This document shows positions 1 to 64,000 of a DNA stretch of 64,000 nt, piece after piece; the first letter of the stretch is position 1, and the number at the start of each line of letters is the position of its first letter. A program made the translations under genes and the position numbers. The notes under the pieces were generated by a model that was not told where the DNA came from, did not search any database, and saw nothing but the letters and a program-made list of their open reading frames with translations. Source of the DNA: a virus; IMG/VR virus record IMGVR_UViG_3300032893_000031, positions 8,552-72,551 of that record. The stretch is one strand, 5' to 3'.

Positions 1-180
1 GAAGCGGTTGCGGAGTTCAATACGCGGCTGGACGAAGCCTGGAATCGCCTTGTTGAATTGAACGGGGGTCCGCCCCCGCCCAGGCGCCAACCGATTGCTG
101 ACTCCGGCCTAACCCGCGACACCGACCCGCACTCGCGGATGGTGTTCAAGGATGAACCGTATCCCGAGATCGTGCCATGA
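1..180 (+). CDS. 3' end of a CDS truncated by the window edge (hypothetical)
   Basis: Frame 1 is open from base 1 to TGA 178-180. The stop overlaps the next start (ATGA at 177-180), the coupling pattern used throughout the window. Confidence 0.4.
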   Translation, partial: EAVAEFNTRLDEAWNRLVELNGGPPPPRRQPIADSGLTRDTDPHSRMVFKDEPYPEIVP

Positions 181-440
181 CTGCTAAAGCCCTCGAAAAG
201 ATTCGCAAGTCTGGCGGTTGCGTCGTTTGGCTGAGCGGCCGTCACATGCCCGCCGCGTTCCTGTGCTCCATGCAATACTGGCGCGTAGCCGAGATGCTGC
301 CGCATTTGAAGCCCTACAAACCGAAGCGCAACATTTTCCCCGCCGGAGGTCCGGTGAAATGCAGCAAAACGAAGTCAACCGGCGGCTGCACGCGCGGGGA
401 GATAGATAACCAAACAACAAAACCGTATGCCGACATTTGA
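177..440 (+). CDS. hypothetical protein, 87 aa
   Basis: ORF track; ATGA coupling to the upstream stop; no domain recognised. Confidence 0.5.
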   Translation: MTAKALEKIRKSGGCVVWLSGRHMPAAFLCSMQYWRVAEMLPHLKPYKPKRNIFPAGGPVKCSKTKSTGGCTRGEIDNQTTKPYADI

Positions 441-1080
441 ACGATGCCCCAAAGAGGTCGAGAAGATGGCCAAATCCATTCTCGAAGAATTCGACACCCA
501 CAAACCCGTGCTGGCCGCTGGCGTCACGATTGATTTCGTGTTCGCCCGCTGCGACCGGGATGAAAAGACGGACAAGCCGCTGAACGACGCGCTCACCAAG
601 AACGGCGTCAAAGCCCTCGGCATCTGCCGCAAGATTCCCCTGAAAGACCGCGCCTTGGGTCGGGCTGATGCGGAGATCGCCCTGGATGGCGACTGGTGGG
701 AGGGTGAAGCCAACGAGGACGAGCGCCGCGGGCTGCTCGATCACGAACTGCACCACATCGCCGTCAAGATCGACAAGCGTGGGCTAGTCCGAGACGACCT
801 GGGTAGGCCCGTCCTGCAACTCCGCAAGCATGACGTGGAGGTTGGCTGGTTCAAGACCGTCGCCGCCCGTCACGGCAGAAGCAGCATGGAACGGATTCAG
901 GCCGCGCGAATCATGTGCGACCACGGGCAGTATTTTTGGCCGGAAGTGGCTGGCGAGCTTCCGAGCGGCACCATCACCTTCGAGGGCGCCGGCAAAAAGG
1001 TGACGATGTCCGCGCAACGGTTCACAGAGATCGCCAAGGACATGAGCAAACCCAAACCCGCCGAAGCGCCAGCCGCATGA
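427..1080 (+). CDS. putative phage metallopeptidase (HExxH)
   Basis: 217 aa. HELHH motif (LLDHELHHIAV) in a layout I associate with the phage putative-metallopeptidase family. In-frame ATG 466 is an alternative start. Confidence 0.55.
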   Translation: MPTFERCPKEVEKMAKSILEEFDTHKPVLAAGVTIDFVFARCDRDEKTDKPLNDALTKNGVKALGICRKIPLKDRALGRADAEIALDGDWWEGEANEDERRGLLDHELHHIAVKIDKRGLVRDDLGRPVLQLRKHDVEVGWFKTVAARHGRSSMERIQAARIMCDHGQYFWPEVAGELPSGTITFEGAGKKVTMSAQRFTEIAKDMSKPKPAEAPAA

Positions 1081-1556
1081 CCCCTTCCCTCTCCGCTTCC
1101 AATCCGATGAACCTGCGCCCGATCACCTTGGAAGAAGCCAATCAGTTCGTGCTGAATTTCCATCGGCACAACCGCCCGACAGTCGGCGGCAGGTTCGCAA
1201 TCGGGTTGGAGGATTCAGGTGAATTGTGCGGGGTGGCGATTGTCGGCAGGCCAATTGCCCGGCAGATTGAGCACCATTACACGGCTGAGGTTTTGCGGAC
1301 CTGCACCAACCCCAAAGCGCCAAAGGGCGCGGTGAGCAAACTTTATGCGGCTTGCTGGCGGGCCTGGCGTGCGATGGGCGGGACGCGGCTTCTCACCTAT
1401 ACGCTAACCACCGAGAGCGGGGCATCATTGCGCGGAGCTGGCTGGAAGCGCATCGGTGAAGTGCCAGCATCTAAACCCGGTCAGGGATGGCAGTCCAGGG
1501 ACAGAGAATGGCAGCCAATCATGGGCCAGCAAAAACTGCGATGGGAGATTGCATGA
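1077..1556 (+). CDS. GNAT-fold, XF1762-like protein
   Basis: ORF 915-1556 trimmed to ATG 1077 (ATGA overlap with the previous stop). The pattern PITLEEANQFV..HRHNRP..GVAIVGRP..GAGW resembles XF1762-family prophage proteins (from memory). Confidence 0.55.
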   Translation: MTPSLSASNPMNLRPITLEEANQFVLNFHRHNRPTVGGRFAIGLEDSGELCGVAIVGRPIARQIEHHYTAEVLRTCTNPKAPKGAVSKLYAACWRAWRAMGGTRLLTYTLTTESGASLRGAGWKRIGEVPASKPGQGWQSRDREWQPIMGQQKLRWEIA

Positions 1557-1957
1557 GAGCATACATGAAGGAACTGCTGAAACAGATCGAGGACGCCGAG
1601 GCCATGCACGGGCCGCCGTTCGACGCCGCCATGAAACGCATGTCCGGCGGCAAGCTCACCGCCGGGGCGAAGTGCGCATGGTGTTTCGAGGACGACATTG
1701 AGTTCTGGCGATCTGAGAAACAGGCGCCTCACCCCAAGGATTGGTTTTACAGCGGGTTCATTGTCCCGCTTCCAGACCATGACGGGCGCGGAGTGCTGCA
1801 ACCAGACAGGTGCATCGTCTGTGTGATGGATTATCCGATTGAGAAGGAAAACCCGAGCGTTGACTGGGTGGCGCTCCTCTCGTTGCTTACTTCACCCGGC
1901 CTGTATCGCCTTCACGTCATGGAAACGATCCAAATCGCCCCGCTGCGTCCTTTTTGA
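1553..1957 (+). CDS. hypothetical protein, 134 aa
   Basis: ORF 1487-1957 trimmed to ATG 1553 (ATGA overlap); no domain recognised. Confidence 0.5.
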   Translation: MRAYMKELLKQIEDAEAMHGPPFDAAMKRMSGGKLTAGAKCAWCFEDDIEFWRSEKQAPHPKDWFYSGFIVPLPDHDGRGVLQPDRCIVCVMDYPIEKENPSVDWVALLSLLTSPGLYRLHVMETIQIAPLRPF

Positions 1958-1961
1958 AGTT

Positions 1962-2195
1962 ATGACCGCTAAACCCGTTCAACTCTGTTACCGCATGTTC
2001 GGCATGAAGATCGAGCAACTGAGAACCGTGCTTGGATGGACCCAAGCCGATCTTGCCAAAAAGGTTTGTCTCACGCGCACGTCCATTGCCAACATCGAAG
2101 GCGGAAACCAGCGTATTCTCTTGCATGACGTTGAGAAATTCGCCGCCGCCTTCAACGTCAGCCCAAAGCAGTTGATGAAAGGCATTTGGACGTGA
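1962..2195 (+). CDS. XRE/Cro-C1 family helix-turn-helix regulator
   Basis: 77 aa from ATG 1962. LRTVLGWTQADLAKKVCLTRTSIANIEGGNQ is a classic HTH_3 pattern. Confidence 0.7.
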   Translation: MTAKPVQLCYRMFGMKIEQLRTVLGWTQADLAKKVCLTRTSIANIEGGNQRILLHDVEKFAAAFNVSPKQLMKGIWT

Positions 2196-2222
2196 CCCAA
2201 CCCCGCAGCGACGATTGAGGGT

Positions 2223-2408
2223 ATGAGTGAACCGATCCAGACTTTCGACGACTGCCGCTCGGAATGCTGCCAAGCGCCAATCCTCGGCCGCCCCCAACGC
2301 GTTTACGAACTGCGCCCGGGCGGGGTGTCGCATGATGAGACGCTGGCCGTGTGTTCGGCTTGCGGCCTGCGCGGGCCTGTTAAACACGAAACGAAGAGGG
2401 AGGAATGA
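2223..2408 (+). CDS. small Cys-rich protein (possible zinc ribbon)
   Basis: 61 aa with CRSECC and CSAC cysteine pairs. Confidence 0.45.
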   Translation: MSEPIQTFDDCRSECCQAPILGRPQRVYELRPGGVSHDETLAVCSACGLRGPVKHETKREE

Positions 2409-2632
2409 AATCGAAAGTAGGTTCTGAGCTTGTAAGCCGAGAGTGGCACATCGAGGCCCATGCGCACGATGATGACGAAGGGCACTGGTGGCACATCGGA
2501 GACAATTTCAAGAAGCGGGATGACGCTGTTTGGTTTATGATCCGCGTTCTTCGCGCAAAGACAGAAATGAAGCGCACAAAGTTCCGGCTCGTGCGAATGG
2601 ACACCACCAAGACGGTTGAGGAATCGGAATGA
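2405..2632 (+). CDS. hypothetical protein, 75 aa
   Basis: ORF track; ATGA overlap with the previous gene. Confidence 0.5.
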   Translation: MKSKVGSELVSREWHIEAHAHDDDEGHWWHIGDNFKKRDDAVWFMIRVLRAKTEMKRTKFRLVRMDTTKTVEESE

Positions 2633-2958
2633 GGACCAAAACCCCAAACCTGTTCGACGTTCCAAAGGACCGCCCCACCGCAAAAGAGCGCATGGAAGCG
2701 TTCAAGGCCAAGCACGGCATTTGGACTTATCACAGCCCGCACATGAAGCGCAAGGAAATGCCCTGGGAAGCGTTGTGGCTGACCAAAGCGATTGAGGTTC
2801 TTGCCGGCTATGGAGTGAAGGCCACGGACCATCCGGTTGAAATCATCGCTGGCTATTCCCGACTGCTGGATGAAATGAATTTGCTGATCGAAGGCCAAAC
2901 AGAGAGCACCGCCGTTGAGCGCCTTTGTGCGGTGAACAACATTCGATTTGATTTATGA
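2629..2958 (+). CDS. hypothetical protein, 109 aa
   Basis: ORF track; ATGA overlap at both ends. Confidence 0.5.
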   Translation: MRTKTPNLFDVPKDRPTAKERMEAFKAKHGIWTYHSPHMKRKEMPWEALWLTKAIEVLAGYGVKATDHPVEIIAGYSRLLDEMNLLIEGQTESTAVERLCAVNNIRFDL

Positions 2959-3191
2959 GCTGGGAAACCGAAAGCACACCACACGTTAAAGGAAAATTCA
3001 TTCTGGAACTGACACCAAAGCAAAAGAGGTTGGTGGAGGAAAAGATTGGTGAGATTCTGGCTGGAGACGACCCGCGCCACTTCTGCGTTGCCTTCCAACC
3101 ATTCCGATTCTCCGGGGAGTTGAAAGTCGCCGTGCTGGAAAACGAGTTCGGCAATCGCCTACAGGCCAGAATCAAAACGGGAGAGGTTTAA
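2955..3191 (+). CDS. hypothetical protein, 78 aa
   Basis: ORF track; coupled to neighbours. Confidence 0.5.
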   Translation: MSWETESTPHVKGKFILELTPKQKRLVEEKIGEILAGDDPRHFCVAFQPFRFSGELKVAVLENEFGNRLQARIKTGEV

Positions 3192-3589
3192 TGAGCGACG
3201 CCACGCTCCAAGAGCTTGAGAAGAAGCGCGACGACCTGACTGCCGCGAAACAGCAGGTGCAACGCGAATTGGAGGCGCTGAACGCCACACTTGCTGTCCG
3301 CCAGCCCGAGATGAAATTCAAGCTGTTGGGCAGACAGCGACACACTTTGGTTGTTCGGCTGGGGAAGGTCGAACTGGAATTGGCCGAGGTTAAACGGGCC
3401 ATCAAGGAACTACGCCCGCAATTTACTTTGGATGATCGCAGCTTTTTTGCCAAGGCCGTCCGCGATGTGCGCGACAAATATCAGGATGTGGCGGCGGGTG
3501 AATTTGACCACGGGCCGTCCGAGCGCACGCTGGCCGCGCAATTTGTCCGCGATCTGAATCCCATCGTGCAGAAGTTGGTTCATCCATGA
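3191..3589 (+). CDS. hypothetical coiled-coil protein, 132 aa
   Basis: ORF track; TAATG overlap with the previous stop; heptad-like charged sequence. Confidence 0.5.
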   Translation: MSDATLQELEKKRDDLTAAKQQVQRELEALNATLAVRQPEMKFKLLGRQRHTLVVRLGKVELELAEVKRAIKELRPQFTLDDRSFFAKAVRDVRDKYQDVAAGEFDHGPSERTLAAQFVRDLNPIVQKLVHP

Positions 3590-4062
3590 GCGGCCTACCC
3601 TCAACCGTTTCCGAGTCCACGCGACGGCGCAACCCGCATCTTTATCCACCGCCAGTGAAGATGGCGCTGCCGGCCAATGCCACACCAAAGAAGCGCATCC
3701 AGCAATCGCCAAAGCCGCTAATGAACGATTTGGAAGCCGAGTTCTACGCCCGCATCAAGGACCAATATCCCAACTACCCGCCCGTCCGAGTTCAAGCCAA
3801 ACGCTATCGGCTTGCCAATGGGTTGACCTACACGCCGGATTTTTCCGCCTCAATCTGGCCGTATGACCCGGCGATTGCGGCGCAGAAATATGGCGAGCAA
3901 CCGTTCCCGCCAAGAGAAACCGTCTGGGAGGTCAAAGGCGACTGGGCGACGGATGACGCGATTGCAAAAGTGAAGATGATGGCTGCGGCCTATCCCGAGA
4001 TCGCTGTGTGGCTGGTCTGGAAAGTGAATGGGCTGTGGCAGGAACAGTTGGTGTTGCCATGA
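3586..4062 (+). CDS. PD-(D/E)XK-type nuclease candidate (DUF1064 / resolvase-like)
   Basis: 158 aa. The order LEAEFYARI ... YTPDF ... WEVKG matches the E..F / Y.xDF / E.KG layout of DUF1064-type phage nucleases (from memory). Confidence 0.4.
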   Translation: MSGLPSTVSESTRRRNPHLYPPPVKMALPANATPKKRIQQSPKPLMNDLEAEFYARIKDQYPNYPPVRVQAKRYRLANGLTYTPDFSASIWPYDPAIAAQKYGEQPFPPRETVWEVKGDWATDDAIAKVKMMAAAYPEIAVWLVWKVNGLWQEQLVLP

Positions 4063-4421
4063 ACATCTCCTTTGCTCTCACAACGCCCCAATTCCGAAGC
4101 CGCACCAAAGACGTTACCCGCCGTCTCGGTTGGCGAAAGGTCAAGCTGGGGCAAATCCTTAACGGCATTGAGAAAGGCCAAGGCTTAAAGAAGGGCGAGC
4201 ACCCCGTTCACCTCGGCCAGATACGGGTTAAATCGGCGCGGCGCGAGGCGTTGAATCTAATCAGTAAAAACCTGGATTATGGTTTCAGAGAAACTGAGCG
4301 AGAGGGGTTTTCAGACCCACATCCATGTCATTGCCCAAGCGCATTCGTGGAAATGTTCTGTAAGCACAACGGTTGCACACCCGAAACCGAAATCACACGA
4401 ATTGAATTTGAATATCTATGA
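4059..4421 (+). CDS. ASCH-domain-like protein
   Basis: ORF 4008-4421 trimmed to ATG 4059 (ATGA overlap). N-terminus SFALTTPQFRSRTKDVTRRLGW resembles phage ASCH-domain proteins. Confidence 0.45.
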   Translation: MNISFALTTPQFRSRTKDVTRRLGWRKVKLGQILNGIEKGQGLKKGEHPVHLGQIRVKSARREALNLISKNLDYGFRETEREGFSDPHPCHCPSAFVEMFCKHNGCTPETEITRIEFEYL

Positions 4422-5455
4422 CCATGAACGACAGACCAAAAATCAGCCCCAAGACCGAATCCGACCTCCAGTACGATGGGGCGCTCGAAGTGATTGACAA
4501 GCAGCGGCAGGAGTTGGAGCAAACCAAAGCCGCTCTCGAAGCGGCGAATAGGGCGTGCGCGGAAAAGGATCATATTATAGACCACCTTGAATCCCTATTT
4601 GGGTATAGCGTTAATTTCCCAAAGTTCGACATAAACCACTCACGTTCTAAGGGCTGCGGCCTCGGCTACAAGTCGCCCGCCGAGTGGTCTGCGCTACAAG
4701 ACAAAGTAGCGGCGTTGGAGCAGGCTAATGCGACGATGAGGGAAGCCCTGATACCCTTAGCTACCGTGTTCGACAAATCAGCATGCACCCCTCCACACAA
4801 CGCAACCGTTAGCCTTTTAGTGCGGGTCAGTGAAATCCTTAAAGCGAAAGAAGCCCTCTCCACCCCCAACCCCGCCGCCTGGGTGCGGAAGGAGAAGCTA
4901 AACAGCAAGGCTCCGTCTGGGCAACACATGGTGAGTTGGGCCATTCTATACGAAGACCCCGATCACAAAGCTGAGCTTTTCACGGATGAAATTGCCGCCA
5001 GAAACGTTTTCGGTGAGCGCAAGCTATCATGGAGTTGTCACCTGTTTTGCTTGGCAGACCAACTCGCCGCCGCCAACGAAGATTACGAAGCCAGCCTCGC
5101 TTTAATCAGAAAACAGACGGAGCAGATCGCCGCTATCACAGCCGAGCGCGACCGAGCCGCCGATGAATGTGAACATTGGGTGCAAAAAGCGGCTAGGTTT
5201 ACACAAGAGCGTGACGCGGCCAAGGCGAGGGCTGTGGAGGCAGAGGCGGCTCTTGCAACGTCTGGCGGACCTGGCTATCGGCCAAACAAGCAAGCCCTCG
5301 CCGAGTTGCTTTCAGAACCACTCGAATTTCTGGGCGAGTTAAAAGGCGCGTGGGACTGGAAGAAAGACGAGCCGCGAGCCGGGAACAAGGCTCAATACGA
5401 TGCGCTGTGTAAGTGCATTGACCGCCTCCGGGCAGTCTTGGGGGTCAAGCCATGA
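4418..5455 (+). CDS. hypothetical coiled-coil protein, 345 aa
   Basis: ORF track; ATGA overlap; long Ala/Glu-rich helical segments. Confidence 0.55.
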   Translation: MTMNDRPKISPKTESDLQYDGALEVIDKQRQELEQTKAALEAANRACAEKDHIIDHLESLFGYSVNFPKFDINHSRSKGCGLGYKSPAEWSALQDKVAALEQANATMREALIPLATVFDKSACTPPHNATVSLLVRVSEILKAKEALSTPNPAAWVRKEKLNSKAPSGQHMVSWAILYEDPDHKAELFTDEIAARNVFGERKLSWSCHLFCLADQLAAANEDYEASLALIRKQTEQIAAITAERDRAADECEHWVQKAARFTQERDAAKARAVEAEAALATSGGPGYRPNKQALAELLSEPLEFLGELKGAWDWKKDEPRAGNKAQYDALCKCIDRLRAVLGVKP

Positions 5456-5685
5456 TTAAAACGTGCGAGCGATGCGGCGGGCTTTACGCCACCAAAAGTG
5501 GAGAGATGTTTGCTGGAACCCCATGCCAATGTGGGGTACCAAAAGGCGCTGAGTGTAAAGTATGCGGCGGAACTGGACGAGAGCCTCTTAAAGAGGACAC
5601 CACGCCAAACCTGTGCATCCCGTATTATCCAGACTCCCCTTATTTGCAAATGGTGGTTTCTGAGTCGAAAGGAGACAAGCCATGA
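5452..5685 (+). CDS. small zinc-finger protein (CxxCxGxG type)
   Basis: 77 aa with CERCGG, CQC and the CKVCGGTG DnaJ-like motif. Confidence 0.5.
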   Translation: MIKTCERCGGLYATKSGEMFAGTPCQCGVPKGAECKVCGGTGREPLKEDTTPNLCIPYYPDSPYLQMVVSESKGDKP

Positions 5686-6035
5686 CTCCGGAAGCACAAC
5701 GAATAGCCATCGCGGAGTCGTGTGGGTGGAAATGTTGTGAGCCTAAGCCACAAGCAAAGAATAGTCCATACGCCCGCTGGGTTAACAAAGCAGACGACAT
5801 TCGTGAGTTTCGTAATGTGCCCAACTACGGCAATAGCTTGGACGCGTTGAGAGAAGCGGTCAGGAAATTGACCGGAGATCAGCGAAGTGAGTTCTGTGAA
5901 CAGTTAGTGGATGTCTTGAAGCGCGACTCAATGACAGCGGCTTACATTGACGACTTCGATATGTTAACCGCCACCGCCGAACAACAGGCCGAAGCCTTGC
6001 TTCGCACATTGGGACTTTGGGAGGACGGGCGATGA
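5682..6035 (+). CDS. hypothetical protein, 117 aa
   Basis: ORF track; ATGA overlaps at both ends. Confidence 0.5.
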   Translation: MTPEAQRIAIAESCGWKCCEPKPQAKNSPYARWVNKADDIREFRNVPNYGNSLDALREAVRKLTGDQRSEFCEQLVDVLKRDSMTAAYIDDFDMLTATAEQQAEALLRTLGLWEDGR

Positions 6036-6226
6036 AATCGAATGTGCGTGCGCAATGGCACGGTAGTCAAAGGTGGTTTACTTGTGAGAGGCACGGTTGG
6101 GACTGCATGGGTTCTCCGTGCCCAAAGTGTAAGGGCGGAGACGCTCCGAGATACTGCATGAAACACGGCTGGTCTCACGCAACCAAGGGTTGCCCAATAT
6201 GCGCTGGAAAAAAGGACTGGCGATGA
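6032..6226 (+). CDS. small Cys-rich protein (zinc ribbon-like)
   Basis: ORF 6017-6226 trimmed to ATG 6032 (ATGA overlap). CPKCKG and CPICAG pairs. Confidence 0.45.
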   Translation: MKSNVRAQWHGSQRWFTCERHGWDCMGSPCPKCKGGDAPRYCMKHGWSHATKGCPICAGKKDWR

Positions 6227-6390
6227 AGGCCAAGGTGCATAAGCGCGACACCGCGCGCCTTCTCTTTCCTTTGACGAAGTGCGAGACTGCACGCGGGAAA
6301 GCATACCTTTTGGACCCATCCATGTCTGGCCGCTGGTCCCGTGTCACCTGCAAGGACTGCTTGAGGCACAGGCCGAGGGGGAAGAAATGA
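6223..6390 (+). CDS. hypothetical basic protein, 55 aa
   Basis: ORF 6190-6390 trimmed to ATG 6223 (ATGA overlap). Confidence 0.4.
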   Translation: MKAKVHKRDTARLLFPLTKCETARGKAYLLDPSMSGRWSRVTCKDCLRHRPRGKK

Positions 6391-6653
6391 CGGACAACAC
6401 ACCACAACTTTTGCAAGCGGTTGAATCCCTGTGCCGAGCCCTGCGACGAAACCACGATTGGAACCTCGTCAAAGATTCCTCCGGGGACTATCGAAAATCC
6501 GATCTGTGCAAAGTAACCGCCAACGCTCTAAAACACGCCCTGCAAGCCGTGCCGTCCTTGCGCGGCAATTACTCCTGGGATTCGCCCGCGTCGTCGGGGG
6601 CTAAACCTGATACGGAAATACCGTTGCGTTGTAAGCCAGCGAGTTCGGCGTGA
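6387..6653 (+). CDS. hypothetical protein, 88 aa
   Basis: ORF 6279-6653 trimmed to ATG 6387 (ATGA overlap). Its 3' end overlaps the convergent minus-strand gene by 53 nt. Confidence 0.45.
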   Translation: MTDNTPQLLQAVESLCRALRRNHDWNLVKDSSGDYRKSDLCKVTANALKHALQAVPSLRGNYSWDSPASSGAKPDTEIPLRCKPASSA

Positions 6654-7260
6654 CGATGCGGGCAGGGGTTAACCCATCCATCGGCCCAACCACGTCCACC
6701 AGCCCACGGTCGAGAATCTTCTTCCCCTGCGGGTGAAGCGAGAGCGCACCCACCACCGAACACACCGGGGCGAGGTCATTCCAATCCGCGAGTTTCGACA
6801 CCGCCCGGTTGGGCAGGTCCGCCAGCCACTTGCCTTTAGTCTCAGTCGCCAGCCAGTTGAAGAATCCATTGACGGCGCGGCCCGCGAGTGAGCCGGCCAG
6901 GGCATCGGTGAGGATCAAGCCCTCGCCATAAGGCAGGCCAATCAGTTTTCGGGCGTTGTCGGCCACCATCTGCCCCCGGCGCGGTGTCCAGTCCACGAAC
7001 CGAAGCGCGAACACCTGCCGCGAATCGCACAGATAATCCGTCAGGCAGGATTCCACGACACCCTTCATCACGGCCTCAACGAGGGTGTCTTTGCCCGTGC
7101 AGACGCCGATGTGCGTGAACTCCAACGGCTCTCCGTTGCGCGAAAGCCAGCCGATGGCCTCGGAGACGAAGCTCGCATCCTCAGCGAAAGCCAGGATGTA
7201 GCCCGGCCCGTAGTTCCCAAGCCACGTTGGCCCGAGGGATTGCAGGGAGTGGAATTTCAT
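6601..7260 (-). CDS. permuted papain-like / NlpC-P60-superfamily hydrolase candidate (possible endolysin)
   Basis: 219 aa. FTHIGVC..TLVEAV followed later by a Cys (PVCSVVG) resembles the YiiX/C92 permuted amidase layout. It is its own unit downstream of a terminator. Confidence 0.35.
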   Translation of the reverse strand: MKFHSLQSLGPTWLGNYGPGYILAFAEDASFVSEAIGWLSRNGEPLEFTHIGVCTGKDTLVEAVMKGVVESCLTDYLCDSRQVFALRFVDWTPRRGQMVADNARKLIGLPYGEGLILTDALAGSLAGRAVNGFFNWLATETKGKWLADLPNRAVSKLADWNDLAPVCSVVGALSLHPQGKKILDRGLVDVVGPMDGLTPARIVTPNSLAYNATVFPYQV

Positions 7261-7280
7261 CTACTAATCTGCTACTAATT

Positions 7281-7325
7281 GACAATAGAAGGCGGCGCAC
7301 CGGCAGGGGGGGAAGATGCGCCGCC
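7281..7325 (-). terminator. intrinsic terminator after the OMP-like gene
   Basis: On the minus strand, GGCGGCGCA (7325-7317) pairs with TGCGCCGCC (7299-7291) around a 17-nt loop. The stem is followed by TTCTATTGTC (7290-7281). Confidence 0.55.
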
Positions 7326-7345
7326 CCGAGCGTGTTGGTAGCCGC

Positions 7346-7942
7346 TCAGAACGTCACCCCACCCTCAGCCGAGAGCACCTGAGCCGAGGAGGGAAACCTT
7401 GCCGCCAACCCGACGCCGGCAAAGAAGTTGTGGCCGAGGGCCTTGAACACACGCACGCCAGCCTCACCAAAGAATCGGTCGCTCTTGGACGCGCTGCCCG
7501 CAAAGGCATACCCGCCGTGCAGGAATGCCGTCGCCCGAACGTCATGGAGGATGATGGAGAACCCCGCGCCGCCCTGCTCGCTCACCAGCAGACCCGCCAC
7601 GCCGGAATTGCGCGTGATGGATTCCAGGCTGATGGCCGTGCTGGTCGCGCTGCCCGCCGCGGGCGTTGGCCGCCAGAGGTCGTAGCTCAAACCAATGTCG
7701 TTCACCAGCGGGTTGACGCCACCTTGGATTGAGGACGCCCCGGTCCAGACGGTGAAGTCTTTGGCCCCGAAGCAATCGTCGAGGTTGGTGTTGAAGCTGG
7801 TGAAGTAGCCAAGAACGTCACCGATGACGCCCCCGGACGAGACAGGAACAGCGTTGGTGCCGAACAGTTGGGCCTTCGCTGGCAGAGCGCACAGTGCGGC
7901 TAAGGATACGATTACGAACAGTTTTTTCATTCTTCCTTTCAT
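7346..7942 (-). CDS. outer-membrane beta-barrel protein (Lom/OmpX/OmpW-like moron candidate)
   Basis: 198 aa. Signal peptide MKGRMKKLFVIVSLAALCALPAKAQ, alternating Gly/aromatic strands, and a C-terminal ...GGVTF ending in Phe as in OMPs. Confidence 0.6.
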   Translation of the reverse strand: MKGRMKKLFVIVSLAALCALPAKAQLFGTNAVPVSSGGVIGDVLGYFTSFNTNLDDCFGAKDFTVWTGASSIQGGVNPLVNDIGLSYDLWRPTPAAGSATSTAISLESITRNSGVAGLLVSEQGGAGFSIILHDVRATAFLHGGYAFAGSASKSDRFFGEAGVRVFKALGHNFFAGVGLAARFPSSAQVLSAEGGVTF

Positions 7943-8139
7943 TGGTTGTTGTTTGTGATCGGTGACGAGTATTCGTGATAGGGCTGGAATTGTCCAGACG
8001 AATCGTATTCGTGGGTGTCAACGCCCGGCCAGTGAACACACCCGCTAAAAAGCAGCGCGAGCAGGACAGCGCCGAAGATGATGGCCAACCCGGCGATGAT
8101 GCAGATGACTTCTTTGCGGGTGATCATGCTTGTTTCCAT
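7939..8139 (-). CDS. small lipobox/TM protein (spanin-like or lipoprotein)
   Basis: ORF 7939-8235 trimmed to ATG 8139. METSMITRKEVICIIAGLAIIFGAVLLALLFSGC has a hydrophobic helix ending in an FSGC lipobox-like motif. ATGA overlap with the OMP gene. Confidence 0.45.
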   Translation of the reverse strand: METSMITRKEVICIIAGLAIIFGAVLLALLFSGCVHWPGVDTHEYDSSGQFQPYHEYSSPITNNNQ

Positions 8140-8468
8140 TCCCCTTTGGTCAGGTAGCCGTGCCACTTGCAGCCGCTCGTCCTGAGCACGCTCGGCGTCA
8201 GCGTCGGGGCCTCTTTGTTTCCGTCCCAATGCCATATACTGCTACTGAACCCACGCCGAACCGGCAACGATCCCACGCTTCCACAGCCACACGGGCAGAC
8301 GAACTGAATGCTGGCGATCTGGCCGTCGGTGCCCTCGGCGAAGTCGAACGAACCGGGCGCGAGGTCCTTGCGAAAAACCTCCTCGCCGCCAGTCCAGTCT
8401 GAGCCGTCGGCGTTCTTGCCGCCTGCGAGGATGCCTTGGACAAGAGTCGCCTTCATCAATCCCTCCAC
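8124..8468 (-). CDS. DUF6527-like zinc-ribbon protein
   Basis: The sequence FVCPCGCG ... WHWDGNKEAPTLTPSVL ... CKWHGYLTKGEW matches the DUF6527 pattern as I remember it. ATG 8456 is an alternative start. Confidence 0.5.
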   Translation of the reverse strand: MEGLMKATLVQGILAGGKNADGSDWTGGEEVFRKDLAPGSFDFAEGTDGQIASIQFVCPCGCGSVGSLPVRRGFSSSIWHWDGNKEAPTLTPSVLRTSGCKWHGYLTKGEWKQA

Positions 8469-8614
8469 TCCAATCGGCCATTGCGTTTTCGTATCAACCG
8501 CAGCGAATATTTAATTGAGGGGCTAGTCTTTTTCTTCGGAACGCGGAGATCGGCGGTCTGCGGAGCGAGAACATCCTTAAGCGTCATATCGAGAAGTTCC
8601 TTTTGGCTGTGCAT
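8456..8614 (-). CDS. small hypothetical protein, 52 aa (below ORF-track cutoff)
   Basis: Hand translation gives MHSQKELLDMTLKDVLAPQTADLRVPKKKTSPSIKYSLRLIRKRNGRLEWRD. It starts 2 nt after the upstream stop, and its stop overlaps ATG 8456 (TGATG). Confidence 0.35.
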   Translation of the reverse strand: MHSQKELLDMTLKDVLAPQTADLRVPKKKTSPSIKYSLRLIRKRNGRLEWRD

Positions 8615-8615
8615 A

Positions 8616-8909
8616 TCACAGCTTTGACGCTGGCTCCGGCGCGGGCGCAGGCTGTTTCGTGAGCAGGGCCGTGCCTTCGTCCTTGGTCATGCCCTCCTTG
8701 CGGCTGAGCGATTGCAGGGCGTCACCCGCTGAGATGCCCATGTAGAGCAAGGCTAAGCTTTCGAGCGCATCAGCAGTTAGGTCAATCTGCGGGCCGTAGT
8801 GCGCCGGCGCCCATGCCTTGGCGACGTGCTTGCCGCATTTGATGACGCCGAACACCAGCGCGGAGCCCGACGTGTGTTTATTTTGGAGGGCGAATTGAAG
8901 GAGGTTCAT
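8616..8909 (-). CDS. hypothetical protein, 97 aa
   Basis: ORF 8616-8990 trimmed to ATG 8909 (ATGA overlap with the upstream stop). Confidence 0.5.
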   Translation of the reverse strand: MNLLQFALQNKHTSGSALVFGVIKCGKHVAKAWAPAHYGPQIDLTADALESLALLYMGISAGDALQSLSRKEGMTKDEGTALLTKQPAPAPEPASKL

Positions 8910-9208
8910 GGCTTGTGTGGGTGCAAAATGTATTCCGCCAGAGCAACTAACACACCGCCGACACCGGCAGATAGCGTGCTGAGCAGCCATGCCCGCCAGC
9001 GAGCCATTTGGGCGACGGTGGCAACAAGCCCGCCAGAGTTCTCCTTGCCGAACAGCACGCGCTCAATGACAGCCACACGCTGGATCAGGCCGGGAACATC
9101 AGGACCACCACCGTTCAGCAATCGGATGATCTCGTTCAGCTTCTCCGAATTATCACGCGATATTTCGACGGCGTTCTTGTTGTTCTGGTGTTCGTGTGGT
9201 TCGTTCAT
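8906..9208 (-). CDS. hypothetical protein with C-terminal TM helix (holin-like candidate)
   Basis: 100 aa. C-terminal WLLSTLSAGVGGVLVALAEYIL hydrophobic segment; located in the lysis-like cassette. Confidence 0.4.
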   Translation of the reverse strand: MNEPHEHQNNKNAVEISRDNSEKLNEIIRLLNGGGPDVPGLIQRVAVIERVLFGKENSGGLVATVAQMARWRAWLLSTLSAGVGGVLVALAEYILHPHKP

Positions 9209-9215
9209 AAAGTAT

Positions 9216-9494
9216 CTAAGCCATGCTCATGTATCGCCGCGACGGCTTGCCGTAGGACAGGTCAGACAGGTGTAGCAGCGTGTAGGTGCACGAACTATGC
9301 CTGATTCTCACAACCAGTCCGAGATTTTGAATCTTCTCGACAGCGTTCTCCATAATTAGCTGCGCCAAGGCCCGCCGCTTGCCGTCCTCCAAAATGGCTT
9401 CCGCTTCCTCTTTGGAGTGCTCAACTCTGAGACTCGACCCAGCCCATGCCAGTGACACGTCGCTGCGGTGGGGGGTGTGATCTATTGGATTCAT
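9216..9494 (-). CDS. hypothetical protein, 92 aa
   Basis: ORF 9216-9515 trimmed to ATG 9494 (ATGA overlap with the upstream stop). Confidence 0.45.
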   Translation of the reverse strand: MNPIDHTPHRSDVSLAWAGSSLRVEHSKEEAEAILEDGKRRALAQLIMENAVEKIQNLGLVVRIRHSSCTYTLLHLSDLSYGKPSRRYMSMA

Positions 9495-10084
9495 GGGCCG
9501 TTGTAGTCTATCCACCGCTTCGGCGGGTTCATCCCCCCGATGGCGCGGTAGAATTGACCGAGGCCCGCGAGCGGCGGGTTGCTGATGGTGACGGTGGAAT
9601 TTGTGACGCCCCAGTGGAGTTTGTTGGCGAGCGCCGATATGAACTCGATGTTTGTCCCCGTCTTGCTGCTGAATTGAAGAACGGGCGTGCCGGGATAGTG
9701 AATCGTATTCGACGGCAGGCTCTCGCGCTTGCTCACAGTGTCAACGGCGGTCACGGTCAGGCTCGTTCGGTTGGTGATGACGAGTGCGGCTTCGTTGGTG
9801 TGCGACGTAGCTGTGACGTTGGTCTTGCCGCCGCTCACCGCATAGATTCGATTGCTCGTGGCCAGCGGGTCCGTTGAGGGTGTCCACGCCAGCAAGACCG
9901 GAGGATTGGTCTTTGGCGGTGGCGGCACTAGCCCCATCGCCTGCATCGTCATGGCGTAGGCGTGCGGACCAGCCCGCTTTGCCGCGCCGATAGCCTGCAC
10001 CTGACGCAAGCTTGTGATGTGGTTTGTCTGCGCCACGGCCGAGACGGTGAATAGGCAGAGCAAGATGGCGTGGAGCCGCGTCAT
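9491..10084 (-). CDS. secreted FN3-like protein
   Basis: 197 aa. Signal peptide MTRLHAILLCLFTVSAVAQ. The segment LLAWTPSTDP..YAVSGG..LTVTAVDTVSKRESLPSN resembles a fibronectin type III repeat. Confidence 0.5.
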   Translation of the reverse strand: MTRLHAILLCLFTVSAVAQTNHITSLRQVQAIGAAKRAGPHAYAMTMQAMGLVPPPPKTNPPVLLAWTPSTDPLATSNRIYAVSGGKTNVTATSHTNEAALVITNRTSLTVTAVDTVSKRESLPSNTIHYPGTPVLQFSSKTGTNIEFISALANKLHWGVTNSTVTISNPPLAGLGQFYRAIGGMNPPKRWIDYNGP

Positions 10085-11884
10085 TTAATGCCTCTCTTGA
10101 AGCGCAAGGAAGCGCCAAACCAAGTTGCCGTAAAATTGGTAGCCAGCCGCGCTGGCGTGTGGAGAGAAAGCGCCGCCCAATAACCCCCTGGAGGCAAACT
10201 GCGCGTTGTCTGGCATGGGCGTGTGCCCGTCAAAAAACACGAAGTTGGAATTGGTATAGGCAACAGCTCGCATTATCCCGATGTCTGCGAGGTTGTTCAC
10301 TTCATCGCAAATCAGGCCAGTGTCGTTGGGGGGTAATGGCATGGCGTACGTCCCACACAGCACCACATCCGCGTTGGGTGTGTTCGTCCGGTAAAAGTCG
10401 CCCAGAATTTGTAGCCCGGGCACATAGTCCCCCACCGTCGTAATCTCATTGAACAGTATCAGCGTCGGGTTCCAAGACGCGTAGATCGGCGCTTTCACCG
10501 CTGTCCCCGGCTGATTTAACGCCGTAATCCCCTGCCCTTGGGCAGACTGTAGCCCTACCACCACCCCGTTGGTTATCGTGTTGTTGATCCAGACCAGCCC
10601 CACCAGAAAAATCGTCCCACTTTGCTCGTTTGACACCATGATGCTCATGGGTGATGGCGTAGTGTTTGTCCACCTGAACAGCGCCCCCGCGTGGCTCGCG
10701 CCAAAGGCGTTGTTGGTAATCATCCACGACAACCCGGACCCGTTATTGGTTCCAATAGCGAACTTGCCGGAAGCCGCCGTCGTGAGGTAGTCCACCTCAA
10801 AGACGTTGGCCGCAAAGCCGTTGTTGAGAGAGAAGGTCGCGGTTGAACCCGAGTTCGTAAGTTTGACGTATTGGCCAAACCAGTTCGCATCAACCCCGCT
10901 AGGCGACGCCCCACCGTTGCCATAACTCCCAGTCCCGACATAGGAGATTGGACAAACCGATACGCTTGGATACGCCGCCGCAGCGGTTATATATCCGGCC
11001 ACCGGCAGGAAGTTCGTTAAATTGAAATAGACCTGGTCGAGCAGTCCTTGGGAGCTATTCGGCGAAAGTAATCCTCCTCCATCCAGTAACATCGTCACCA
11101 CTTTGTGATTCTTGAGGGCGTAAAACGTGTTCGATGTCCCAAACCGGTTTAGGCCCGCGTAAGCCGCAAAGTTCCCCGACTCATAGTTTAGCAACGTGTT
11201 ATTGTCGAAATTCGTCTCCGTGATTCCAAACTTGACCAGCCGTGACACCGGCAGGCTGCCCACCAAAATGTTTGTCCCCGAAAAACTCGTGGTCGGCTCA
11301 CCGTTGATCATCCCCGCCAGGTTGCCATTCAATTCCACTGGCACCGAGGCCCCGATATGCACCGTCGTTGCGTTTGAAACCGACACCAGGTTTACGCCCT
11401 TTGTAATCACTGCGGAGAGGGCCGTCGGGCTGTCGTCGGAATTGGCGTTCTGGACGACTCCTATAAACTGACCAAAAAAGGAGGTGTCGCCAGTGCTGTT
11501 GGCGGCCACATAGTCGCAGTTCCCTTGGTCATGGTAGGTCCCATTGGTCAGCAGCGCCACGCCGTAACAACTCACACTTGCCGGGACCCACCCCCAGCTA
11601 CCGTTGGTGTAGGTGTGCTGCGTTTGGCTCCAATAATAGGTTCCATTTCCCGCCGTCGCGTCAAAGGGGGCCGCGCCCGATTCGCCGATTGCTGGAATCC
11701 AGGAAGCCGTTAGGCCCGATACGAACAAGAGGTTCGTGTCCGCCACTGATGCCATCAGCGCCCCGGCATTGAGATTCGTCAGGCTCAATGCGTTGCCGGC
11801 GAAGGTGCCGGTGAAGGTGGGAAGGCCAGCGCCAAAGGCGCAGAGCGAAGCTGAGGCCAGAAGCGTGCAGAGTAGTTTTTTCAT
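10085..11884 (-). CDS. tail-fibre/tailspike-like protein with SGNH-hydrolase-like C-terminal part
   Basis: ORF trimmed to ATG 11884 (ATGA overlap). N-terminal MKKLLCTLLASASLCAFGA. Asn/Thr/Gly-rich beta-type sequence. The C-terminal FSPHASAAGY resembles SGNH block V (DxxH). Confidence 0.45.
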   Translation of the reverse strand: MKKLLCTLLASASLCAFGAGLPTFTGTFAGNALSLTNLNAGALMASVADTNLLFVSGLTASWIPAIGESGAAPFDATAGNGTYYWSQTQHTYTNGSWGWVPASVSCYGVALLTNGTYHDQGNCDYVAANSTGDTSFFGQFIGVVQNANSDDSPTALSAVITKGVNLVSVSNATTVHIGASVPVELNGNLAGMINGEPTTSFSGTNILVGSLPVSRLVKFGITETNFDNNTLLNYESGNFAAYAGLNRFGTSNTFYALKNHKVVTMLLDGGGLLSPNSSQGLLDQVYFNLTNFLPVAGYITAAAAYPSVSVCPISYVGTGSYGNGGASPSGVDANWFGQYVKLTNSGSTATFSLNNGFAANVFEVDYLTTAASGKFAIGTNNGSGLSWMITNNAFGASHAGALFRWTNTTPSPMSIMVSNEQSGTIFLVGLVWINNTITNGVVVGLQSAQGQGITALNQPGTAVKAPIYASWNPTLILFNEITTVGDYVPGLQILGDFYRTNTPNADVVLCGTYAMPLPPNDTGLICDEVNNLADIGIMRAVAYTNSNFVFFDGHTPMPDNAQFASRGLLGGAFSPHASAAGYQFYGNLVWRFLALQERH

Positions 11885-12135
11885 AGGCTGAGAGTCGTTC
11901 CAGAGAACACCCACTCGGAGTTGGTGTAGTACCAGACCTTGCCGGTGTCCAGGTCAACCGCGAAGGTCGCGCCGCCCGGAGTAGTGCCGGGCGCCGCCCC
12001 TCCATAGTTGCCCTGCATCCCGAACCCGCCCCCGGCGCTCGAAAGCTGGTTGAGCCGCATGAGGATCTTCGCCTCCAACACGCGCGGGGTGTCGTAAAGC
12101 GTCGGCGTCGTGCCTGAACCGAATTTAAATGCCAT
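11881..12135 (-). CDS. hypothetical protein, 84 aa
   Basis: ORF track; coupled to the fibre gene. Confidence 0.5.
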   Translation of the reverse strand: MAFKFGSGTTPTLYDTPRVLEAKILMRLNQLSSAGGGFGMQGNYGGAAPGTTPGGATFAVDLDTGKVWYYTNSEWVFSGTTLSL

Positions 12136-12147
12136 AATCGTCCTTTC

Positions 12148-12564
12148 TTAAATGTAAGCTCCGGTCGGGACCGGATTCGCACCGGATTGTTTTGTCCACG
12201 GGCCAACCGGGAAATTTGCGGGCGTGCAGGCGTAATACACGACTGCGAAGGCATCGTAGATTTCCCACAGGCCGTCTCCAGCGATGTAAATAATGGTGTA
12301 GCCAGTCCCCGTCCAAGTGTTGGCGTCCTGAAATGTGTAGTGCTGATTCACACCGGTCGTCCCCGCGCCAGTCAGCGAGATGGTGGTGGAGTTGGAAAGC
12401 GCATTCAGCGCCGTCAAGAGCTTCACCATGATCCGCCGCGTGGTGTCGTTCTGCTTGGGGTTGTTGGCGGGGTTAGACCCCGGCCACGCCTGGACCTGCG
12501 TCAGCATCTTGAGCCAACGCATCCGGCGGGTGTCGCCCAAAGACGGCGCTACTTGGACTGGCAT
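12148..12564 (-). CDS. hypothetical protein, 138 aa
   Basis: ORF track; fits the gap between neighbouring minus-strand genes. Confidence 0.5.
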   Translation of the reverse strand: MPVQVAPSLGDTRRMRWLKMLTQVQAWPGSNPANNPKQNDTTRRIMVKLLTALNALSNSTTISLTGAGTTGVNQHYTFQDANTWTGTGYTIIYIAGDGLWEIYDAFAVVYYACTPANFPVGPWTKQSGANPVPTGAYI

Positions 12565-12639
12565 AAGTATTCAAAGCGGGCGGCCGGGAGTCAAACCCAA
12601 CCCCGATCAAATACTCCCGGCCAACCCTGTAAAAACGGG

Positions 12640-12867
12640 TTATCGCGTGTTGGGCCGCGCCAGGGGCAGTGGAGTGCGCGTCACCGCAATCGTAATGTCC
12701 GAAACGGTGGTGCCGGTGATGGTGTTGCTGGCCAGGGCGCCCGCCGTGGTGGTCCGGCTGATCTTCATCACCGGAGCACCCGTCAGGTTGCTCGAAGGCC
12801 AATAGGATGCCCCGAAGGGCAACCGGCGGAACGTGCTGCGCGATCTTTTTGTGCGTCGGAATACCAT
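12640..12867 (-). CDS. hypothetical protein, 75 aa
   Basis: The only minus-strand ORF that fits cleanly between 12564 and 12873. Competing overlapping ORFs look like GC-shadow frames. Confidence 0.3.
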   Translation of the reverse strand: MVFRRTKRSRSTFRRLPFGASYWPSSNLTGAPVMKISRTTTAGALASNTITGTTVSDITIAVTRTPLPLARPNTR

Positions 12868-12872
12868 AGTGT

Positions 12873-13205
12873 TTATCCTTTCCCGCGGCTCGCCATGAGT
12901 TGGCCAATCAGCCCGTCATAGTTGCCGTGATCGTGTTCTTTCTTCTCGCTGGCCACTTCGCAATCATTCAGCGAAACAGCATCAAGGCTCACAGACGCCC
13001 CCTTTCTCTCGGGCGATTCATTCGCGCTGATGCCGACGAGCTTAAACTCAATATGGGCCGTAACGGTGTCCCCGATTTTGGCCCCGCACTCGTCGAGGAA
13101 TTGCAAAGCCACATCGTCATAAAGGTTCAGGCTGGGATACATCGGGCCTTCCGGCATGGCCGGTTGCCCAACTGCCATGTCTTTCGATGGTTGTGCAAGA
13201 TTCAT
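12873..13205 (-). CDS. small capsid-module protein, paralogue B (C-terminal YDGLIGQLM motif)
   Basis: 110 aa, immediately downstream of paralogue A and the capsid gene. Shares its C-terminal motif with 13208-13576. Confidence 0.55.
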   Translation of the reverse strand: MNLAQPSKDMAVGQPAMPEGPMYPSLNLYDDVALQFLDECGAKIGDTVTAHIEFKLVGISANESPERKGASVSLDAVSLNDCEVASEKKEHDHGNYDGLIGQLMASRGKG

Positions 13206-13207
13206 AA

Positions 13208-13576
13208 TCAGGCCCTCGCCCCCATCAGCCCGCCGATCATGCCGTCATAGGACGGCGGCGGGGACTTCTTGCCTTTGCCATCCTCGCCATCCTCGCCTTT
13301 CTCCTCGTAGCCCGGCATCTCGGCTTCCCCGAGCTTGGTCAGGCAAAGCTTGCCATCCTCGCCAATCCGAAACGAGCAAACCATGTCGAACTCGTCACCG
13401 GGCTTCTCCGCGCCTTCGGGGGGCTGAAACCCCTTGGGCGGAACGAAATCTACTGGCTCTGGCCGCTTGGCTTCCTCATCGGCCTTCTGCGCTGCGGCAG
13501 CCTCGGCTTCATCGTGGCCGGGCGGCTGGACAGTCTCGGGATCGGGAGCGAGTTGGGTGTCGGTGTCGCCGTTCAT
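13208..13576 (-). CDS. small acidic capsid-module protein, paralogue A (C-terminal YDGMIGGLM motif)
   Basis: 122 aa; Glu/Asp/Pro/Gly-rich; directly downstream of the capsid gene. Confidence 0.55.
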   Translation of the reverse strand: MNGDTDTQLAPDPETVQPPGHDEAEAAAAQKADEEAKRPEPVDFVPPKGFQPPEGAEKPGDEFDMVCSFRIGEDGKLCLTKLGEAEMPGYEEKGEDGEDGKGKKSPPPSYDGMIGGLMGARA

Positions 13577-13676
13577 AATGGCATTATAGGTTGACTATTG
13601 TGATTCATCGCCGCCGGCACTCTGGAGCGGGGGTCGGACCCGAACCAGAGTATCAAATATAAGGCGGGCTAAACCG

Positions 13677-15140
13677 TCACGAGCAGGTTATCGTGTCCGC
13701 TGAACTACTGCATCTCACAAAAAGCCACATTCTGCCGAATTGCGGGAAAATCGGACGGACCGCATGGCGGTAGAACGCGAAATGGCGGCCAAGCTTGTGC
13801 GTCGGATCAGCCACACCCGCGCAGGAGGCAAATCCCAAGAGGGCATCGTTGCCGGTGATGAAGTCCCACTCGCCGAAATAATTCTGCGGGTGCCACTTCA
13901 TGCCGGGAGCGGCGTTGATGGGCTTGAGCACTTCCTCGGTGCAAACCCACGGATGGAGCGAGATCGCGGCCTCGTAGGTGGCGATGGTCGGGTCAACCCA
14001 GGATGGATTGATGATGGCGGCCAGCCCCTTGGTCACGTCGTTGCTGTTGTTGCTATTGGCCCACACCGGGATGCGGACGTAGGTATTGCCGCCGTAGGCG
14101 ACCTGGTAGGTGGTCCACGTCGCGCTGGAAACGTTGTTGGTCCAGGCGAGAGTGGCCAGAGCGCCGGCGATGGTGACGGCGACCGAGATCAGCACGTTGC
14201 CCGCGCTGTCCTTGGCAACGTTAACAGTATCGCCGTTCTTGGTCAGAGCCCAGCGGGGCGGGAAGGGCGTGATGATGTGCCGGAAGTTCTTGATCACCCG
14301 GCTAGCGCCCATGCGCTGAATGACGGGGTTGGTGTCGCCCCAGCCCTGGAAGGACTGGTTCAAGTCGCTGCGAAACTCGCTGTTATTGAGCAGGATGTCG
14401 CGGCTGGTTTCCAACCCGATGAGCAGCGGGAAGATCGGGCCGTCGGGTCCGAGAGTCAGCCACCCCTGGGTGTTTGGGTCGTAAGCGCCTTCCTGAATCA
14501 ATGCCGAGGCGCCGGAATCGAGCATTTCCTGGGTGAGTTGCGAGGTTGGAGTGTTGGCCGCGCCCAAGGCCGACAGGTCGGGGCCGGTCGGGTTGGTGCT
14601 GTTCGGGCCATAGACGTTCAGGTTGGGCTGACCCCAGTTCATGGCAGAATTGCAGGCCATCTTGGGGACGAAGCGCATGTACCAGTTAGCCACGCGATTG
14701 GAGACCGAGCGGATGGAGCGCATCTCCATCGCCTTGAAATACTTCATCCAGAAGTCCTTCGAGTGCCAGTACATCACGAGGTCGTCCTGGCCGACGAGGG
14801 GGCCGACGAGCGGGAACCGCTCCGGCTTGTAGGTGTTTTCCTTGTGGCCGACGTTGACGGATTGGAAGTCCGTCGAGGCGTCCAGGGCGCCGTTGGGGTT
14901 GCCGCCGGAGATCGGCGCGATGTAGTTCCAGGGCTCCTCGTCCACATCAGCCTCGGAACGTTCGATGGTGAACACCGACCGGCCGTAGCCGGCGCCCTCG
15001 GGATAGGTCTCCTTCGGGACGATGTTCAGCCACGGGTCCATCCAGGAGCCGATGGTGTAAAGGGTTTCGCCAAGGTCTTCCACCTTGGCCCGCAAATCGT
15101 CAAAAGGTGTGCTGCAAGCTTGCTTGACAATGAAGGACAT
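13677..15140 (-). CDS. major capsid protein candidate
   Basis: ORF 13677-15239 trimmed to ATG 15140 (MSFIVKQACSTPFDDL...), 487 aa. It sits downstream of the scaffold-like gene behind a long upstream untranslated region. The family was not verified. Confidence 0.55.
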   Translation of the reverse strand: MSFIVKQACSTPFDDLRAKVEDLGETLYTIGSWMDPWLNIVPKETYPEGAGYGRSVFTIERSEADVDEEPWNYIAPISGGNPNGALDASTDFQSVNVGHKENTYKPERFPLVGPLVGQDDLVMYWHSKDFWMKYFKAMEMRSIRSVSNRVANWYMRFVPKMACNSAMNWGQPNLNVYGPNSTNPTGPDLSALGAANTPTSQLTQEMLDSGASALIQEGAYDPNTQGWLTLGPDGPIFPLLIGLETSRDILLNNSEFRSDLNQSFQGWGDTNPVIQRMGASRVIKNFRHIITPFPPRWALTKNGDTVNVAKDSAGNVLISVAVTIAGALATLAWTNNVSSATWTTYQVAYGGNTYVRIPVWANSNNSNDVTKGLAAIINPSWVDPTIATYEAAISLHPWVCTEEVLKPINAAPGMKWHPQNYFGEWDFITGNDALLGFASCAGVADPTHKLGRHFAFYRHAVRPIFPQFGRMWLFVRCSSSADTITCS

Positions 15141-15405
15141 TCCAAGCGCAGCTAGGAGAAGTATCAAAATGTGCATAACTAAATCAGCGTGCTGTGTTGT
15201 TGTTCGGATTCGCCTTGGCCCACATAGGCGCAAGGGCATACCGAGTGCGTTATTGGAACTCCCTGTTTGAAGTCGGCCGGGCTGCCGCTGCCGTGCGTCC
15301 GAACTATCGGCGTTTATTGACGCTTAGACCATTGATGTCTGTTCTGGTCCCGAACAGTGAAAAACCTAAAACCCGAGCAAGAGGCAAGTCAACAGAAAAC
15401 TTAAT

Positions 15406-15825
15406 CTATTTTTTGCGGGGAGTAAGTGGCACCCAGAACAAGCCGAACGCCGCAACCGAAGCGCAGAGGAAAACCGCTGTTTCTGGTGTGGCGTTGATGT
15501 GTAGCGGCACCCAAATGACAGCGGAAAACACGATGGTCGCCACCACCATTGAGGCTTTTGCGAGCGGCCTTCTGAGGGATATGGCGATGATGAGGTTGCC
15601 GATGCCAAACAGGCACTTGATGGGGGCGAACCCCACAGCCAAGTCCCAAGTGGAGGCCATAATCACCACCGCCACAGCGTTAATTGCGAGCATCCCGGGC
15701 CAGCCCCACATTTTCATCAGGCGGTTGGATTCCAAGCGCAAGTCTGGCGAAGCAACGAGGGTGCCCCAGAGGTCCACCAAAGAGGCAGCAACGACTAAGG
15801 CGATCTGAGTGAAAAGGTGATTCAC
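15406..15825 (-). CDS. small polytopic membrane protein
   Basis: ORF 15406-15993 trimmed to GTG 15825 to clear the scaffold gene (an internal ATG near 15715 is an alternative). About four hydrophobic helices (GMLAINAVAVVIMAS, LFGIGNLIIAISL, MVVATIVFSAVIWVPL, VFLCASVAAFGLFWVPL). Confidence 0.45.
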   Translation of the reverse strand: MNHLFTQIALVVAASLVDLWGTLVASPDLRLESNRLMKMWGWPGMLAINAVAVVIMASTWDLAVGFAPIKCLFGIGNLIIAISLRRPLAKASMVVATIVFSAVIWVPLHINATPETAVFLCASVAAFGLFWVPLTPRKK

Positions 15826-15880
15826 AAACGAAAACGCCCGCTGGGGAACCGAAACCCCAGCGGGCGCTGCGGGCAGGCGG

Positions 15881-17155
15881 TCAGGAGGCCGGAGAGGTAA
15901 GCCGGTGGATAAAGCCATCCCGAACCTGGCTGGGGGGTGTCCCGGGTTTGACGGGTGGTGGTTTGCCAGACCCGCCACCTTCCCGGCCGCCACCGGCGGG
16001 CAATCCCGGGTTGGCGGCGGTCAGGCGGGCCACCTGTTCCTTGAGCGTCTGATTCTCTTTGAGCAGTCGCAACCCCTGTTCGAGCGCCACCGGGTAGGCA
16101 GCCGCCTGGAAACAGGCGGACATCAAGTCTTGCGGCTTCATCCCCTCGCCGGTGAAATACCGCTTGGCCAGCGCGATCCGCTCCGGCACAGCCTTGTTCC
16201 ACTCAGCGGCGCCTTCCTCGGTGTCGGGGCGAAGCTGGAACATCGGATCGCCCTTTTCGGCCGCCTGACGGGCCTTGATGGCGTCGGCAAAGGCGGTTTC
16301 GGCCTGCTGGCGGGCCTGCTCGCGTTTGCCCTCCGCGGTGGTTGTCTCAGCGGCTTGGCGTTCCTTGGCAGCCGCAACCTCTTTTTCGAGGGTTTCAGAG
16401 CGTTCCTGCGAGATGGCCTCCAGCGAATTCAGGACGGAGCCGAACCGGCTGGATTGGAGCGGGCTCAGGTCGGCAATCAGTTCCTCGATCTGCTGCGATT
16501 TGTAGGGCGAATCCGGCAGGGCCAGCACTTTGGCCGCCTGTTCAGCCTTGTCGGCGCCGACGATGTTCTTGGCTAGCGTCACCTGGGCATTGACCTTGTT
16601 GTCGAAGTACGCCTTGAACCTCGGGTGCTCGGCGACATTCAGCCGGCGGATGGTCTCCGTCAGTTGCTCGATCTCCTGGTTGGCGGCTTCAAGCGCAGCT
16701 TTCTCGGCCTTGCTGGTGCCCTCGGCGGCAGTCTCGGCGGCTTTGCGGGCTTCGGCAAGCTGGGTTTCGAGGGTTTTGACCCTGCCATCATATTCGGCGA
16801 GCTTCGGCTCGTATTCGGCCTTGATGCCAGCCTTGGCTTCCGCCCACTCCTTGGCGCTGCGCGGTGGCTGTTTATCGAAGTCCCGGGCGGCAGGTGTGGG
16901 GGGTGTGGCTGGCTTCGGGGGTGTGACGGGTGCCGCGGTGGGCGGTGTCGCGGGCGGCTCTGCCGGCGGGGCTGGTGGAGGCGGCTCGGCGGGGGGCGTC
17001 TTTGGCTGTGCGGGTGGCGTGGTGGGTGCCGCTGGGGTGATATTACGGTCCATCCAACTGCTGATGATGTCGCGCGTGCTACCGGCGCCAGCGGGCGGGG
17101 CGGCGGCAGGAGCTTCGGCGGGGGCCAATACTTTGGTCAGGTGATTGTGTAACAT
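15881..17155 (-). CDS. scaffolding protein candidate
   Basis: 424 aa. Pro/Thr/Ala-rich N-terminal tract, then long Ala/Glu/Lys coiled-coil segments. Located just upstream of the capsid gene. Confidence 0.55.
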   Translation of the reverse strand: MLHNHLTKVLAPAEAPAAAPPAGAGSTRDIISSWMDRNITPAAPTTPPAQPKTPPAEPPPPAPPAEPPATPPTAAPVTPPKPATPPTPAARDFDKQPPRSAKEWAEAKAGIKAEYEPKLAEYDGRVKTLETQLAEARKAAETAAEGTSKAEKAALEAANQEIEQLTETIRRLNVAEHPRFKAYFDNKVNAQVTLAKNIVGADKAEQAAKVLALPDSPYKSQQIEELIADLSPLQSSRFGSVLNSLEAISQERSETLEKEVAAAKERQAAETTTAEGKREQARQQAETAFADAIKARQAAEKGDPMFQLRPDTEEGAAEWNKAVPERIALAKRYFTGEGMKPQDLMSACFQAAAYPVALEQGLRLLKENQTLKEQVARLTAANPGLPAGGGREGGGSGKPPPVKPGTPPSQVRDGFIHRLTSPAS

Positions 17156-17159
17156 AAGA

Positions 17160-17426
17160 TTACTCAGCGGGTTCGTAGGTTGCGGCGAAAATGTCGGGCT
17201 TGCAGGGGTAGAATTCGCCCTTCACCCCCCTAATGATCCAATCGTTTGGAATGGCCAGCATTTCGCCCTCCATTGTTCTGATGGCGAGCGCACCGCCGGG
17301 GGCTTCTGTGACAATCGAGTTTCCCTCTGGCGGCATGTTTTGATGCGCCCAAGCGATAATGTCGATCTGGTTTCCGTTCAACTGAACGGCCTCAATAACG
17401 ACTGGTTTCTTTCGGAATTTTGGCAT
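17160..17426 (-). CDS. hypothetical phage protein, 88 aa
   Basis: The N-terminus MPKFRKKPVVIEAVQ is a pattern common in small phage proteins. Confidence 0.5.
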   Translation of the reverse strand: MPKFRKKPVVIEAVQLNGNQIDIIAWAHQNMPPEGNSIVTEAPGGALAIRTMEGEMLAIPNDWIIRGVKGEFYPCKPDIFAATYEPAE

Positions 17427-17429
17427 AAC

Positions 17430-17861
17430 TCAGGGTAGTTTGTGGACTAACGTGGCTGGTTGCGGCCGTGGTTTATTTTTGGGATCTGGCAGGAAATCGG
17501 TTTCCATCGGCTCGAACGTCTCGGCGGTCTCCGGCTTGTCGGCGACATACACGCCAAGAAGCTGGAAATCGGCCAGTGCGTTGGAGTAGCCCTCGCATTG
17601 GGCTTGAAGGATAGCGCGGGTTTGCAAGTCGGGAAAGCTGTCGAGCGAGAAGTTGCCTTGGTGGGTGTTGCGCAAGGCATCGAGCATCATCTTGGTTTCG
17701 GGCGCAGCCAACACCTGCTGGGCCTTCTTCACCATGTCGGGGATTCTACGCCATTCCTGCACGCGCATGGAGCAGGCATCCCGGTATTCCACCCGGATCT
17801 CAACCGGCTGTGGCGGGGACTTGCGGAACAACACTTTTAATTTTCTAAGCAACTCACGCAC
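17430..17861 (-). CDS. hypothetical protein, 143 aa
   Basis: ORF 17430-17903 trimmed to GTG 17861, which is preceded by AAGGAGG with a 6-nt spacer and lies just after the upstream TAA. Confidence 0.5.
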   Translation of the reverse strand: MRELLRKLKVLFRKSPPQPVEIRVEYRDACSMRVQEWRRIPDMVKKAQQVLAAPETKMMLDALRNTHQGNFSLDSFPDLQTRAILQAQCEGYSNALADFQLLGVYVADKPETAETFEPMETDFLPDPKNKPRPQPATLVHKLP

Positions 17862-17862
17862 T

Positions 17863-18219
17863 TTAAGCCTCCTTATCGGGTTCTGGCAATACCTTAGCCT
17901 CAACCGTCACCTTGCCTTCCTGGGTGATGACGCGGAACTCCCCAATGATTTGCTCGTCCCGCATGAGGCGGCTGAAATTGGGATGTTCCTCAAGGCGGAT
18001 TTTGTTGGTCCTGAGATAGTGCTGCAACCGGCGGCGGTCCTTTACCTTTTTGCTGTCGGCGAGGTTGAACACATGCGGGGGCAGGGCGTGGAACATCGCC
18101 TTGCGCAGCCAATGGCCTTTGGCGGACTGAATGGCTTGGGCCTTCTCTTGCAGGCGTTTCTCGAATTCGGACGGCAGACGGTTGAAGCCATCTCGGTTGA
18201 AAACAAAGCGTGCGCTCAT
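17863..18219 (-). CDS. hypothetical protein, 118 aa
   Basis: ORF 17863-18462 trimmed to ATG 18219 (ATGA overlap with the methyltransferase stop). Confidence 0.5.
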   Translation of the reverse strand: MSARFVFNRDGFNRLPSEFEKRLQEKAQAIQSAKGHWLRKAMFHALPPHVFNLADSKKVKDRRRLQHYLRTNKIRLEEHPNFSRLMRDEQIIGEFRVITQEGKVTVEAKVLPEPDKEA

Positions 18220-18815
18220 CCCTCTGTTCCCTCCATCCCGCCGATAATCGTTCGGGGCTTTGCTCGTTGCGGCGGCCATACCGGCTTCACCGGCGGCGGG
18301 ACAATCTTCTCCGCGACCAGCGCAAACGAGTAGGCGTTGCCCGGGAACGGCCAAAGCTCGAAGATGACTTTGGCCTCGCGCGGGAGTTTGGCTTTCACGA
18401 ATTCGAGCGAGAAGTCGGGATGCTTGTGCGCCCGGTTGGGTTCCCCGCCGTAAACCCGGCAATGTTCAAGGTAGGCTTTCTGGTCGGGCAGGAACATGAC
18501 GAGCTTGCCGCCGATCTTGAGCACCCTCAGCCACTCGCGGAGAATCAAGGTGGTGTCGGTGAAATCCTCGAGTACGTGTGAACTGTAGCAGAAATCCAAC
18601 GACTCATTCCTGAACCACACCAGATTGGCGGCGTCCCCGATCAGGTTGGTCGGCCATTCGTTGTCCTCGATTCGGCGGTGTGGGTGCCCGGGTGCTCGGT
18701 CGAGCGTCATCGCCCAGTCCACGATTGGCTGGCCACCGCCGAAGCCTAAATCCACGCCTGTCCCCGTACAGAACGGGGCCAGCTTTTCCCTTGCCGATTC
18801 GGTTTCTGTGCTCAT
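18216..18815 (-). CDS. class I SAM-dependent methyltransferase
   Basis: 199 aa. GVDLGFGGG (motif I-like), LDFCYSSHVLEDF and LRVLKIGGKLV match the Methyltransf_11/25 layout. Confidence 0.65.
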   Translation of the reverse strand: MSTETESAREKLAPFCTGTGVDLGFGGGQPIVDWAMTLDRAPGHPHRRIEDNEWPTNLIGDAANLVWFRNESLDFCYSSHVLEDFTDTTLILREWLRVLKIGGKLVMFLPDQKAYLEHCRVYGGEPNRAHKHPDFSLEFVKAKLPREAKVIFELWPFPGNAYSFALVAEKIVPPPVKPVWPPQRAKPRTIIGGMEGTEG

Positions 18816-19483
18816 AAGACAGTTAGTTCCATCCCGGTTTCATCTATCAGGTAATCATACCCGATCTGGTTGAAGTGATTGGTGGGGTCAAGCTGTTTGT
18901 ATTTGTCCACGCGGGCCTGACGCAGTTCGGGCGTGCTCATGCCGTAGTGAAGAAGCTGGCACTCGGTCTCCATCGTTTTGCCGTGGGGCAGGCATTGGGC
19001 GTGCAGTCTGGCCGTGGCGTTGCCCTGCCAGTGAACGAATCCGCCCAGGAGCGGGTTGCGATGGACAACCACCTTGCGCTTGCGCCCCCAGATGCCGTCC
19101 GAGCGGTATTGAAGCGGGTTGGCCGACCAAACCTCGCGCACGCGATAGCTGATAAGGTCGCAGCCCTTGTGAACGGCAACTTCAATTTGCTGATGCAGCC
19201 CATCGCGGGTGATTGATGGTTCGAGCAATTCGTCATCGTCCAAGAGCAATACCCAATCGCAGCCGTGCGCGGCGGCGCGGGCCAGGAGCGTCAGGTGGTT
19301 GGTCCAGTCGTTCCATTCCTCGTTCTTGCGAGCCAGCCGAGCAATTTCATCCGGCAACCCGCTGGACCATTCCACGTTGTCGGCCAGGACGATGACGGCA
19401 TCGCACAGGGCGACAAGCTGGTTCAGGCTGCCGAAGTCCGGCTTGCTCTCGCGGCCAATGGGCATGAGTCCAGCAATCTTCAT
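18812..19483 (-). CDS. GT-A-type glycosyltransferase candidate (GT2-like)
   Basis: Trimmed to ATG 19483 (ATGA overlap). WVLLLDDDELLEP is a DxD-type motif. Confidence 0.5.
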   Translation of the reverse strand: MKIAGLMPIGRESKPDFGSLNQLVALCDAVIVLADNVEWSSGLPDEIARLARKNEEWNDWTNHLTLLARAAAHGCDWVLLLDDDELLEPSITRDGLHQQIEVAVHKGCDLISYRVREVWSANPLQYRSDGIWGRKRKVVVHRNPLLGGFVHWQGNATARLHAQCLPHGKTMETECQLLHYGMSTPELRQARVDKYKQLDPTNHFNQIGYDYLIDETGMELTVL

Positions 19484-20133
19484 GGCTTCACCTTTTGGTA
19501 GTCGTAGGGCGTATCCCGCCATGTCCCCTCGTAATAATGGGCCGCGCAAGTCTCAGGAAACCGCTGCGTCGGTGGTTCACCGCGGAAGGGGAAGAACGGG
19601 AAGAACACCCTCGGGTTCTCGACGAGCGGGAATTTCGGCTCAAACCGCTGGTATTCGCGGCTGAGAAAGCCCGTGCTCAGCCGGTGAGTCATTGTCTCTC
19701 GATGGTGCGTCTCATACGACTCGGGCGCGTGTTCGATGACGGCCTTGATGAACGGGTGACGAGGCACCGCGGCGAGAATTGTATCGGCAATCCAGCCGGG
19801 GATGTGCTCGTCCTCACGGGCGAGCATGATGTCCCGGCCCTCAAGGTGCTGCTCGATGTTCCTGAAACACTCGAAATCGCAATGCAGATAAACCCCGCCG
19901 TAGATGTAAAGAAGTTCGTACTGCAGGAGCAAAAACTTGGCATCGGTTTCCGGCGCGGCGTCGAACAGTTTTTGGTTGATCAGCGGGTAGGGCAGATTGT
20001 CGGCGTTCCAGAAATACACCTGCCAGCCGTTGTGATGGCGAAGCCACGACACCATGTACTCGGCGAACCTCGGCGGGAATAGCCTTGGCCCAAGGCCAAG
20101 CCAGCACCAGTGAAATATCTTCGGGATTCTCAC
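19480..20133 (-). CDS. glycosyltransferase, GT32 / Gly_transf_sug-like
   Basis: Trimmed to GTG 20133 (GTGA overlap). IPKIFHWCWLG and FLLLQYELLYIYGGVYLHCDFEC match the mannosyltransferase-type DXD family. Confidence 0.6.
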   Translation of the reverse strand: MRIPKIFHWCWLGLGPRLFPPRFAEYMVSWLRHHNGWQVYFWNADNLPYPLINQKLFDAAPETDAKFLLLQYELLYIYGGVYLHCDFECFRNIEQHLEGRDIMLAREDEHIPGWIADTILAAVPRHPFIKAVIEHAPESYETHHRETMTHRLSTGFLSREYQRFEPKFPLVENPRVFFPFFPFRGEPPTQRFPETCAAHYYEGTWRDTPYDYQKVKP

Positions 20134-21038
20134 AGCAACTCCATCACCGCATTTCTCCACTCGCGGGCGTAGCGGGAGATTCCAAACCGCGCAACGGCAT
20201 CCTGCCTGGCCCAATAGGCTATGCCCGCCCCAAAGTCATGGTCGGACAGCACGCGGCGAACGCCGGCAAACCAGTCCTGCTCCGAGGTTGCGACGTAGGC
20301 GTTCCATTCGTGGATGAACAGGTCGGCCATGTTCTCCGACTGGAAGGTGACAATCGGCAGCCCCACCAGCATGGCCTCGATGGTGCTCATCGTCACCAGC
20401 CGCGAGGGGTTCAGGTAGGCCCGATGCGAGCGGTAGATGCTCAGCAGGTCAGTGAATGATTGCGGCTTAATGCGGTGGTAAGGCTGGGCGGGCACATTGT
20501 TGCCATCCCCGCAGAGGGTAATCTGATTCGACAGGTCGGACGGCATGTCCAGAATCAGCTTTGCCCCCTTCTCCAACCGCGCGGGCAGGTTGTAGCCGAC
20601 CATCAAAGCGCGATCCCCGCAGTAGCGATTCCAACCGCTCCACAGGTCCACATCAAAGCCGTGCTCGATGACGCGGGCCAGCGTGTCGGGCATCTGCCAG
20701 CGGCGGCGGGCCTCAACTGAGTGAAACACATAGCGGTCCACCAGCGGGCGCCAATCTCTGCCGGGGATGACGGCGGGCCGCATCACGCACTCCATGAAGA
20801 TCAGGGGTAGGCGGTAGATTTTGAAGGCTTCCAAGGATTGCTCGTTGGTTGCAATGGCCACATCCCAATCGCGTTCCTCGACATCCTCGGGCGTCAAGAC
20901 CGAGAGATTGGCCGGCTTGGGGCGGGTCGTTTCATCCCACCAACCGCCGAGGTTGTCCCCGACAATCGCCATGCGGTCGAACACCTGGCAGAGATTGAAT
21001 ATCTCCCCGCCGTGATGGGCTGCGATGAGGGCTTTCAT
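20130..21038 (-). CDS. GT-B-type glycosyltransferase candidate (GT4-like)
   Basis: Trimmed to ATG 21038 (ATGA overlap). C-terminal STIEAMLVGLPIVT resembles the Glycos_transf_1 core. Confidence 0.5.
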   Translation of the reverse strand: MKALIAAHHGGEIFNLCQVFDRMAIVGDNLGGWWDETTRPKPANLSVLTPEDVEERDWDVAIATNEQSLEAFKIYRLPLIFMECVMRPAVIPGRDWRPLVDRYVFHSVEARRRWQMPDTLARVIEHGFDVDLWSGWNRYCGDRALMVGYNLPARLEKGAKLILDMPSDLSNQITLCGDGNNVPAQPYHRIKPQSFTDLLSIYRSHRAYLNPSRLVTMSTIEAMLVGLPIVTFQSENMADLFIHEWNAYVATSEQDWFAGVRRVLSDHDFGAGIAYWARQDAVARFGISRYAREWRNAVMELL

Positions 21039-21733
21039 GGGCGGACATGGGCCAGCCAAGCGCCCCAACCATTCAGGGCGGCGGTCTGCCGGCCGTGAAA
21101 GCCGAATTGACCCGTATAGACAACGTTCTCAGCCGAGAAGCGTCTGGCAATACTCTCGGGCGCGAACCGCATCCCCTCACGTTCGAGCCAAGGTCGGATG
21201 CTCCGGCATATCCATCGGTCGCTGCTGGCCAATCCGGGGTCGTTCTTATGTTCATACGCGGCATCGGATACCAACTCGCAGAACTTGCGGCTTCTGAGGG
21301 AGAAACCGCCGTTCCCGACATTGTTAGCCTCCGTGCATGGCGGCCATCCCGAATCGTGATGATCGCACCAGGGGGCACCGATGTAGGAGTATTTCAGCCA
21401 GCCGTCATCCCATGCGTCGGGATTCAGCACCGCCGAGTCCCACTCTTGTAGGAGAAGATGGCTCGTCCTCACATGCTTGTGCAGTTCGGTGAGGATGCTC
21501 CACTCGTAGCCAAGCGTAGTCGCGTGCGAGCCTGGGATGTTCTGGAAATGCTTATCGTCGTGCGAGTGCCGAACAATCTGCAACCCCGGCGGCGGCTTGG
21601 GCACCGGCTGGTCGGTGAGCAGCTTGGCCTCGGCAAACTTCACCCACTTCATGCTTTGGGCCATCACGTCAGCCGTGCGTTGCGGCTTGAACGTGTCAAT
21701 CGAGATCAGGGTGACTTGGGGGAGATGAAGCAT
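21035..21733 (-). CDS. DUF5672-family protein (putative glycosyltransferase)
   Basis: 232 aa. GNGGFSLRSRK is the hallmark motif I associate with DUF5672. Confidence 0.55.
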   Translation of the reverse strand: MLHLPQVTLISIDTFKPQRTADVMAQSMKWVKFAEAKLLTDQPVPKPPPGLQIVRHSHDDKHFQNIPGSHATTLGYEWSILTELHKHVRTSHLLLQEWDSAVLNPDAWDDGWLKYSYIGAPWCDHHDSGWPPCTEANNVGNGGFSLRSRKFCELVSDAAYEHKNDPGLASSDRWICRSIRPWLEREGMRFAPESIARRFSAENVVYTGQFGFHGRQTAALNGWGAWLAHVRP

Positions 21734-21735
21734 GG

Positions 21736-22506
21736 TTATGGCTGCGGTTCAAGGCACAGCCTCCGCATTTTGCCGCCGAGGCTTTCGCGGCTTTGTTTCC
21801 AAATCGTTTCCATCTTCTGCTTGGCCTTCCCCCAACAGTGGACGGTAGCCATCTTCACGGGCTGCTCGTAGCGAAACCAGTAGGGGATGCCGTCGGCAAA
21901 CACGATGTCCCGGTGGCCCTCGAATTGGGAGGCTCCGGGGAGCATCAGGTAAAGCGAGTGGCAGATGTTCCATTCGTGAAACCAGCCCTCAAGCATCGGC
22001 TGGCCCAACCGCTCAAGCTGCGGGTTAATCACGTTGCCATCCGAAACCATGCGCGGGTCTTGCGATGCCTGAACCTCGCGGCGGGCCTTGAAAACCTCCA
22101 TGTAATAGTCGGCAATCACGCGGGCACCCTCGCGGGTGATGAACCGCGCCCCGGTCGGTCGGGCAGTCGCCAGCGTCAGTTTCGAGCGCACCTGCTCGAG
22201 TACCGGCGACAGATTGGCGAACAGCAGAACGTCGCTGTCCATGACGAACACCAACTCTTTGCCGTTCTTCTCCATCCAGTCAGCCAGCAGGAACCATTGC
22301 TCGAAACACCATCGCTCGAACGGCAACCCGTTGTTGCTGGTGTGCCGGTAATGCTTGCGGAACTCGTCAACGGCGGCGCAGGGAAACTCGTCAACGACAG
22401 CCACGCCATGCCCGGTCGCAGCCGCCGATTCAATGGCCCATTTCATGCCGGGGAATGATTTACCGAACGTGCGCGTGCTTTGCATGATGACGACTTCGAC
22501 GCTCAT
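21736..22506 (-). CDS. glycosyltransferase-like protein (DSD motif)
   Basis: Trimmed to ATG 22506 (ATGA overlap). LVFVMDSDVLLF is a DxD-like motif. The family was not identified. Confidence 0.4.
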   Translation of the reverse strand: MSVEVVIMQSTRTFGKSFPGMKWAIESAAATGHGVAVVDEFPCAAVDEFRKHYRHTSNNGLPFERWCFEQWFLLADWMEKNGKELVFVMDSDVLLFANLSPVLEQVRSKLTLATARPTGARFITREGARVIADYYMEVFKARREVQASQDPRMVSDGNVINPQLERLGQPMLEGWFHEWNICHSLYLMLPGASQFEGHRDIVFADGIPYWFRYEQPVKMATVHCWGKAKQKMETIWKQSRESLGGKMRRLCLEPQP

Positions 22507-23174
22507 ACAGGAAGTGGGATGCCGAGGCAGCGGCACTCCTGCACAATGAAGTCCAGGGCGGCTTTATCCTTGATGCCGTGAATGGCGCGGGCGCCGTGTT
22601 GCAGGGCGTCCAGCAACAAGCCGGCGGTGGGTGAGAATAATGGCTGAATTGTGCCCTCGCCATATCCTGGGGGCGAGAAGGGCAACACCGGCACACCCGC
22701 AACCTGACAGATAGCGGCCATGAAGCGGTCTCCCGCCCCTTCCTCCATTATCGTGGGATAGCGGTCGGTGATTTCCAGCAGGCGCAACACGCTGGCGCGG
22801 TCCACCGTCCAGGGCACCAGCGGGTAGCGGGGCGCCATGAATCGTGAGGGTTCGGTGTTCGGCATGAGCACCCCCGTCAGCCCGTTGGGAAACTCAATGC
22901 GCTTTTGCAGCAGCAGCGAGTCATACTCGAAGATCGCCGCGTGCGAATGCCCGCTTTTGGCAAACCAATGCAGGACCGCCTTAATCTTGTTGATGGCATC
23001 AGCCCCGGAGTGGCAGCTTGGCCCGTAGGTGAATTGCTGGTGCCGGGTCTCAACTGGGGCATCCGAGGATTGGGCAACCACGACAGGCAGGCCGTGCCAT
23101 TCCCAAAACGGCAGGTGCCGGTCAAAGGTTTCCTGCGCGGCCTTGTGCGGGAGGATGATGACGATGGGGTTCAT
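22503..23174 (-). CDS. hypothetical protein of the glycosylation island (GT-A-like?)
   Basis: Trimmed to ATG 23174 (ATGA overlap). NPIVIILPHK and AAIFEYDSLLL are weakly GT-like. Confidence 0.35.
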   Translation of the reverse strand: MNPIVIILPHKAAQETFDRHLPFWEWHGLPVVVAQSSDAPVETRHQQFTYGPSCHSGADAINKIKAVLHWFAKSGHSHAAIFEYDSLLLQKRIEFPNGLTGVLMPNTEPSRFMAPRYPLVPWTVDRASVLRLLEITDRYPTIMEEGAGDRFMAAICQVAGVPVLPFSPPGYGEGTIQPLFSPTAGLLLDALQHGARAIHGIKDKAALDFIVQECRCLGIPLPV

Positions 23175-24709
23175 GGTAGCCACTCCTCAAATTGCTCAAT
23201 CGGGTCGTCCTGATTCATAAAGGTCTCGCGCTCGAACATGCAGTCCCGGCCGCCGTGCCAGCTTTCCTGATACACCCGCTGGCCCATTGCCAGGGCGAGC
23301 GAGCAGGGAAAGCTCTGGTTCGCGGCTACGGCCTTCCCGCCGGCAATCACCCGCGCCATTTCAAGAAAGTCGTAAACCCGATAGTAGGACACCCTCCCGA
23401 ATTGCCGAACAAACTCCCGGTATTCATCTTCCAACCCGACGAAAAGCATTTCCCGCCCGTATCGCTTCACCAGCTCGCGCCACGGGAAGTCCTTGGCCTG
23501 ATAGCGAAAGCTGCGGTGAACGATGATCTTGCCCGTCCAAATCGGCTCGCCAGCCTCCAGCCACGGTTCATCCTGTTTCATCAGGTGGCGCACGCCCGCG
23601 GCGTAACAGTGCATCTCGCAGAGGTTGTGAATGCGCTCGTTCTGGCGCAGCGTCCAGTTGTTCCAATGGTCGCGGAACTTATTCAGGTCATACTGGACGG
23701 CCTTGCCGGGATACTTCGGAGTAAATGACACCGAGCGCAGATACCGCTGAGCCTCCAACAGCGGGAGCGCCATGTCGAATTGCTCGCGGGTGATGGGCAC
23801 CATGCAAGGCATCGTCCCGTTTTGCTGCGGGCCGAGGACGAGTTCACCCCCGCCGTGCAGCTTGATGGCGTACAGCCCGTAGATGATGTCCCCGAGGTTG
23901 CCGGAATGGTAGTAGGATGACCCCCGCCGGAGCAGGGCTCGCACGGGCTTAATCATCATCGCCCGAACCGCTTGCAGGAAGTTGGGGTCGAACGCATACG
24001 AAACGGTGTTGCGCTTCTCGCGCAGGCGGGTGATCAGGGTGTCATCTTTACAGGCATGGAAGATCACAGCCCGCTTATCAATCCGGCGAACATCGGCCTG
24101 ACTTGGAAAAGTCCATGTTTCATTCGTCACCCGGTTGCCGCGCTCATGGTGCATTAGGTGGGTTGGATGCGTGTGCCGCAACGTCATGTGCGGGCGCGTG
24201 CAATCCCACGGAAGCTGCTCGGCGACTAGAATGTAGTGGTTGTACTTGGCGATGTCTGGTGGGTAGATCGCGCAACCGGTCAGGTGGTTCTCCTTTTTGG
24301 TCGCGCTCATCCACGGATAGATGACGCCCATGAATGGCTTCTTCGCCCAATAATACTCGGTCTCCAAAGCCGTCAGCCAGCCGGGAGAAAGTGGCACGCA
24401 ATCGGGCTCGCACCAGTAAAACGCTTCGTCATAATTCTCTTTGACGTAAATCGCCGCCACCCGAAACAGCTTGTTGCACGCCCTCGGCCAGCCGCCTTCC
24501 TCGACGCGGGTCTGCTTGATGGCCGTCACCCGCCCGAACGTCTGCTTGGCAATGCGCGTGGCCTCGTCAATTTCCTCCTGCGGGACTTGCGAGGAAGCGA
24601 CGAGCAGCGCCTTGTGCTGCGGCATCTTTGGGTCAAGCTCGACGATCCACCGTAGAAGCTCTTGGGCTTGGTGGAAATCTTTGTGACAAAAGGCGATGAC
24701 TACGAGCAA
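23171..24709 (-). CDS. two-domain glycosyltransferase-like protein (C-terminal GT9/heptosyltransferase-like)
   Basis: 512 aa. The C-terminal half starts YYHSGNLGDIIYGLYAIKLHGG, reminiscent of GT9 N-termini. The N-terminal half is unassigned. Confidence 0.4.
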   Translation of the reverse strand: MLVVIAFCHKDFHQAQELLRWIVELDPKMPQHKALLVASSQVPQEEIDEATRIAKQTFGRVTAIKQTRVEEGGWPRACNKLFRVAAIYVKENYDEAFYWCEPDCVPLSPGWLTALETEYYWAKKPFMGVIYPWMSATKKENHLTGCAIYPPDIAKYNHYILVAEQLPWDCTRPHMTLRHTHPTHLMHHERGNRVTNETWTFPSQADVRRIDKRAVIFHACKDDTLITRLREKRNTVSYAFDPNFLQAVRAMMIKPVRALLRRGSSYYHSGNLGDIIYGLYAIKLHGGGELVLGPQQNGTMPCMVPITREQFDMALPLLEAQRYLRSVSFTPKYPGKAVQYDLNKFRDHWNNWTLRQNERIHNLCEMHCYAAGVRHLMKQDEPWLEAGEPIWTGKIIVHRSFRYQAKDFPWRELVKRYGREMLFVGLEDEYREFVRQFGRVSYYRVYDFLEMARVIAGGKAVAANQSFPCSLALAMGQRVYQESWHGGRDCMFERETFMNQDDPIEQFEEWLP

Positions 24710-24936
24710 GGACGCTCCCCTTTCTGCTCAGCAATCGAAACATCAAACATCCACCCGCGATGTCGCATCAGCTCGTCCATCGTGAGGTCGCGGTCTATCG
24801 CGCCCGGAAAGTAATCGCGCACCGCGTCTGCGATCCGCTTCCTGTCCAAGTCGTATTGCTTCATCAGTTCCGGGGTGACCGGATTGCCCTTGAAAGACTT
24901 CACCCGATAGGTGCGTTGCTCAAAGGCGACGATCAT
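24700..24936 (-). CDS. hypothetical protein, 78 aa
   Basis: ORF 24700-24981 trimmed to ATG 24936 (ATGA overlap). Confidence 0.45.
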   Translation of the reverse strand: MIVAFEQRTYRVKSFKGNPVTPELMKQYDLDRKRIADAVRDYFPGAIDRDLTMDELMRHRGWMFDVSIAEQKGERPCS

Positions 24937-25157
24937 AATCCAATCGCCTTTCGGTACGCCGCAATTTCCTGCTCCGTCCACGGCCTCAACCCCGCTTCCT
25001 TGAGCGAGAGCGACGGATGCGAAATCCCCATGTCCTTGGCCACCGCCGTCAGCTTGAAGTTGGCCTTCTCACGAAGCTGTTTGAGTTCCGCCCCGGTGCT
25101 CACGCGGTCTATCGCGCGGCCAGTGCCTTTGCAGGCGGGACAGGGTTTATCTGACAT
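24933..25157 (-). CDS. zinc-finger plus HTH regulator (XRE-like)
   Basis: 74 aa. CPACKGTG motif followed by LKQLREKANFKLTAVAKDMGISHPSLSLKEAG, an HTH-like segment. It is the first gene after an intergenic palindrome. Confidence 0.55.
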   Translation of the reverse strand: MSDKPCPACKGTGRAIDRVSTGAELKQLREKANFKLTAVAKDMGISHPSLSLKEAGLRPWTEQEIAAYRKAIGL

Positions 25158-25164
25158 AGACCAA

Positions 25165-25184
25165 GCGTTACGCTATTGTAACGC
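25165..25184. promoter_or_regulatory. palindromic operator-like site upstream of the HTH gene
   Basis: GCGTTAC-gctatt-GTAACGC, 8 nt upstream of ATG 25157. On the minus strand it contains TACAAT (25180-25175), a -10-like hexamer. Confidence 0.4.
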
Positions 25185-25211
25185 CTGAGTCAACGGCTTT
25201 TTGAAGATTTT

Positions 25212-25478
25212 TTACGGCCAGGTTTGGCCGAAGGGACGACGGCGGCTGGCCTGAGTGCGGGACTTCGCGCTGCGGGCGGGCTGGCGGGGTGCCTTGCCGT
25301 GAGAGTGGGACATGGGGGCTGGTCCGTGCTTGGCCCCGGCGTGCTGGCTGACGGGGCGGCGCGGCCACGGAAGATTCCAGGCCCCAAACGTTTTCCTGGC
25401 AAGTGTGTCCGCCTGTCGGTCAATGCTTGCTTGGTTTTGCGCGGTGACGGCTCGATCTTTCTCGTTTTGGTCATTCAT
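25212..25478 (-). CDS. hypothetical basic protein, 88 aa
   Basis: ORF track; ATGA overlap with the HNH-AP2 gene stop; Arg/Pro/Ala-rich. Confidence 0.35.
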   Translation of the reverse strand: MNDQNEKDRAVTAQNQASIDRQADTLARKTFGAWNLPWPRRPVSQHAGAKHGPAPMSHSHGKAPRQPARSAKSRTQASRRRPFGQTWP

Positions 25479-25969
25479 ATCAATCCCATTTGCTGATTCG
25501 TTCTGGCAAATTCACCAAAGTAGGCTAATGCCGCTGCGTCATAAGCGCGAGCGGCATCTTTAGGAGATACGAATCTTCCAAGGTAGAACATTCGGTCCCC
25601 TCTGGAAATCTGAGCCTCCCATTTGCCAGACCGGAATCGCACCCCCTTATATCCAGACGCGTTATTTTTGTGCAGGGCCATGTTCCCGTTGTTTTGAACA
25701 TAATCGCAACGCCGGAGGTTGCTCCGCTGATTGTTCAATCCGTTGCCATCCTTATGATCACACCGCTCTCCTCGTTGGAGGCCGAGAATTACACGGTGCA
25801 TGTCTATGTTCCCTACCCTCCTGGGGTTTTCTGGCCCACGTTGTTTGCGGCGGCAGGCGTAGAACGTGTTCCAAGATGGCCTGGCGCACCAGCTCCATTG
25901 GATTAGCCATTCATAATCTTCGTCATCAACTAAGGCGACCAAGCCTCTCGTTAGTGGAATCTCTTTCAT
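25475..25969 (-). CDS. HNH homing endonuclease with AP2 DNA-binding domain
   Basis: 164 aa. The segment DHKDGNGLNNQRSNLR matches HNH_3. The segment SGYKGVRFRSGKWEAQI..YLGRF..AARAYDAAALAYFGEFA matches AP2. Confidence 0.8.
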   Translation of the reverse strand: MKEIPLTRGLVALVDDEDYEWLIQWSWCARPSWNTFYACRRKQRGPENPRRVGNIDMHRVILGLQRGERCDHKDGNGLNNQRSNLRRCDYVQNNGNMALHKNNASGYKGVRFRSGKWEAQISRGDRMFYLGRFVSPKDAARAYDAAALAYFGEFARTNQQMGLI

Positions 25970-26120
25970 TGGGAATAAAGAGCACCCGCCGCCGAGCGTT
26001 CAAACACGCAAGAACTGAAGAAGTCCCCGCCGTTCGGCAACGGATGCTTAAAGGTTGCTGTGTGTCCATCGGGTTTGAATCCGACGCAAGAACACTACGG
26101 CACCAAATGCCAGGAGTCAA

Positions 26121-27461
26121 TCATTCTCCATTGCCAGCAAGGACTTCCTCTGGCTCCGGCACTTCGGTATCGGTGAAATTGATGCCCGTTTCCTCAGCCT
26201 CGTTGATTTCCGCCACTAAATCGCGCACGGCATCCAGCGAGATTTCCACCGGCTGGCCCTTGAGCATGTCCGCGACTTCCATCAGGTGGTCGGCGGCCTC
26301 CTGCACGGTGTTGCCGACGCCGTTGATGGAGCCGATGCAGGCGGTGTGGAAGTGGTTGCGCGGGAAATGCAGGACATCGCCCGCCAGCATGGCCTCGCGA
26401 GGGTTCAGCCACGGCCAGAGCTTGTCCTCCACGCGGATGGAGCGCCAATCGCGGAAGCCATCGGCATGGTCCATCAGGCATTCGATGACAACTTTGCAGG
26501 CGGGTTCGATTTCAATGCTTTCGCCCGCACCGGCGGCGTAAAGGAGTTGCGGAAGATTGCCGTAAGCCTGTAGCTGGCAGGAGCCGGATGGGAACCCCAA
26601 CCGGGTGGTGATGTCGGTAAGGACGTTTTCGGTTTTGGTCTTGCGCTGCTCGGTGCTGAGGAAATTGCTGTAGCGGTATTTGGCGAGCGTCGGCAAGAGC
26701 GGTTCGAGGACCGAAGTGATTTGCGGGTCAAGGTCGGCATACGGACGGATGAACGAGCAGTAGGCTTGGTTCTTTTTTTCGACTCCGATGAGCGCATGGG
26801 ATGGCGCTTGGCCGTTGACGATGAGGAAGTCCCCGCCATCTTCGATGTCGGTCTTGATCTCGTCCTCGACCATGAAATCAATGAGTTCCTTGAACGGCCC
26901 GAATTTCACCGCCAGCTTGTCGAGCAGCCCGTTGTCTTGCTCCCATGACCGCCATTTTCGAGTCTCAAAATCCGCTCTCCAGCGGTCAATCTTCAAGAAC
27001 TTATTCTCCAACGGAGCAAGGTGCTGCGTCAGCCGGGAGATGCCTTTGATCGTGATGTATTCCGGCACGTCCATCCCGAGCTTGGATTGCAGTTTGCGGA
27101 AGCGGCTGCGATAGAGTTCAAGTTCCTGGCCTTCCTTGGAGCCAACAACCCGGTGCCCGAGGGATTCGAGGTAAACCTGTGCGCCGATGTGGCCGGTGTC
27201 GGGGAAGACGAAGAGCGAGATTTCCTCGAACTTGTCTCCCCGGGCCATCCTCAACCAAAAGTCGTTGCAGCGGTGGATTCCAAGATCAGCAAAACCGTCA
27301 CCCCATTGTTCCTCAACGCTCTGATGGTCCTCATCGAAGGGCGTGTGGTAGAGCACGCGGCCAAAGCCGTCGGGATTGATGGCCTGGGACAAGTGGAGGG
27401 CGAGATTGAAGAACAATCCACTGTCCACGATCAAAACCTTCTTGTCGCTCAGTTCGCTCAT
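26121..27461 (-). CDS. ATP-grasp-fold enzyme candidate
   Basis: Trimmed to ATG 27461 (ATGA overlap), 446 aa. The N-terminal KKVLIVDSG Rossmann-like start and overall layout resemble phage ATP-grasp / PurD-like proteins. Not verified. Confidence 0.4.
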   Translation of the reverse strand: MSELSDKKVLIVDSGLFFNLALHLSQAINPDGFGRVLYHTPFDEDHQSVEEQWGDGFADLGIHRCNDFWLRMARGDKFEEISLFVFPDTGHIGAQVYLESLGHRVVGSKEGQELELYRSRFRKLQSKLGMDVPEYITIKGISRLTQHLAPLENKFLKIDRWRADFETRKWRSWEQDNGLLDKLAVKFGPFKELIDFMVEDEIKTDIEDGGDFLIVNGQAPSHALIGVEKKNQAYCSFIRPYADLDPQITSVLEPLLPTLAKYRYSNFLSTEQRKTKTENVLTDITTRLGFPSGSCQLQAYGNLPQLLYAAGAGESIEIEPACKVVIECLMDHADGFRDWRSIRVEDKLWPWLNPREAMLAGDVLHFPRNHFHTACIGSINGVGNTVQEAADHLMEVADMLKGQPVEISLDAVRDLVAEINEAEETGINFTDTEVPEPEEVLAGNGE

Positions 27462-27789
27462 GCTGGTCCGTCGGTAAATCTTGGGCTGTTCCAAAGAGCA
27501 GCCGCATCCGTCGCGTTAGCAGCCTCGACCATCCGGCAACCGTATTGCCCGCACGCGATTGTCACGTCGCCGGTCACGCTGCTTCTCACGGGGTTGGCCT
27601 TCGCCCCACAACAAGGGCAGGTGCGCAAACGAATCTCCGTCGGCCACCAATGGCCTTGCGCCTCGGCAGGGCGAGGGTCGGAGTATTCATGGACAAAATA
27701 GCGGTCGTAATCATCGGCGTAATGGCGCTGGGCGAATTCTTCTTTCAGGTCGTTAGCCGGGTTTGGATTCTGTTGGGTGATCGGGTTCA
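27458..27789 (-). CDS. protein with C-terminal Lar-family zinc ribbon (restriction-alleviation-like)
   Basis: CPCCGAK...VTIACGQYGC...ATDAAALWNSP matches the Lar pattern CPFCG..v.C..C....A..WN. The start is uncertain: GTG 27789 overlaps the upstream gene by 37 nt. Confidence 0.5.
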
Positions 27790-28175
27790 CATGATTTTTC
27801 AACCACGCGGTCGTATTCGGGCCATGATATTCCCATCGCTGCGGCCAGCAGGCGCTCGATGTTCTCGGCAAAGACGTGCTCTTTGTTGTAAGGCGCGCGC
27901 GGATCATGGCCGGGCTCCTCATCGTCGGCGTGCTTGCCGGCCGTCCGCTCAGCTTCCCACATGTGATCAAAGGCCAGAATCTCAGGCTCGGACAGCCCGC
28001 GGCGGCGTGTCAGGTGTTCCTCGATGCGTTCGTGCATCTCGATCAGGAATTCCATGTCCTCGTTACCAAGGCTGTTGACACGAACCTGCAATGTCCCGTC
28101 CGGTTCGAGCCAGTAATCGCCGCAAGTGGTGTACCTTTGCTCGACGTATGGAATGGTCTTTTTGACGACGTTCAT
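27753..28175 (-). CDS. hypothetical protein, 140 aa
   Basis: ORF track; coupled to the small acidic ORF upstream. Confidence 0.5.
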   Translation of the reverse strand: MNVVKKTIPYVEQRYTTCGDYWLEPDGTLQVRVNSLGNEDMEFLIEMHERIEEHLTRRRGLSEPEILAFDHMWEAERTAGKHADDEEPGHDPRAPYNKEHVFAENIERLLAAAMGISWPEYDRVVEKSCEPDHPTESKPG

Positions 28176-28303
28176 TCAGGAAGGCTTTCTACCGGAGCGC
28201 GGAGCACATCGGCAAGTTGTGGGCACTGGGGCGGGTCGGCCTCTTGTGATTCTTCCACTTGCGGCTGAGAATCGGTGTCATCTTCGGCTGGGCCTTCGGG
28301 CAT
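28172..28303 (-). CDS. small acidic protein, 43 aa (below ORF-track cutoff)
   Basis: Hand translation gives MPEGPAEDDTDSQPQVEESQEADPPSAPQLADVLRAPVESLPE. It starts 5 nt after the portal stop, and its stop overlaps ATG 28175 (ATGA). Confidence 0.35.
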   Translation of the reverse strand: MPEGPAEDDTDSQPQVEESQEADPPQCPQLADVLRAPVESLPE

Positions 28304-28308
28304 AGGGC

Positions 28309-30540
28309 TTAGTTTTGGAAAGCCTGCATTCTGTTTTGGCGGCGAATCGTGCTCGCGGTACTGGCGTCCGCAAGAGCCATATTTTGTCGCGTCCTCGCAA
28401 GTTGGGTTTGCAAGTGGACCCTGGCCTTGGCCTGCTTGATCGCAATGTCCGAACGCGCTTTCGCCGCCGCCAATGCCTGATCACTCATCGCCGCCTGCGT
28501 CTTTTGCTGTTGGGCCTGCTGCTGCTTCTGCATTTTGGCCACGGTCTGCCTAAGCTTGTCGGTGAAGCTCGAAACCTTTTTGAGTTGGGCCAACAGAACC
28601 TTGAAGATTTGCTTTCGCATCGGGTCTTGGGCGAACCGGCGCAGGTGCGCCAGCACAGCCGGGCCGGCCAGTTGCAGGAACGCCAACACCTGCATGGGGT
28701 TGCCGCCCTGCTGTAGCGATTGAAGCGCCTGAGTCGCGGCTTGCAGGATGCCCGCCGCAAACTTCACCGGGTTCTGCTCGCTGGTAATCGGCGGGGCCAT
28801 TCCCTGGCGCATCATGCTGATTGCCTGAGCGAGCATCCAATCCTGCTCGTCAGCCATCTTCTTGGCCTGCTTAGACGGGTTGTAGCGTTCGACTGACGCC
28901 GCGCCAGCCGTGGCGGCGATTCGGTCGTTCAGCCAGTTATTCCTGCCTTCTTCTGGCAGGCTGGCGACATCGGGGCGCATGGCCTCCAATGCCTCACGGC
29001 GCAGGAATGGATTGCCCTCGCCAACGACGCGCACGGCGTTGACGGCTTCAATGCGACCAAAGCACTCGCGGGGGACACCTTTCTTCACGCACGCCTCCTG
29101 AAAGGCTTTGGCGCGGGCATGGGTGGAGTTCGGGTTGCACAGCCGCCGGACGATCTCGAAATACAGGACATCAAGCTGCTGGTAATAGCGGTTGATGCCC
29201 GTGCGGTTGAGGGCGCTTTCCTTCGAGGCTTCCAGCATGACCTCCTTGGCGGTCGCCGGATTGCCCGGCATATCCATCCGGGCGGTCTGGCGGTAATTCG
29301 ACAGGTTGGAGCGCATGAGTTCGCTGCTGGTGCGGAACATCGCCAGCCCGTCCTGCATCAGCCCGGCAATCGGATTCTGCACGACATCAGTCCCCGCCGG
29401 AATCTTGCCCCAGTCCCCGAAGGTGGTGAGCGTGAACTTCTCCGAGGATGACGCCGATCCGAACTTGAAGAAAATCTTGGGCGCAAACGCCTTGTCCATC
29501 AGGTTGCACAACAGGCGATTCTCATAGACCATCGCCCCGTACATCTTCACCCCCAGGCCGGTGACGGTGTAGTGCCAGCCGCCGTTGCCGCGGTCAAAAT
29601 ACATCGGATGCACGCATTCGGTGAAGGAGTTGTAACGCTCGAAGTGGAAGAACAGGTACTTGGGCTCGGCATTGGCCATGCCGTCGCGCTGGACAATCGC
29701 GTGTGTGATCTTCCCGCTGAATTCCTTCCAGAACACATGGGCCAGCGGCACGATCTTGCTCTCGTCCACGAAATTGAGGGAATTCTGCTTGTACTGGTCC
29801 TGAAAGAATTCCCGGTCCCACGCGCGGGTGGATGGCTGCTGAATGTCCATCGCGTTGGCGATCACCCGCTGGGTGTAATCAATATCCCAGCCTCGGCTCA
29901 CGGCGGCTTCTTCATCGCGGATGAAGGCATAGACCTCAGGCGGGTAGTAATCCACGTCAATCGAACAAACCTCCCAGCGGCGGACGGTGGCGGGCGTGCG
30001 CTCGGGAACCTTGAGATCGCCGTCGTGAAGGGAGCGTGGGAACGGGTTGTCGTTGTCCTCGAACATGAACGGCCCACGCCCGTGCAGCACCATCTCGTTC
30101 TGGCTTTGCTGCTGCTCGAAGTCCCAATCTAGGGTTGGGTCTTTGAACTGCGCCTCGGCTTCGGCGGACATGATGCGCGACCACGCATCGCGTTCCTCGG
30201 GCTTGCCGTGGCCAGTGCGGATGGACACCACGCCGGGGGCCTCGTGGGCCAGGTCGTAGTAGGCGCCAACGCCGGATTCGACGGTGCTCCGGCCAGTCCC
30301 CCAGTTGACATTGCACGCTTCGGCGCGACCGGCGGCACGCAGGGCCGAATGGCGATAGGGCGGGTTGCCGTCGATCAGGCCGCGGACGGCTGCTCTTTTC
30401 TTGCTGCGCTCAATGTCGTTGGTGGTAAGCCGAATCACGAATTCCTGCACATCGTTCGCCGTGGCAAACCGCGTGGCGGGGACAGACCCAGTACTCGAGA
30501 TTGTGTCTAACGCGCCGGTAGGCTGATTTGGGGCACTCAT
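28309..30540 (-). CDS. portal protein candidate
   Basis: 743 aa, a typical size. The N-terminal RAAVRGLIDGNPPY-type segment and a long Gln/Ala-rich helical C-terminus resemble podovirus portals with a C-terminal barrel. Not verified. Confidence 0.55.
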   Translation of the reverse strand: MSAPNQPTGALDTISSTGSVPATRFATANDVQEFVIRLTTNDIERSKKRAAVRGLIDGNPPYRHSALRAAGRAEACNVNWGTGRSTVESGVGAYYDLAHEAPGVVSIRTGHGKPEERDAWSRIMSAEAEAQFKDPTLDWDFEQQQSQNEMVLHGRGPFMFEDNDNPFPRSLHDGDLKVPERTPATVRRWEVCSIDVDYYPPEVYAFIRDEEAAVSRGWDIDYTQRVIANAMDIQQPSTRAWDREFFQDQYKQNSLNFVDESKIVPLAHVFWKEFSGKITHAIVQRDGMANAEPKYLFFHFERYNSFTECVHPMYFDRGNGGWHYTVTGLGVKMYGAMVYENRLLCNLMDKAFAPKIFFKFGSASSSEKFTLTTFGDWGKIPAGTDVVQNPIAGLMQDGLAMFRTSSELMRSNLSNYRQTARMDMPGNPATAKEVMLEASKESALNRTGINRYYQQLDVLYFEIVRRLCNPNSTHARAKAFQEACVKKGVPRECFGRIEAVNAVRVVGEGNPFLRREALEAMRPDVASLPEEGRNNWLNDRIAATAGAASVERYNPSKQAKKMADEQDWMLAQAISMMRQGMAPPITSEQNPVKFAAGILQAATQALQSLQQGGNPMQVLAFLQLAGPAVLAHLRRFAQDPMRKQIFKVLLAQLKKVSSFTDKLRQTVAKMQKQQQAQQQKTQAAMSDQALAAAKARSDIAIKQAKARVHLQTQLARTRQNMALADASTASTIRRQNRMQAFQN

Positions 30541-30566
30541 GCTTTCAGGATGCCATATAACTATGG

Positions 30567-30595
30567 CTATACGCCTTCCTTGGCTCTCTGGTCAA
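30567..30595 (-). promoter_or_regulatory. sigma70-like promoter candidate for the portal operon
   Basis: Minus strand: TTGACC (30595-30590), 17-nt spacer, GTATAG (30572-30567), about 27 nt upstream of ATG 30540. Confidence 0.25.
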
Positions 30596-30624
30596 GGATT
30601 TCTGCTGGCGGTCCCGAAAGAGGC

Positions 30625-30942
30625 TTACGCCGGGGGCGCTGGTGCCGGAGCCGGGGCTGGCGGCGCGACGGCAGCATTCAACGCTGCGGTCTGCGCGTCC
30701 ACGCCCTGCTGGAATTGCAGGACTTGCGCATCCGGGGTGGAGTTAGCGGCGGCGTTGGTGATGGCGGCAGTCGCGGCGGTGACAGCGGCTGTCAGGTTGG
30801 TGAGCGAGGTATTCAGTTGGGCGACGGGGATCATATTGCTTGCGATGTTCGATAACAGGTCGTTCTGCTGCCTCAGTAGCCCGATGATTTCGGCCAGCTC
30901 TCGCCGGACGTGATCATGGTGCTGTGAGGCGTTCACGGGCAC
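30625..30942 (-). CDS. hypothetical helical protein, 105 aa
   Basis: ORF track; Ala/Thr/Asn-rich with a C-terminal PAPAPAPAPPA tail. Confidence 0.5.
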   Translation of the reverse strand: MPVNASQHHDHVRRELAEIIGLLRQQNDLLSNIASNMIPVAQLNTSLTNLTAAVTAATAAITNAAANSTPDAQVLQFQQGVDAQTAALNAAVAPPAPAPAPAPPA

Positions 30943-30964
30943 AGCCTAACACGCGATTGGACGC

Positions 30965-30994
30965 TTGACAAATTGCGTTAGCTTCGATTATTCT
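30965..30994 (+). promoter_or_regulatory. sigma70-like promoter candidate
   Basis: TTGACA (30965-30970), 18-nt spacer, TATTCT (30989-30994). It points away from both flanking minus-strand genes. Confidence 0.35.
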
Positions 30995-31024
30995 GCGCCT
31001 CGCAATGAGTTGGGATATTGGTTC

Positions 31025-31068
31025 ACCGGCTGGTCGGGCTGAGGTCCGAGCCAGCCGGTTGTTTTTAT
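31025..31068 (+). terminator. intrinsic terminator-like hairpin plus U-tract
   Basis: ACCGGCTGG (31025-31033) pairs with CCAGCCGGT (31051-31059), with inner TCGG/CCGA pairs. The stem is followed by TGTTTTTAT. The minus-strand reading lacks a U-tract. Confidence 0.5.
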
Positions 31069-31270
31069 GATTCAGAATCTCGTCTGTTCCGTCCCACGCA
31101 AGAAAGTCCTGCCGAAAGTTCCACACGCACACGTCCAGCAACACCCGTTGCATGACAGCGCGTTTTTGCTCTACCCGATTGAGAAGCACCAGTTCGTGGT
31201 GGACCCGATGGATGATTACAGATGCAAGCGTTGCCACCGGCCAAGGTGCCTTCACCTGACGCCTGATTAA
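31067..31270 (+). CDS. possible small ORF, 67 aa
   Basis: ATG 31067 sits at the end of the U-tract. Hand-counted third-position GC is about 68%, which is coding-like. Convergent with the giant gene and overlapping its stop by 4 nt. No homology recognised. Confidence 0.3.
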   Translation: MIQNLVCSVPRKKVLPKVPHAHVQQHPLHDSAFLLYPIEKHQFVVDPMDDYRCKRCHRPRCLHLTPD

Positions 31271-34200
31271 CGGGCGGGTGCGGCGGGCACTTGCTGGCGT
31301 AACCACGGAATTCCGGTTTCGAGCGTTTGGCCAATGGTCTCTGGCTTGCGCTTTGTCCCTTGGTCCTGCCACTCGGCGGCCTTCTGGACGGCGGCGGGGA
31401 TGAGGACGGACTTCGCCTGATCTTGCAACCAGCGGGCGCGGGTATAGGGGTTGCGCAGCTTCTCGATCTCCAATTCCTCTCGGATGAACGGCACTTGTTC
31501 GACCAGTCCCCATGCGGCGGCCATCACGCCCGCAGCGAGCCCCTGCGGTTCGGTGTCCTTCTTGCGGAGATAAGATTCTGACACCCGCCGAACAGTCGCC
31601 CCAATCTGCGCGGTTTCGAGCAAGGGATTGTGCAGGAGCCAACTCGGGACATCGTGGCCATAAACGCGGATTGATCCGGCGGGCACGTCACCTTTCTCGC
31701 GCTTCTTCCCCGGCTGATAGTAGCCGCCAACCACATTCGGATTGAAATAGCCCAGCAGGAGGACGGCTGCGCCCAGCGATCCCTTCTTCAACTCGCGCAT
31801 GATGAGGTCGGCCTGTTCGGGCTTGAGATTCTCGATGCCACGTGAGTAGGCGGCCATCAGCCGCACCGGGGCGCTCGCCAACCCGCCGACGTATTGCATG
31901 GTCTCGCCCACGATGTTCAAGGGCACCCGGACAATCGGCAGGGCCACACGGCCAGCTGTTGACCACGCCTTGCTGCCTGGGGTGGCGTGCCCAGTGGTCT
32001 TGTCAATCTTCTGCGAGAGAAAGGCCGACACCTTGGAGGCGATGAAGTTGTCTTGCAGGAAGATCGCCGCATTGGCCGCCTTGTAGGCTTCGACGGCAAT
32101 CCGGGTTTTGACAAACTCATCGTTGGGGTCCAACCCCTGCTTGGCGTAGAACTCGCCCAACCTTTGGACGGCCCGCTCGAACGCCGCGCGTTTCACCGGG
32201 GCCTTGAGCATCCCGTGAATCCTTCCAGGGAGCGCCAGCATCCGGCTGCCAAATTCGTATTCTCCGGTGTAGGACTCGGCGGCCTTGCCGTAGAGCACAT
32301 CTAGGTCGGTATGGCCTTTGCGGATCACATCGTAGGCGTCCTTCATGCCTTTGGTGAACGCCGCGCCGTATCCGGTCATCTCGGCTTTGAGATTCAGGCC
32401 GGCACCTTCCAGGGGCGCCTTCTCGGCCACGCCAGTTACGCCGGGTAAGCGCCGATAGGCCGTGCCGGCCAGATCCTCCAAGGGCAAGGTCGCCAGCCGT
32501 TGCAGGCCCGCCGAAATCAGCTTGGGCAGCACGACAGGCGAGGAAAGGACACCAAAGCGACGGTATTTGGTGGCCATATCTGCCGCCTTCTCCCAATTCG
32601 TGCGATTCTTGAGCCGGTCGGCCAGCAGGGCCTCGCGGAACCGCTTCTTCACCCGCTCGGCGGCGGCCTTGAGGCGCATGGCATCGGCGTCCAGTTCGAG
32701 GGTCCGGCGTGGGCGCGGGTCGAATTCCTTGTCGGCCAGCCGTTGCTCGTAATCCTTGATGCGGTTGGCCAGCGTGGTTTTCATCGTGTCCAACGCGGAC
32801 TTGAGTTGAGTCTCCGGGTCTTGGACGGGCACCTGGAACCGGAACTTCGCATCGTTCACCCGCTTGATTAGCTGGCGCTCGGCCTCGGTGGGGGTTCGGC
32901 GCTCGACGCCCGATTTGGCGGGCGGCACGCCTTTGGCCATGTCCTCCAGCTTGGCCAGTTGTTGGAGTTCACCCTTCATCCCGCGCAGGGCGACCGTGAT
33001 TTGGTCCTTGGTCAGCGTTTTGTAATCGCCGTAGCCTGAGAAGGCGTCCATGACTTCCCGGCGGGTGATGTTTGGGTCGGCCCCTTGCATGACTTCATGC
33101 AGGGCATCCACCATCGCCTCACGCTCGGTGATGCCGTTGGCGTAGAGCAGGCGGGCAAGCTGTTGAAGCATGAACGGAATCTTCTCCTTCTGCTTCCTGT
33201 CCATCTTGTCTTTGATGGCCTTGCCAACGGCTTCCTTGGCCTCGGGCACGCTCATACCCCGGATGGCGGTCTTAACCGGCTCAGGCTTGCCGGCGGTCGC
33301 GGTGTTCAGCAATTCCTCGGCTTTGGCCCGGACTTCATCCAGGTGGGGGCGGACCCATTCGCCGACATCGGCAATCATCTTCGCCCCCCACTCGGCGGCG
33401 TCCACGATCTTGTGGGCAAGGTGGCTGGCACCAATCTCGGCCAGGTCGAGCAACACCGTGGGGTCAACCCCGGCGGTGGTGCGGCCCATGCGGGCGCGAA
33501 TTCGTTCACGCGCGGCATCAGCCTTCTTGTCCAGAGTGGAGACAATCTTGCGGGCGGCCTCGAGTACCTTGGGGTGAATGTCCAACCCTTTGGCGGACTC
33601 AGCCATCGCCCGCTTCATGGCCTCCTCGCGCAGCCGGTTCTCAGATTGAGTTCGGTAATCCTCGAAAGCCTTTTGCGCCCGCTCGATCTCGCCATGCAGG
33701 CGGGCGATCTCCGCGTTCTCGCCGTCGGTTAGAGGACGGCCGCCAACCGCCGCCCGCTTGTCCAGCATCATCTTGGCCAGCGTGAAATCCTCGTAGGCCA
33801 TCATCTTGCGGGCATTCAGGCCGCGCCCGGTCTCGGTGCCGACTTGCTTGCCGATGTCGTAAAGCTCCTGGAGTTTGTCCGAGAGGTTGGCCACACGGAT
33901 TTTCTCCGTTTCGGCGGCTTCGGTGCGGCCTTCGTCATGGGCGAGGGCTAGATCGCGGGTGGCCTTGCCGTATTCGTTTTGGAGGTCAACTTGGCGATGG
34001 AGCAACAGCGCATCCTCGGTGTCGTTCAAGGCTCGTGGCTTGGCCTTGAGGTCTGCAATCAGCCGGTCCTGGGTGTCGGGGTCGTGATCAATCATCGCCA
34101 TCGCCCGGTCCCAGACTTCGCCAAAACTGCGCTTGAGCGGTTGGATGGCTGGCGGCAAGCCGCGCGTGGCCCGCTCCTGATCAACCGTCGCGTTCTTGAT

Positions 34201-37200
34201 GCTGGTCGGTGTGCGGGGCGATTGCTCAAATTCCTGCGGGATGGCGCCGCCCATGCCGGGGCCGACAGCGGCGGGTTCTGGTGGCGGGGCTTCCGTCGTT
34301 ATGGATTCCTCGGGAGGATGTTGCAAGTCAACCCCAGTATCAGGTTGCGCCATGCGAACATTCCTCGCCGCCAGATCAGCCGTCTTTTCGATCTTTCGCT
34401 TGGCAATTTCCAAGACTGGCGCGTACTTCTTTTTGTCCGCATCGCTCAGTTTGGAAACCACCGCATCTAAATCGGCTTGAGTTGGGTCAGGGTTTTCGTG
34501 CAGTTCACGAACCAAAGATTCAGAATCCATCGCTTCGGATTCTGGTTCGAGTGCAGCCTTTTCCTTCGCCGCCTGTTGCTCGAAAGATTCGGCGTTCCTC
34601 TCGAATTCGGCCAGCCGTTTTTGATTCTCTTCCAGCCGCGATTGCAGGTCCGCAAGTTCCTGTTTGTGCCGCGCCGTCTTGCGCTTCACCTTCTCAATCT
34701 TGGCAATGGCATCCCGAAAGCTCTGTGCGCCCTCTCGGTAGGTGGCAGCAGAGTCCCTTGCTTTCTCGGCCTTCGTTTCCAAAACACCGGCTTTTGTCCT
34801 CGGATACAACTCGCCGATGAGAGCGTCTGCCGCCTGTATCTGCGAATTCCATTCCTCCCGGCCAGCGGAATCTCGCGGTGGTTCCTGGGATTGCAGAGCG
34901 TTTTTCTGGCGCACTGCCGTTTGATACGCGGCCTCGGGACTGCCGTAGGCTTTGACGATTTTATCCGCCTGCTCGGACAACTTGCCTTCGCCTCCTGACG
35001 GAACCGGCTTGGTGGATTGCGAAGTCGTTTTTATCCTCGCCGCCCGGTCGCGTAATTCAAGCAACTCAGGACCGCTCCGAACAACCGTAAACTCTCCGTC
35101 GTTGGGGATGCTGATGGTAGCTTTGCCTTTCCCAACAGCACCAGCGGCGGCAATCACGCGGCGGGCATCCTCAAGGCTGTCCTCCTTGCTCGAGTACCAA
35201 GCCTTGCCTCTGCCTGGACCGCCAGAAACCGTCACCTTGAATTTGCCATCTTCTTCGACAATATCGCCGTAAGCCGTGCCCGCGACATAACGACCATCAC
35301 CCCGGTCCACCAACGGAGTTTCCTTTTCAGATTCCTTGATGACAGAATCAATCTCATCTTCGAGGGCGTCAACAATCCCCTCTTTGGCTTGGCGGGCTTT
35401 CTTTGCGCCTTGTTTGGCGGCGATCTTGGAAACCGTTTCGGCGGCCTTCGCGGCGGCAGCGGGACTGGAGCTTTCAACGGCGGGCTTGGCCGTCGGAGCC
35501 TCCGACGGCTGCGCGATGGTCTTGGTTGGGGGGGCGGGTTGTGGCTTTGAACTTAGTTCGCCTTCTGGCAAATCAATGCCTTGTCGCGCAAGGAAGGCGT
35601 TGACCTTTGAGCCGATGTTTTTGAAAAACTCAACCTTGTCGCCCTGCGAACTGGACTCCCTCGTCGTGTATCGGTCCAGATATTTCGCAATGTCCGACTT
35701 GGTTTTGCCAAGCTCTTTGAGGCGTCGAGCCGCGATGACCGCGCTAATGAACCTGTCGCTATTCGGTTTTTCTTCAACTCCACGTTCAACCGCTGACACA
35801 AGCGCAGAGGCAAGCAGGTCGGGATCGGTTTCCTCGGCAATTTCCGCTGGATTGAGCCGCCGGTCGGTCTCCCATGATTTCCAGGGTCCGGCGCGTTGGT
35901 TGAATGGCCCATCGAAGAACGCTTCTAGCCTCTTGCGCTGATTGGGGCTGAGGGTTTTTTCAAAGCGAGTTGTCTCGCCTTCCCGCATCAAAAGCTCTTG
36001 AAGCCTCTTGGCCTGCTCTGCGGTGATGCCGATTTGCTCTTGGTAAAGCTGGCGCTCTTCCTCAAGGCGCTTCTTTCGGAACTTGAGAATATCAGCAATC
36101 GAATTGAACGACTCGGGTTCAGGTGCTTGGACGATATTGGTTTTTGGAGCAGCCTCCGCACCCTTTGCCCCCTTCGCCTTCTCGGGTTCGGTGGGTGGTG
36201 CCGGTTCGGCGCTGGCGGGTGCCGTGGGTGCAGGCTTCTCAGCAGGCTTCTCCACCTTCTCCAACTCGTAATCCACCGGCAAGAGCTTGCTCGAAATCAA
36301 ATCCTCGCTGTGCAGGCGGCGGTCCTTGTCGAAGGGCTTACCAGTCTCCTTCTCGTAGATCGCCTTGGCTTGTTCGCTGTCGGCGGGGATGAAGGTGTTA
36401 TCCGGCAGCAGGTAGCCGCGCAGATGCTCGTTGTCATCAGGGATGGACTCGCCCTTGCCGCGAGCCTCACCGATGGCCTCGGAGTGCGTGCGTCCGGTGT
36501 AATAGCCGCCCGGCGCATTGATGGCGGGGCGCAGCGGCGGGACAGCCGCTACATCCGGTTTCGCGGGTGCTTCGGGTTCGGGTGCTTTCGCGCCCCCTTC
36601 ACGCCCTCTTTCATCATCTTTCGTGACTGCGCCTTCGACGGGCACTTCCCGTGCGCCTTCTCCGGGTGCGTTGCGCACAGGGCGAAGAAGTTGTGGGCTT
36701 TCTGGCTGTACGGCATTTGGACCTTTCTCTGGTTGCGGCTTGGGTGCAATCGCTTGTTCCGCCAACGCGGCGGCGGTCGCGGGCGCCCCGGCCTGTTTGG
36801 TTTGTTGAACGGCGGCGGCCACGCCCGAGGGCATCATCTGGCCGATAACTTGGCGGTCAATGTGCTTCTCGATCTCGTCGAGATACACGGGGTTGCGGAC
36901 CATCTGGTGCATGGCCTCGGCAGCCCGCTGCAAATCGGTTTGGCTGGCCTGAGTGTGGCTTTGGACTTTGGAGAGCAAGCCCGGAGCTTCCATCAGCAGC
37001 CACGCGCTGTTGGCCGTCACGTTCTCCACCAGCATCTTCTTGCGCTCGTCGGGTGCGGCGGCGATGTACTTGGGCAGGTCCACGCCCGCCATGAAAAGCT
37101 GCATCCCGCCCTGAGAAGCCAATGCCTCGACGGACTTCTGCACGATTGGTCGGCTGGCCGATGTGATGCCACGGTCAATGGCCTCGACCAAGAGCTTGCT

Positions 37201-37896
37201 CGCGCCCGCCTTGGCTATCGCGCCGGATTCTGGGATGGCTGCGCCAATGGCCCCGGCGGTGATGGCCTGCCCAACATCGGCGCCTTCATCCAACGCCTGT
37301 GCGGTGCTCAGCGTGCCAAACGCCAGCGGCATCGGGACGCCCGCCGATTGCATGGCCATTGCCCCGGCAATCATCGGCGTGGACTTGGCCATGCCCTCGA
37401 TGCCCTTGACGAAAGCATTCTGAGCGCCCGGCGTCGAGGTTTCCTCGCCCGCATGGGCAATGGCTTCCAGCGGGTTCTGGCCGAATTCGGCTTTCTTCAC
37501 CGCTTCCTCGGCGGTTGTGCCAGCCCCGCGCAAGAGCTTGCCGACGGCGCCAATGAAATCGAACGCCCGCGCGATATTCTCGCCGTAACTGAGGGCCTTG
37601 AGTTCCGCCTTGGTTTCCAAGCCGGCCAACCCGGAGGATGCGCGTTCAGCCTCCTCCTTGCCCTTCAACCGCGCAACCGCCCGCTGTGATGCTGGGTCGT
37701 ACTGGAGACGCGAGATCGAGCGAAAAGGTTCGGTGGATTCGTAAACCTGCTCGGCCCCGCCCATCAACTTGGCCTGCGCCTCTCTGACCTTGGGCGAAGC
37801 AAAGATTTCAGCGGCGTCCTCCTCGGTTGGCGGCTGGTCCCCGCTGACAACCAGCGTCGTGCCGGTGTCGTTGTCGGTGATCTTGTAGCGGGGCAT
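31267..37896 (-). CDS. giant virion-associated protein (internal/ejection or tape-measure-like), 2209 aa
   Basis: One uninterrupted ORF. It has Gly/Ala-rich hydrophobic N-terminal segments, Pro/Ala-rich linkers, about 500 aa of coiled coil, and a hydrophobic C-terminal region (GAAVLLLGYF). It lies among internal-protein-like genes. Confidence 0.55.
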   Translation of the reverse strand: MPRYKITDNDTGTTLVVSGDQPPTEEDAAEIFASPKVREAQAKLMGGAEQVYESTEPFRSISRLQYDPASQRAVARLKGKEEAERASSGLAGLETKAELKALSYGENIARAFDFIGAVGKLLRGAGTTAEEAVKKAEFGQNPLEAIAHAGEETSTPGAQNAFVKGIEGMAKSTPMIAGAMAMQSAGVPMPLAFGTLSTAQALDEGADVGQAITAGAIGAAIPESGAIAKAGASKLLVEAIDRGITSASRPIVQKSVEALASQGGMQLFMAGVDLPKYIAAAPDERKKMLVENVTANSAWLLMEAPGLLSKVQSHTQASQTDLQRAAEAMHQMVRNPVYLDEIEKHIDRQVIGQMMPSGVAAAVQQTKQAGAPATAAALAEQAIAPKPQPEKGPNAVQPESPQLLRPVRNAPGEGAREVPVEGAVTKDDERGREGGAKAPEPEAPAKPDVAAVPPLRPAINAPGGYYTGRTHSEAIGEARGKGESIPDDNEHLRGYLLPDNTFIPADSEQAKAIYEKETGKPFDKDRRLHSEDLISSKLLPVDYELEKVEKPAEKPAPTAPASAEPAPPTEPEKAKGAKGAEAAPKTNIVQAPEPESFNSIADILKFRKKRLEEERQLYQEQIGITAEQAKRLQELLMREGETTRFEKTLSPNQRKRLEAFFDGPFNQRAGPWKSWETDRRLNPAEIAEETDPDLLASALVSAVERGVEEKPNSDRFISAVIAARRLKELGKTKSDIAKYLDRYTTRESSSQGDKVEFFKNIGSKVNAFLARQGIDLPEGELSSKPQPAPPTKTIAQPSEAPTAKPAVESSSPAAAAKAAETVSKIAAKQGAKKARQAKEGIVDALEDEIDSVIKESEKETPLVDRGDGRYVAGTAYGDIVEEDGKFKVTVSGGPGRGKAWYSSKEDSLEDARRVIAAAGAVGKGKATISIPNDGEFTVVRSGPELLELRDRAARIKTTSQSTKPVPSGGEGKLSEQADKIVKAYGSPEAAYQTAVRQKNALQSQEPPRDSAGREEWNSQIQAADALIGELYPRTKAGVLETKAEKARDSAATYREGAQSFRDAIAKIEKVKRKTARHKQELADLQSRLEENQKRLAEFERNAESFEQQAAKEKAALEPESEAMDSESLVRELHENPDPTQADLDAVVSKLSDADKKKYAPVLEIAKRKIEKTADLAARNVRMAQPDTGVDLQHPPEESITTEAPPPEPAAVGPGMGGAIPQEFEQSPRTPTSIKNATVDQERATRGLPPAIQPLKRSFGEVWDRAMAMIDHDPDTQDRLIADLKAKPRALNDTEDALLLHRQVDLQNEYGKATRDLALAHDEGRTEAAETEKIRVANLSDKLQELYDIGKQVGTETGRGLNARKMMAYEDFTLAKMMLDKRAAVGGRPLTDGENAEIARLHGEIERAQKAFEDYRTQSENRLREEAMKRAMAESAKGLDIHPKVLEAARKIVSTLDKKADAARERIRARMGRTTAGVDPTVLLDLAEIGASHLAHKIVDAAEWGAKMIADVGEWVRPHLDEVRAKAEELLNTATAGKPEPVKTAIRGMSVPEAKEAVGKAIKDKMDRKQKEKIPFMLQQLARLLYANGITEREAMVDALHEVMQGADPNITRREVMDAFSGYGDYKTLTKDQITVALRGMKGELQQLAKLEDMAKGVPPAKSGVERRTPTEAERQLIKRVNDAKFRFQVPVQDPETQLKSALDTMKTTLANRIKDYEQRLADKEFDPRPRRTLELDADAMRLKAAAERVKKRFREALLADRLKNRTNWEKAADMATKYRRFGVLSSPVVLPKLISAGLQRLATLPLEDLAGTAYRRLPGVTGVAEKAPLEGAGLNLKAEMTGYGAAFTKGMKDAYDVIRKGHTDLDVLYGKAAESYTGEYEFGSRMLALPGRIHGMLKAPVKRAAFERAVQRLGEFYAKQGLDPNDEFVKTRIAVEAYKAANAAIFLQDNFIASKVSAFLSQKIDKTTGHATPGSKAWSTAGRVALPIVRVPLNIVGETMQYVGGLASAPVRLMAAYSRGIENLKPEQADLIMRELKKGSLGAAVLLLGYFNPNVVGGYYQPGKKREKGDVPAGSIRVYGHDVPSWLLHNPLLETAQIGATVRRVSESYLRKKDTEPQGLAAGVMAAAWGLVEQVPFIREELEIEKLRNPYTRARWLQDQAKSVLIPAAVQKAAEWQDQGTKRKPETIGQTLETGIPWLRQQVPAAPAR

Positions 37897-39047
37897 TACA
37901 GACCCTCAATCGTGAATTTCTTGCCGCTGGTGGTTGGCACCGTGGCGGTCCCAGGCGGTGCGCTCGGCTGCTCGGCATCCGATTTCAACCACGCAGGCTT
38001 GGCTGTGCCCGCATACTTCTGATAGGTGAATTTGAGCAGTTTCACGGCGGCATCGGCTATCAGCTTGGGGTCAACCCGCCCGTCGCTGCCTTTCAGTTCC
38101 GCGTCGTTGGATTTCTCAAGGTCGCGCTTCACTGCGTCCAGATGGCGGCTGATAAACGCTTCCTCGGAACCGGCGGACTTCAACTCGCTTTTCAGCTTCT
38201 CAAGGTCCACGCGGTCAGTGAACCGCTTGGCCTCGCGCTCAAACCATTGGTCCTGGCGCGTTTCCTGATTCTCGCGCTGGCGGGCGGCGACGTTCTGGAC
38301 TTCCTTGAATGTCGGGCCATAGCGCCCTTGAGACTCCTGCCACACCATGTCAGGATTGTTCGGCCGCTTGCGGGCGGTCTCAATCGCCTTCTGCGTGGCG
38401 TCCGTTAGCTTGTCCAGCACATCCTGGCTCGGGGTCTTGCCGATGAAGCCTTGGAACTGCCCGGCGGCGGCGGGGTCCAGGCTGGAAAGGTATTCCACGC
38501 GGGACTTGAAGTCCGAAGCGGCGGCCTTGGCGACACCCATGCGGCTAACCGCCGTCTCCATTGTCTGAACCATCTGGCGGCCTCGGTTGCTCTCAACAAT
38601 CGGAGGCGGTGTTGCGGGGTCATCCTTGAGTTTGTCCCGCCAGTCTTTGAGGGTGTTCATGTCTCGCAGCCACGCCGCGCTTTCGTTCTTGGAGTCGTTC
38701 AACTGCATCCAGGTGGATTCGAGATTGGCCACGCCGTTGAGGGTCGCAACCTGTGCTTGAGTGGCTTTGATCTTCCACATCGGGTCGGCCATGTTCGCCC
38801 GGCCTTCGTTGAAGGCTTTGGAGAATCGGCTAAAGAACCCGCCGCCAGCGGGGGCATCTTCCGGTTGCTGGCCGGCTTCGTCTTGGACGGCGTTGGGCGC
38901 AGAGCCGCCGCCTGAGCCGGTCGCTGCCTTTATGAGCGATGCTCCAGCTAATCCCAGGATTGACGGGATTGTCGAGGTATCCACGCGGCGGGATGTCAGA
39001 GAGGACAGCCACGCCGGGGGTTGAACTTCAAAGGGATCGGATGCCAT
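37896..39047 (-). CDS. internal virion protein candidate, 383 aa
   Basis: ORF 37896-39110 trimmed to ATG 39047 (MASDPFEVQPP...). Its stop overlaps the giant-gene ATG (TAATG). Confidence 0.5.
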   Translation of the reverse strand: MASDPFEVQPPAWLSSLTSRRVDTSTIPSILGLAGASLIKAATGSGGGSAPNAVQDEAGQQPEDAPAGGGFFSRFSKAFNEGRANMADPMWKIKATQAQVATLNGVANLESTWMQLNDSKNESAAWLRDMNTLKDWRDKLKDDPATPPPIVESNRGRQMVQTMETAVSRMGVAKAAASDFKSRVEYLSSLDPAAAGQFQGFIGKTPSQDVLDKLTDATQKAIETARKRPNNPDMVWQESQGRYGPTFKEVQNVAARQRENQETRQDQWFEREAKRFTDRVDLEKLKSELKSAGSEEAFISRHLDAVKRDLEKSNDAELKGSDGRVDPKLIADAAVKLLKFTYQKYAGTAKPAWLKSDAEQPSAPPGTATVPTTSGKKFTIEGL

Positions 39048-39054
39048 AATTATC

Positions 39055-39762
39055 CTATAGCAACATGCCAAGCAGACCGCCAATTCCTCCACCACCCCCA
39101 CCTCCGCCATCGGAGCCGCTGGTGTTGAGTAGTCCGCCGCTCAAACCGCCAAGGAAGCTTGAAGCCATGTCCCACGTCCCCTGCACGCGCGGGTCGGGCA
39201 TCGCGTGAACCTGGGCTTGCAGCCACTTATCTTCCCACGACATGTTGCGCTCCTGGGTGTCAAACGTCGCCTCTTGCGCGGGGCTGATGAACATGCTCGC
39301 TGCGTTGATCATCCCCGGTGCGTAGATTTTATCCACCGCCCCCATCCAGCCTTCCAACGAGGAAAGCCCTTGCTGGGTCAGTTCCAAGCTGGTCAGCCCG
39401 AGGTCGCGGGCAACCAAGTCGCCAGCCGCCCCGCTCCCGGCATAGCCGCCGCCCAAGGCTTTAGCGGCTGCGCTGCGCGTCACCGCCCCGCTCACGTCCG
39501 CCGGGATTTCACCTTTGAGCATGGACTCAATGTTCGCCCCCGCCTCGGCGCCCATTCCCGGCACGTTGATGCCCACCGCCGACAGCATTTGATTCATCTG
39601 CTGCTCACTGAAAAGGTTGGCGCTGCTGGTGAGTGCCTCTGCCGCCGGGAGATTCGCCTGATTGTTGGCGATGGATTTGCCCTGCTCTTTGCCGAGGTCG
39701 AGCGATGTCCATTTTGGGACGGATGGTTTTTCGCCGAATAGCCGTGAGAAAAAGTCTGCCAT
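39055..39762 (-). CDS. internal virion protein candidate, 235 aa (Gly-rich C-terminus)
   Basis: ORF 39055-39969 trimmed to ATG 39762 (MADFFSRLFG...). C-terminal GGGGGGGGIGGLLGMLL. Confidence 0.5.
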   Translation of the reverse strand: MADFFSRLFGEKPSVPKWTSLDLGKEQGKSIANNQANLPAAEALTSSANLFSEQQMNQMLSAVGINVPGMGAEAGANIESMLKGEIPADVSGAVTRSAAAKALGGGYAGSGAAGDLVARDLGLTSLELTQQGLSSLEGWMGAVDKIYAPGMINAASMFISPAQEATFDTQERNMSWEDKWLQAQVHAMPDPRVQGTWDMASSFLGGLSGGLLNTSGSDGGGGGGGGIGGLLGMLL

Positions 39763-39769
39763 AAAGTTC

Positions 39770-40792
39770 CTAAATGAGAGTTGGGACGATTTCGGTCTGT
39801 CCGATGTTGCTCCCCTTGACTTCAAACGACGGGACTTCGCCGTCGCCGGTGTGGTGTTGAAGCTGTTCTTCCAAAAGCTGAACAGCGCCCAGGACCATTG
39901 ACCCGTCCTTGTTCTTGCCGCCATTCCACAACAGGTTTGCTTCAACCCACTGATGTTGCTCCTCGGCAATCAAGGCCAGTCCGCCCAACCGCAGGGCTCC
40001 GATGTTGTCAACGACAAGGTAATCGGTCGGGTTGGCCACCGGATGAAACGCCTTCTTGCCGATGAGTTCCACCGACGGCGTTTGGCCGGGCAGGAACGGC
40101 AGAAGATACCGCTTCCATGAAGGGCTGGCGTCCCAATACTGGTACTGGCCTAATAACGTGCCGGTCACACCCCCGATGTAGAGCCACCATTGGCCGCTCA
40201 TTCCGGCGGGCGGTTGGACGCCTGTCACTTGGCTGAATTGGTTCACAGTGTTGGTGCCCGCCCCTTGCGCGAGGGCTACGAGTTCACCGTCCTGCCAGAC
40301 GCCGCCAACCTGTGTGCGAATCCAATTCTTGTTGGTGTCCAGCCCGAGAATCAGCACCTTGGCCCCAACATCGGCGGCCACGTCGCATTTGACGGTCAGG
40401 ATACCCGGCGTTGTGATGTCGGCAATCACGGGGTAGTTGCCGCGGTAAATGCACTCGCCGCCCGAGTAGTATTGCAGCGGTTGGCCGGCGGGCGGTGTGA
40501 GCGTGCCTGCCCCATTGCCGTTGAATTCATACCACAACCCGCGCACGCGCAGCGGGACATTGGATTGCGCTACCTTCTCAATGGTGTCAATCTCCGGCGG
40601 GAGTGTCAGGAAATTCGAGGAAAGCGCCACCGTGTAACACCCGTAGGTGCCCCAATACTTGCCCTTATGCAGCAACCGCTCAGAGACAAGGTTTACGATG
40701 TCAACAGCGCGACTATCGGTGGGCGGAATGTTCCAAGCCTCGCATAACCTTGCGGGGGCCGACAGGGCGTAACCTAAAGTGCGTCGTTGCAT
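39770..40792 (-). CDS. virion structural protein (adaptor / tail-tubular-A-like candidate), 340 aa
   Basis: ORF track. Its position between fibre and internal-protein genes suggests the role; the family was not identified. Confidence 0.4.
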   Translation of the reverse strand: MQRRTLGYALSAPARLCEAWNIPPTDSRAVDIVNLVSERLLHKGKYWGTYGCYTVALSSNFLTLPPEIDTIEKVAQSNVPLRVRGLWYEFNGNGAGTLTPPAGQPLQYYSGGECIYRGNYPVIADITTPGILTVKCDVAADVGAKVLILGLDTNKNWIRTQVGGVWQDGELVALAQGAGTNTVNQFSQVTGVQPPAGMSGQWWLYIGGVTGTLLGQYQYWDASPSWKRYLLPFLPGQTPSVELIGKKAFHPVANPTDYLVVDNIGALRLGGLALIAEEQHQWVEANLLWNGGKNKDGSMVLGAVQLLEEQLQHHTGDGEVPSFEVKGSNIGQTEIVPTLI

Positions 40793-40795
40793 AAA

Positions 40796-41665
40796 TCAGC
40801 CAACAAGAAAAACTCTCGCCGTGCGCTTGGCAAAAATTACACCCTTATAGTTCGGGAGGTTGTTGTGAGAAACAACCGCCGCCGGGGTTGCCCCATTCCC
40901 GCCGGCAATCGTGATTGGGTATCCCGCCGATTGGTTGGCCGCGCTCATTGCCCCAGTGTCACCCGCAGCAACTTGAACCTGCGTAGCCAGCGTGTCGGCC
41001 CCGAATCCGCCTACGGAAGCGTTGTCCCAGCCGTGGCATTCGTCAGTTGTGCTCGGATGGAACCCCATCCTGGCCCCGTGCGTATGGGGCGGCATTTGGG
41101 ATTGAGTTAGCGCCACCCGCTCCTCGCCGCCAACATCCCCGACGGCAATGCTTTTTGCTGAGGTTTGGTCGTAGGCCGTTGGATTCAGCCCAGCCCCAAT
41201 CGGGACTTTGAAAACGTTCACGCCGTTGGCCCCGGCGTTCGGATCGCTGGGCTCACCGGAACCAAACGCTGTGTCGCGCACCCACATGGCGCCGGTGGTT
41301 GAAGTCGGTGGTGTGGTAATCGGGTTGCTGCCATCTCCGCCGTCGAAACTCCACAGATCGGAATCACTCCCTGCCCAGATTATCCTCTGCTGGCTGCTGG
41401 GAGGAACCGGATGCGGGCGAACCCACGCCCCGCTGCCGAACGTGAACAGCCCAACCAGATTGCCAGAGCTATCGGTTTTGATCCACGGCTTGTCCTGATC
41501 GTCCACGCTGGGCGTGGTAGGCCCGAGGTTGAACGTGCTGTAGTTGCCGGGCAGGTAGGCGATTAACAGCGCAACGATGTCGTTCAGGAACGTCTGCGGG
41601 GATGAGGGATAACAGTAACCGGGAGCTAGGTTGCCGTTGGTGATTTGGATCAAAGCGTTCTGCAT
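40796..41665 (-). CDS. tail fibre protein with phage tail-collar domain
   Basis: 289 aa. VALTQSQMPPHTHG and the C-terminal SHNNLPNYKGVIFAKR match the Collar (PF07484-type) pattern. Confidence 0.65.
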   Translation of the reverse strand: MQNALIQITNGNLAPGYCYPSSPQTFLNDIVALLIAYLPGNYSTFNLGPTTPSVDDQDKPWIKTDSSGNLVGLFTFGSGAWVRPHPVPPSSQQRIIWAGSDSDLWSFDGGDGSNPITTPPTSTTGAMWVRDTAFGSGEPSDPNAGANGVNVFKVPIGAGLNPTAYDQTSAKSIAVGDVGGEERVALTQSQMPPHTHGARMGFHPSTTDECHGWDNASVGGFGADTLATQVQVAAGDTGAMSAANQSAGYPITIAGGNGATPAAVVSHNNLPNYKGVIFAKRTARVFLVG

Positions 41666-41679
41666 AATCTAAGGATACA

Positions 41680-42489
41680 TCAATGTTGGGTTACTGACAC
41701 GACATCCATTTGCAAGAACTGCCCGCCATCGGTGGTGGCTCCCTGCGAGTTGTAGTACGGGTCTTGCACGATAGCCGGGTTCAGCGGCGGGTCGGTGTCG
41801 GCGGGCGTGAGCACCCAATGATAGTAGGGAACGGGTCCGGGGTTTAGCACCGAATTCTGGAACAGAGAGAAGCCGACCGGGAACGGGCCTGCCATCGAGG
41901 TCACTATCGGAACCCCGGCGGGCGGCGTGCCGACAAAACCGTTATCCACCTGCACGCCATCTCCCGGCAGCGGATAGCCCGAGATGGCTTGCAACGTCAG
42001 CGAAGCCCCCACCGGAACCGCCGGAATGGTGATCTGATAATCCACCCCGCCGATGGTTTTGAGCTGCGAGCCGCTGGGGCTGTCCCAGTTGTTCAGGTAG
42101 TAACTGGCGTTGTAGGCGGGATTGGCGCAAGTGATTTTCAGCAAGTAAACGTTGTAGGTGGAGGCTCCGGGCGTGGCGTTGAGCAGGCACAGGTTTTGGG
42201 TTGCGCCCGCAACGCAGACGCCCGAAGTGTTGGGTTGGAGAGTGCCCCCGGTGTAATCGGAGTTGAGTTCGACGATGCCCCTGATCCTGAGAGTCAGATC
42301 GTAGGTCTGACCGGCGGTGCCGACCAGCGTGGTGGTGCTCGAAACATTCTCCGCGCAGAAGCAGCCCCCGATGTAGAGATACTGCTTGCACGGCAATAGC
42401 CACACCAACCCGCTGAGCTGGCCGGGAATCGGCGGTGGCGCAACGCCCATGAAGGGGTCGGGGTCGCAGCAAATGTTGTCGGTGTTCAT
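41680..42489 (-). CDS. receptor-binding-like protein, paralogous to the C-terminal domain of the 904-aa tail protein
   Basis: 269 aa. Shares LxGLxWLLPC, TLRIRGxVEL, YYLNNWDS and GQxLQxDVVSVxQH with residues ~690-904 of the 42493-45207 product. Confidence 0.55.
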   Translation of the reverse strand: MNTDNICCDPDPFMGVAPPPIPGQLSGLVWLLPCKQYLYIGGCFCAENVSSTTTLVGTAGQTYDLTLRIRGIVELNSDYTGGTLQPNTSGVCVAGATQNLCLLNATPGASTYNVYLLKITCANPAYNASYYLNNWDSPSGSQLKTIGGVDYQITIPAVPVGASLTLQAISGYPLPGDGVQVDNGFVGTPPAGVPIVTSMAGPFPVGFSLFQNSVLNPGPVPYYHWVLTPADTDPPLNPAIVQDPYYNSQGATTDGGQFLQMDVVSVTQH

Positions 42490-42492
42490 CGG

Positions 42493-45207
42493 CTAATGCT
42501 GAACGACGGAAACCACGTCCACCTGGAGCCATTGACCCCCAAACGGTTGATTCACCACTGGGTTGATCGGTGGGTCGCCCGGCCCGGGGGTGATCGTGAT
42601 GGGGTTGCCCAAGTGGTCAATGTTCTTGATCTCGTTCTGGTCGCCCCCGGAATTGGCGTTGAGCAGGAATTTCGATCCCGCCGGTACATTAAGAACGGTG
42701 AACGTGTAATCCACGGCCTTGCAATAGCTATGGTTGGACACCTGCCCGGAATCCCAGTTGTTCAGATAGTAGGTGAGGGCGAACGAGGGGCTCGCCGAAC
42801 TGATAGCCAGGCTGTAGATATTGTATGGGTCGGCTGGCTGCGGCGTGCCCCCTAGGTTCAAGTTGTTGTTGGTCCCGCCAATGACGGTCCCGCCGACGTA
42901 ATCCTTCAACTCCACCACACCGCGGATTCTCAGCGTGATGTCGTAATACACACCGGCGGCACCTTCGAGCTTGGCGCTGGTGCTGTAATTGTCGGCGCAA
43001 ACACAGCTTGTGCTGGAAGCGTCAGAGAGGCACGGCAAGAGCCACAACAGGCCGTCAAGTTGGGCTTGCGGCGTGCAGGATAACCCCGCCTTAGCCTTGG
43101 CCACCGCCGCGGCATACGCCTGGGCGTCGGCGTCATCCTGCGAGCAATAAGAGGTGTATGTCCCGGCGGCAATCGTCGCGGTGTTTGACCCGGTGGCTGG
43201 CGGCGTGCAGGAGACTGTAACGGTTTGCTCGGCGTTCTTGAACAGCGCGGCGGGGCGCAGCGCGTTGTTGTCCTCCGGCTGGTCCACGCAGTAGATGCGG
43301 AACTGCTTGAGTTCGCCGTAGCCGTTGAATTCCAGGCGAGGTTGAAACTGGTAGCCCGTCCGCCACTTCCGGTTGTTGCTCGATGAATCGAAGTCATCCG
43401 CCGGGCGCGGGAACTTGATGGGGCTGCGCTGTTCATCCCGCAGATTGAGCGGCCCCGTGCAGTCGGCGGGATTGCACGTCTGGTTGGGAGAGCACACCCC
43501 AGAGTTTGCCCAGGGCCGCCAACAGGGGTTCTGGTCGGATCGGTACTTGAGGTTGTAGGTGAGCGTGCCCGAGATGTCCTGCAATACCATGCGTGCGGAT
43601 TCCAGGGCCTTGAACCTGTCGGAGTCCCCGCAGTTGTAACTCGGAAAATCCAGCGTCCAGGGAATGGCATCCGTCTCGTTGTCGAATTTCAGATCGGGAA
43701 TGATTTCCCAAAGCTCAATCTGATTACTGTCGTTGAGCGTGTAGGCAAAGCAGCGGTCATTGTTGTTAACCGTCCCCACCACCGTCTGAAATATGCGTTC
43801 CTTCGCCCAAATCCCTTCCCAGCACGGCGGGTTCTTGCCGCGCAGGCTCGAAAGTTCGTTGAAGTCAATCACCGCCAGCCCGCGAAACCAGACGCCCCGG
43901 ATGCTCTGCACGGGTGAGACCGTCATCAGCAGGCGGTTGTCGAACAGCACCGCCGAACCGTGCTCAAGAAGCTGGGTGGTGTCGTAGGCGAGGATGCTAT
44001 TGACCTCGTTGGACATCGGGGAATTGCCCCATCGCTCGCGGAATTCCCGGCGGGCCATCATGTAGCTGCGAATGCCGTCCAGCGCGCGATACCAGATGTC
44101 GGTGTTGATCAGGATGGTCGAATCCTGGCCCAGCGGCCCCTTGATCGGGTTGGCCGTTTGCAGGGCGTTGGACAGGTTCTTCCAGGTTGTGCGGTCGAAC
44201 GGCAGGTTGACGGTGAACACCATGTTGGGCTGGCCGATGATCACCGGCCCCTGACCAAGCTGGGTGTCCTCCATCGCCACCCCGCGCATTGCCAGAATCG
44301 GGCCGACGTTGCTCGGCGCTCCAAACACCCGCGCCACAAAATCCCCGCCTTCGTTCAGGTAATTGTTGTCGCTGAATTGCAGCAGGTCGTAGGTGGTGCC
44401 GCTGTTTTCAAACACCAGGTTGCCCGCCCGGTAGCTCTGGCGGTCGGGGAGGGCCACCAACAGACGCCCCATCGCGTAGCACATGACGTTGCCCACCGGA
44501 ACCTCCGAGGCGGCGGGGTTGGCCCGGCGCGAGGTTGAGCCATCGAAGATTATGGCCGCCGATTGGTTGTCCTGATAAATCGCGTATTGCTCGGCCTGGC
44601 ACCACCAGCCCATTTGCAGCCGCCCGGAGTTGCGGCCTGTCGCGGGCGTGATCTCCGACACCGACCACTTGTCGATCTGGATGGCGAATTGGCGGCCGCC
44701 CTGGGAGGAAAGCAGCGAGGAGGAAAACGCGCCGTTGTAGAAGGACGCCCGCTGGAACAGCCCGGTCTGGAAATTGCGGGCGACCGCCACCGAGTTGAAC
44801 ACCAGGATGGCCGGCGTGTGGATGATGTTCCCCGCCTGCGCGGCGGTCAGGTTTTGGAGCGTGACTTGCGTGGGGGAATCTATCGAAAGCAGGTTCAGGG
44901 CGTAAGGTCCAACCGACACCGAGGGCGAGTTGATGTCAATGTCCGCCGTGCTGGCGACCGACACCGACACCCCGGCGTTGACCGGCGGGATGGCAAACGG
45001 TGCGGTAATCGCTGTCGTGGAGAGGAAGGTAAGCGGGCGTTTGATCCAGCCGGAGCGCGGACGTGCCCGCCCGCCGCGAACGGTAGCATTCGAGGCGGCG
45101 GCCAGCATGTCGCGCGGCAACAAGTCTGGAGGCGTGTTTTGGTCGATCCCGCCTGCAAAATCCAAATTGCCATCCGTCAGGAAGGGTCTATTGTCGGCTT
45201 GTTTCAC
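42493..45207 (-). CDS. large tail protein (nozzle / tail-tubular-B-like candidate) with C-terminal receptor-binding-like domain
   Basis: 904 aa from GTG 45207. First gene of the minus-strand late block. Its C-terminal ~215 aa is duplicated in the next gene. Confidence 0.5.
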   Translation of the reverse strand: MKQADNRPFLTDGNLDFAGGIDQNTPPDLLPRDMLAAASNATVRGGRARPRSGWIKRPLTFLSTTAITAPFAIPPVNAGVSVSVASTADIDINSPSVSVGPYALNLLSIDSPTQVTLQNLTAAQAGNIIHTPAILVFNSVAVARNFQTGLFQRASFYNGAFSSSLLSSQGGRQFAIQIDKWSVSEITPATGRNSGRLQMGWWCQAEQYAIYQDNQSAAIIFDGSTSRRANPAASEVPVGNVMCYAMGRLLVALPDRQSYRAGNLVFENSGTTYDLLQFSDNNYLNEGGDFVARVFGAPSNVGPILAMRGVAMEDTQLGQGPVIIGQPNMVFTVNLPFDRTTWKNLSNALQTANPIKGPLGQDSTILINTDIWYRALDGIRSYMMARREFRERWGNSPMSNEVNSILAYDTTQLLEHGSAVLFDNRLLMTVSPVQSIRGVWFRGLAVIDFNELSSLRGKNPPCWEGIWAKERIFQTVVGTVNNNDRCFAYTLNDSNQIELWEIIPDLKFDNETDAIPWTLDFPSYNCGDSDRFKALESARMVLQDISGTLTYNLKYRSDQNPCWRPWANSGVCSPNQTCNPADCTGPLNLRDEQRSPIKFPRPADDFDSSSNNRKWRTGYQFQPRLEFNGYGELKQFRIYCVDQPEDNNALRPAALFKNAEQTVTVSCTPPATGSNTATIAAGTYTSYCSQDDADAQAYAAAVAKAKAGLSCTPQAQLDGLLWLLPCLSDASSTSCVCADNYSTSAKLEGAAGVYYDITLRIRGVVELKDYVGGTVIGGTNNNLNLGGTPQPADPYNIYSLAISSASPSFALTYYLNNWDSGQVSNHSYCKAVDYTFTVLNVPAGSKFLLNANSGGDQNEIKNIDHLGNPITITPGPGDPPINPVVNQPFGGQWLQVDVVSVVQH

Positions 45208-45282
45208 AGCGCATTGGCCATTCAGCGTTGCTATAAGCCAATGTTGGCCTTATTGTCCAATAAAATCGCGTTACTGAAACGT
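45208..45282. promoter_or_regulatory. divergent promoter region
   Basis: Plus strand: TTGCTA (45228-45233), 17 nt, TATTGT (45251-45256). Minus strand: TTGGAC, 18 nt, TTATAG, overlapping the same stretch. Confidence 0.35.
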
Positions 45283-45699
45283 ATGCCGCAAGTCCCGCCA
45301 ATCGTAGGAACGCCCGACCAGATTGATGTTTTCAAAATCGGCACCAGCACCCACCGTGTCCAGATCAACCCCGCCTTGATGGCGATGATCCAATCTCTCA
45401 CCGAAAGGGTGAATCAAGTAGCCGCTTCGCAGTCCTCGACTTCCAAAGGGGCGGCGAGTCCGTCCATCGTCACCGGTCAGGTGCCGCTGTCTCAGGGTGT
45501 CGCCAACGGCTCGGTGTCCAATCTCGGGCTTCCTTCCGCTCCGCGCGCAATTACAGCCTGGGTGTCCGGTCCCGACCCAGGACTGGCCATTACCGCGCAC
45601 ATCACCGCCGGCAGCGCGACCACCAACGGGTTCCTCTACAATTTGAGCGCCCAGCCGGATTCGGACGGCTATTACCTGAGCTACATCGCCGTACTATGA
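45283..45699 (+). CDS. hypothetical tail-associated protein, 138 aa
   Basis: This is the 3' part of ORF 44563-45699. ATG 45283 lies downstream of the candidate promoter; ATG 45241 is an alternative. High third-position GC. ATGA overlap with the next gene. Confidence 0.45.
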   Translation: MPQVPPIVGTPDQIDVFKIGTSTHRVQINPALMAMIQSLTERVNQVAASQSSTSKGAASPSIVTGQVPLSQGVANGSVSNLGLPSAPRAITAWVSGPDPGLAITAHITAGSATTNGFLYNLSAQPDSDGYYLSYIAVL

Positions 45700-46700
45700 A
45701 GAAGAAGGTTCTCATCGGGTTTTTGGTCATGCTTGGCTTGGCGATTCCCGCGCTGGTCAGAACGCCGCTGTTCCAGTCGTTTCTCCAATCGAACATGGAT
45801 GGCGCCGGGTATTCCATCACCAACCTTTCGTCGGTATGGGCCACCAACTTCTTTGACGCCGCGACGGGCATTGAGTTGACCAACGAGTTCGTCTCGCCCT
45901 CGACGGCCACCAATATCGCGGCTCAACAGGCCCGGTTCGCCACCAACGGGATGCTTTCTGCCGTGCAGGTGACTAATGCGGCCATCCAACAAGCGAGCTA
46001 CACCACCAATGGTATCTTCGCCACGATCACCAATGCCGCAATCCAGCAGGCCGCTTACGTCACGAATGCTTTGTTGAGCGCCACCCAGACTACCAATGCT
46101 GCGGCGCAACAAGCGAATTGGGCCACGAATGGAATTCTCTCAGCGCAGCAGGTGACGAATGCGGCCTCACAACAAGCCCAATATGCGACTAACGGACTGG
46201 CCATAATCGCGGGCAGCAATATTACCGTGACAACCAACGGTGCTGGCAGTTTCACCATTGCCTCGACGGCATCAGGAGGAGCGACAGGGGCGATCACCAA
46301 TAATTCAACGCAGGGCACGGTAAACCTGCAAGGGCCGGTGAACAGCACCAACGGCGTGTATCAAGGCACTACCACGCTCGCTTTTACCAGAGGCACAAAC
46401 GTCATCGTTGACTTTTCAACCGGAACGAGATTTAAGTTGTTGCTCACCACCAATGCATGGCTGATCCCGTCGAATATCAACTCGGTTTTGGACTCCGACT
46501 TCGTCCTCAAGACCTTCATGGCCAGCCCCGGACTGTTTACGGTTGGTCTTGGGACCAATACGCTTGGGCAGAGGTTCACCATTCCCGGTGGGGTTTCTTT
46601 CACGGCAACCACGAACGTTGGCGCGGCAGACCTTTACACCATGATGGCCGACTACACGGGCACCAACACCTGCATTGTGTTGGCCCCCAACTTCAAATGA
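45696..46700 (+). CDS. fibre-like protein with N-terminal hydrophobic segment and five tandem ~20-aa repeats
   Basis: 334 aa. MKKKVLIGFLVMLGLAIPAL N-terminus, five TNAAxQQAxYxTNG repeats, and a Thr/Gly/Asn-rich C-terminus. Confidence 0.55.
   Translation: MKKKVLIGFLVMLGLAIPALVRTPLFQSFLQSNMDGAGYSITNLSSVWATNFFDAATGIELTNEFVSPSTATNIAAQQARFATNGMLSAVQVTNAAIQQASYTTNGIFATITNAAIQQAAYVTNALLSATQTTNAAAQQANWATNGILSAQQVTNAASQQAQYATNGLAIIAGSNITVTTNGAGSFTIASTASGGATGAITNNSTQGTVNLQGPVNSTNGVYQGTTTLAFTRGTNVIVDFSTGTRFKLLLTTNAWLIPSNINSVLDSDFVLKTFMASPGLFTVGLGTNTLGQRFTIPGGVSFTATTNVGAADLYTMMADYTGTNTCIVLAPNFK
45906..46196 (+). repeat. in-frame tandem repeats (5 units of 19-21 codons)
   Basis: Protein repeats TNIAAQQARFATNG / TNAAIQQASYTTNG / TNAAIQQAAYVTNA / TNAAAQQANWATNG / TNAASQQAQYATNG. 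Confidence 0.6.
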
Positions 46701-47485
46701 GGGCCTTGCTATTTTGCACCCTGCTGATTTGCGCATCGGCTTCGGCTCAGATTGCGCTTTGGAATAAGACGCAACGGGCGATTGTGCCGCAAGGGTTGGT
46801 TGGCTACTGGACGCTGGATGTGGCGGATTGCCAGAATGGCAAGGTATGGGATTCAAGCGGGACGGCAACGGGCGCGTTCACAGTCGCAGTTCCAACCCAA
46901 ACAAATGGCGTGGTTGGTCAAGGCATGTTTTTCAACGGAACACAGTATGTGGATACCACGACTTCATCGAACGCTTGGTATAACTTCAAGACCGGGACTG
47001 TGTGTTTGTGGTGCAAGGAACGGGATACAGGCGGCGAAACCATTCCGTGGTCGGCCTCGTCCACCAGCGGCACCAGCACTGAAATTTTTATCGAGGAAGA
47101 TTGGCGGTCGGGAAATAAGTTTTGGAACATCTGTTGCCGGTATAACGGGACAACTGAGTGGCAATATACGATCTACATTCCGGGGGGCTACGCCAGCAAC
47201 AACTGGGTTCACATCGCCATCGCCCAAAATGGGGTTGCGCCGACGTTTTTTACGAATGGGGTTCTGTCAACGATGACAGGAACAACTACCACGGCCCCGT
47301 CATATTGGCTGAGCAACATTTTGTACTCAGCAAACTCCAAGCCCGCGAATACGATTTCTATTGGAGTGCTGCGTCGAAGCACGGGGTTGGTCAGTCAATA
47401 CGCGGGGGCGGTGGATGATGTGCGGGTTTACAACTACGCGCTTTCGGCAGCGCAGATCGCCAGCATTTACAAGGCGGGACACTGA
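46697..47485 (+). CDS. LamG / concanavalin-A-like lectin domain protein with signal peptide
   Basis: Trimmed to ATG 46697 (ATGA overlap). MRALLFCTLLICASASAQ signal. GLVGYWTLD ... NWVHIAI ... YAGAVDDVRVYNYALSAAQI is the Laminin_G_3 pattern. Confidence 0.7.
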   Translation: MRALLFCTLLICASASAQIALWNKTQRAIVPQGLVGYWTLDVADCQNGKVWDSSGTATGAFTVAVPTQTNGVVGQGMFFNGTQYVDTTTSSNAWYNFKTGTVCLWCKERDTGGETIPWSASSTSGTSTEIFIEEDWRSGNKFWNICCRYNGTTEWQYTIYIPGGYASNNWVHIAIAQNGVAPTFFTNGVLSTMTGTTTTAPSYWLSNILYSANSKPANTISIGVLRRSTGLVSQYAGAVDDVRVYNYALSAAQIASIYKAGH

Positions 47486-47487
47486 GC

Positions 47488-49293
47488 ATGGCCTCCAAAG
47501 CCCCGCCATTGCCTGAGCCGCTGACCGAAGCCGATTTCTTCGCCTACCGCCACGCCTACGCCAATCGCTTCAAAGGCCCGGTCCCGCGCCTGGAAATGTT
47601 CCGGCGCATCGCCGACACGCTGATGCCCAACTGGTTTGAGTGGCACCCGTGGACCAACCGGATGGTGGAAGCCCTGGGCCGCTACAGGTGGGAGGCATGG
47701 TCAGGGTGTTCGGGAAGCTCTAAAACGTGGAACAGCGCCAATTACGCCTGCTTGTGGTGGCTGATGGCGCCAGAGGAATCCTCCGTTATCTTCTGCTCCA
47801 CGACGATGAAGATGCTGCGGCGCCGCGCCTGGGCGTACATCCAGAAATTCGAGCAGCGGTTCTCCGAGCGCATGGGCATGAAGGTTGGCAACTTTGTGGA
47901 CTCCCGCACCGTCTGGCAATGCCAGCAGGGGGACGACCTGCACGCGATGTTTTGCGTGGCCGTCGGTGAGGGGGATGCCAACAAGATTGCGGCCAACATC
48001 CAGGGCATTCACACCCGCCGGCAGTTGGTGATCATTGACGAGGCCGAGGCGGTGCCCAGCGCGATCTGGAAAGCCTGCGCCAACCTCTACTCCTACCCGA
48101 TCAACGCCGGTGGCGAATTCATCCTTCTGGCCATCGCCAACGCCCGCTCGCGCCTGAGCCAGTTTGGGCGCTTCTGCGAGCCCGCTAACGGCTGGAATTC
48201 CGTCAGCATTGACACCGACGAGTGGGAGACCAAGCCGCAGTTGGACGGCACGCCCGGGCACGTCCTGCGCTTTGACTTCCGCAAGACCCCCAACATCACG
48301 GAGGGCCGCACGGTCTCGCATCACCTGCCGACCAAGCAGCACGTCGAGATGACGCTCAAGGCACTGGCCGCGCGCGGCGCCGAGAATGACCCAGAGCATT
48401 GGGCGTACAACCTGAGCTTCCCCGTCCCGGAGGGCTTTGCCAAAACAGTGTTCACCGAGACGCTGTTCGACAAATACGACGCCTACGGCAAGCTCACCTT
48501 CACCGGCAACCGCTTCATGATCATCGGCACGCTCGATCCCGCCTACACCGGCGACCGCCCGGCCCTGCGATTCGGGGCCTTCGGGGAAATCGAAACTGGC
48601 AAGATGGGCATTGAATCCATGCCGCCCATCGTCCTCTACACCGACACCACCAGCAAAGACCCGATTCGCTACCAACTTGTTCGGCAGGTGCGCCAGCATT
48701 GCGCCAACGTCATGTGGCGCGGCCAGAAATACGAGTGCAAGCCGGAGAATTTCGGGTTTGATGCCTCGGGCGACGGCGGGATCTGCGATATTGCCATCCA
48801 GGAATGGAGCCCGGAGATCATCAAAATCCAGTACGGGGGTTCTGCCAGCGACGAGCCGTGCTCGCATGAGGACCGGCGCCCCGCCAGCGAGGTCTATAAA
48901 AACAAGCGGGCGGAAATGTATTACCGCACCCGCAGCGCCATCGAGTCCAGCCAGATGAAGGGCTTGGATAAGGACACGGCCGCCGAGCTTTCCACCCTCG
49001 AGTACTCGGACACCCGGCCTGATGGCAGCATCAAGCCGATCACGCTGATGGACAAGAAGGAGTATCGGGTGAAGTTCAACAAGTCGCCGGACTTGGCTGA
49101 CTGCTTCGTCCAACTCATCGAGGTCGCGCGCCTGCGCGGGTTCTCCCTCACCGCCCGCGGCAACACCATCCAAACGCTGGTCGAGGCGGACAAGGAGGCG
49201 CAAGTCGCCCAGGCCGTTTACGAAACCGCCGACACCGCCGCACCATCGGAAATCATCGAGGGCGTCGAGGACATGGTGGAGGAGGTCTGGTGA
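47488..49293 (+). CDS. terL: terminase large subunit
   Basis: 601 aa. Walker A-like GCSGSSKT and Walker B LVIIDEAE, with a C-terminal nuclease-sized half. The 500-aa antisense ORF is a shadow frame. Confidence 0.75.
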   Translation: MASKAPPLPEPLTEADFFAYRHAYANRFKGPVPRLEMFRRIADTLMPNWFEWHPWTNRMVEALGRYRWEAWSGCSGSSKTWNSANYACLWWLMAPEESSVIFCSTTMKMLRRRAWAYIQKFEQRFSERMGMKVGNFVDSRTVWQCQQGDDLHAMFCVAVGEGDANKIAANIQGIHTRRQLVIIDEAEAVPSAIWKACANLYSYPINAGGEFILLAIANARSRLSQFGRFCEPANGWNSVSIDTDEWETKPQLDGTPGHVLRFDFRKTPNITEGRTVSHHLPTKQHVEMTLKALAARGAENDPEHWAYNLSFPVPEGFAKTVFTETLFDKYDAYGKLTFTGNRFMIIGTLDPAYTGDRPALRFGAFGEIETGKMGIESMPPIVLYTDTTSKDPIRYQLVRQVRQHCANVMWRGQKYECKPENFGFDASGDGGICDIAIQEWSPEIIKIQYGGSASDEPCSHEDRRPASEVYKNKRAEMYYRTRSAIESSQMKGLDKDTAAELSTLEYSDTRPDGSIKPITLMDKKEYRVKFNKSPDLADCFVQLIEVARLRGFSLTARGNTIQTLVEADKEAQVAQAVYETADTAAPSEIIEGVEDMVEEVW

Positions 49294-49916
49294 AACTCAT
49301 CGTTCGCTCGCCGGGCCAACTTCCATACGGCGGAAAATATTCACTGAACCTCCCCGAGCTTGGCATCGTCGGCTGGGGCCAGAATTACTTCGATCTCAAG
49401 GAACGCGTGGAAGCCTGGCGCCACGCCAACGGCTGGCCTGTCGGGCTGGGCTTTGACGAGGAATTGCAGGCGGCGGTCTGCCGCGATTACCCCGCCGAAT
49501 GCACCATCGAACTGCCGCCCGCCCTTCCCGCCCCGCAGAAAATCGGCTGGGGGGACGTGATGCGCGGGACGGTGATGATGGCCAAGAACAAGCTCGCGGG
49601 CTCGCCCACGGTCTCCGACGAGGAAGCCAACCGCCGGGCCGAAATCTGCGCGCGGTGCATCCTGCGATCCGATTACACCAGCCCGTGCCCACTGTGCAAA
49701 GACCTGGAGAATTTGGCGGTCTCAATGGTGGGGGCACGCACCACCAAGTTTGACGGCCGCCTGCAACGCAAGGCGTGCGCGATATGTCATTGCTTCCTCG
49801 GTGCCAGCGTGTGGGTTGATCTCGATCTCCAATGGTCCGTCCTGTCCGACGAGCAGAAGGAACAGTTCTGGGTGGCCCATCGGGAGATCGGCTGCTGGAA
49901 GTGCCCCACCACCTAA
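49290..49916 (+). CDS. Cys-rich hypothetical protein, 208 aa
   Basis: GTGA overlap with terL. Several CxxC pairs (CARC, CPLC, CAIC, CWKC). Confidence 0.5.
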   Translation: MKLIVRSPGQLPYGGKYSLNLPELGIVGWGQNYFDLKERVEAWRHANGWPVGLGFDEELQAAVCRDYPAECTIELPPALPAPQKIGWGDVMRGTVMMAKNKLAGSPTVSDEEANRRAEICARCILRSDYTSPCPLCKDLENLAVSMVGARTTKFDGRLQRKACAICHCFLGASVWVDLDLQWSVLSDEQKEQFWVAHREIGCWKCPTT

Positions 49917-49938
49917 AACACTTATTGCATAATAGGTG

Positions 49939-49966
49939 TTGACAGGGGATTGGCTTGGTGTAGGCT
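49939..49966 (+). promoter_or_regulatory. sigma70-like promoter candidate (near-leaderless)
   Basis: TTGACA (49939-49944), 16 nt, TAGGCT (49961-49966), then TTTTTT and ATG 49973. Preceded by a hairpin at 49917-49940. Confidence 0.25.
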
Positions 49967-49972
49967 TTTTTC

Positions 49973-50794
49973 ATGAACGAACCAATCCACATCATCAGCC
50001 TCGGCGCTGGCGTGCAGAGCAGCACAATGGCCCTGATGGCTGCCGCTGGCGAGATAACGCCGATGCCGGTTGCGGCGATATTCGCGGATACCCAGGCTGA
50101 ACCAAAGTCCGTTTACACGTGGCTGGACTGGCTGGAAAAGCAGTTGCCGTTTCCGGTGCGCCGAGTGACGGCGGGCAGCTTGGTTGATGACGCCTTGAGG
50201 ATTCGTGAGCGCAAAGACAAAACCGGATTCTGGTCTCCGTCTGCGATTCCCCACTACTCAATCAACGCCGATGGCAGTGACGGTCACGGGCCGCGCCAAT
50301 GCACTCACGATTTCAAACTGCTTCCACTGGGCCGCGAGACGCGCAAGGTCCTGTTGGAACACGGCGCAAAAGAATGCGTCACATGGATTGGAATTTCTAT
50401 TGATGAAGCTGCCCGAATGAAAGAAAGCCGTGTGCGGCATATCGTTCACCGGTGGCCGCTGGTTGATCTCTGCATCAAACGTTCGGATTGTCTTGCGTGG
50501 ATGGCTGAGCGCGGGTTCCCCAAGCCTCCGAGAAGCGCGTGTGTGTTCTGCCCCTACCACTCAGACCGTGAGTGGCGGCGACTAAAAACCGAGGAGCCGG
50601 CCGAGTTTGACTATGCTGTGAAGTTTGAGCGGGATTATCAAGCGGTGAAAAAGACAACACTGTGCGACAAGAACGTTCAATTTTTCCTTCACTCGAAACG
50701 CGTTCCTCTAGACCAAGTGGACTTTTCCACCGAAGAAGAGCGCGGCCAACTCAACATGTTCAATAACGAGTGCGAGGGGATGTGTGGGGTATGA
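49973..50794 (+). CDS. phosphoadenosine phosphosulfate (PAPS) reductase family / PP-loop protein
   Basis: 273 aa. N-terminal ISLGAGVQSS is PP-loop-like. The C-terminal Cys cluster (CVFCPY ... CEGMCGV) is typical of phage PAPS-reductase-family proteins. Confidence 0.65.
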   Translation: MNEPIHIISLGAGVQSSTMALMAAAGEITPMPVAAIFADTQAEPKSVYTWLDWLEKQLPFPVRRVTAGSLVDDALRIRERKDKTGFWSPSAIPHYSINADGSDGHGPRQCTHDFKLLPLGRETRKVLLEHGAKECVTWIGISIDEAARMKESRVRHIVHRWPLVDLCIKRSDCLAWMAERGFPKPPRSACVFCPYHSDREWRRLKTEEPAEFDYAVKFERDYQAVKKTTLCDKNVQFFLHSKRVPLDQVDFSTEEERGQLNMFNNECEGMCGV

Positions 50795-51453
50795 CAAAAG
50801 CACATTCCTACCTCCGGGTCTCCGGCAAGGGCCAGGTTGACGGTGACGGCTTTCCCCGCCAGCGCGCGGTTATCGAAGCCTACTGCCAGGCCCACAACAT
50901 CATTATCGAGCGCGAGTTCGTGGAGCAGGGCGTATCGGGCACCCTCGATGCCTTCGACCGGCCGGCCCTCACCGACCTGATGGTGGCGATCAAGGCCAAC
51001 GGGGTGCGCCTGGTGCTGGTCGAACGCGCCGACCGGCTGGCCCGCGACCTGATGATCTCCGAGATCCTGCTCTCGGAGTTCCGCAAGCTGGGCGTGAAGG
51101 TGATTGCCGCCGACAGCGACACCGACTTGAGCGTGGAGGACAAAGACCCCACCCGCACGCTCGTCCGCCAGATGTTGGGCGCCATCGCGCAGTTCGAGAA
51201 ATCCTGCATCGTGCAGAAGCTCCGCGCCGCCCGCGCGCGCGCGCGCCGGGACAACGGGCGGTGCGAGGGGAGAAAGCCTTACGGGAGCAAGCCCGGGGAG
51301 CATGGGGTGTTTGATTACATGAAAGAACTGCGCGCGGAAGGCAAGTCGTTCAAAGCCATCGCCCAAATCCTGAACGAGAAGAACATCCCCACCCGCGTTC
51401 GAGACGCGGCGTGGCACCCGACTACGCTGGCCAGGATTTTGGGGAGGGGTTAG
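50791..51453 (+). CDS. small serine recombinase (resolvase/invertase family)
   Basis: Trimmed to ATG 50791 (ATGA overlap). YLRVSGKGQ carries the catalytic Ser. VLVERADRLARD is present. C-terminal HTH-like segment GKSFKAIAQILNEKNIPT. Confidence 0.75.
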   Translation: MTKAHSYLRVSGKGQVDGDGFPRQRAVIEAYCQAHNIIIEREFVEQGVSGTLDAFDRPALTDLMVAIKANGVRLVLVERADRLARDLMISEILLSEFRKLGVKVIAADSDTDLSVEDKDPTRTLVRQMLGAIAQFEKSCIVQKLRAARARARRDNGRCEGRKPYGSKPGEHGVFDYMKELRAEGKSFKAIAQILNEKNIPTRVRDAAWHPTTLARILGRG

Positions 51454-52190
51454 CCGTCCCGCTGGCAAACTTCGATCACAGCCGATCCTTCTTTCAGTAT
51501 CACGCGGATAAGGTCCGGCGGATTGGCGTTGGTGCGCTCGAAACCCACGTTCTTGCCGATGGTCTTGCGGATCACCCACCGGCCAATGATCGATACGTTG
51601 GCTGGCGGCGGCGCTGGCATGTGCATTTTTTCTTCCCCATTTGAGGAGGCAAAAGTGCGTACGGTCTTGGATTTCTGCCCCAGCGCCTGCCACTCTGCAT
51701 TCCCCTCACCATGCTTGGGAATCCACAGGCGCGCCTGTTCCTCCACCGACCGCACCGACCGCTCGCCCAACGCGCGTTTCAGTTCCAGCCGGCTCATCTC
51801 GCGCACCGTCTTTTTCGAGACGACAGGCTTGCCGTTGGCTACCCGAACCACGACATCAATCGGCTGGCTGCACAGCCGCGCCTGTTCGTCGTAGGGGTAT
51901 CCCATAAGCCGGCGGACCGGCATCGCCGGGGAGATCAAAAGCTGCGGATGAAGCTGTTTTCTGCCGATTCGCTCGATGGTTTCGAGCATGTCCACCGTCA
52001 GCAGCGGCTCGCGCTGGATAATCTTGCGGTACACCCCAGGATCGTCCTTGCGCATTTCCACCAACAACCCGCCCGCGGCCTGCCAGCATTTAATGCCCTC
52101 GCGGAGCATTATCAGGAAGGTCTCGACGGCTTCGGCTCCGAGTTTGACCAGGGCGTTAACGGTTTTGGCTGGCAAGTTGGCTGGTTGCAT
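51450..52190 (-). CDS. hypothetical protein, 246 aa
   Basis: ORF 51450-52250 trimmed to ATG 52190. Convergent with the recombinase gene, with a 4-nt overlap. Confidence 0.45.
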   Translation of the reverse strand: MQPANLPAKTVNALVKLGAEAVETFLIMLREGIKCWQAAGGLLVEMRKDDPGVYRKIIQREPLLTVDMLETIERIGRKQLHPQLLISPAMPVRRLMGYPYDEQARLCSQPIDVVVRVANGKPVVSKKTVREMSRLELKRALGERSVRSVEEQARLWIPKHGEGNAEWQALGQKSKTVRTFASSNGEEKMHMPAPPPANVSIIGRWVIRKTIGKNVGFERTNANPPDLIRVILKEGSAVIEVCQRDG

Positions 52191-52548
52191 AAAACATTCT
52201 GAATGCTCTGCGGGATCGGAAGGCTTGAATCTCGGCCCGCTTTCGTTCAATGGTTTCGGGCGTGATCGGGCGCCCTTGTTGTCTGAGTTGCTGCACGGCG
52301 TAATGATTGGGAATCCTCGACACCCGGCGCTTCTGATAGCGGATAACCCTCTCCAGGTTTCGCGCCTTCCATCTGTAGGTGTACTCAGCCCAGTATCGGC
52401 CCCTGTGCGGGTCTCTGGGATGCTTGCGCCGCCAGCGCCGGCTGCTGTAACGGCGGATCACCCGAATTCTCGCCTTGAGTTCCAGCGGGCTGAACACGCT
52501 CTCAAGCCTGCCGTTGTCAGGATTGCGTTGAGTAGTGGCGGGGTTCAC
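52156..52548 (-). CDS. hypothetical highly basic protein, ~130 aa
   Basis: ORF 52156-52647. GTG 52548 gives a GTGA overlap with the Lar-like stop; ATG 52572 is an alternative. Hand-counted third-position GC is about 68%. Arg-rich. Confidence 0.45.
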   Translation of the reverse strand: MNPATTQRNPDNGRLESVFSPLELKARIRVIRRYSSRRWRRKHPRDPHRGRYWAEYTYRWKARNLERVIRYQKRRVSRIPNHYAVQQLRQQGRPITPETIERKRAEIQAFRSRRAFRMFYATSQLASQNR

Positions 52549-52799
52549 GAACAATCCGGCTGTTTCTGCCATTTGACGATGGCAAACCTTCGGGATTGCG
52601 CAATCGGCCCCTCGGCGTTGCAGTGCATACAGTGAACCCAAAAGCAAAACTCCACGTCGTCATCGCCGCGTACCGTCAGGTCCGCACTGCCGCAGAATGG
52701 GCAGGGAAGCATGGATTGCCCTTCGGTTTCAAACTCAGTCGGGGCGTTTGCTTTATCCCGGTTGCGCTCAGCGATTAACTCAAGGGTGAGCTGACTCAT
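52545..52799 (-). CDS. Lar-family restriction-alleviation-like protein
   Basis: 84 aa. CPFCGSADLTV ... VHCMHCNAEGP ... AIVKWQ matches the Lar zinc-ribbon pattern. Confidence 0.6.
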   Translation of the reverse strand: MSQLTLELIAERNRDKANAPTEFETEGQSMLPCPFCGSADLTVRGDDDVEFCFWVHCMHCNAEGPIAQSRRFAIVKWQKQPDCS

Positions 52800-52813
52800 A
52801 CTCTGGAATCCGA

Positions 52814-53539
52814 TTAGACTCCGATCTGATTCTCTCTACCAAGCAAATCCGGCGCGCCCAACTCCTTGCGCTCCATCACCGATACCAGCGTCCAGCCGCG
52901 CCATTGGTGTCCGGCCTTGCCGTCTGTGCGCTGGAGGTTGTTGAAGCCCCCGACCGCCCGCTGCCAGAGCGCCAGCTTGGACATCGGGCGCTCATCCGGC
53001 AGGAATCGGTGTTCGTTGGCCCGGCACCACGATTGCAGGTTGTCGAATTCGTGAATGACACCCCGCGGATCCCGGATGATCCAGTGAAGCGCCTTGTGAT
53101 GGTCGGGCCGGTCTCTGGCGTCTCGCCCAAACCCATGCGTGCCCGTCAGGGCCTTTGCGATGGACTGCCGGCGTCTGGCTTCGGCTTCCGGCGGCAGGTC
53201 TGTCGGCCGCAGTAGTCCTTTTAAGGATGCCAGACGATGTTCTTCAGAGAGTTTTCGCCCGGTGAGCGCCTTCGAGATGGCCGCGCGCGTTTCTTCCGGC
53301 ACGGGCCGCCCACGCCGTGGCGCGCACCGTTTCTCCACCAACTCGCGGGTCTGGTGGCGCATGGTTGAAAACTTGGATTCATCCTTCCAGGCAGACTTCA
53401 AGCCGCGCGACTGGTTCTGCGACCATTCGGGCGAGTGCTTCTTGCCGCGGAACTGGTGCCCGCGCACGTATCGCCGAGGACGCCCATGGTTGTCGGGTCC
53501 AAGTTCCGTCTGACAGCCGCAGAGGCATAGGGTTTTCAC
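52814..53539 (-). CDS. NUMOD3-motif DNA-binding protein (homing-endonuclease-related, no nuclease domain recognised)
   Basis: 241 aa from GTG 53539. EETRAAISKALTGRKLSEEH and RRRQSIAKALTGTHG are NUMOD3-like repeats. Confidence 0.5.
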   Translation of the reverse strand: MKTLCLCGCQTELGPDNHGRPRRYVRGHQFRGKKHSPEWSQNQSRGLKSAWKDESKFSTMRHQTRELVEKRCAPRRGRPVPEETRAAISKALTGRKLSEEHRLASLKGLLRPTDLPPEAEARRRQSIAKALTGTHGFGRDARDRPDHHKALHWIIRDPRGVIHEFDNLQSWCRANEHRFLPDERPMSKLALWQRAVGGFNNLQRTDGKAGHQWRGWTLVSVMERKELGAPDLLGRENQIGV

Positions 53540-53711
53540 ACCCCAACTGTGCCACGCCGTTACAGCATTGCAACCCGAAAGTTGTTGCCAACCCCCGCCC
53601 GGTGGGCTTATGGGTTGGGCAATGATGGATTGCGAGTCCAGTTGTCATACAGGATTTCGGACCCGGCAGGCAACCCGGAGCCCGGAAGTTGACGGCACCA
53701 AAACGTCTTCT

Positions 53712-53749
53712 GCCCCCATTGCTCGCAACGGTGGGGGCTTTTCTTTTCT
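53712..53749 (+). terminator. intrinsic terminator-like hairpin plus U-tract
   Basis: GCCCCCA (53712-53718) pairs with TGGGGGC (53732-53738), followed by TTTTCTTTTCT. The minus-strand reading lacks a U-tract. Confidence 0.45.
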
Positions 53750-54529
53750 ATGAGCCGCGGCGGCGCCATCGGAACACCCTGCACGCTCCACCGAGTTCCG
53801 GCAAAGTGGTTCCGACCCCGCCCCCGTGACAAATACCGCGCCAAGCTTATGCGCCGGCAGATCGCCAGAGATGCCCTCCCCGGCAACTCCCAATACATCA
53901 TTTTCTCGAAGTCCACGCCCGATAACCGCATTCTCGCGCAGCCGCCGATGGTAATCGACGGACACCAGATACCTCCCTCTGGTCCGGGCCTGACCGCCCG
54001 GGCTCCACTCGTAGCGTCAAACGAGAGTAGGCCCCAACGTGGTGTTGGCCAGCCGAACAGTCCAGCGCGAGACGCGACTGCGGTGTTTCCGACCGGGACA
54101 GCCCAGCCCTGTTTGGCCAACGGCAGCACGTAAAGGCCAGTCGCCCGGCAGGCATTACCGCCCCCGGCAGGCTCTGAGGCAACCGCCAGCAGTTGGACGA
54201 TCTCCAACCGGCGCCGCAGACCCATTTGGACTTCCTGTGCCTAGACAAAACCAGCCCAATCCATACTCAACTTCAACTCGGTTCCAGTCTCAGGTTTGGT
54301 GAATCGCCAACCCGGAAACTTCCCAAAAACCCAGGATTTCAAAAGGCACCCCTTGCGCTCGACGCGGGTGCCGAAAGGGGGCCGCCGGGGTCCTCGTCCG
54401 GGTCCTGGGCCGCGAAAAGAATTCTTACCGCCGGCCAGGCGCCGGGAGCCACCGTCGCGGCCGGCTCGTGACAGGATGGCTCAGCCCGGAAGTGTGACAC
54501 GCACGATTTCTGTAGAAATGGTGTGCGGT

Positions 54530-55090
54530 TTAGTCCTGCCCCTCGCGGATGGGCGGAACCTGGATCGGCTCGGGCGCGGGGGCTGGCGGTGGAAGCTGCG
54601 CTGGTGCTGGGGCCGGCGTGACCACGGCTTGGATCGGGCGGGCGAACATCCCGGCAGACCATGCGCCCGCGGGTGCGAGTTGCTGCGGAGGCTTCGTCGG
54701 GCCGGGATCGGAGATGCCGAGCAGCTTGCGCTGACGGTCGAGGAGCACGTCCAGGGACTTCAGGAGCTGCGCGCGGTGATGGGGCTCAAGCGCCGTCCGG
54801 CCGCAGTGGGGGCAGGTGCCGGCGTCATCCGATAAAACGGCGCGGGTGCGTGCTATCTGCTCCTTCACGAGCCTCATTTGCACTCGGATTGCGGTTTCTG
54901 CCGTTGTTGGGGAATCTGGCGTCTGCGCTTCCCGTGCGGCTTTGCGCAGTTCGGCTTTAAGCCGGCGGCTTTTGACGGAGGCGAGGCCGCCAAGCTTCGA
55001 GAACTGGTGTCCGGGTTGGAAGGGGCGGCCGCGCGGTTTGGGCTTTGGGGCGGCTGGTGGGGCTGGCGCCGGGGTTGCGGCAGTGACCAT
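54530..55090 (-). CDS. DUF5681-like basic protein (possible DNA-binding / small-terminase-like)
   Basis: 186 aa. KPRGRPFQPGHQFSKLGG resembles the GRPf.kGqSGNP motif of DUF5681 phage proteins. Pro/Ala-rich ends. Confidence 0.4.
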   Translation of the reverse strand: MVTAATPAPAPPAAPKPKPRGRPFQPGHQFSKLGGLASVKSRRLKAELRKAAREAQTPDSPTTAETAIRVQMRLVKEQIARTRAVLSDDAGTCPHCGRTALEPHHRAQLLKSLDVLLDRQRKLLGISDPGPTKPPQQLAPAGAWSAGMFARPIQAVVTPAPAPAQLPPPAPAPEPIQVPPIREGQD

Positions 55091-55097
55091 GCCTCAC

Positions 55098-55165
55098 GTT
55101 GACTCTCGCCGCGGTTGCCGTCAAGCCCTGATTTTGTGTCAACCTGGTTGCCGGTGGAGGTTGAC
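55098..55165. promoter_or_regulatory. operator-like inverted repeats in the divergent control region
   Basis: First pair: GTTGAC (55098-55103), 16 nt, GTCAAG (55120-55125). Second pair: GTCAAC (55138-55143), 16 nt, GTTGAC (55160-55165). Each spacer contains GGTTGCCG. Confidence 0.4.
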
Positions 55166-55299
55166 GGTTACAAAGCAGCAACGATGCCAATCGGGCCGGA
55201 GAGCGTGAAATAAATCCTGATGAAAAGAGCGAAAGTTGTTGCAATGCTGTAACGGCTGGCCGATGCTCTACTTGTGATTCGGCATATTGAAACAGTTTT

Positions 55300-55369
55300 C
55301 CCCGCGGCTGGCGCCTCTCTGGCGCGTGTTGCGCCGGCCGAATCACACGCTGGCCGCGGGGATTTTTCT
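55300..55369 (+). terminator. Y-shaped GC-rich hairpin plus U-tract (leader terminator/attenuator candidate)
   Basis: CCCCGCGGCTGGCG (55300-55313) pairs with CGCTGGCCGCGGGG (55348-55361), with two G-U pairs and an inner GGCGC/GCGCC hairpin. Followed by ATTTTTCT, 12 nt before ATG 55382. Confidence 0.35.
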
Positions 55370-55381
55370 ACAGGATCGACG

Positions 55382-55555
55382 ATGAAAAACGACAAGCATA
55401 TAGGCGGTTCAGTGGTTCGGAAGAATGCGACCCACAAAGGCATGTGGGACATTATGGAAACCAGGGCTGGAATGCTCACCGGCAAGGCCAGCTTCACCGG
55501 CACCATGAAAGAAGTTCGGGCTGCTATCCGTCTCGGAAATCGGCTGGCTCGCTAA
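55382..55555 (+). CDS. hypothetical protein, 57 aa
   Basis: ORF 55274-55555 trimmed to ATG 55382. The upstream part has low third-position GC and contains the hairpin. GTG 55274 is an alternative start. Confidence 0.4.
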   Translation: MKNDKHIGGSVVRKNATHKGMWDIMETRAGMLTGKASFTGTMKEVRAAIRLGNRLAR

Positions 55556-55567
55556 CCCTCCATCACT

Positions 55568-55900
55568 ATGACGACAAAACACACTCCCGGGCCGTGGACA
55601 TTGGCCGGGAAAGTTAATCACGAGACCCACCCAAAGATGGCCGATTGGCGACAGGACGTGCTTGGGCCGCCAGATGCGAGCCGCGGCGATTCCTGTCTGG
55701 TCGTGGCGACGATCATGAATCGGGATTGCCCGCGGGGCGAAGCCAATGCCCGCCTAATCGCCGCGGCGCCCGAGCTGATCGGCTTACTGAGCGACGCGGC
55801 GAAGATGTTGGACCATCTCACCGGCCAGAACCTTGAAGCCTATGCGCGGGCATTTGCGGCTCTGGCTGTCAAAGCCGTGAAGAAAGCGGGGGCAGCATGA
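55568..55900 (+). CDS. hypothetical phage protein, 110 aa
   Basis: HTPGPW ... EANARLIAAAPELIGLL is a motif pair common in small phage proteins of unknown function. Confidence 0.55.
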   Translation: MTTKHTPGPWTLAGKVNHETHPKMADWRQDVLGPPDASRGDSCLVVATIMNRDCPRGEANARLIAAAPELIGLLSDAAKMLDHLTGQNLEAYARAFAALAVKAVKKAGAA

Positions 55901-56121
55901 CACCACTCGAAGCTCTAAATCTCTTGACTGACGTGCAGCAAGACTATGCCGCGATGGTCCGGGAGTTGAACCGACACAAGAAACTCGCGAACCCGGTTGA
56001 TCCGTGGTCGCTGCCACTAATGGAACGCATGACCAAGGCTCGGTGCGATCTTGCAATGGCTGCTGGCTGCAACTTCGTGCGCAACCCGGAGAGAGCCATC
56101 CAGAAAGCGAGGGGGCAATGA
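55897..56121 (+). CDS. hypothetical protein, 74 aa
   Basis: ORF track; ATGA overlaps. Confidence 0.5.
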   Translation: MTPLEALNLLTDVQQDYAAMVRELNRHKKLANPVDPWSLPLMERMTKARCDLAMAAGCNFVRNPERAIQKARGQ

Positions 56122-56363
56122 GCAAGTGGGACATTCTGCCGAGCGATCACCCAACGGTGATTCGTAGGCTTGTGAAAGAGTTAAACCATCGGCCCGCCGG
56201 GTTCTACTTCAACGGCGGACGATTCAATCAGGCTCGCTTTCACAAGGGCCGGTTGGAAATCCGCATGGGGCATGACCACTGGACTGTGGCCGGTTTTGAA
56301 TCAGTGTTCGGTGATGGCAACGGCGGCACGATTTGCGCGTCTCGCACCCGCTGCGGCTACTGA
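56118..56363 (+). CDS. hypothetical protein, 81 aa
   Basis: ORF 56004-56363 trimmed to ATG 56118 (ATGA overlap). Confidence 0.5.
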   Translation: MSKWDILPSDHPTVIRRLVKELNHRPAGFYFNGGRFNQARFHKGRLEIRMGHDHWTVAGFESVFGDGNGGTICASRTRCGY

Positions 56364-56364
56364 T

Positions 56365-56559
56365 ATGAATGAAGCCTTTACGCTTGTTACCGTTTCAGTG
56401 CGGATTAGCTGCGATGGACGCGGGCTGACCAAAGCCGAGATTAAAGCCAAGTGCGCGAAGCTGGCAAAGGTCGCTGTGGGCCGTTCTCGCACGCGATATG
56501 CAAGCGCCGTATGTGAGGATATGGAGGAGATAACTGACAACAGGCCGCAACGGCGCTAG
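56365..56559 (+). CDS. hypothetical protein, 64 aa
   Basis: ORF 56272-56559 trimmed to ATG 56365, 2 nt after the previous stop. Confidence 0.45.
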   Translation: MNEAFTLVTVSVRISCDGRGLTKAEIKAKCAKLAKVAVGRSRTRYASAVCEDMEEITDNRPQRR

Positions 56560-56678
56560 ATGTTCAGACACCACGGGGACAAGCGCCCCGTGAGGTCTGG
56601 ACAGAAACCAGAGCCCGGCGACGGGTAAAACAACAACCGGGGCGAGAACCAGCCCCACAACGAAAGAAATAAAACGGT

Positions 56679-57437
56679 ATGAAAATGAGCAAACGAGCAG
56701 AATCCGCACTCCTTAACACCTATCGCGTAATCGCGGCCAATCAACCGGCCTTGCATGGCCTGGTGCAGTTCGCCGCGCAGAACCCCGGCCTTGACGCCCG
56801 AAACTACGTGACGGCTCACAGCCACGACGCGGACGGCTGGCGGGCTTATCGGCAGGAGGCCCGCGCCATCAATCAGGATTGGCAGCACTTCAAGACCGCG
56901 CTGGCGATTGCGGCCCAAGAGGGCGTTACGGACAAGGAAATCATCGAGGCCGCGCCACGGGCGTACAGTGGGCGGCTGACTTGGATCAGCAAGGACTTTT
57001 TGCGCGAGAAGCACGGTTTGAATGCGGATTATACCCCTCGCTGGGATTACACGCCCGGCCAATACTTCCCCACTGAATACCGCAAGGCGGCTTGCGCTGT
57101 CCTTGAAGCGGCAACGCGGGCGATCCGGCAGTCCCGGCCGCCAACGGTTGCCAACGTCGAAACCATCGCGCAGCTAAAGGCGCTGAACGAGAAGAACGGC
57201 GGGTGCTGGTTCGGGGCGTCTGAAATGCGCTTCTTTGGAACCCGGATTGAAAGCGGGATCATTCGCGGGCGATTCTTCATCACCAGCGAGCAGCGAGAGA
57301 GCGACACCCCGCGCAAGTTCAGTGTTCGGTCTTTCGATGCCCAAGGCGACGTTGACACCGTGGGCGAGTTCCACGCCTACGGCACCAAGGACGAGGCTAT
57401 CGCCGCCATCCCAACCGAGGAGCCCGTAGCCGCCTAA
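56679..57437 (+). CDS. hypothetical protein, 252 aa
   Basis: ORF track; no domain recognised. Confidence 0.5.
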   Translation: MKMSKRAESALLNTYRVIAANQPALHGLVQFAAQNPGLDARNYVTAHSHDADGWRAYRQEARAINQDWQHFKTALAIAAQEGVTDKEIIEAAPRAYSGRLTWISKDFLREKHGLNADYTPRWDYTPGQYFPTEYRKAACAVLEAATRAIRQSRPPTVANVETIAQLKALNEKNGGCWFGASEMRFFGTRIESGIIRGRFFITSEQRESDTPRKFSVRSFDAQGDVDTVGEFHAYGTKDEAIAAIPTEEPVAA

Positions 57438-57515
57438 AGCGCCGTCCTCCGCTGTCTGGCCCTGGCAATGTCGGGGCCAGCAAGCGGCGGATGCCGCGAA
57501 ACAACAGGATTGAAT

Positions 57516-57725
57516 ATGCGCAACGTAAACAGAATAGACTGGATTGAAAGCTATCGGCGTGCGCGCCGCGTCGCTTGGGAGAAGCTCTGCGGCTCCCGCC
57601 CGGGCACGGGTGGTTACGCCCTGCCCTATGAAGACCCGAGGCACGATACGCACGCCCGGATCATGGCCAAACTGATTAGCGGCGTGCGGCGTGCCATTGA
57701 CCGCGCCAATGCCAAGGCCGCCTAA
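57516..57725 (+). CDS. hypothetical protein, 69 aa
   Basis: ORF 57468-57725 trimmed to ATG 57516. Confidence 0.4.
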   Translation: MRNVNRIDWIESYRRARRVAWEKLCGSRPGTGGYALPYEDPRHDTHARIMAKLISGVRRAIDRANAKAA

Positions 57726-57743
57726 CCCACACCGGAGAAAGCT

Positions 57744-58004
57744 ATGAGCAACCACAATGGAGAAACCCCAGCCTTTCCCCAGCCAATGGCCGCCATGCCG
57801 GACGGCACGATGTATGTGACTGCCGAAAAGCATTGCGACTGGGCCGGCCTATCGAAGCGCGAGGAGTTCGCCAAGGCGGCGCTAATCGGCATCCTGGCCG
57901 GCAGGTCCGAGGACTTTTCAGAAGTGCTTTGCGCCAAGTCCGCCATCGAGTGCGCCGACGCGCTTCTGGCCGCGCTGGCCCAACACCCCAACAATCAGGG
58001 TTGA
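57744..58004 (+). CDS. hypothetical phage protein, 86 aa
   Basis: GLSKREEFAKAALIGILAG is a pattern frequent in small phage proteins. Confidence 0.5.
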   Translation: MSNHNGETPAFPQPMAAMPDGTMYVTAEKHCDWAGLSKREEFAKAALIGILAGRSEDFSEVLCAKSAIECADALLAALAQHPNNQG

Positions 58005-58131
58005 CATGCTCCCGCGATGGAATAGGTTGGCGGTGCGATGCAGTTTGACGGAAAAATCTCCTCGCTCCTTGGCGCAATTTGGGCGCAAAGCCCGAACTGC
58101 ATCGCAGCCTTGGGGCGAGGTTTTTTCGTTT

Positions 58132-58671
58132 ATGCCGGACTCGAAAACCCAAAGCGCCTATAAGCGGTACCTGCGTTCTGCCCATTGGAAAAAGCTGCGT
58201 TCTGAAAAACTAAAGGCTTGCGGCGAGCGGTGCAATCGCTGCGGTTCTGCGGAGGAGATAAACGTCCACCATCTGCGCTATCGGCTATGGTTTGACTGCA
58301 CCCAAGACGATTTAGAAGTCCTATGCCATGAGTGCCATGCGGCAGAGCATGGACGAAGAACGCCACGCCCGAAGAAGCGGGCCGGGTTGAAACTGGCCAT
58401 AGCCTACGCGGACTCCGCGCCGCCCAATCGGTTTATGAATAAGCCGCTTAGTCGGCTGCTGAATGGCTGTCTGTTTCTTCAACGGTTCAACGGTCGGCGC
58501 CCGTTCTATTTGAGCGTAAGGGCGGCGGGCAAGATCGCGGGACTCGATAACCCATTTCATGCCGCCGCCTATCTCCGAGAGCTGCAGCGGATCAAGTGGC
58601 TGACGCTTATCCGAAAAGGCGCATCCGAGGGCAGACAGGCCAGCGTATGGAAGATCCAAAAACCACAATGA
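58132..58671 (+). CDS. HNH-motif protein
   Basis: ORF 58006-58671 trimmed to ATG 58132. CNRCGS..INVHHLRY....DLEVLCHECHAAEH is an HNH (CxxC..HH..CxxCH) signature. Confidence 0.6.
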   Translation: MPDSKTQSAYKRYLRSAHWKKLRSEKLKACGERCNRCGSAEEINVHHLRYRLWFDCTQDDLEVLCHECHAAEHGRRTPRPKKRAGLKLAIAYADSAPPNRFMNKPLSRLLNGCLFLQRFNGRRPFYLSVRAAGKIAGLDNPFHAAAYLRELQRIKWLTLIRKGASEGRQASVWKIQKPQ

Positions 58672-58731
58672 ACGCTTTTAGACGGTTGTGCGGCAACGAA
58701 TCTATTGCGGTGACTGCCCCGCACCGGCCAT

Positions 58732-59046
58732 GTGGAACCGGCAGCGCAGCCTCCACTCCAGAGCGCGAACCTGGGGAATGTAATCACAGTGGGCAAAGCG
58801 CGGGCGATAGCGACCGTGCAGCCGTCTAATCCATCTCCAATGAAATCCAACCGTGAAATCCTGGGCGAGTGGGTTGCGCATCGGCAGGACATTCTCCTGG
58901 CCGTGGTGCGGGCCGCTCAGCGCAGCTTCAACTACCGGATGGACCTTGCCGATCCGTGGCTCAAAGGCGCGTGGCAGTCCTGGCAAGCCGAGTGCGCGGC
59001 CATTGATGAGCTTTACGGGTTCCACACGATTTACTTCGACATCTGA
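58732..59046 (+). CDS. hypothetical protein (start uncertain)
   Basis: ORF track. ATG 58839 (68 aa) is an alternative start. A competing 53-aa ORF at 58668-58829 is coupled by ATGA to the HNH gene. Confidence 0.4.
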   Translation: MEPAAQPPLQSANLGNVITVGKARAIATVQPSNPSPMKSNREILGEWVAHRQDILLAVVRAAQRSFNYRMDLADPWLKGAWQSWQAECAAIDELYGFHTIYFDI

Positions 59047-59049
59047 CCC

Positions 59050-59697
59050 ATGAAAGCCCCAAAACCCAATATGACCGACCGCGAGCGGATTCTAACCCAC
59101 CTTGCTTGCGAGGCGGCAAGTGCGACCATCCTCGGAGGCATCGGAGATTTGCGCGAGCGAAAACCGCAGTGGCGACCGTCGGAGCCGGGTGAGCCGATGG
59201 CGGGACAACTCGTCAGAGCGTCAACATCCTGGTGGCGGTTGGACCAATACGCGATTGCGTGGTGTGTCGGGCGCGGTGATCCTGGCGCGAAGTATAACGA
59301 ACGCGACACACCAAAAATCCGGGCGATAGGCGAAGAATACTGGATTTGGTTTTTCAACGAGTCCTTCGACATCTACAACGGGGACACCAGCAGCCCGGTG
59401 TTTTTTGAGGGCTGGCACCGCGAGTATTTTGACAAGGTTCTGCGGGCAATGCCTAAAGCCGGGGATGGCTGGCGCTACAGGTTCGGCGGGATAAAGCTCA
59501 ACGGCACCGCGGCGACTCTGACCGTGCGCCCGCACATCTGGTTTGCCAAGGAGGTTCACGGCGATAAGGGCGACGAGCCGTTCACCATCGAGTTGCCAAT
59601 GTCCAAGAATGTCCGCCAGCGGGAACTTGTTGAAAGCCTGAAAGCTGGCGGGTTCGGAACGAAGTGGAATAAACCATTAACGAAAGGAACAGAATGA
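59050..59697 (+). CDS. hypothetical protein, 215 aa
   Basis: ORF track; ATGA overlap with the next gene. Confidence 0.5.
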   Translation: MKAPKPNMTDRERILTHLACEAASATILGGIGDLRERKPQWRPSEPGEPMAGQLVRASTSWWRLDQYAIAWCVGRGDPGAKYNERDTPKIRAIGEEYWIWFFNESFDIYNGDTSSPVFFEGWHREYFDKVLRAMPKAGDGWRYRFGGIKLNGTAATLTVRPHIWFAKEVHGDKGDEPFTIELPMSKNVRQRELVESLKAGGFGTKWNKPLTKGTE

Positions 59698-60041
59698 ACA
59701 CTGAACCGTATCCACCCATGCCCAACATCCCGCCGATAACCACCCGGCTTAATCCACCGCCACATTTGGTGATCGAACCGAAGGGCGAGCGGCCATCAAA
59801 CGATGCTCACCCACGGGCTGCTGAGATTGACGCAGCTATTCACGCCGGGGCGCTGCTTCACCCAGCCTGCCGTCGCATCGAGATTGCCGAGGCCGTGATG
59901 TTCTCCGAGCCCGTCAGAGTCGAGACGAGCCGGGAGCGGGCGCTGGAACTGGCCTGCCTGCAAGCCTGGAACGCTCTGGAATTGGGCTATCAGCACATGG
60001 CTAAGGCCGTGCTGCGACGGGCGTTGAAGGGGGAATTGTGA
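59694..60041 (+). CDS. hypothetical protein, 115 aa
   Basis: ORF track; coupled on both sides. Confidence 0.5.
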   Translation: MNTEPYPPMPNIPPITTRLNPPPHLVIEPKGERPSNDAHPRAAEIDAAIHAGALLHPACRRIEIAEAVMFSEPVRVETSRERALELACLQAWNALELGYQHMAKAVLRRALKGEL

Positions 60042-60451
60042 GCAGGCGATATAGGCATTACTCGTGCCGATACTGGCGGAACGAGGATAAGGGGAGGGAG
60101 TTTTTTCGCATACCGCTTGTTTGGCATCGAGTGACCAGAACCGAGTTTCCGCTCGGATCAACCCCGTCGCAAACCCATGTCCTGCTGATTACGGATGTGA
60201 TGGGTTGTGGCCATATCGTCGCAAGTCCTATGGTGGCAAAGCGGGGGTCTCCGTATCGCGGACACGCCAAGCGGTGGGAGCGGTTTTGCGACGACCTATA
60301 CGCCTGTTGGTGGGCTTATTTGCCTTGCGCCCTTCCTCCGCGGTTCCCGTATAAAAAATTGTATGCCGAGGCGGAGCTTGCTATCGGATACAGACGATGG
60401 AAAATCCACGAAAGCGCCGTCATGGATGAAGTTTCCGAGACGCGTCAATAA
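60038..60451 (+). CDS. hypothetical protein, 137 aa
   Basis: ORF track; GTGA overlap with the previous stop. Confidence 0.5.
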   Translation: MSRRYRHYSCRYWRNEDKGREFFRIPLVWHRVTRTEFPLGSTPSQTHVLLITDVMGCGHIVASPMVAKRGSPYRGHAKRWERFCDDLYACWWAYLPCALPPRFPYKKLYAEAELAIGYRRWKIHESAVMDEVSETRQ

Positions 60452-60453
60452 CT

Positions 60454-60624
60454 ATGAACCCCACCCCAGCCCTAATCCAATCCGGCGCCCATCGCCGTCG
60501 CCTGGCCGAAGCCTGGAAGCTTTACGAGGTCATAGACTGGTCCAAGTCCAACACCCAGATCGCCCGCGAGTTGCTGCTGTCCAGGCCGGCGGTGAGCAGG
60601 GCGAGGAAACGGAGGAGATTATGA
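60454..60624 (+). CDS. small HTH-like protein, 56 aa (below ORF-track cutoff)
   Basis: Hand translation gives MNPTPALIQSGAHRRRLAEAWKLYEVIDWSKSNTQIARELLLSRPAVSRARKRRRL. NTQIARELLLSRPAVSRA is HTH-like. Its stop overlaps ATG 60621. Confidence 0.4.
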   Translation: MNPTPALIQSGAHRRRLAEAWKLYEVIDWSKSNTQIARELLLSRPAVSRARKRRRL

Positions 60625-61130
60625 GCGAACCCCAATGGCCAACCGTGCCGGCAATGACTGGGCTCGGCGGTGACATAAACCAGCAATGGCATGTTGCGAT
60701 TAACGAATACGTGCTGCCTCTCAACAAGCCCGGAGGGCGCCCGAAGTGGGACGAAACTCGCTTCATGTACGACGCCAAGACCGACAGCCAAGAGGTTCCG
60801 CGATTGGCCTACCTGTTCAAGCAAGAGCGGACTGGAAAACTCCGCAAGGTGCACCAGCAATGCAGCCATAGCCGCCCCGAGGCCGTGCCGGATAATCACC
60901 TAACTTGCTGCCTCGGTGTGAAGTGTTCGGAGTGCCCGCACCTGAAAGGACTGGACGCCGCTAAAGTGTCGCCAGAAATGCGCGACTGGTTCAAAGCTTG
61001 GACGCGTGCAACCCACATCATCTCCAAGGGCGGAGACATGGCCGGTGAGGGCTACATTCTCACCGTTGACGACCGCATGTATTGGGACACAGTTTACAGC
61101 CATCTTGCGGCCAATCCAGATGAACTATGA
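60621..61130 (+). CDS. hypothetical Cys-containing protein, 169 aa
   Basis: ORF 60207-61130 trimmed to ATG 60621 (ATGA overlap). Confidence 0.5.
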   Translation: MSEPQWPTVPAMTGLGGDINQQWHVAINEYVLPLNKPGGRPKWDETRFMYDAKTDSQEVPRLAYLFKQERTGKLRKVHQQCSHSRPEAVPDNHLTCCLGVKCSECPHLKGLDAAKVSPEMRDWFKAWTRATHIISKGGDMAGEGYILTVDDRMYWDTVYSHLAANPDEL

Positions 61131-61217
61131 CTTCCGCCGCCCCGTTCGCGCCTAGTGCGTGCCCCTCGATGTGCGGGGGGCAACACCGATCCTGTCGGGC
61201 GGGGCGGCGATTCTCTC

Positions 61218-61247
61218 TGGAAATGAACCGGAAATGAGTTGGAAATG
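61218..61247 (+). repeat. three direct GGAAATGA repeats at 11-bp spacing (iteron-like)
   Basis: GGAAATGA occurs at 61218-61225, 61229-61236 and 61240-61247, about 200 nt upstream of the replication-organiser gene. Confidence 0.5.
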
Positions 61248-61299
61248 AACCCAAAACCAATTCCCCTTTGACATGCCCGTGAGTCGCCCAAAAAATATG

Positions 61300-61328
61300 T
61301 TGACGGGGTGGGGTGAAGGCCCTATGGT
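61300..61328 (+). promoter_or_regulatory. sigma70-like promoter candidate
   Basis: TTGACG (61300-61305), 17 nt, TATGGT (61323-61328). A second TTGACA lies at 61268-61273. Confidence 0.4.
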
Positions 61329-61336
61329 GGGGGCGT

Positions 61337-61429
61337 GAAGTTGCATCGTAGAAAATCCAATGCTGCCGCCGGTTGCCGTTCCCGCCTGGGATGCGACTTC
61401 ACAAGGCTGGCGGTAGCATTGGCTTTTTT
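61337..61429 (+). ncRNA. structured leader / short terminated transcript candidate (interleaved stems plus U-tract)
   Basis: Stem A: 61337-61347 pairs with 61390-61400 (11 bp, one G-U). Stem B: 61357-61370 pairs with 61409-61422 (14 bp, one G-U), followed by TTTTTT 61424-61429. GTG 61441 follows. Confidence 0.35.
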
Positions 61430-61440
61430 AAGGCAACCTT

Positions 61441-62298
61441 GTGAATGGCTACGCCAAAGTATTTGCATCCCTTTTCGACGGCTCACTCCGGGGCCAGTCC
61501 GATGAAATCCTAGTTTTCGTTTACCTGCTCTGCAACGCCACGGCCACCGGCGCCTCGGAGGTCCATCGGGATAAGATTTCAGACGACACCGGCCTTAGCC
61601 GCGCCCGGGTGAACCGCGCCATATCCGCCCTGGAGGCAGCGGACCCGGAATCCAGAACCCCCGACGAAGAAGGCCGAAGGATCGTGCCTCTGGATGGCCG
61701 CGGATGGGGTTGGAGGATAGTTAACCATAAGAAATACAGGGAGTTATGCGGGGATGGTAGGTATGCGGCGCTGGCTGCTAAAAGAATGCAAAAACTCAGG
61801 GAGAAGCAGTCCGTTACGCAACGTTACGCAACAGACGTAACGGTTGCGCAACAACATGCTTCTGCCTCTGCTTCTGCATCTGTAACGGAAGGGGGAGTGG
61901 GGGAAACCCGTTGGGCGGAAATACCAGACTGGTTGACGTTCTGGGAATATTGCCGCCAGATTGGCCTTGGCGCCGAATGGTGGGCCAAGGACAAGTTCCT
62001 TGCAGCCTGCCAAGGGAATTGGGAGAAGCAAAGGAACTGGAAGGCGTATGTCACCAGGATAAAGGTCTGGTGGGAGGAGGCTGGCAGGCCATTTAATCCT
62101 CCGAAGCCCAAAGGGTTCGAGCGCCAAGAGCCGTCACCCAAACCCGTCAACCGCGAGGTCTTTGAGTGCGCGGGCTATAAGTGGGACAGGAACGGTCCAG
62201 GCCCGCAAGCCTCAGACTTCCCGCGCTCGCGCTCGCCCCAAGCCGATGCGGATTGCTTCCGAGCCGAATGGGACAAATGGCTAAAGGCCACAGCATAA
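61441..62298 (+). CDS. replication organiser / replication-initiation-like protein (N-terminal winged helix)
   Basis: 285 aa from GTG 61441. FASLFDGSLRG..ILVFVYLLCNA..ISDDTGLSRARVNRAISALEAAD resembles phage replisome-organiser N-termini. Located next to the DnaB-type helicase. Confidence 0.5.
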   Translation: MNGYAKVFASLFDGSLRGQSDEILVFVYLLCNATATGASEVHRDKISDDTGLSRARVNRAISALEAADPESRTPDEEGRRIVPLDGRGWGWRIVNHKKYRELCGDGRYAALAAKRMQKLREKQSVTQRYATDVTVAQQHASASASASVTEGGVGETRWAEIPDWLTFWEYCRQIGLGAEWWAKDKFLAACQGNWEKQRNWKAYVTRIKVWWEEAGRPFNPPKPKGFERQEPSPKPVNREVFECAGYKWDRNGPGPQASDFPRSRSPQADADCFRAEWDKWLKATA

Positions 62299-62310
62299 GA
62301 AAAGGAGACG

Positions 62311-63186
62311 ATGCGTGAGCTACACCTATTTGCAGGAGCAGGGGGAGGAATCCTCGGCGGAATGCTTCTCGGACATACCTGCGTTTGTGCTGTCGAGATC
62401 GAGCCTTATCGCAGACAAGTCCTCCTGCAACGGCAACGAGACGGCATTATGCCAAGGTTCCCAATCTGGGATGACGTGCGAACATTCGACGGAAAGCCGT
62501 GGCGAGGACTCGTTGACGTTGTGTGTGGCGGGTTCCCTTGTCAGGACATCAGCCAAAGCGGAAGTAGAACCGGAATTAACGGACCCAAAAGTGGACTTTG
62601 GAAACAAATGGCACGAGTCATTTGCGAAGTTAGACCCGCAATCGTGTTCGTGGAAAATTCGGCAGCTCTTTCTGTTCGAGGGCTTGGAACAGTCCTTGGA
62701 GATTTGGCCCAAATGGGGTTTGATGCAAAGTGGGGAGTGTTGGGAGCTTCCGATGCCATCTGGCTTGAGGGAATACCGGCTTACGATCATGAGCGTCTTA
62801 GAATCTTCATCAAGGCCACCCACCCCACTCGTTTCCGGGAATTACAACAGGAAGGGCGCATCAAAGACAAGCGGGGACGGACTAGCAACGGCTTTGAGGA
62901 AGTTGGGGCGCCTTCCAACCCCAACAGCCAGCGACAACAAAGTAATGAAAGCACCCGAGAAGTTCAAGCGAACGAAAACGGGAATGCTTCGCCATTTGAA
63001 TCCGCACGGAGAAGAATCACAATGCCGCCTGCAACAAGTGATAACAGTGACGGATGGTGGTCCAATGAACCCGGAGTGGGTAGAATGGTTAATGGGATGG
63101 CCAATCGGAATGACCGCATTGCAGCCATTGGAGACGGACAAGTTCCAGCAGTGGTTAAGCTCGCATGGGAAACATTGAGCCGATGA
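62311..63186 (+). CDS. DNA (cytosine-5)-methyltransferase
   Basis: 291 aa. Motif I LFAGAGGG, motif IV GGFPCQDIS, motif VI FVENS, motif VIII-like HERLRIFI, motif X-like AIGDGQVPAV. Confidence 0.8.
   Translation: MRELHLFAGAGGGILGGMLLGHTCVCAVEIEPYRRQVLLQRQRDGIMPRFPIWDDVRTFDGKPWRGLVDVVCGGFPCQDISQSGSRTGINGPKSGLWKQMARVICEVRPAIVFVENSAALSVRGLGTVLGDLAQMGFDAKWGVLGASDAIWLEGIPAYDHERLRIFIKATHPTRFRELQQEGRIKDKRGRTSNGFEEVGAPSNPNSQRQQSNESTREVQANENGNASPFESARRRITMPPATSDNSDGWWSNEPGVGRMVNGMANRNDRIAAIGDGQVPAVVKLAWETLSR
62315..63178 (+). CDS. full-length alternative-frame ORF overlapping the methyltransferase gene (possible overprinted gene)
   Basis: 287 codons without a stop in the +1 frame. Contains PPTPLVSG, LPTPTASDNK and NPEWVEWLMGWPIGMTALQPLETDKFQQWL. 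Its third-position GC is higher than in the MTase frame by hand count. GTG 62315 lies 7 nt from AAGGAG. Confidence 0.35.
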   Translation: MSYTYLQEQGEESSAECFSDIPAFVLSRSSLIADKSSCNGNETALCQGSQSGMTCEHSTESRGEDSLTLCVAGSLVRTSAKAEVEPELTDPKVDFGNKWHESFAKLDPQSCSWKIRQLFLFEGLEQSLEIWPKWGLMQSGECWELPMPSGLREYRLTIMSVLESSSRPPTPLVSGNYNRKGASKTSGDGLATALRKLGRLPTPTASDNKVMKAPEKFKRTKTGMLRHLNPHGEESQCRLQQVITVTDGGPMNPEWVEWLMGWPIGMTALQPLETDKFQQWLSSHGKH

Positions 63187-64000
63187 GCGACCGCCTTCCC
63201 CCGCACTCCGAGGCTGACGAAAACGCCGTCATGGCTGCCATCCTGCTTGATTACAAAGTCGCGCTCCCAATGGTCCGGGCGGAACTACCACAAGGCCAGG
63301 ACAGCTTCTACGTGGTCCAGAACCAGAACCTTTACCGATTCGTGATGGAGATGGACGCCGCGGGCAAAGCCATAGACCCGGCAACCGTGGCTGGCTGGCT
63401 CAAGCCCGAGCAAATGGAGTCGGTTGGGGGGATCGCCCGACTTGCCGGCCTGCCCGACCATATCGGCAGCATCCTGAACCTTCAGACCCACTTGGAAGCC
63501 GTTCGGGCCAAGCATCGGCTGCGCTCGATGATTCGGGTGTGCTTGGATGCCACGGCCAAGGCATACGAGGCCAACGGCGCCGGGGATGACGTGCTGGCTG
63601 AATTTGAGGCCGACGTGATGGCGATCCGCAATTCCACCGAGGGCGCGGGCGGATTCTCCGACGTGTGCGAGATTGCGCGTGCGCTCGTGGACGACTACCA
63701 AGCGGCGTGCGACGGCGATCTTCCGATGGGGGTTGAAACCGGCTTCATTGATCTTGACCGCACCGAGGGCGGGATGTTCCCCCAGGAAATGATTGTGCTG
63801 GCGGGGTTACGGAGCAGCGGCAAAACCTCGCTCGCCTTCAACATCGCCGTGAACTGCGTCCGGCGCGGGGATAAGGCGGGGATAATCTCCCTCGAAACCT
63901 CAGCCAAGAAAGCCGTTCACCGGATGCTTTCCTCCATCGGCCAATACGACGGGAGTGAGCTGCTTCGCGGGCGAGTGATGCAAGGCACCGAAGAAAAATG
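63183..64000 (+). CDS. dnaB: replicative DNA helicase, DnaB family (3' truncated by the window edge)
   Basis: Hand translation from ATG 63183 (ATGA overlap with the MTase stop). LPPHSEADENAVMAAILLD is the DnaB N-terminal motif. VETGFIDLD..MIVLAGLRSSGKTSLAFNIA is the Walker A region. The frame is open to the end of the window. Confidence 0.8.
   Translation, partial: MSDRLPPHSEADENAVMAAILLDYKVALPMVRAELPQGQDSFYVVQNQNLYRFVMEMDAAGKAIDPATVAGWLKPEQMESVGGIARLAGLPDHIGSILNLQTHLEAVRAKHRLRSMIRVCLDATAKAYEANGAGDDVLAEFEADVMAIRNSTEGAGGFSDVCEIARALVDDYQAACDGDLPMGVETGFIDLDRTEGGMFPQEMIVLAGLRSSGKTSLAFNIAVNCVRRGDKAGIISLETSAKKAVHRMLSSIGQYDGSELLRGRVMQGTEEK

Follow-up and report, generated by a model that had tools for sequence, protein, structure and literature searches.

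We describe here an island of eight minus-strand genes at 18216-24709 of the 64-kb stretch of viral DNA that was analysed (the window), which may act as a late-expressed cytoplasmic cassette that puts a methylated glycan on virion proteins, an explanation to which we give about half of our confidence. Decoration of virion proteins is favoured because all relatives carry some version of the cassette in the same place, and contiguity with the head genes, the conserved slot, long residence, the occurrence of the core among structural genes elsewhere, the precedent of Corndog and the lack of membrane machinery all count for it.

Organization of the island and of the head-gene array

The preliminary description had reported eight consecutively coupled genes, and inspection of the open reading frames bore this out: eight consecutive minus-strand frames fill the interval exactly, with a 4-nt ATGA/GTGA overlap at six of the seven internal junctions and a 2-nt gap at the remaining one. 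The start codons given below were chosen as likely from inspection of ribosome-binding sites and overlaps.

23171..24709, minus: 512-aa two-domain glycosyltransferase-like protein (AF2 and Foldseek); opens both the island and its four-gene core; TTG 24709
22503..23174, minus: 223-aa protein with EYD and HGIKD motifs; accessory, absent from L006 and the other relatives; ATG 23174
21736..22506, minus: 256-aa glycosyltransferase-like protein of predicted GT-A fold with a DSD (DXD) motif (AF2 and Foldseek); core; ATG 22506
21035..21733, minus: DUF5672 protein, 232 aa (Pfam PF18922, 2.6e-17); core; ATG 21733
20130..21038, minus: GT4/GT1-type (GT-B) glycosyltransferase, 302 aa (Pfam Glyco_trans_1_4 5.4e-8 and Glyco_trans_1_2 8.6e-8, both above cutoff); accessory; ATG 21038
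19480..20133, minus: GT32-type (Gly_transf_sug) glycosyltransferase, 217 aa (Pfam PF04488, 8e-7, 30.1 bits against a cutoff of 23); accessory; GTG 20133
18812..19483, minus: 223-aa protein with a DDDE motif, called GT2-like on visual inspection alone (Pfam Glyco_tranf_2_4 E=0.11, short of the cutoff); accessory; ATG 19483
18216..18815, minus: class I SAM-dependent methyltransferase, 199 aa (Pfam Methyltransf_11, 1.9e-9); core, last gene of the island; ATG 18815
17863..18216, minus: 117-aa basic protein without a match in a family search; ninth coupled gene, its ATG overlapping the methyltransferase stop codon by one base

Each of the eight island genes has a Pfam match or conserved homologues elsewhere, and their GC3 (0.72-0.80) equals that of the structural genes. 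Beyond its last gene the island continues, without a gap of more than 5 nt, through four further genes, of which the scaffold-like gene is the last, and then meets a strong terminator; every junction of the array from 24981 to 15881 is overlapping or has a gap of at most 5 nt, and no other hairpin comparable to this terminator was found on the minus strand from 24709 to 15868. As such, we propose that the island genes are transcribed together with the head-morphogenesis genes, coupled to them in translation and expressed late. No integrase was seen among the scanned ORFs of the window, and for this reason the phage looks lytic. The flanking features are:

28309..30540, minus: portal-protein candidate, 743 aa (by synteny)
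26121..27494, minus: conserved 457-aa ATP-grasp-like protein (by annotation transfer), behind the portal candidate
25475..25969, minus: HNH-AP2 homing endonuclease (PHROG 99 4e-34, Pfam AP2 7.5e-9), on the island's 5' side
17430..17903, minus: conserved small protein of at most 157 aa, 3' border of the variable slot
17160..17426, minus: 88-aa protein of the phrog_419 family (PHROG 3.3e-31)
15881..17155, minus: scaffold-like protein, 424 aa (by composition, WM-GL end motifs and synteny)
15833..15868, minus: intrinsic-terminator-like hairpin (14-bp stem, 11 G-C, T-rich tail) that closes the array
13677..15239, minus: putative major capsid protein (MCP), behind the scaffold-like gene

The portal, scaffold and capsid labels of the preliminary description fit synteny, size, conservation and composition and are kept as putative; direct homology to known counterparts was not found for these three candidates, a point that weakens the case for virion glycosylation. 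In L004 and L006 the portal candidate follows TerL and one gene of ~210 aa, with similar spacing in other relatives that have TerL nearby, and it is followed by a small ORF and the ATP-grasp-like gene, the same pair that stands behind the annotated portal of Thermocrinis GBS virus. The ATP-grasp label itself is carried by annotation only, that of a 26% identical gene in an Aquificae virus as PurK-like; tblastn gave a match (2e-12) to a gene annotated as phosphoribosylaminoimidazole carboxylase in BK013347, and the protein, which has homologues in L002, L004, L021-L024 and L027, matched nothing in Pfam, NCBIfam or the PDB. The homing endonuclease was confirmed, and endonuclease genes also flank the islands of L004, L019 and L028, whereas the Lar-like gene of the preliminary description was not supported. 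On the other side, the small conserved protein has homologues in L002, L003, L004, L006, L018 and L021-L024, and in each relative whose sequence beyond the island was examined its gene comes before the scaffold-like gene, the 88-aa gene intervening in the window. The scaffold-like protein, which found no match in a family search, combines a Pro/Ala/Thr-rich N-terminal linker with a Glu/Ala/Lys-rich helical body and conserved WM-GL end motifs, and its homologues stand behind the slot in all relatives. The MCP candidate, which probably starts at M22 or M34, is 47-52% identical to those of L004, L006 and L021-L024 and belongs, with portal and TerL, to the best-conserved proteins.

Enzymes encoded by the island

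According to its AF2 model (pLDDT 92.2), the 512-aa protein consists of a GT-A domain (residues ~1-235) and a GT9-like domain of small GT-B fold (~262-512), the presence of a GT9-like half having been suggested before. Foldseek comparison with the PDB gave GT8, GlyE, LH3 and glycogenin matches together with the GT9 matches 3tov, WaaC and TibC (E 1e-5 to 1e-6), and Skp1 GalT is also among the structural neighbours. The protein has no Pfam match of its own, and its two domains are found separately in other proteins, fused to GH130, GT4, GT2, GT9 or DUF5672 domains. The DSD-motif protein, likewise described before as glycosyltransferase-like, is also predicted to have a GT-A fold (pLDDT 96.1, pTM 0.92), with the LH3 glycosyltransferase domain, XXT1 (GT34), PBCV-1 A64R (2p6w), GT8 and glycogenin as Foldseek matches (E 2e-6 to 1e-4). 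It represents a large family without a Pfam model (1086 representatives at E<=1e-3 in a profile search; Pfam matches in 0 of 70 sampled members), in which D90 and D92 are invariant or nearly so. Several of these neighbours glycosylate proteins, namely PBCV-1 A64R, involved in capsid glycosylation, GlyE, LH3, glycogenin and TibC, which points to a protein acceptor in a suggestive way only, because GT-A and GT9 folds are generic.

The methyltransferase, GT32-type, GT4-type and DUF5672 calls were upheld by Pfam matches above the gathering score. The methyltransferase is 55% and 48% identical to its orthologues in L006 and L007, the GT32-type protein weakly matched, by tblastn, an annotated glycosyltransferase of Mycobacterium phage Phrappuccino, and the GT4-type protein is confined to the window, no homologue having been found in related loci or cultured phages. 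For DUF5672 the family assignment stands, whereas a glycosyltransferase fold or activity did not find support and a sequence search of the PDB gave no match; its homologues occur in the islands of L002, L006, L007, L019 and L028 and in glycan islands of Synechococcus myoviruses, where they adjoin dTDP-sugar enzymes, GT11 and GT25, and DUF5672 genes are always among glycan genes. The GT2-like reading of the DDDE protein was not confirmed, and hhalign against GT-A family A5 also returned a probability of only 15% (DDD aligned on DSD); this protein does match a 229-aa protein in the island of the unrelated contig L019 (phmmer 3e-31). The EYD/HGIKD protein, with P0056 as its sole homologue besides itself, matched nothing in Pfam, PHROG, NCBIfam or the PDB, and hhalign against the 512-aa and DSD families was not significant; it is possibly a GT-A-like paralogue of the 512-aa N-terminal domain. 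Thus, four proteins with five domains are shown to be glycosyltransferase-like, instead of the seven glycosyltransferases first counted, and the shortfall for three of the eight proteins counts against virion glycosylation.

Conservation of the slot and precedents

Neighbourhood comparison showed a methyltransferase plus putative glycosyltransferase insertion in the identical slot in 11/11 contigs of an uncultured portal clade, with variable content and two types of island. The slot is bordered by the portal and ATP-grasp-like genes on one side and by the small conserved, scaffold-like and MCP-like genes on the other. Between L004 and L018, island proteins are 44-62% identical and portal and TerL 51-54%; because divergence is thus of similar extent in both sets, the island is a long-standing resident of the structural module and not a recent moron. 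The four-gene core, made up of the 512-aa, DSD, DUF5672 and methyltransferase genes, also lies amid tail, baseplate and fibre genes in the unrelated L007, L019 and L028. Islands larger than that of the window occur in related and unrelated uncultured phages (L018, L028) and in cultured cyanomyoviruses. Relatives' islands add radical SAM, sugar C-methyltransferase and phosphatase genes.

A few mycobacteriophages are known to decorate virion proteins with a methylated glycan. That such phages use one or two glycosyltransferases was an understatement, since cluster O mycobacteriophages carry an O-methyltransferase and three tandem glycosyltransferases (PMC11600133). In Corndog the order is portal gp34, TylF-type O-methyltransferase gp35, gp36-38 (GT2-like, GT25), prohead protease and MCP, and the cassette of one O-methyltransferase and three glycosyltransferases is reported to modify capsid and tail tube. 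It thus occupies the same slot as the window island but is not homologous to it, and no sequence homology was found between the island enzymes and mycobacteriophage enzymes reported to act on virions, which weighs against virion glycosylation; the methyltransferases of L018, L003 and L004 are of the TylF/Methyltransf_24 type, as is gp35. The link drawn earlier between the head-operon position and virion morphogenesis is strengthened by the clade-wide slot, the contiguity with the scaffold-like gene up to the terminator and the Corndog slot.

We propose that soluble transferases, comprising two GT-A domains, the GT9-like domain, the GT32-type and GT4-type enzymes and probably DUF5672 and two further DXD-type proteins, would draw on host-made nucleotide sugars and add sugars stepwise to a phage-made acceptor, most likely a surface-exposed virion protein (capsid, decoration or tail). 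The core of four genes might build the base of the glycan, which the accessory genes (EYD/HGIKD, GT4, GT32 and GT2-like) might lengthen or diversify, and the SAM methyltransferase would O-methylate it. Cytoplasmic assembly of a methylated oligosaccharide, as first suggested, is consistent with a soluble island in the head array and with the clade-wide slot. The analysis establishes the gene structure, the coupling, the glycosyltransferase and methyltransferase folds, the solubility and the slot, whereas which acceptor and donors are used, in what order the steps run and whether the product reaches the virion are inferred.

Alternative targets

None of the eight proteins has a transmembrane segment (Kyte-Doolittle 19-residue means of at most 1.74, the two highest windows being the DXD strand and the GT-B core motif), no flippase, polymerase or initiating transferase was found in the island, and the scanned ORFs of the window hold no sugar-nucleotide synthesis gene, all of which, apart from the initiating transferase, the preliminary description had also said. 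Its use of the missing transmembrane, GtrA/B and Wzx/Wzy components against an action on host glycans is not strong, because cytoplasmic-face LPS and O-unit transferases are likewise soluble; lipid-linked or LPS-core intermediates at the inner membrane face would be just as accessible to soluble enzymes. It is conceivable, although rather unlikely, that the transferases and the methyltransferase act there on glycans of the infected host, be they LPS core, O-unit, capsule or others that are lipid-linked. This could block superinfection, keep progeny off debris or shift the time of lysis, and the place in the head operon would then reflect late timing only. LPS and EPS assembly typically uses GT9-like, GT4, GT32 and GT-A enzymes, soluble or peripheral, and a phage without sugar-nucleotide genes would depend on host envelope precursors. 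Bacterial chromosomes carry homologues of the 512-aa C domain close to GH130 or GT2 genes, and the cyanomyovirus DUF5672 homologues belong to large islands that, unlike the window island, include nucleotide-sugar synthesis and lie away from the head genes, so that the module also occurs outside head operons; both points speak for envelope remodelling and against virion glycosylation. However, acyl or lipid-linked components are missing along with the membrane machinery, the apparently lytic phage expresses these genes in its last operon with little time for surface turnover, and the strict portal-scaffold slot across the clade, together with the placement by tail genes elsewhere, is hard to explain by timing alone.

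Virion glycosylation also fares better than modification of a non-virion target, which we regard as improbable, be it the linker of the scaffold-like protein, some protein of the host or a small soluble molecule; what changed could then be the kinetics of assembly or the takeover of the host, and not the surface of the mature particle. In the window and in L006, the N-terminal linker of the scaffold-like protein directly downstream resembles a mucin, being rich in Thr and Ala with 26% Pro, and Skp1 GalT, glycogenin and TibC act on intracellular proteins. Yet the linker of L003 and L004 is not Pro/Thr-rich, scaffolds are normally discarded, which makes an elaborate conserved pathway hard to rationalise, and the specific target is putative.

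Glycosylation of 5hmC or 5hmU, as modified bases of the phage DNA, at about the time of packaging is very improbable. Phage enzymes of GT-A and GT-B type are reported to attach hexose, HexNAc or heptose to 5hmC, in clusters that append mono- to trisaccharides and in some cases lie near structural or terminase genes (Pyle et al., bioRxiv 10.1101/2023.12.21.572611), the GT9-like domain could use ADP-heptose, and the window encodes a C5-cytosine DNA methylase (62311-63186, 3e-26). However, this gene lies 37 kb from the island beside a replication-type protein and not a dioxygenase, base-glycosylation pathways are normally clustered, and the scanned ORFs of the window, outside which ~8-10 kb of the source contig lies, yielded neither a 5mYOX/TET nor a thymidylate-synthase-type hydroxymethylase. 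Moreover, the island methyltransferases (Methyltransf_11, and TylF, FkbM and CmcI types in relatives) belong to classes that O-methylate sugars or small molecules rather than to the DNA methyltransferases, and what the relatives add to their islands are not base-modifying genes.

Organisation of the island and its flanks

The preliminary description had reported an island of eight coupled genes, and eight minus-strand ORFs indeed occupy positions 18216-24709 exactly, with six of the seven junctions formed by a 4-nt overlap (ATGA or GTGA), much as had been described, and the seventh by a 2-nt gap. Gene starts were chosen from start codons and upstream sequence.

Genes of the island, by chosen start
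TTG 24709, minus strand: 512-aa gene, with AAAGGGGAG directly upstream
ATG 23174, minus strand: 223-aa gene (start inspection)
ATG 22506, minus strand: 256-aa gene with DSD motif (start inspection)
ATG 21733, minus strand: DUF5672 gene, 232 aa (start inspection)
ATG 21038, minus strand: GT4-type glycosyltransferase (GT) gene, 302 aa (start inspection)
GTG 20133, minus strand: GT32-type gene, 217 aa (start inspection)
ATG 19483, minus strand: GT2-like gene, 223 aa (start inspection)
ATG 18815, minus strand: methyltransferase (MT) gene, 199 aa (start inspection)

The array continues past 18216, as the last base of the MT stop codon is also the start of a 117-aa gene, which is followed by genes for proteins of 157, 88 (phrog_419) and 424 aa with overlaps or gaps of no more than 5 nt, up to a strong terminator-like hairpin (15868-15833, 14-bp stem and T tail) directly 3' of the 424-aa, scaffold-like gene. 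The eight-gene block is thus a piece of a longer unit. Between the scaffold-like gene and the capsid candidate, about 640 nt (15240-15880) hold no convincing gene.

That the island lies between the portal and the scaffold/capsid genes is accepted here as the most likely reading, with the candidate identities drawn from synteny, composition and conservation. The candidates for portal (743 aa, 28309-30540), scaffold (424 aa, 15881-17155) and major capsid protein (MCP, 520 aa, 13677-15239) had no match in Pfam, PHROG, PDB or cultured-phage sequences; a 6-sequence portal alignment used as a profile against the PDB and a pattern search of IMG/VR for the scaffold-like protein were likewise negative. 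In relatives with the large terminase (TerL) nearby, the 743-aa homologue is located just downstream of TerL, with one gene of about 210 aa between them where genes were called. The 424-aa protein combines a linker rich in Pro, Ala and Thr with a helical body rich in Glu, Ala and Lys, as is typical of scaffolds. The 520-aa MCP candidate ranks with the portal candidate and TerL as best conserved in the clade (47-52%). The linker of the scaffold-like protein (residues ~10-95) is mucin-like and rich in Pro, Thr and Ala, Pro making up 26% of the first 120 residues; the linker of the related contig L006 is Pro-rich as well, whereas those of L003 and L004 are not. Conceivably, this linker serves as an O-glycosylation substrate.

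The 743-aa gene is followed by a small ORF and then by a gene for a conserved 434-457-aa protein. This protein has a single annotated relative (26% identity, E 2e-12), encoded by a gene with the annotation phosphoribosylaminoimidazole carboxylase, which we take to denote an ATP-grasp-type enzyme; in Thermocrinis Great Boiling Spring virus the gene lies two ORFs beyond the annotated portal. Support for the ATP-grasp gene of the preliminary description is at the level of this annotation. Annotated relatives of the window protein (26121-27494) occur solely in hot-spring Aquificae viruses (L029, 6998-8188), likewise after the portal, which suggests that it may be an ancient portal-linked, ATP-grasp-like head gene. 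The homing endonuclease reported near the island was confirmed as an HNH-AP2 gene at 25475-25969, and no support was found for a Lar-like gene.

Proteins encoded by the island

The 512-aa protein, for which 51 homologues were found, has no Pfam match. Its halves, N (1-233) and C (about 265-511), occur separately in other proteins, where they are fused to GH130, GT4, GT2, GT9 or DUF5672 domains. The AlphaFold model is confident (pLDDT 92, 32-sequence alignment), and Foldseek retrieved the GT-A structures GT8 3tzt, GlyE, LH3, glycogenin and Skp1 galactosyltransferase (E ~1e-5 to 1e-6), with matches of the N domain to GT8, glycogenin and MGS placing it in the GT-A fold. The C half matches the GT9 structures 3tov (E 2.7e-6, TMt 0.45), WaaC 2h1h and TibC 4rap, so that the description of this two-domain protein as having a GT9-like half was right at the fold level. 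An HSGNLGD motif is conserved at the first strand-helix turn of the GT9-like domain; in our view it resembles the GD motif at the N-terminus of GT9 enzymes. Membership of the C half in the Pfam GT9 family (PF01075) was considered and rejected, since PF01075 in the homologous proteins P0012, P0034 and P0042 maps to extra, non-homologous domains. Cellular homologues of the C domain (25-36% identity) are found on bacterial chromosomes (L010 5909-8843, a Smithellaceae MAG; L015, L016, L017), where they adjoin a GH130-like gene or sit within a few kb of GT2-like genes, a neighbourhood that echoes the GH130-C-domain fusions in the metagenomic proteins P0023 and P0024.

The 256-aa protein (21736-22506) belongs to a family (P0053-P0204) of 1086 representatives at 50% clustering. 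Pfam models matched none of the 70 members that were sampled, and the 70-sequence alignment profile found nothing among PDB sequences. Its model (pLDDT 96, pTM 0.92) has a GT-A fold according to Foldseek, with the GT domain of LH3, xyloglucan xylosyltransferase and A64R of the chlorovirus PBCV-1 (2p6w; E 1.7e-5, TMt 0.51) among the top neighbours, in addition to matches to many annotated viral GTs. The DSD motif is kept, D90 and D92 being nearly invariant or invariant in the 70 relatives. The earlier label of a DSD-motif GT-like protein is thereby borne out.

Three further proteins were assigned by Pfam. The MT is a class I SAM enzyme (Methyltransf_11, 38.5 bits against a gathering threshold of 21.2), for which all NCBIfam matches lay far under their cutoffs and PHROGs gave generic methyltransferase matches only. 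The GT32-like protein matches Gly_transf_sug (PF04488, 30.1 bits against 23, residues 47-123 of the long ORF), and its motif reads YGGVYLHCD, with His in place of the first Asp of DXD. The GT4-like protein contains a C-terminal nucleotide-sugar-binding domain (33.6 bits against 27 and 32.7 against 25; GT4/GT1-type GT-B models considered were PF13692, PF13524 and PF00534, with Glyco_trans_1_4 as the top match), and its N-terminal acceptor domain has no Pfam match.

The remaining members are less clear. The DUF5672 protein matches PF18922 well (63.4 bits against 24.4), and in the loci examined DUF5672 genes were always seen among glycan genes. A PDB sequence search and hhalign gave no structural or profile link to GTs, and the one paper seen to mention the family is unrelated. 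The GT2-like call (18812-19483) did not hold, as its Pfam match is sub-threshold (E 0.11) and its hhalign probability is 15%. For the 223-aa protein (22503-23174), one homologue besides itself was found and no search gave a match. The alignments of the DSD, 223-aa, DUF5672 and GT2-like proteins, compared by hhalign with the 512-aa and DSD families, reached non-significant probabilities of 0.7-15%, so the 223-aa, DUF5672 and GT2-like proteins are not tied to the GT-A fold. A sequence search of PDB chains with the four unannotated island proteins and the DUF5672 protein returned nothing meaningful, and NCBIfam added nothing for the island proteins. Of the seven GTs initially proposed, four proteins (five domains) are thus GT-like by test, while the GT2-like, 223-aa and DUF5672 proteins lack such support; a count of seven is plausible.

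As had been noted by eye, all eight proteins lack a segment hydrophobic enough to form a TM helix. No Pfam family of flippases, bactoprenol GTs or polymerases is present among them, and no sugar-nucleotide synthesis gene was found among the scanned window ORFs, in agreement with the absence of Gtr, Wzx/Wzy and sugar-nucleotide functions described before. We do not accept that missing TM segments by themselves exclude action on host glycans, because soluble GTs serve LPS and O-unit assembly too.

A conserved slot of variable content

Megablast and tblastn searches of 50,697 cultured phage genomes found no relative of the region or of the portal, MCP candidate, 512-aa, DSD or GT4 proteins, and TerL gave only distant matches to Streptomyces phages. 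Eleven contigs share the portal candidate of the window at 48-68% identity, and in each of the eleven about 3-10 kb of inserted sequence separates the portal/ATP-grasp-like genes from a small conserved gene that precedes the scaffold-like and MCP-like genes. The neighbourhood comparison called for in the preliminary description thus places an MT/GT cassette in the same slot in the window and ten relatives, with varying gene content. Type A islands (L003, L022, L023, L024 and, with additions, L002) contain a 304/327-aa protein, a Methyltransf_24/TylF-like MT and a 362/377-aa protein. Type B islands begin with a homologue of the 512-aa protein and are found in the window, L004, L006, L018, L027 and partly L021. 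The 514-aa protein of the L004-type phage is indexed in 33 contig blocks. The L006 island has four genes only, in window order (512-like, DSD-like, DUF5672, Methyltransf_11), and the window island consists of this four-gene core plus the 223-aa, GT4, GT32, GT2-like and 117-aa genes. At the other extreme, the L018 slot holds about 17 genes, including four methyltransferases (one of TylF type), a PLOD-type GT and a phosphatase.

The island proteins have diverged about as far as the portal and TerL, which indicates that the island is an old resident of the slot. The eight genes also match the structural genes in GC3 (0.72-0.80), and a recent horizontal acquisition of the whole island was rejected on the strength of this match in GC3 and divergence. 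The DUF5672 and DSD proteins of the window resemble those of two unrelated phages (L007, L028) no less than those of L006. In these phages the core module adjoins tail, baseplate or fibre genes, within islands that have more GTs, a radical-SAM enzyme and a protein of the sugar C-methyltransferase type.

In four independent phage contexts, a homing endonuclease gene (HNH-AP2, HNH_3 or GIY-YIG) is found at the 5' border of the island or close to it:

Border endonuclease genes
25475-25969: window
9522-10004: L004
9460-10011: L019, an unrelated phage
7981-8457: L028, an unrelated phage

Their recurrence at the border hints that endonuclease-driven recombination might move or reshuffle the cassette.

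Comparison with known glycosylation systems

The closest parallel is mycobacteriophage Corndog (Cluster O), whose gene order is portal gp34 (Phage_portal, 1.7e-43), TylF-type O-MT gp35, gp36, gp37 (weak GT2), gp38 (GT25), prohead protease gp39 and MCP gp41. According to PMC11600133 and PMC12363180, the proteins modified by gp35-38 are those of the capsid and the tail tube, and the latter source names Che8 gp110 and Corndog gp38 as essential capsid-glycosylating enzymes. Both phages thus have a SAM MT and tandem soluble GTs between the portal and the protease/scaffold and MCP genes, tightly packed on the same strand, a shared slot that depends on the portal and MCP identities proposed for the window. 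The Corndog cassette has four genes versus eight in the window; its MT is of the TylF/Methyltransf_24 type, which the relatives L018, L003 and L004 also carry, while that of the window is Methyltransf_11. No window protein had a significant tblastn match to gp35-38 when all were compared with Corndog 14-40 kb. In addition, Corndog is a siphovirus with a prolate head and an actinobacterial host, whereas the window phage represents an unrelated uncultured lineage. The statement that known virion glycosylation uses one or two GTs was an understatement, given the larger Corndog cassette.

According to PMC12363180 and PMC11256854, the GTs of Che8 (Cluster F1) attach glycans to subunits of the capsid and tail tube and so protect the virion against antibodies. 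The likeness lies in phage-encoded GT-A type enzymes (gp110 and its neighbour); however, these are two GTs only, near the right end of the genome and outside the head operon. The chlorovirus PBCV-1 uses virus-encoded soluble cytoplasmic GT-A enzymes to build a methylated oligosaccharide on its MCP, independently of the host ER and Golgi; A64R is one of its capsid-glycosylating enzymes, alongside other virus-encoded GTs and methyltransferases. PBCV-1 is a eukaryotic giant virus with dispersed genes and no head-operon cassette, and A64R and the 256-aa protein share a generic GT-A fold likeness only, at 11-14% identity.

The Corndog cassette in the same slot makes virion glycosylation, by analogy and context, the best-supported reading of the island, and the phenomenon as such is already known. 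We would put the chance that the island is a cassette for virion glycosylation at about even. Judged from its sequence and position, the island appears to be a non-homologous, more elaborate version of a known phage feature, occupying a slot that is conserved in an uncultured clade yet variable in content, and it uses at least one large enzyme family without a family model. The initial observation was real and largely accurate, and its interpretation, still a hypothesis, is reasonable and now better supported.

Remodelling of host glycans by the island enzymes is in our estimate unlikely. It could draw on soluble GTs of the LPS and O-unit type, and DUF5672 homologues (30% identity) sit in the large, GT-rich nucleotide-sugar islands of cyanomyoviruses (Synechococcus phages S-H68 and S-B43). 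These islands, however, carry nucleotide-sugar synthesis genes (dTDP-glucose dehydratase, epimerases, aminotransferase), and the 19-kb cyanomyovirus stretch does not lie between portal and capsid, nor do its annotated products include a methyltransferase or a 512/DSD-type protein. Gtr seroconversion modules are likewise phage glycosylation genes, but the island proteins have neither TM segments nor a Gtr-family match. GtrA, GtrB and GtrC are membrane proteins that act via undecaprenyl-phosphate sugar in lysogens.

Phages also glycosylate DNA, with clusters of GT-A and GT-B enzymes that act in series, add mono- to trisaccharides and draw on host sugar pools (Pyle et al. 2023 preprint). Such a role for the island is highly improbable, being weakened by the lack of a TET or ThyS match among the larger ORFs scanned in the window, which covers all but about 8-10 kb of its source contig, by a C5-methylase that is 37 kb away and by island methyltransferases of sugar or small-molecule rather than DNA types; the known clusters have 5mYOX/TET or ThyS, with or without a C5-MT, beside their GTs, and the window island differs from them further in its conserved head-operon position. 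Were host LPS or DNA the target, one would have to explain why the island is so strictly linked to head genes.

Returning to virion glycosylation, we tentatively propose a wider reading, which we hold with somewhat less conviction than doubt: an uncultured clade of tailed phages, with probably non-actinobacterial environmental hosts, would reserve the portal-scaffold slot for a modular pathway that decorates virion proteins with complex, methylated oligosaccharides, possibly with heptose among their sugars. This pathway would be partly exchangeable, possibly via endonuclease-mediated mobility, and would include enzyme families without a current model, namely the 256-aa GT-A family (>1000 representatives) and the N and C domains of the 512-aa protein. 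On this reading, virion glycosylation would be common among environmental phages and would have evolved independently of the mycobacteriophage systems, instead of being peculiar to actinobacteriophages. Glycan coats, which influence adsorption, the stability and aggregation of particles, grazing or recognition by the immune system, and possibly receptor mimicry, would then be found on far more phages than a few mycobacteriophages. The clade would represent a natural variant series, with three to about seventeen genes in one slot, from which one could work out how protein-linked glycans are assembled by phages inside the bacterial cell. In addition, a role would be assigned to DUF5672 and to a family of more than 1000 representatives that has no model, and new soluble protein-glycosylating enzymes would become available for glycoengineering.

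Other features of the window

The window has about 60% G+C, and no tRNAs, looked for with a view to host inference, were found. A C5-cytosine DNA methyltransferase gene (62311-63186; PF00145, 3e-26) follows a replication-initiator-like 285-aa ORF, with no dioxygenase detected near it. Genes for a phage metallopeptidase (PF18894), DUF6527 and DUF7447 are present at 427-1080, 8124-8468 and 56679-57437, none of them glycan-related.

Terminase and tail genes
47488-49293, strand opposite to the portal candidate: large terminase (TerL), phrog_2
40796-41665: tail proteins, within a tail gene region at 39055-45207

TerL lies 17 kb from the portal candidate on the opposite strand, while nine relatives have the two close together and on the same strand. 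The tail genes and a 2209-aa gene upstream of the portal candidate form an arrangement common only to L024, and the layout of TerL, tail and portal genes in the window is a module rearrangement within the clade. The 2209-aa ORF (31267-37896), separated from the portal candidate by one 242-aa ORF, has no Pfam or PHROG match and a homologue at the same position in L024; its product may be an internal/ejection protein or a giant virion-associated protein.

Follow-up and report, generated by a model that had tools for sequence, protein, structure and literature searches.

A most probably non-coding 1-kb gap downstream of a phage gene carries a conserved DNA element and may form a composite control region

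Our analysis of a 64,000-nt stretch of phage DNA (the window) revealed that the 990-nt interval at positions 53540-54529, which lies between the minus-strand ORFs 52814-53539 and 54530-55090, is most probably non-coding and that approximately 160 bases of it match an element common to at least eight other uncultured phage-like contigs. Both flanking genes have the minus strand as their sense strand. We propose, with the balance standing about even, that the gap constitutes a composite non-coding control region that operates at the DNA level and consists of four pieces. The ~160-nt element would serve as a protein-binding and transcription-boundary zone for the short transcription unit of the 186-aa gene; the next 500 to 600 nt would be a lineage-specific spacer left over from a module rearrangement; an intrinsic terminator on the plus strand would stop antisense transcription; and the site X_A would start transcription anew, yielding a leaderless mRNA of the NUMOD3-Lar genes. 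X_A is an exact 19-nt duplicate of X_B, a putative early promoter, and the 1.65-kb module composed of the gap and the 186-aa gene may represent a cassette inserted or exchanged at this repeated promoter sequence. The features are listed in Table 1.

Table 1. Features within and around the gap (window coordinates; a dot marks features given without a strand)
Feature	Position	Strand	Basis or remark
Gene for a NUMOD3-motif protein with homing-endonuclease-related DNA-binding repeats	52814-53539	-	Pfam and PHROG
X copy A (X_A; 19-mer at 53556-53574)	53546-53574	-	TTGCAA-16-CACAGT-6-GTG(53539)
13-nt direct repeat CGAAAGTTGTTGC, copy 1	53577-53589	+	with X, half of a split palindrome
Third exact copy of CCCGGCAGGC	53662-53671	+	exact match
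Strong intrinsic terminator (10-bp stem with 7 GC pairs, then TTTTCTTTTCT)	53712-53749	+	terminator scan
Lineage-specific non-coding spacer	53750-54273	.	no detectable similarity to anything
Conserved non-coding element after the 186-aa gene family, blocks A-D	54274-54430	-	relatives-only profile HMMs
Hairpin GGCACCC...GGGTGCC + UUUU, weak terminator-like site of the 186-aa gene transcript	54341-54372	-	sequence and fold
Block C, G-run block GGGTGCCGAAAGGGGGCCGCCGGGGTCCTCGTCCGGG, G-quadruplex-capable	54366-54402	+	C-rich on the gene's sense strand
Block A, perfect palindrome AAGAATTCTT, then a T-run on the minus strand	54417-54426	.	sequence of relatives
186-aa gene, uncharacterised phage family	54530-55090	-	22 homologues, 43-63% identity
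13-nt repeat copy 2 (55230-55242) and X copy B (X_B, 55238-55256)	55230-55267	+	TTGCAA-17-GATGCT-6-GTG(55274)

The coordinates of both flanking ORFs were confirmed, and the interval reported by the first-pass annotation is thus real. The same annotation had found no convincing gene in it, naming three ORFs (minus 53608-54225; plus 53750-54133 and 54193-54471) that do exist. A full HMMER search with nine reading frames of the gap against 1.84 billion (1.84 × 10^9) protein representatives detected no homologue, the sole return being the window's own 205-aa ORF (minus 53608-54225) as a singleton cluster. The gap frames had no match in Pfam and PHROGs, nor did the gap match phage GenBank by blastn. 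The longest open frame measured 210 codons compared with a mean of 178 in dinucleotide shuffles (P = 0.20), and the best codon log-odds score, 7.3 bits for a 97-codon plus-strand frame, equalled the 95th percentile of the null, while the neighbouring small genes scored 11-30 bits. The period-3 signal reached 2-4 for the flanking genes and 0.5-1.6 within the gap, whose GC content was 0.59-0.65 throughout.

Fast-evolving ORFan proteins, one or several, encoded in any of the three named frames are unlikely in our judgement. In favour of such proteins, the frames are open, a gene caller accepted the 205-aa ORF, and the codon scores of the plus-strand frames are weakly positive (0.08 and 0.04 bits per codon), to which the 7.3 bits of the 97-codon frame may be added. 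Furthermore, the AT skew in 53750-54350 favours the plus strand as sense, the stop trinucleotide count of the gap is slightly low (31 versus 40.8 ± 5.0), and an ORFan of odd composition could escape the codon-usage measure, which separates coding from non-coding DNA poorly in this genome (36% of the window scores low). However, no frame has a homologue among the 1.84 × 10^9 representatives, ORF lengths and scores fall inside the shuffle null, a period-3 signal is absent, and AlphaFold2 returned a mean pLDDT of only 31 for the 205-aa ORF and 57 for the 127-aa ORF, the latter as a single helix only. Moreover, the 205-aa ORF runs through the terminator hairpin, the plus-strand ORF begins directly after the terminator without a promoter-like site, and the equivalent tracts of relatives contain plainly spurious calls only (e.g., a Trp-rich 193-aa ORF in L017) and share no peptide-level similarity. 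The suggestion of a small-protein cassette accordingly gained nothing positive from homology, codon scores, period-3, AlphaFold2 or peptide comparison. The genome had also been described as otherwise gap-free; since the codon-usage measure was low over 36% of the window, the gap is its longest low-scoring stretch yet not a unique one. In the public source contig, k141_1486713 of ENA ERZ27256510, the 205-aa ORF is annotated as a gene, and the gap is therefore invisible there; this gene call is probably spurious.

The 186-aa gene upstream of the gap had been labelled DUF5681-like, a designation that did not hold, as PF18932 matched neither the window protein at E ≤ 1 nor the 22 family members at E ≤ 0.01. 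The family has no relative in Pfam or in the PDB, and the alignment of homologues revealed the invariant residues C93, C96, H104 and H105 and the motif RAQLL. Judged by its sequence, the gene belongs to an uncharacterised CxxC...HH family and not to DUF5681. In at least eight other loci, all on uncultured phage-like contigs, no convincing genes lie in the 0.4-1.3 kb after the homologous gene: 390 to ~1300 nt with no or implausible ORF calls follow it in L008, L010, L012, L014, L015, L016 and L017, and contig L013 ends 94 nt past the homologue, inside the conserved element. IMG/VR searches with the flanking proteins, TerL and the family alignment yielded no relatives, the GTDB genomes contained no close relative of the phage, and neither did metagenome contigs, where two distant, short TerL loci among the matches listed stopped short of the gap.

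The element starts approximately 100 nt after the stop codon of the 186-aa gene and presents, on the minus strand, a palindrome with a T-run, a GACCGTC-like box, a G/C-run block and an A/T-tract box. Motifs common to all nine loci are a 10-12-bp palindrome with a T-run, GACCGTC and, in either orientation, a G/C-run block. With a relatives-only HMM of blocks A-D, the best hit in the whole window was 54274-54430 on the expected strand (E = 1.5 × 10^-4), a modest match of 16.6 bits by an HMM cut from an alignment built with the window row present. The corresponding HMM of blocks A-B placed its best whole-window hit at 54407-54429, also on the expected strand (E = 0.05), and block D alone gave no significant match in the window (third-best hit, E = 6.2). 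In relatives, block A reads AAGCATGCTT, AAGCATTCTT or AAGGAATCTCTT; AAGAATTCTT and AAGCATGCTT differ by two symmetric changes that preserve the dyad in the DNA; as an RNA hairpin, this dyad would be too short. In seven of the nine loci, a G4-type motif is found no more than 75 nt from block A, on either strand, at a null rate of 1-47% of same-segment shuffles and 0.4% of window-wide 75-nt windows. The hairpin at 54341-54372 fails the rule of the terminator scanner (5 T in 8 bases) and is absent in some relatives. A reading of blocks A and B as an ECF-sigma or sigma-54 promoter was rejected because the spacing was variable (17 versus 21 nt) or unfitting, and Rho utilisation at the C-rich block was rejected because the sense strand is G-rich in L010 and L017 and mixed in L016.

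The gap had initially been described as structured and, among other options, as a large structured noncoding RNA. Most of the hairpins cited for this fold no better than shuffles: the regions 53550-53640 and 54335-54475 gave z-scores of -0.4 to -1.1, as expected at 62% GC, and other local windows mostly ranged from 0 to -1.9 against dinucleotide shuffles. The exceptions are the plus-strand terminator plus one hairpin, with outliers at 53745-53845 (z = -2.3) and at 53700-53899 (z = -3.3, including the terminator). The terminator had been predicted correctly, its hairpin at 53712-53738 and the adjoining T-run having the best score within 45-64 kb; a promoter pattern scan found no partner promoter for it on the plus strand. 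Rfam yielded no hits in seven related loci and none at the gathering threshold anywhere in the window; at E ≤ 10 in 53300-54800, it gave only chance-level matches (E of 3-8). RNAalifold returned a consensus of 0 pairs for nine sense and eight antisense homologous segments, the input being the conserved ~190-nt part only, in a gappy nine-sequence MAFFT alignment that could miss structure. ARAGORN detected no tRNA or tmRNA in the window or in eight loci, and the idea of a tRNA, a tmRNA or an attP site in a tRNA was abandoned on this ground. That the gap is transcribed as a large structured noncoding RNA, or as a small RNA ending at the terminator, is in our view quite unlikely. The whole-gap fold (z = -1.96 on the plus strand, from 20 shuffles; -0.91 on the minus strand) and the outlier at 53700-53899 agree with such a transcript, and a strong terminator implies something to terminate; however, Rfam was blank for the gap at E ≤ 10 and for the relatives, local z-scores were mostly 0 to -1, the conserved part has no consensus structure on either strand, and no plus-strand promoter-like site precedes the terminator.

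The symmetric dyad changes, the G/C-run block occurring in either orientation and the lack of a shared RNA structure together suggest that the element acts as DNA and not as RNA. Of the earlier proposal of a packaging or replication cis-region, the cis-acting DNA is thus favoured, with the motifs recurring downstream of the same gene family, while a role in packaging, replication or transcription is a candidate only. As a tentative possibility, the palindrome, the GACCGTC box and the strand-switchable G4-capable block might form a previously undescribed cis-acting element that is recognised by the CxxC...HH protein and controls a key step (replication start, packaging or the early/late switch) in a clade of uncultured high-GC phages with leaderless mRNAs.

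Beyond the element, the gap has no paralogy with the rest of the window except for the X repeat, and no tandem repeats were found in it. The repeat first reported as CCGGCAGGC is properly the 10-mer CCCGGCAGGC, which occurs in exactly three copies in the gap, all on the plus strand, and nowhere else in the 64 kb. Two of the copies (54144-54153 and 54163-54172) lie in the spacer, and the triple repeat has no place in the proposed scheme. In relatives, the tract continues through short tandem repeats into a winged-helix gene; the window homologues of the genes downstream of the tract are located at 61441-62298 and 58006-58671. The winged-helix gene of this phage (61441-62298) lies 7 kb away behind its own 11-nt iterons, and the spacer is therefore probably the remnant of a module rearrangement.

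These relationships also bear on a rival reading that we regard as doubtful, in which the CxxC...HH protein binds the element, or perhaps the whole tract, as an origin of replication or a packaging (pac/cos) site and the element is no transcription boundary. The long non-coding tract adjoins the gene for a probable DNA-binding protein and contains a dyad, an A/T-tract and G-run blocks in either orientation; in relatives, it leads into the winged-helix gene after TCTGTA-type tandem repeats, and the PHROG hits of their HNH gene include a family named terminase small subunit. The end of contig L013 within the element could be read in the same sense. However, other contigs do not end there, the terminase large subunit gene is 5 kb off on the opposite strand, and the gap, with a GC content of 0.59-0.65, has no iterons beyond the 10-mer present three times. 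The three 11-nt iterons (61219-61251) and the promoters of the winged-helix gene lie at 61219-61330, far from the gap, and the origin is therefore more plausibly located there.

The borders of the module are marked by X, a perfect 19-nt inverted repeat (53556-53574 and 55238-55256) whose copies flank 1663 nt and so bracket the gap plus the 186-aa gene. At up to three mismatches, the 19-mer is restricted to these two sites, with 0.02 expected. A search of 596 Gb of genomes returned four matches, the chance expectation; these were dismissed as true relatives, the extended similarity reaching only 33 nt in a Prevotellaceae intergenic region. X_A looks like a promoter site for a leaderless transcript of the NUMOD3 gene, and X_B looks like one for the rightward early genes. 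The pattern TTGMMN-16/18-NANNNT-3..9-start codon occurred 12 times versus 1.9 in shuffles, although it is self-derived from a handful of sites and has a background of 0.73 per kb per strand. It precedes the starts of the 186-aa gene (TTGACG-17-CAACGT-5-ATG at 55124-55096, its own leaderless-type promoter pattern), the 273-aa gene (49973) and the HNH gene (58033), and relatives of the 186-aa gene have the same promoter-to-start architecture. This spacing between putative promoter and start codon implies leaderless mRNAs in this phage group. Together with the 13-nt direct repeat, X_A and X_B form a palindrome split by the 1.65-kb module, as would be expected if a repeated promoter sequence had served as the site of insertion or exchange of a cassette. 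A small serine recombinase is encoded at 50770-51453, 2 kb from the inverted 19-mer pair; the 13-nt direct repeat would fit insertion better than inversion by a serine invertase of the hix/gix type.

An intron-like or decayed mobile element had been considered on account of the adjacent endonuclease-related gene. The NUMOD3 match of its product (E = 7 × 10^-4) is below the Pfam cutoff, a PHROG homing endonuclease family matched at 2.5 × 10^-6, and no catalytic domain was detected by domain search. While this neighbour and the split palindrome with its 13-nt direct repeat, which resembles an insertion scar, might point to an intron or decayed mobile element that belongs to the NUMOD3 gene, we consider this highly improbable: group I and group II intron models gave no match at E ≤ 10, the flanking ORFs are complete and unrelated rather than halves of a split host gene, the NUMOD3 gene sits outside the repeat-bracketed module, and the module ends without terminal inverted repeats. 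Moreover, the conserved part of the gap accompanies the 186-aa gene in eight loci that have no NUMOD3 neighbour; by this comparison of loci, it travels with the 186-aa gene and not with the NUMOD3 gene.

Taken alone, the gap would be an ordinary large intergenic control region of a phage, with one probably spurious public gene call. In each of approximately nine diverged contigs, the same uncharacterised zinc-knuckle-type gene precedes 0.4-1.3 kb of non-coding DNA with shared motifs at its start, and the gene and its candidate DNA target offer a concrete pair for binding and deletion tests. It is unusual that the G-run block is kept in position and not in strand, which points to DNA structure or orientation-free recognition. 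The leaderless promoter-to-start spacing, in turn, helps gene calling in such genomes.

Several known systems resemble parts of this arrangement. In lambda, Q, a gene for a zinc-binding regulator, is followed by non-coding DNA with its target, a promoter and terminators (PR'/qut/6S RNA/tR'). Here, a small zinc-binding-type gene is likewise followed by several hundred nucleotides of non-coding DNA, a likeness of architecture only, as the sense strand of the gap lacks a promoter-plus-terminator pair. Iteron-type origins adjoin initiator genes in plasmids and phages, and the tract of the relatives similarly ends in short tandem repeats just upstream of the winged-helix gene. In the window, by contrast, neither the iterons nor the winged-helix gene adjoins the gap, which retains just the portion associated with the 186-aa gene. 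Morons of lambdoid phages are extra genes with their own promoter and terminator located between two genes (Hendrix/Juhala literature). Like a moron, the 186-aa gene has its own putative promoter between copies of an otherwise continuous palindrome, and the GC content is higher (0.66-0.70 across 54350-55100 versus ~0.60); unlike a moron, the module includes approximately 1 kb of non-coding DNA, and the gene itself would not be a recent addition, since gene and 3' element are conserved in position in relatives. The promoter-early stem-loop cassettes, or PeSLs, of T4-type phages are short repeated promoter/terminator sequences that border accessory-gene modules and serve as points of exchange and of insertion or deletion (PMC2839356; PMC4122927). 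The present repeat differs from them in having two copies only, which are inverted, and in belonging to an unrelated high-GC phage with leaderless-type promoters. As in PeSLs (PMC2839356; PMC4122927), however, an exact 19-nt promoter-like repeat brackets a module, here of 1.65 kb, each X copy at its borders fits TTGCAA-16/17-NANNNT-6-GTG, and strong stem-loops with T-runs lie nearby, at 53712-53749 and 55299-55370.

The 990-nt gap at 53540-54529, which the first-pass annotation had singled out as lacking a convincing gene, proved genuine, being bounded by the minus-strand ORFs 52814-53539 and 54530-55090, the latter encoding a 186-aa protein. It sits in a short minus-strand block (51450-55090) flanked by two plus-strand blocks. 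The window, with a GC content of ~60%, is part of a phage contig of metagenomic origin that measures 74.4 kb (ENA ERZ27256510 k141_1486713; window coordinates equal contig coordinates minus 4577). ORF 52814-53539 matched NUMOD3 below the Pfam cutoff (E value of 7e-4) and a PHROG homing endonuclease (2.5e-6), and DUF5681, to which the other neighbor had been likened, was not detectable. The small serine recombinase, closest to DNA invertases and resolvases among solved structures, is convergent with the minus-strand block holding the gap; no target site for it was found.

The gap is probably noncoding. Nine reading-frame segments that together span it were compared by full HMMER with 1.84 billion representatives, and the sole match was the window's own 205-aa ORF (P0001; minus strand, 53608-54225), a called gene in the public contig that forms a singleton cluster, and searches of Pfam and PHROGs with the gap frames gave no match. 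The longest open frame spans 210 codons, compared with a mean of 178 ± 43 in dinucleotide shuffles of the gap (P = 0.20). The top codon log-odds total, 7.3 bits, equals the 95th percentile of shuffles, while neighboring small genes score 11 to 30 bits; codon usage, however, discriminates poorly in this accessory region, with low scores in 36% of 300-nt windows. The period-3 signal-to-noise ratio was 0.5 to 1.6 over 53425-54594 versus 2 to 4 in both flanking genes. AlphaFold2, run without an alignment, gave a pLDDT of 31 for the 205-aa ORF; the 127-aa ORF (plus strand, 53750-54133) reached 57 and was modeled as one helix. Stop trinucleotides are slightly depleted in the gap, and the AT skew is positive over 53750-54350; the 205-aa ORF reads through a terminator hairpin. 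That the gap encodes an ORFan protein is, on balance, quite improbable.

That plus-strand terminator was corroborated and is the top terminator-like site in 45 to 64 kb; no plus-strand promoter-like partner for it was found in the gap. The three-copy repeat was likewise borne out: the 64 kb contain three exact copies of the 10-mer CCCGGCAGGC and no others, all on the plus strand and within the gap. The description of the DNA as notably structured was not supported, as the whole-gap fold gave z scores of −1.96 (plus strand) and −0.91 (minus strand) and 200-nt windows mostly fell between 0 and −1.9. The listed hairpin regions were no better than dinucleotide shuffles (z of −0.4 to −1.1), except for 53745-53845 (z of −2.3). 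What stands of the first-pass observation is a real, probably noncoding 1-kb tract that does not appear notably structured, and among its four candidate readings, a cis-acting DNA region is favored over a structured noncoding RNA, an intron-like or decayed mobile element, and a small-protein cassette.

The 186-aa protein has 22 homologues at 43 to 63% identity in a single-protein search, and in the family alignment (A2) the core C-x2-C-x7-HH-RAQLL is invariant and precedes a Leu/Arg-rich helix; none of the members matched a Pfam family, and no relative was found in the PDB. Genomic context was retrieved for ten homologues. At all loci with enough upstream context, the family gene leads a short unit divergent from a series of small early genes, which in L015, as in the window, has a Phage_P22_Y8K6 gene. 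In the tract that follows the family gene, ORF calls are absent, tiny, or implausible (one in L017 translates as WFWGFWWFWWW), and tract length is ~390 nt in L015, ~420 nt in L016, at least 550 nt in L012, ~675 nt in L008, ~740 nt in L010, ~730 to 950 nt in L017, and 590 to 1300 nt in L014. Since relatives carry tracts after the same gene, the 1-kb gap of the window is an instance of a recurrent architecture and not a one-off. The public gene calls within the tracts of the window and L017, the 205-aa singleton and a Trp-rich 193-aa ORF (L017 708-1289), look spurious. In L012 (5001-5969 and 8040-10677), the family gene directly follows an IS240-like DDE transposase ORF; convincing genes are lacking over the next ~1.5 kb, after which come redox genes of cellular appearance, and a prophage border may adjoin the conserved element there.

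Features of the window and of the tracts shared with related loci
Feature	Position	Strand	Description
Terminase large subunit	47488-49293		phrog_2, 3e-16
Small serine recombinase	50770-51453	+	Resolvase domain, 5e-27
Early/replication block	from ~55.3 kb	+	DUF7447, HNH, C5 methylase, DnaB
Terminator	53712-53738	+	plus TTTTCTTTTC
Block A			TAAG(C/G)A(A)T(T/G)CT(C)TTT; holds 10-12-bp dyad
Block A dyad, window	54417-54426		AAGAATTCTT
Block A dyad, L012 and L014			AAGCATGCTT
Block A dyad, L015-L017			AAGCATTCTT
Block A dyad, L008, L010, and L013			AAGGAATCTCTT
Block B			GACCGTC, 15-25 nt beyond block A
Block C			G/C segment rich in runs
Block D			A/T-tract box, TTTTTGGGAAnTTT..GGTT
X_A	53556-53574		GCCGTTACAGCATTGCAAC
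X_B	55238-55256		GTTGCAATGCTGTAACGGC
Direct repeat, 13 nt	53577-53589, 55230-55242		CGAAAGTTGTTGC
X_A promoter-like site		−	TTGCAA-16-CACAGT-6-GTG (53539)
X_B promoter-like site		+	TTGCAA-17-GATGCT-6-GTG (55274)
-35/-10-like pairs before start codons	49939-49973, 55124-55090, 58001-58033, 25193-25157
Intergenic region before winged-helix gene	61131-61440		310 nt; repeats, promoter-like sites, G-runs
Three 11-nt repeats	61219-61251		GGAAATGAACC/GGAAATGAGTT/GGAAATGAACC
Two sigma-70-like promoter-like sites	61268-61296, 61300-61328		before 61441-62298

The tracts of the window and its relatives have short DNA blocks, A to D, in common. A profile HMM of blocks A and B, built from the eight relatives alone, placed its best match on both strands of the window at minus-strand positions 54407-54429 (E value of 0.05; runner-up, 2.2), and a relatives-only HMM of blocks A to D matched 54274-54430 (E value of 1.5e-4; runner-up, 0.47). 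The column layout was taken from an alignment containing the window row. When single relatives were compared with the window by blastn, the similarity rose only marginally above the shuffle null, and therefore it is the profiles, together with position, that carry the evidence for the conserved element. The description that suits the gap best is that of a composite phage control region, the gene-proximal 160 nt of which would constitute a conserved, undescribed DNA element.

RNAalifold predicted zero consensus pairs on both strands, Rfam gave no match in the relatives, and no tRNA or tmRNA was found. Three features argue for recognition of the element as DNA. The block A dyad exists in two perfect versions that differ by a symmetric double change, and at 10 bp it is too short for an RNA hairpin. 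The sense strand of block C is C-rich in six loci, with a G-rich version in L010 and L017 and a mixed one in L016, and the L010 segment is in essence the reverse complement of that of L013. This strand switching ruled out a reading of block C as a Rho-utilization site. In seven of nine loci, block A has a G-quadruplex-type motif no more than 75 nt away, on one or the other strand, against a background of 1 to 47% of same-segment shuffles and 0.4% of 75-nt windows across the window. From position and form, the element would be a transcription-boundary and binding-site zone. The main alternative, a role in replication or packaging, appears unlikely. As a candidate for an origin or operator, the intergenic region before the winged-helix gene is stronger than the gap.

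In L015, L016, L017, L008, and L010, the next real gene after the tract encodes a conserved protein, and in two loci an HNH endonuclease comes after it. The homologues of the two in the window, 61441-62298 (weak winged-helix matches) and 58006-58671, respectively, lie in the plus-strand early block and not downstream of the gap. The distal tract of the relatives carries CCCCCTGTACCCCCT and short TCTGT(A) tandem repeats immediately before the conserved-protein gene, and both were absent from the window gap; the window instead has the three 11-nt repeats (61219-61251) and two promoter-like sites ahead of its own copy of that gene. An ancestral tract may thus have been split in two by module rearrangement, in which case the half linked to the 186-aa gene would have remained in place. 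No relative was detectable for the 500 to 600 nt between 54273 and 53750, which would represent a lineage-specific spacer. Elsewhere, the homologue of the window's 743-aa gene directly follows the terminase large subunit on the same strand in two distant relatives, L001 and L002 (in L001 with a 208-aa gene also in between), whereas in the window it lies 17 kb from the terminase on the opposite strand (regions 28309-30540 versus 47488-49916); this different placement points to large-scale module rearrangement. Coding potential is also low over another long stretch of the window, 24811-26280.

The gap also contains one copy of X, a perfect 19-nt inverted repeat whose copies, X_A and X_B, pair with each other. 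Among the perfect repeats found in the window, X is the longest, and it has no further site when up to three mismatches are allowed (0.02 expected); a 13-nt direct repeat overlaps it. Taking out 53590-55242 would re-create a perfect hairpin with a 19-bp stem, and hence the 1.65-kb module, comprising the gap, the 186-aa gene, and its promoter region, looks to have been inserted into, or exchanged at, a palindrome. A 33-nt intergenic segment of L006 (7259-7290; uncultured Prevotellaceae) is 94% identical to window 55231-55263, including the X 19-mer; the similarity extends past the exact 19-mer used as the query, the organism is unrelated, and the match is probably due to chance.

Read toward the adjoining genes, both X copies match one promoter-like pattern, in which a -35 element, a spacer, and a -10 element are followed 3 to 9 nt on by a start codon. 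The pattern was counted 12 times in the window, against 1.9 in shuffles; the genes it precedes include the 186-aa gene, the HNH gene, and the 273-aa gene at 49973, and seven relatives show it ahead of the family gene. Such proximity of the -10-like element to the start codon implies leaderless mRNAs in this phage group, which would fit the absence of a consistent Shine-Dalgarno motif at confident gene starts in the window; together, these traits matter for gene calling in the group. An X-like dyad, GTTACGCTATTGTAAC, with one mismatch to GTTRCA-N4-TGYAAC lies at 25167-25182, in a promoter-like site inside the 24811-26280 stretch, and a third dyad at 55167-55182. A very stable plus-strand hairpin (55299-55370; 15-bp outer stem, −43.8 kcal/mol, z of −3.85), followed by TTTTTCT, is located 43 nt downstream of promoter-like X_B within the 5′ end of ORF 55274-55555 and could serve to attenuate or terminate transcription where the early operon begins. 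T4-type phages carry PeSLs, repeated promoter/terminator cassettes at module borders (PMC2839356; PMC4122927), and X may be regarded as their closest analogue here.
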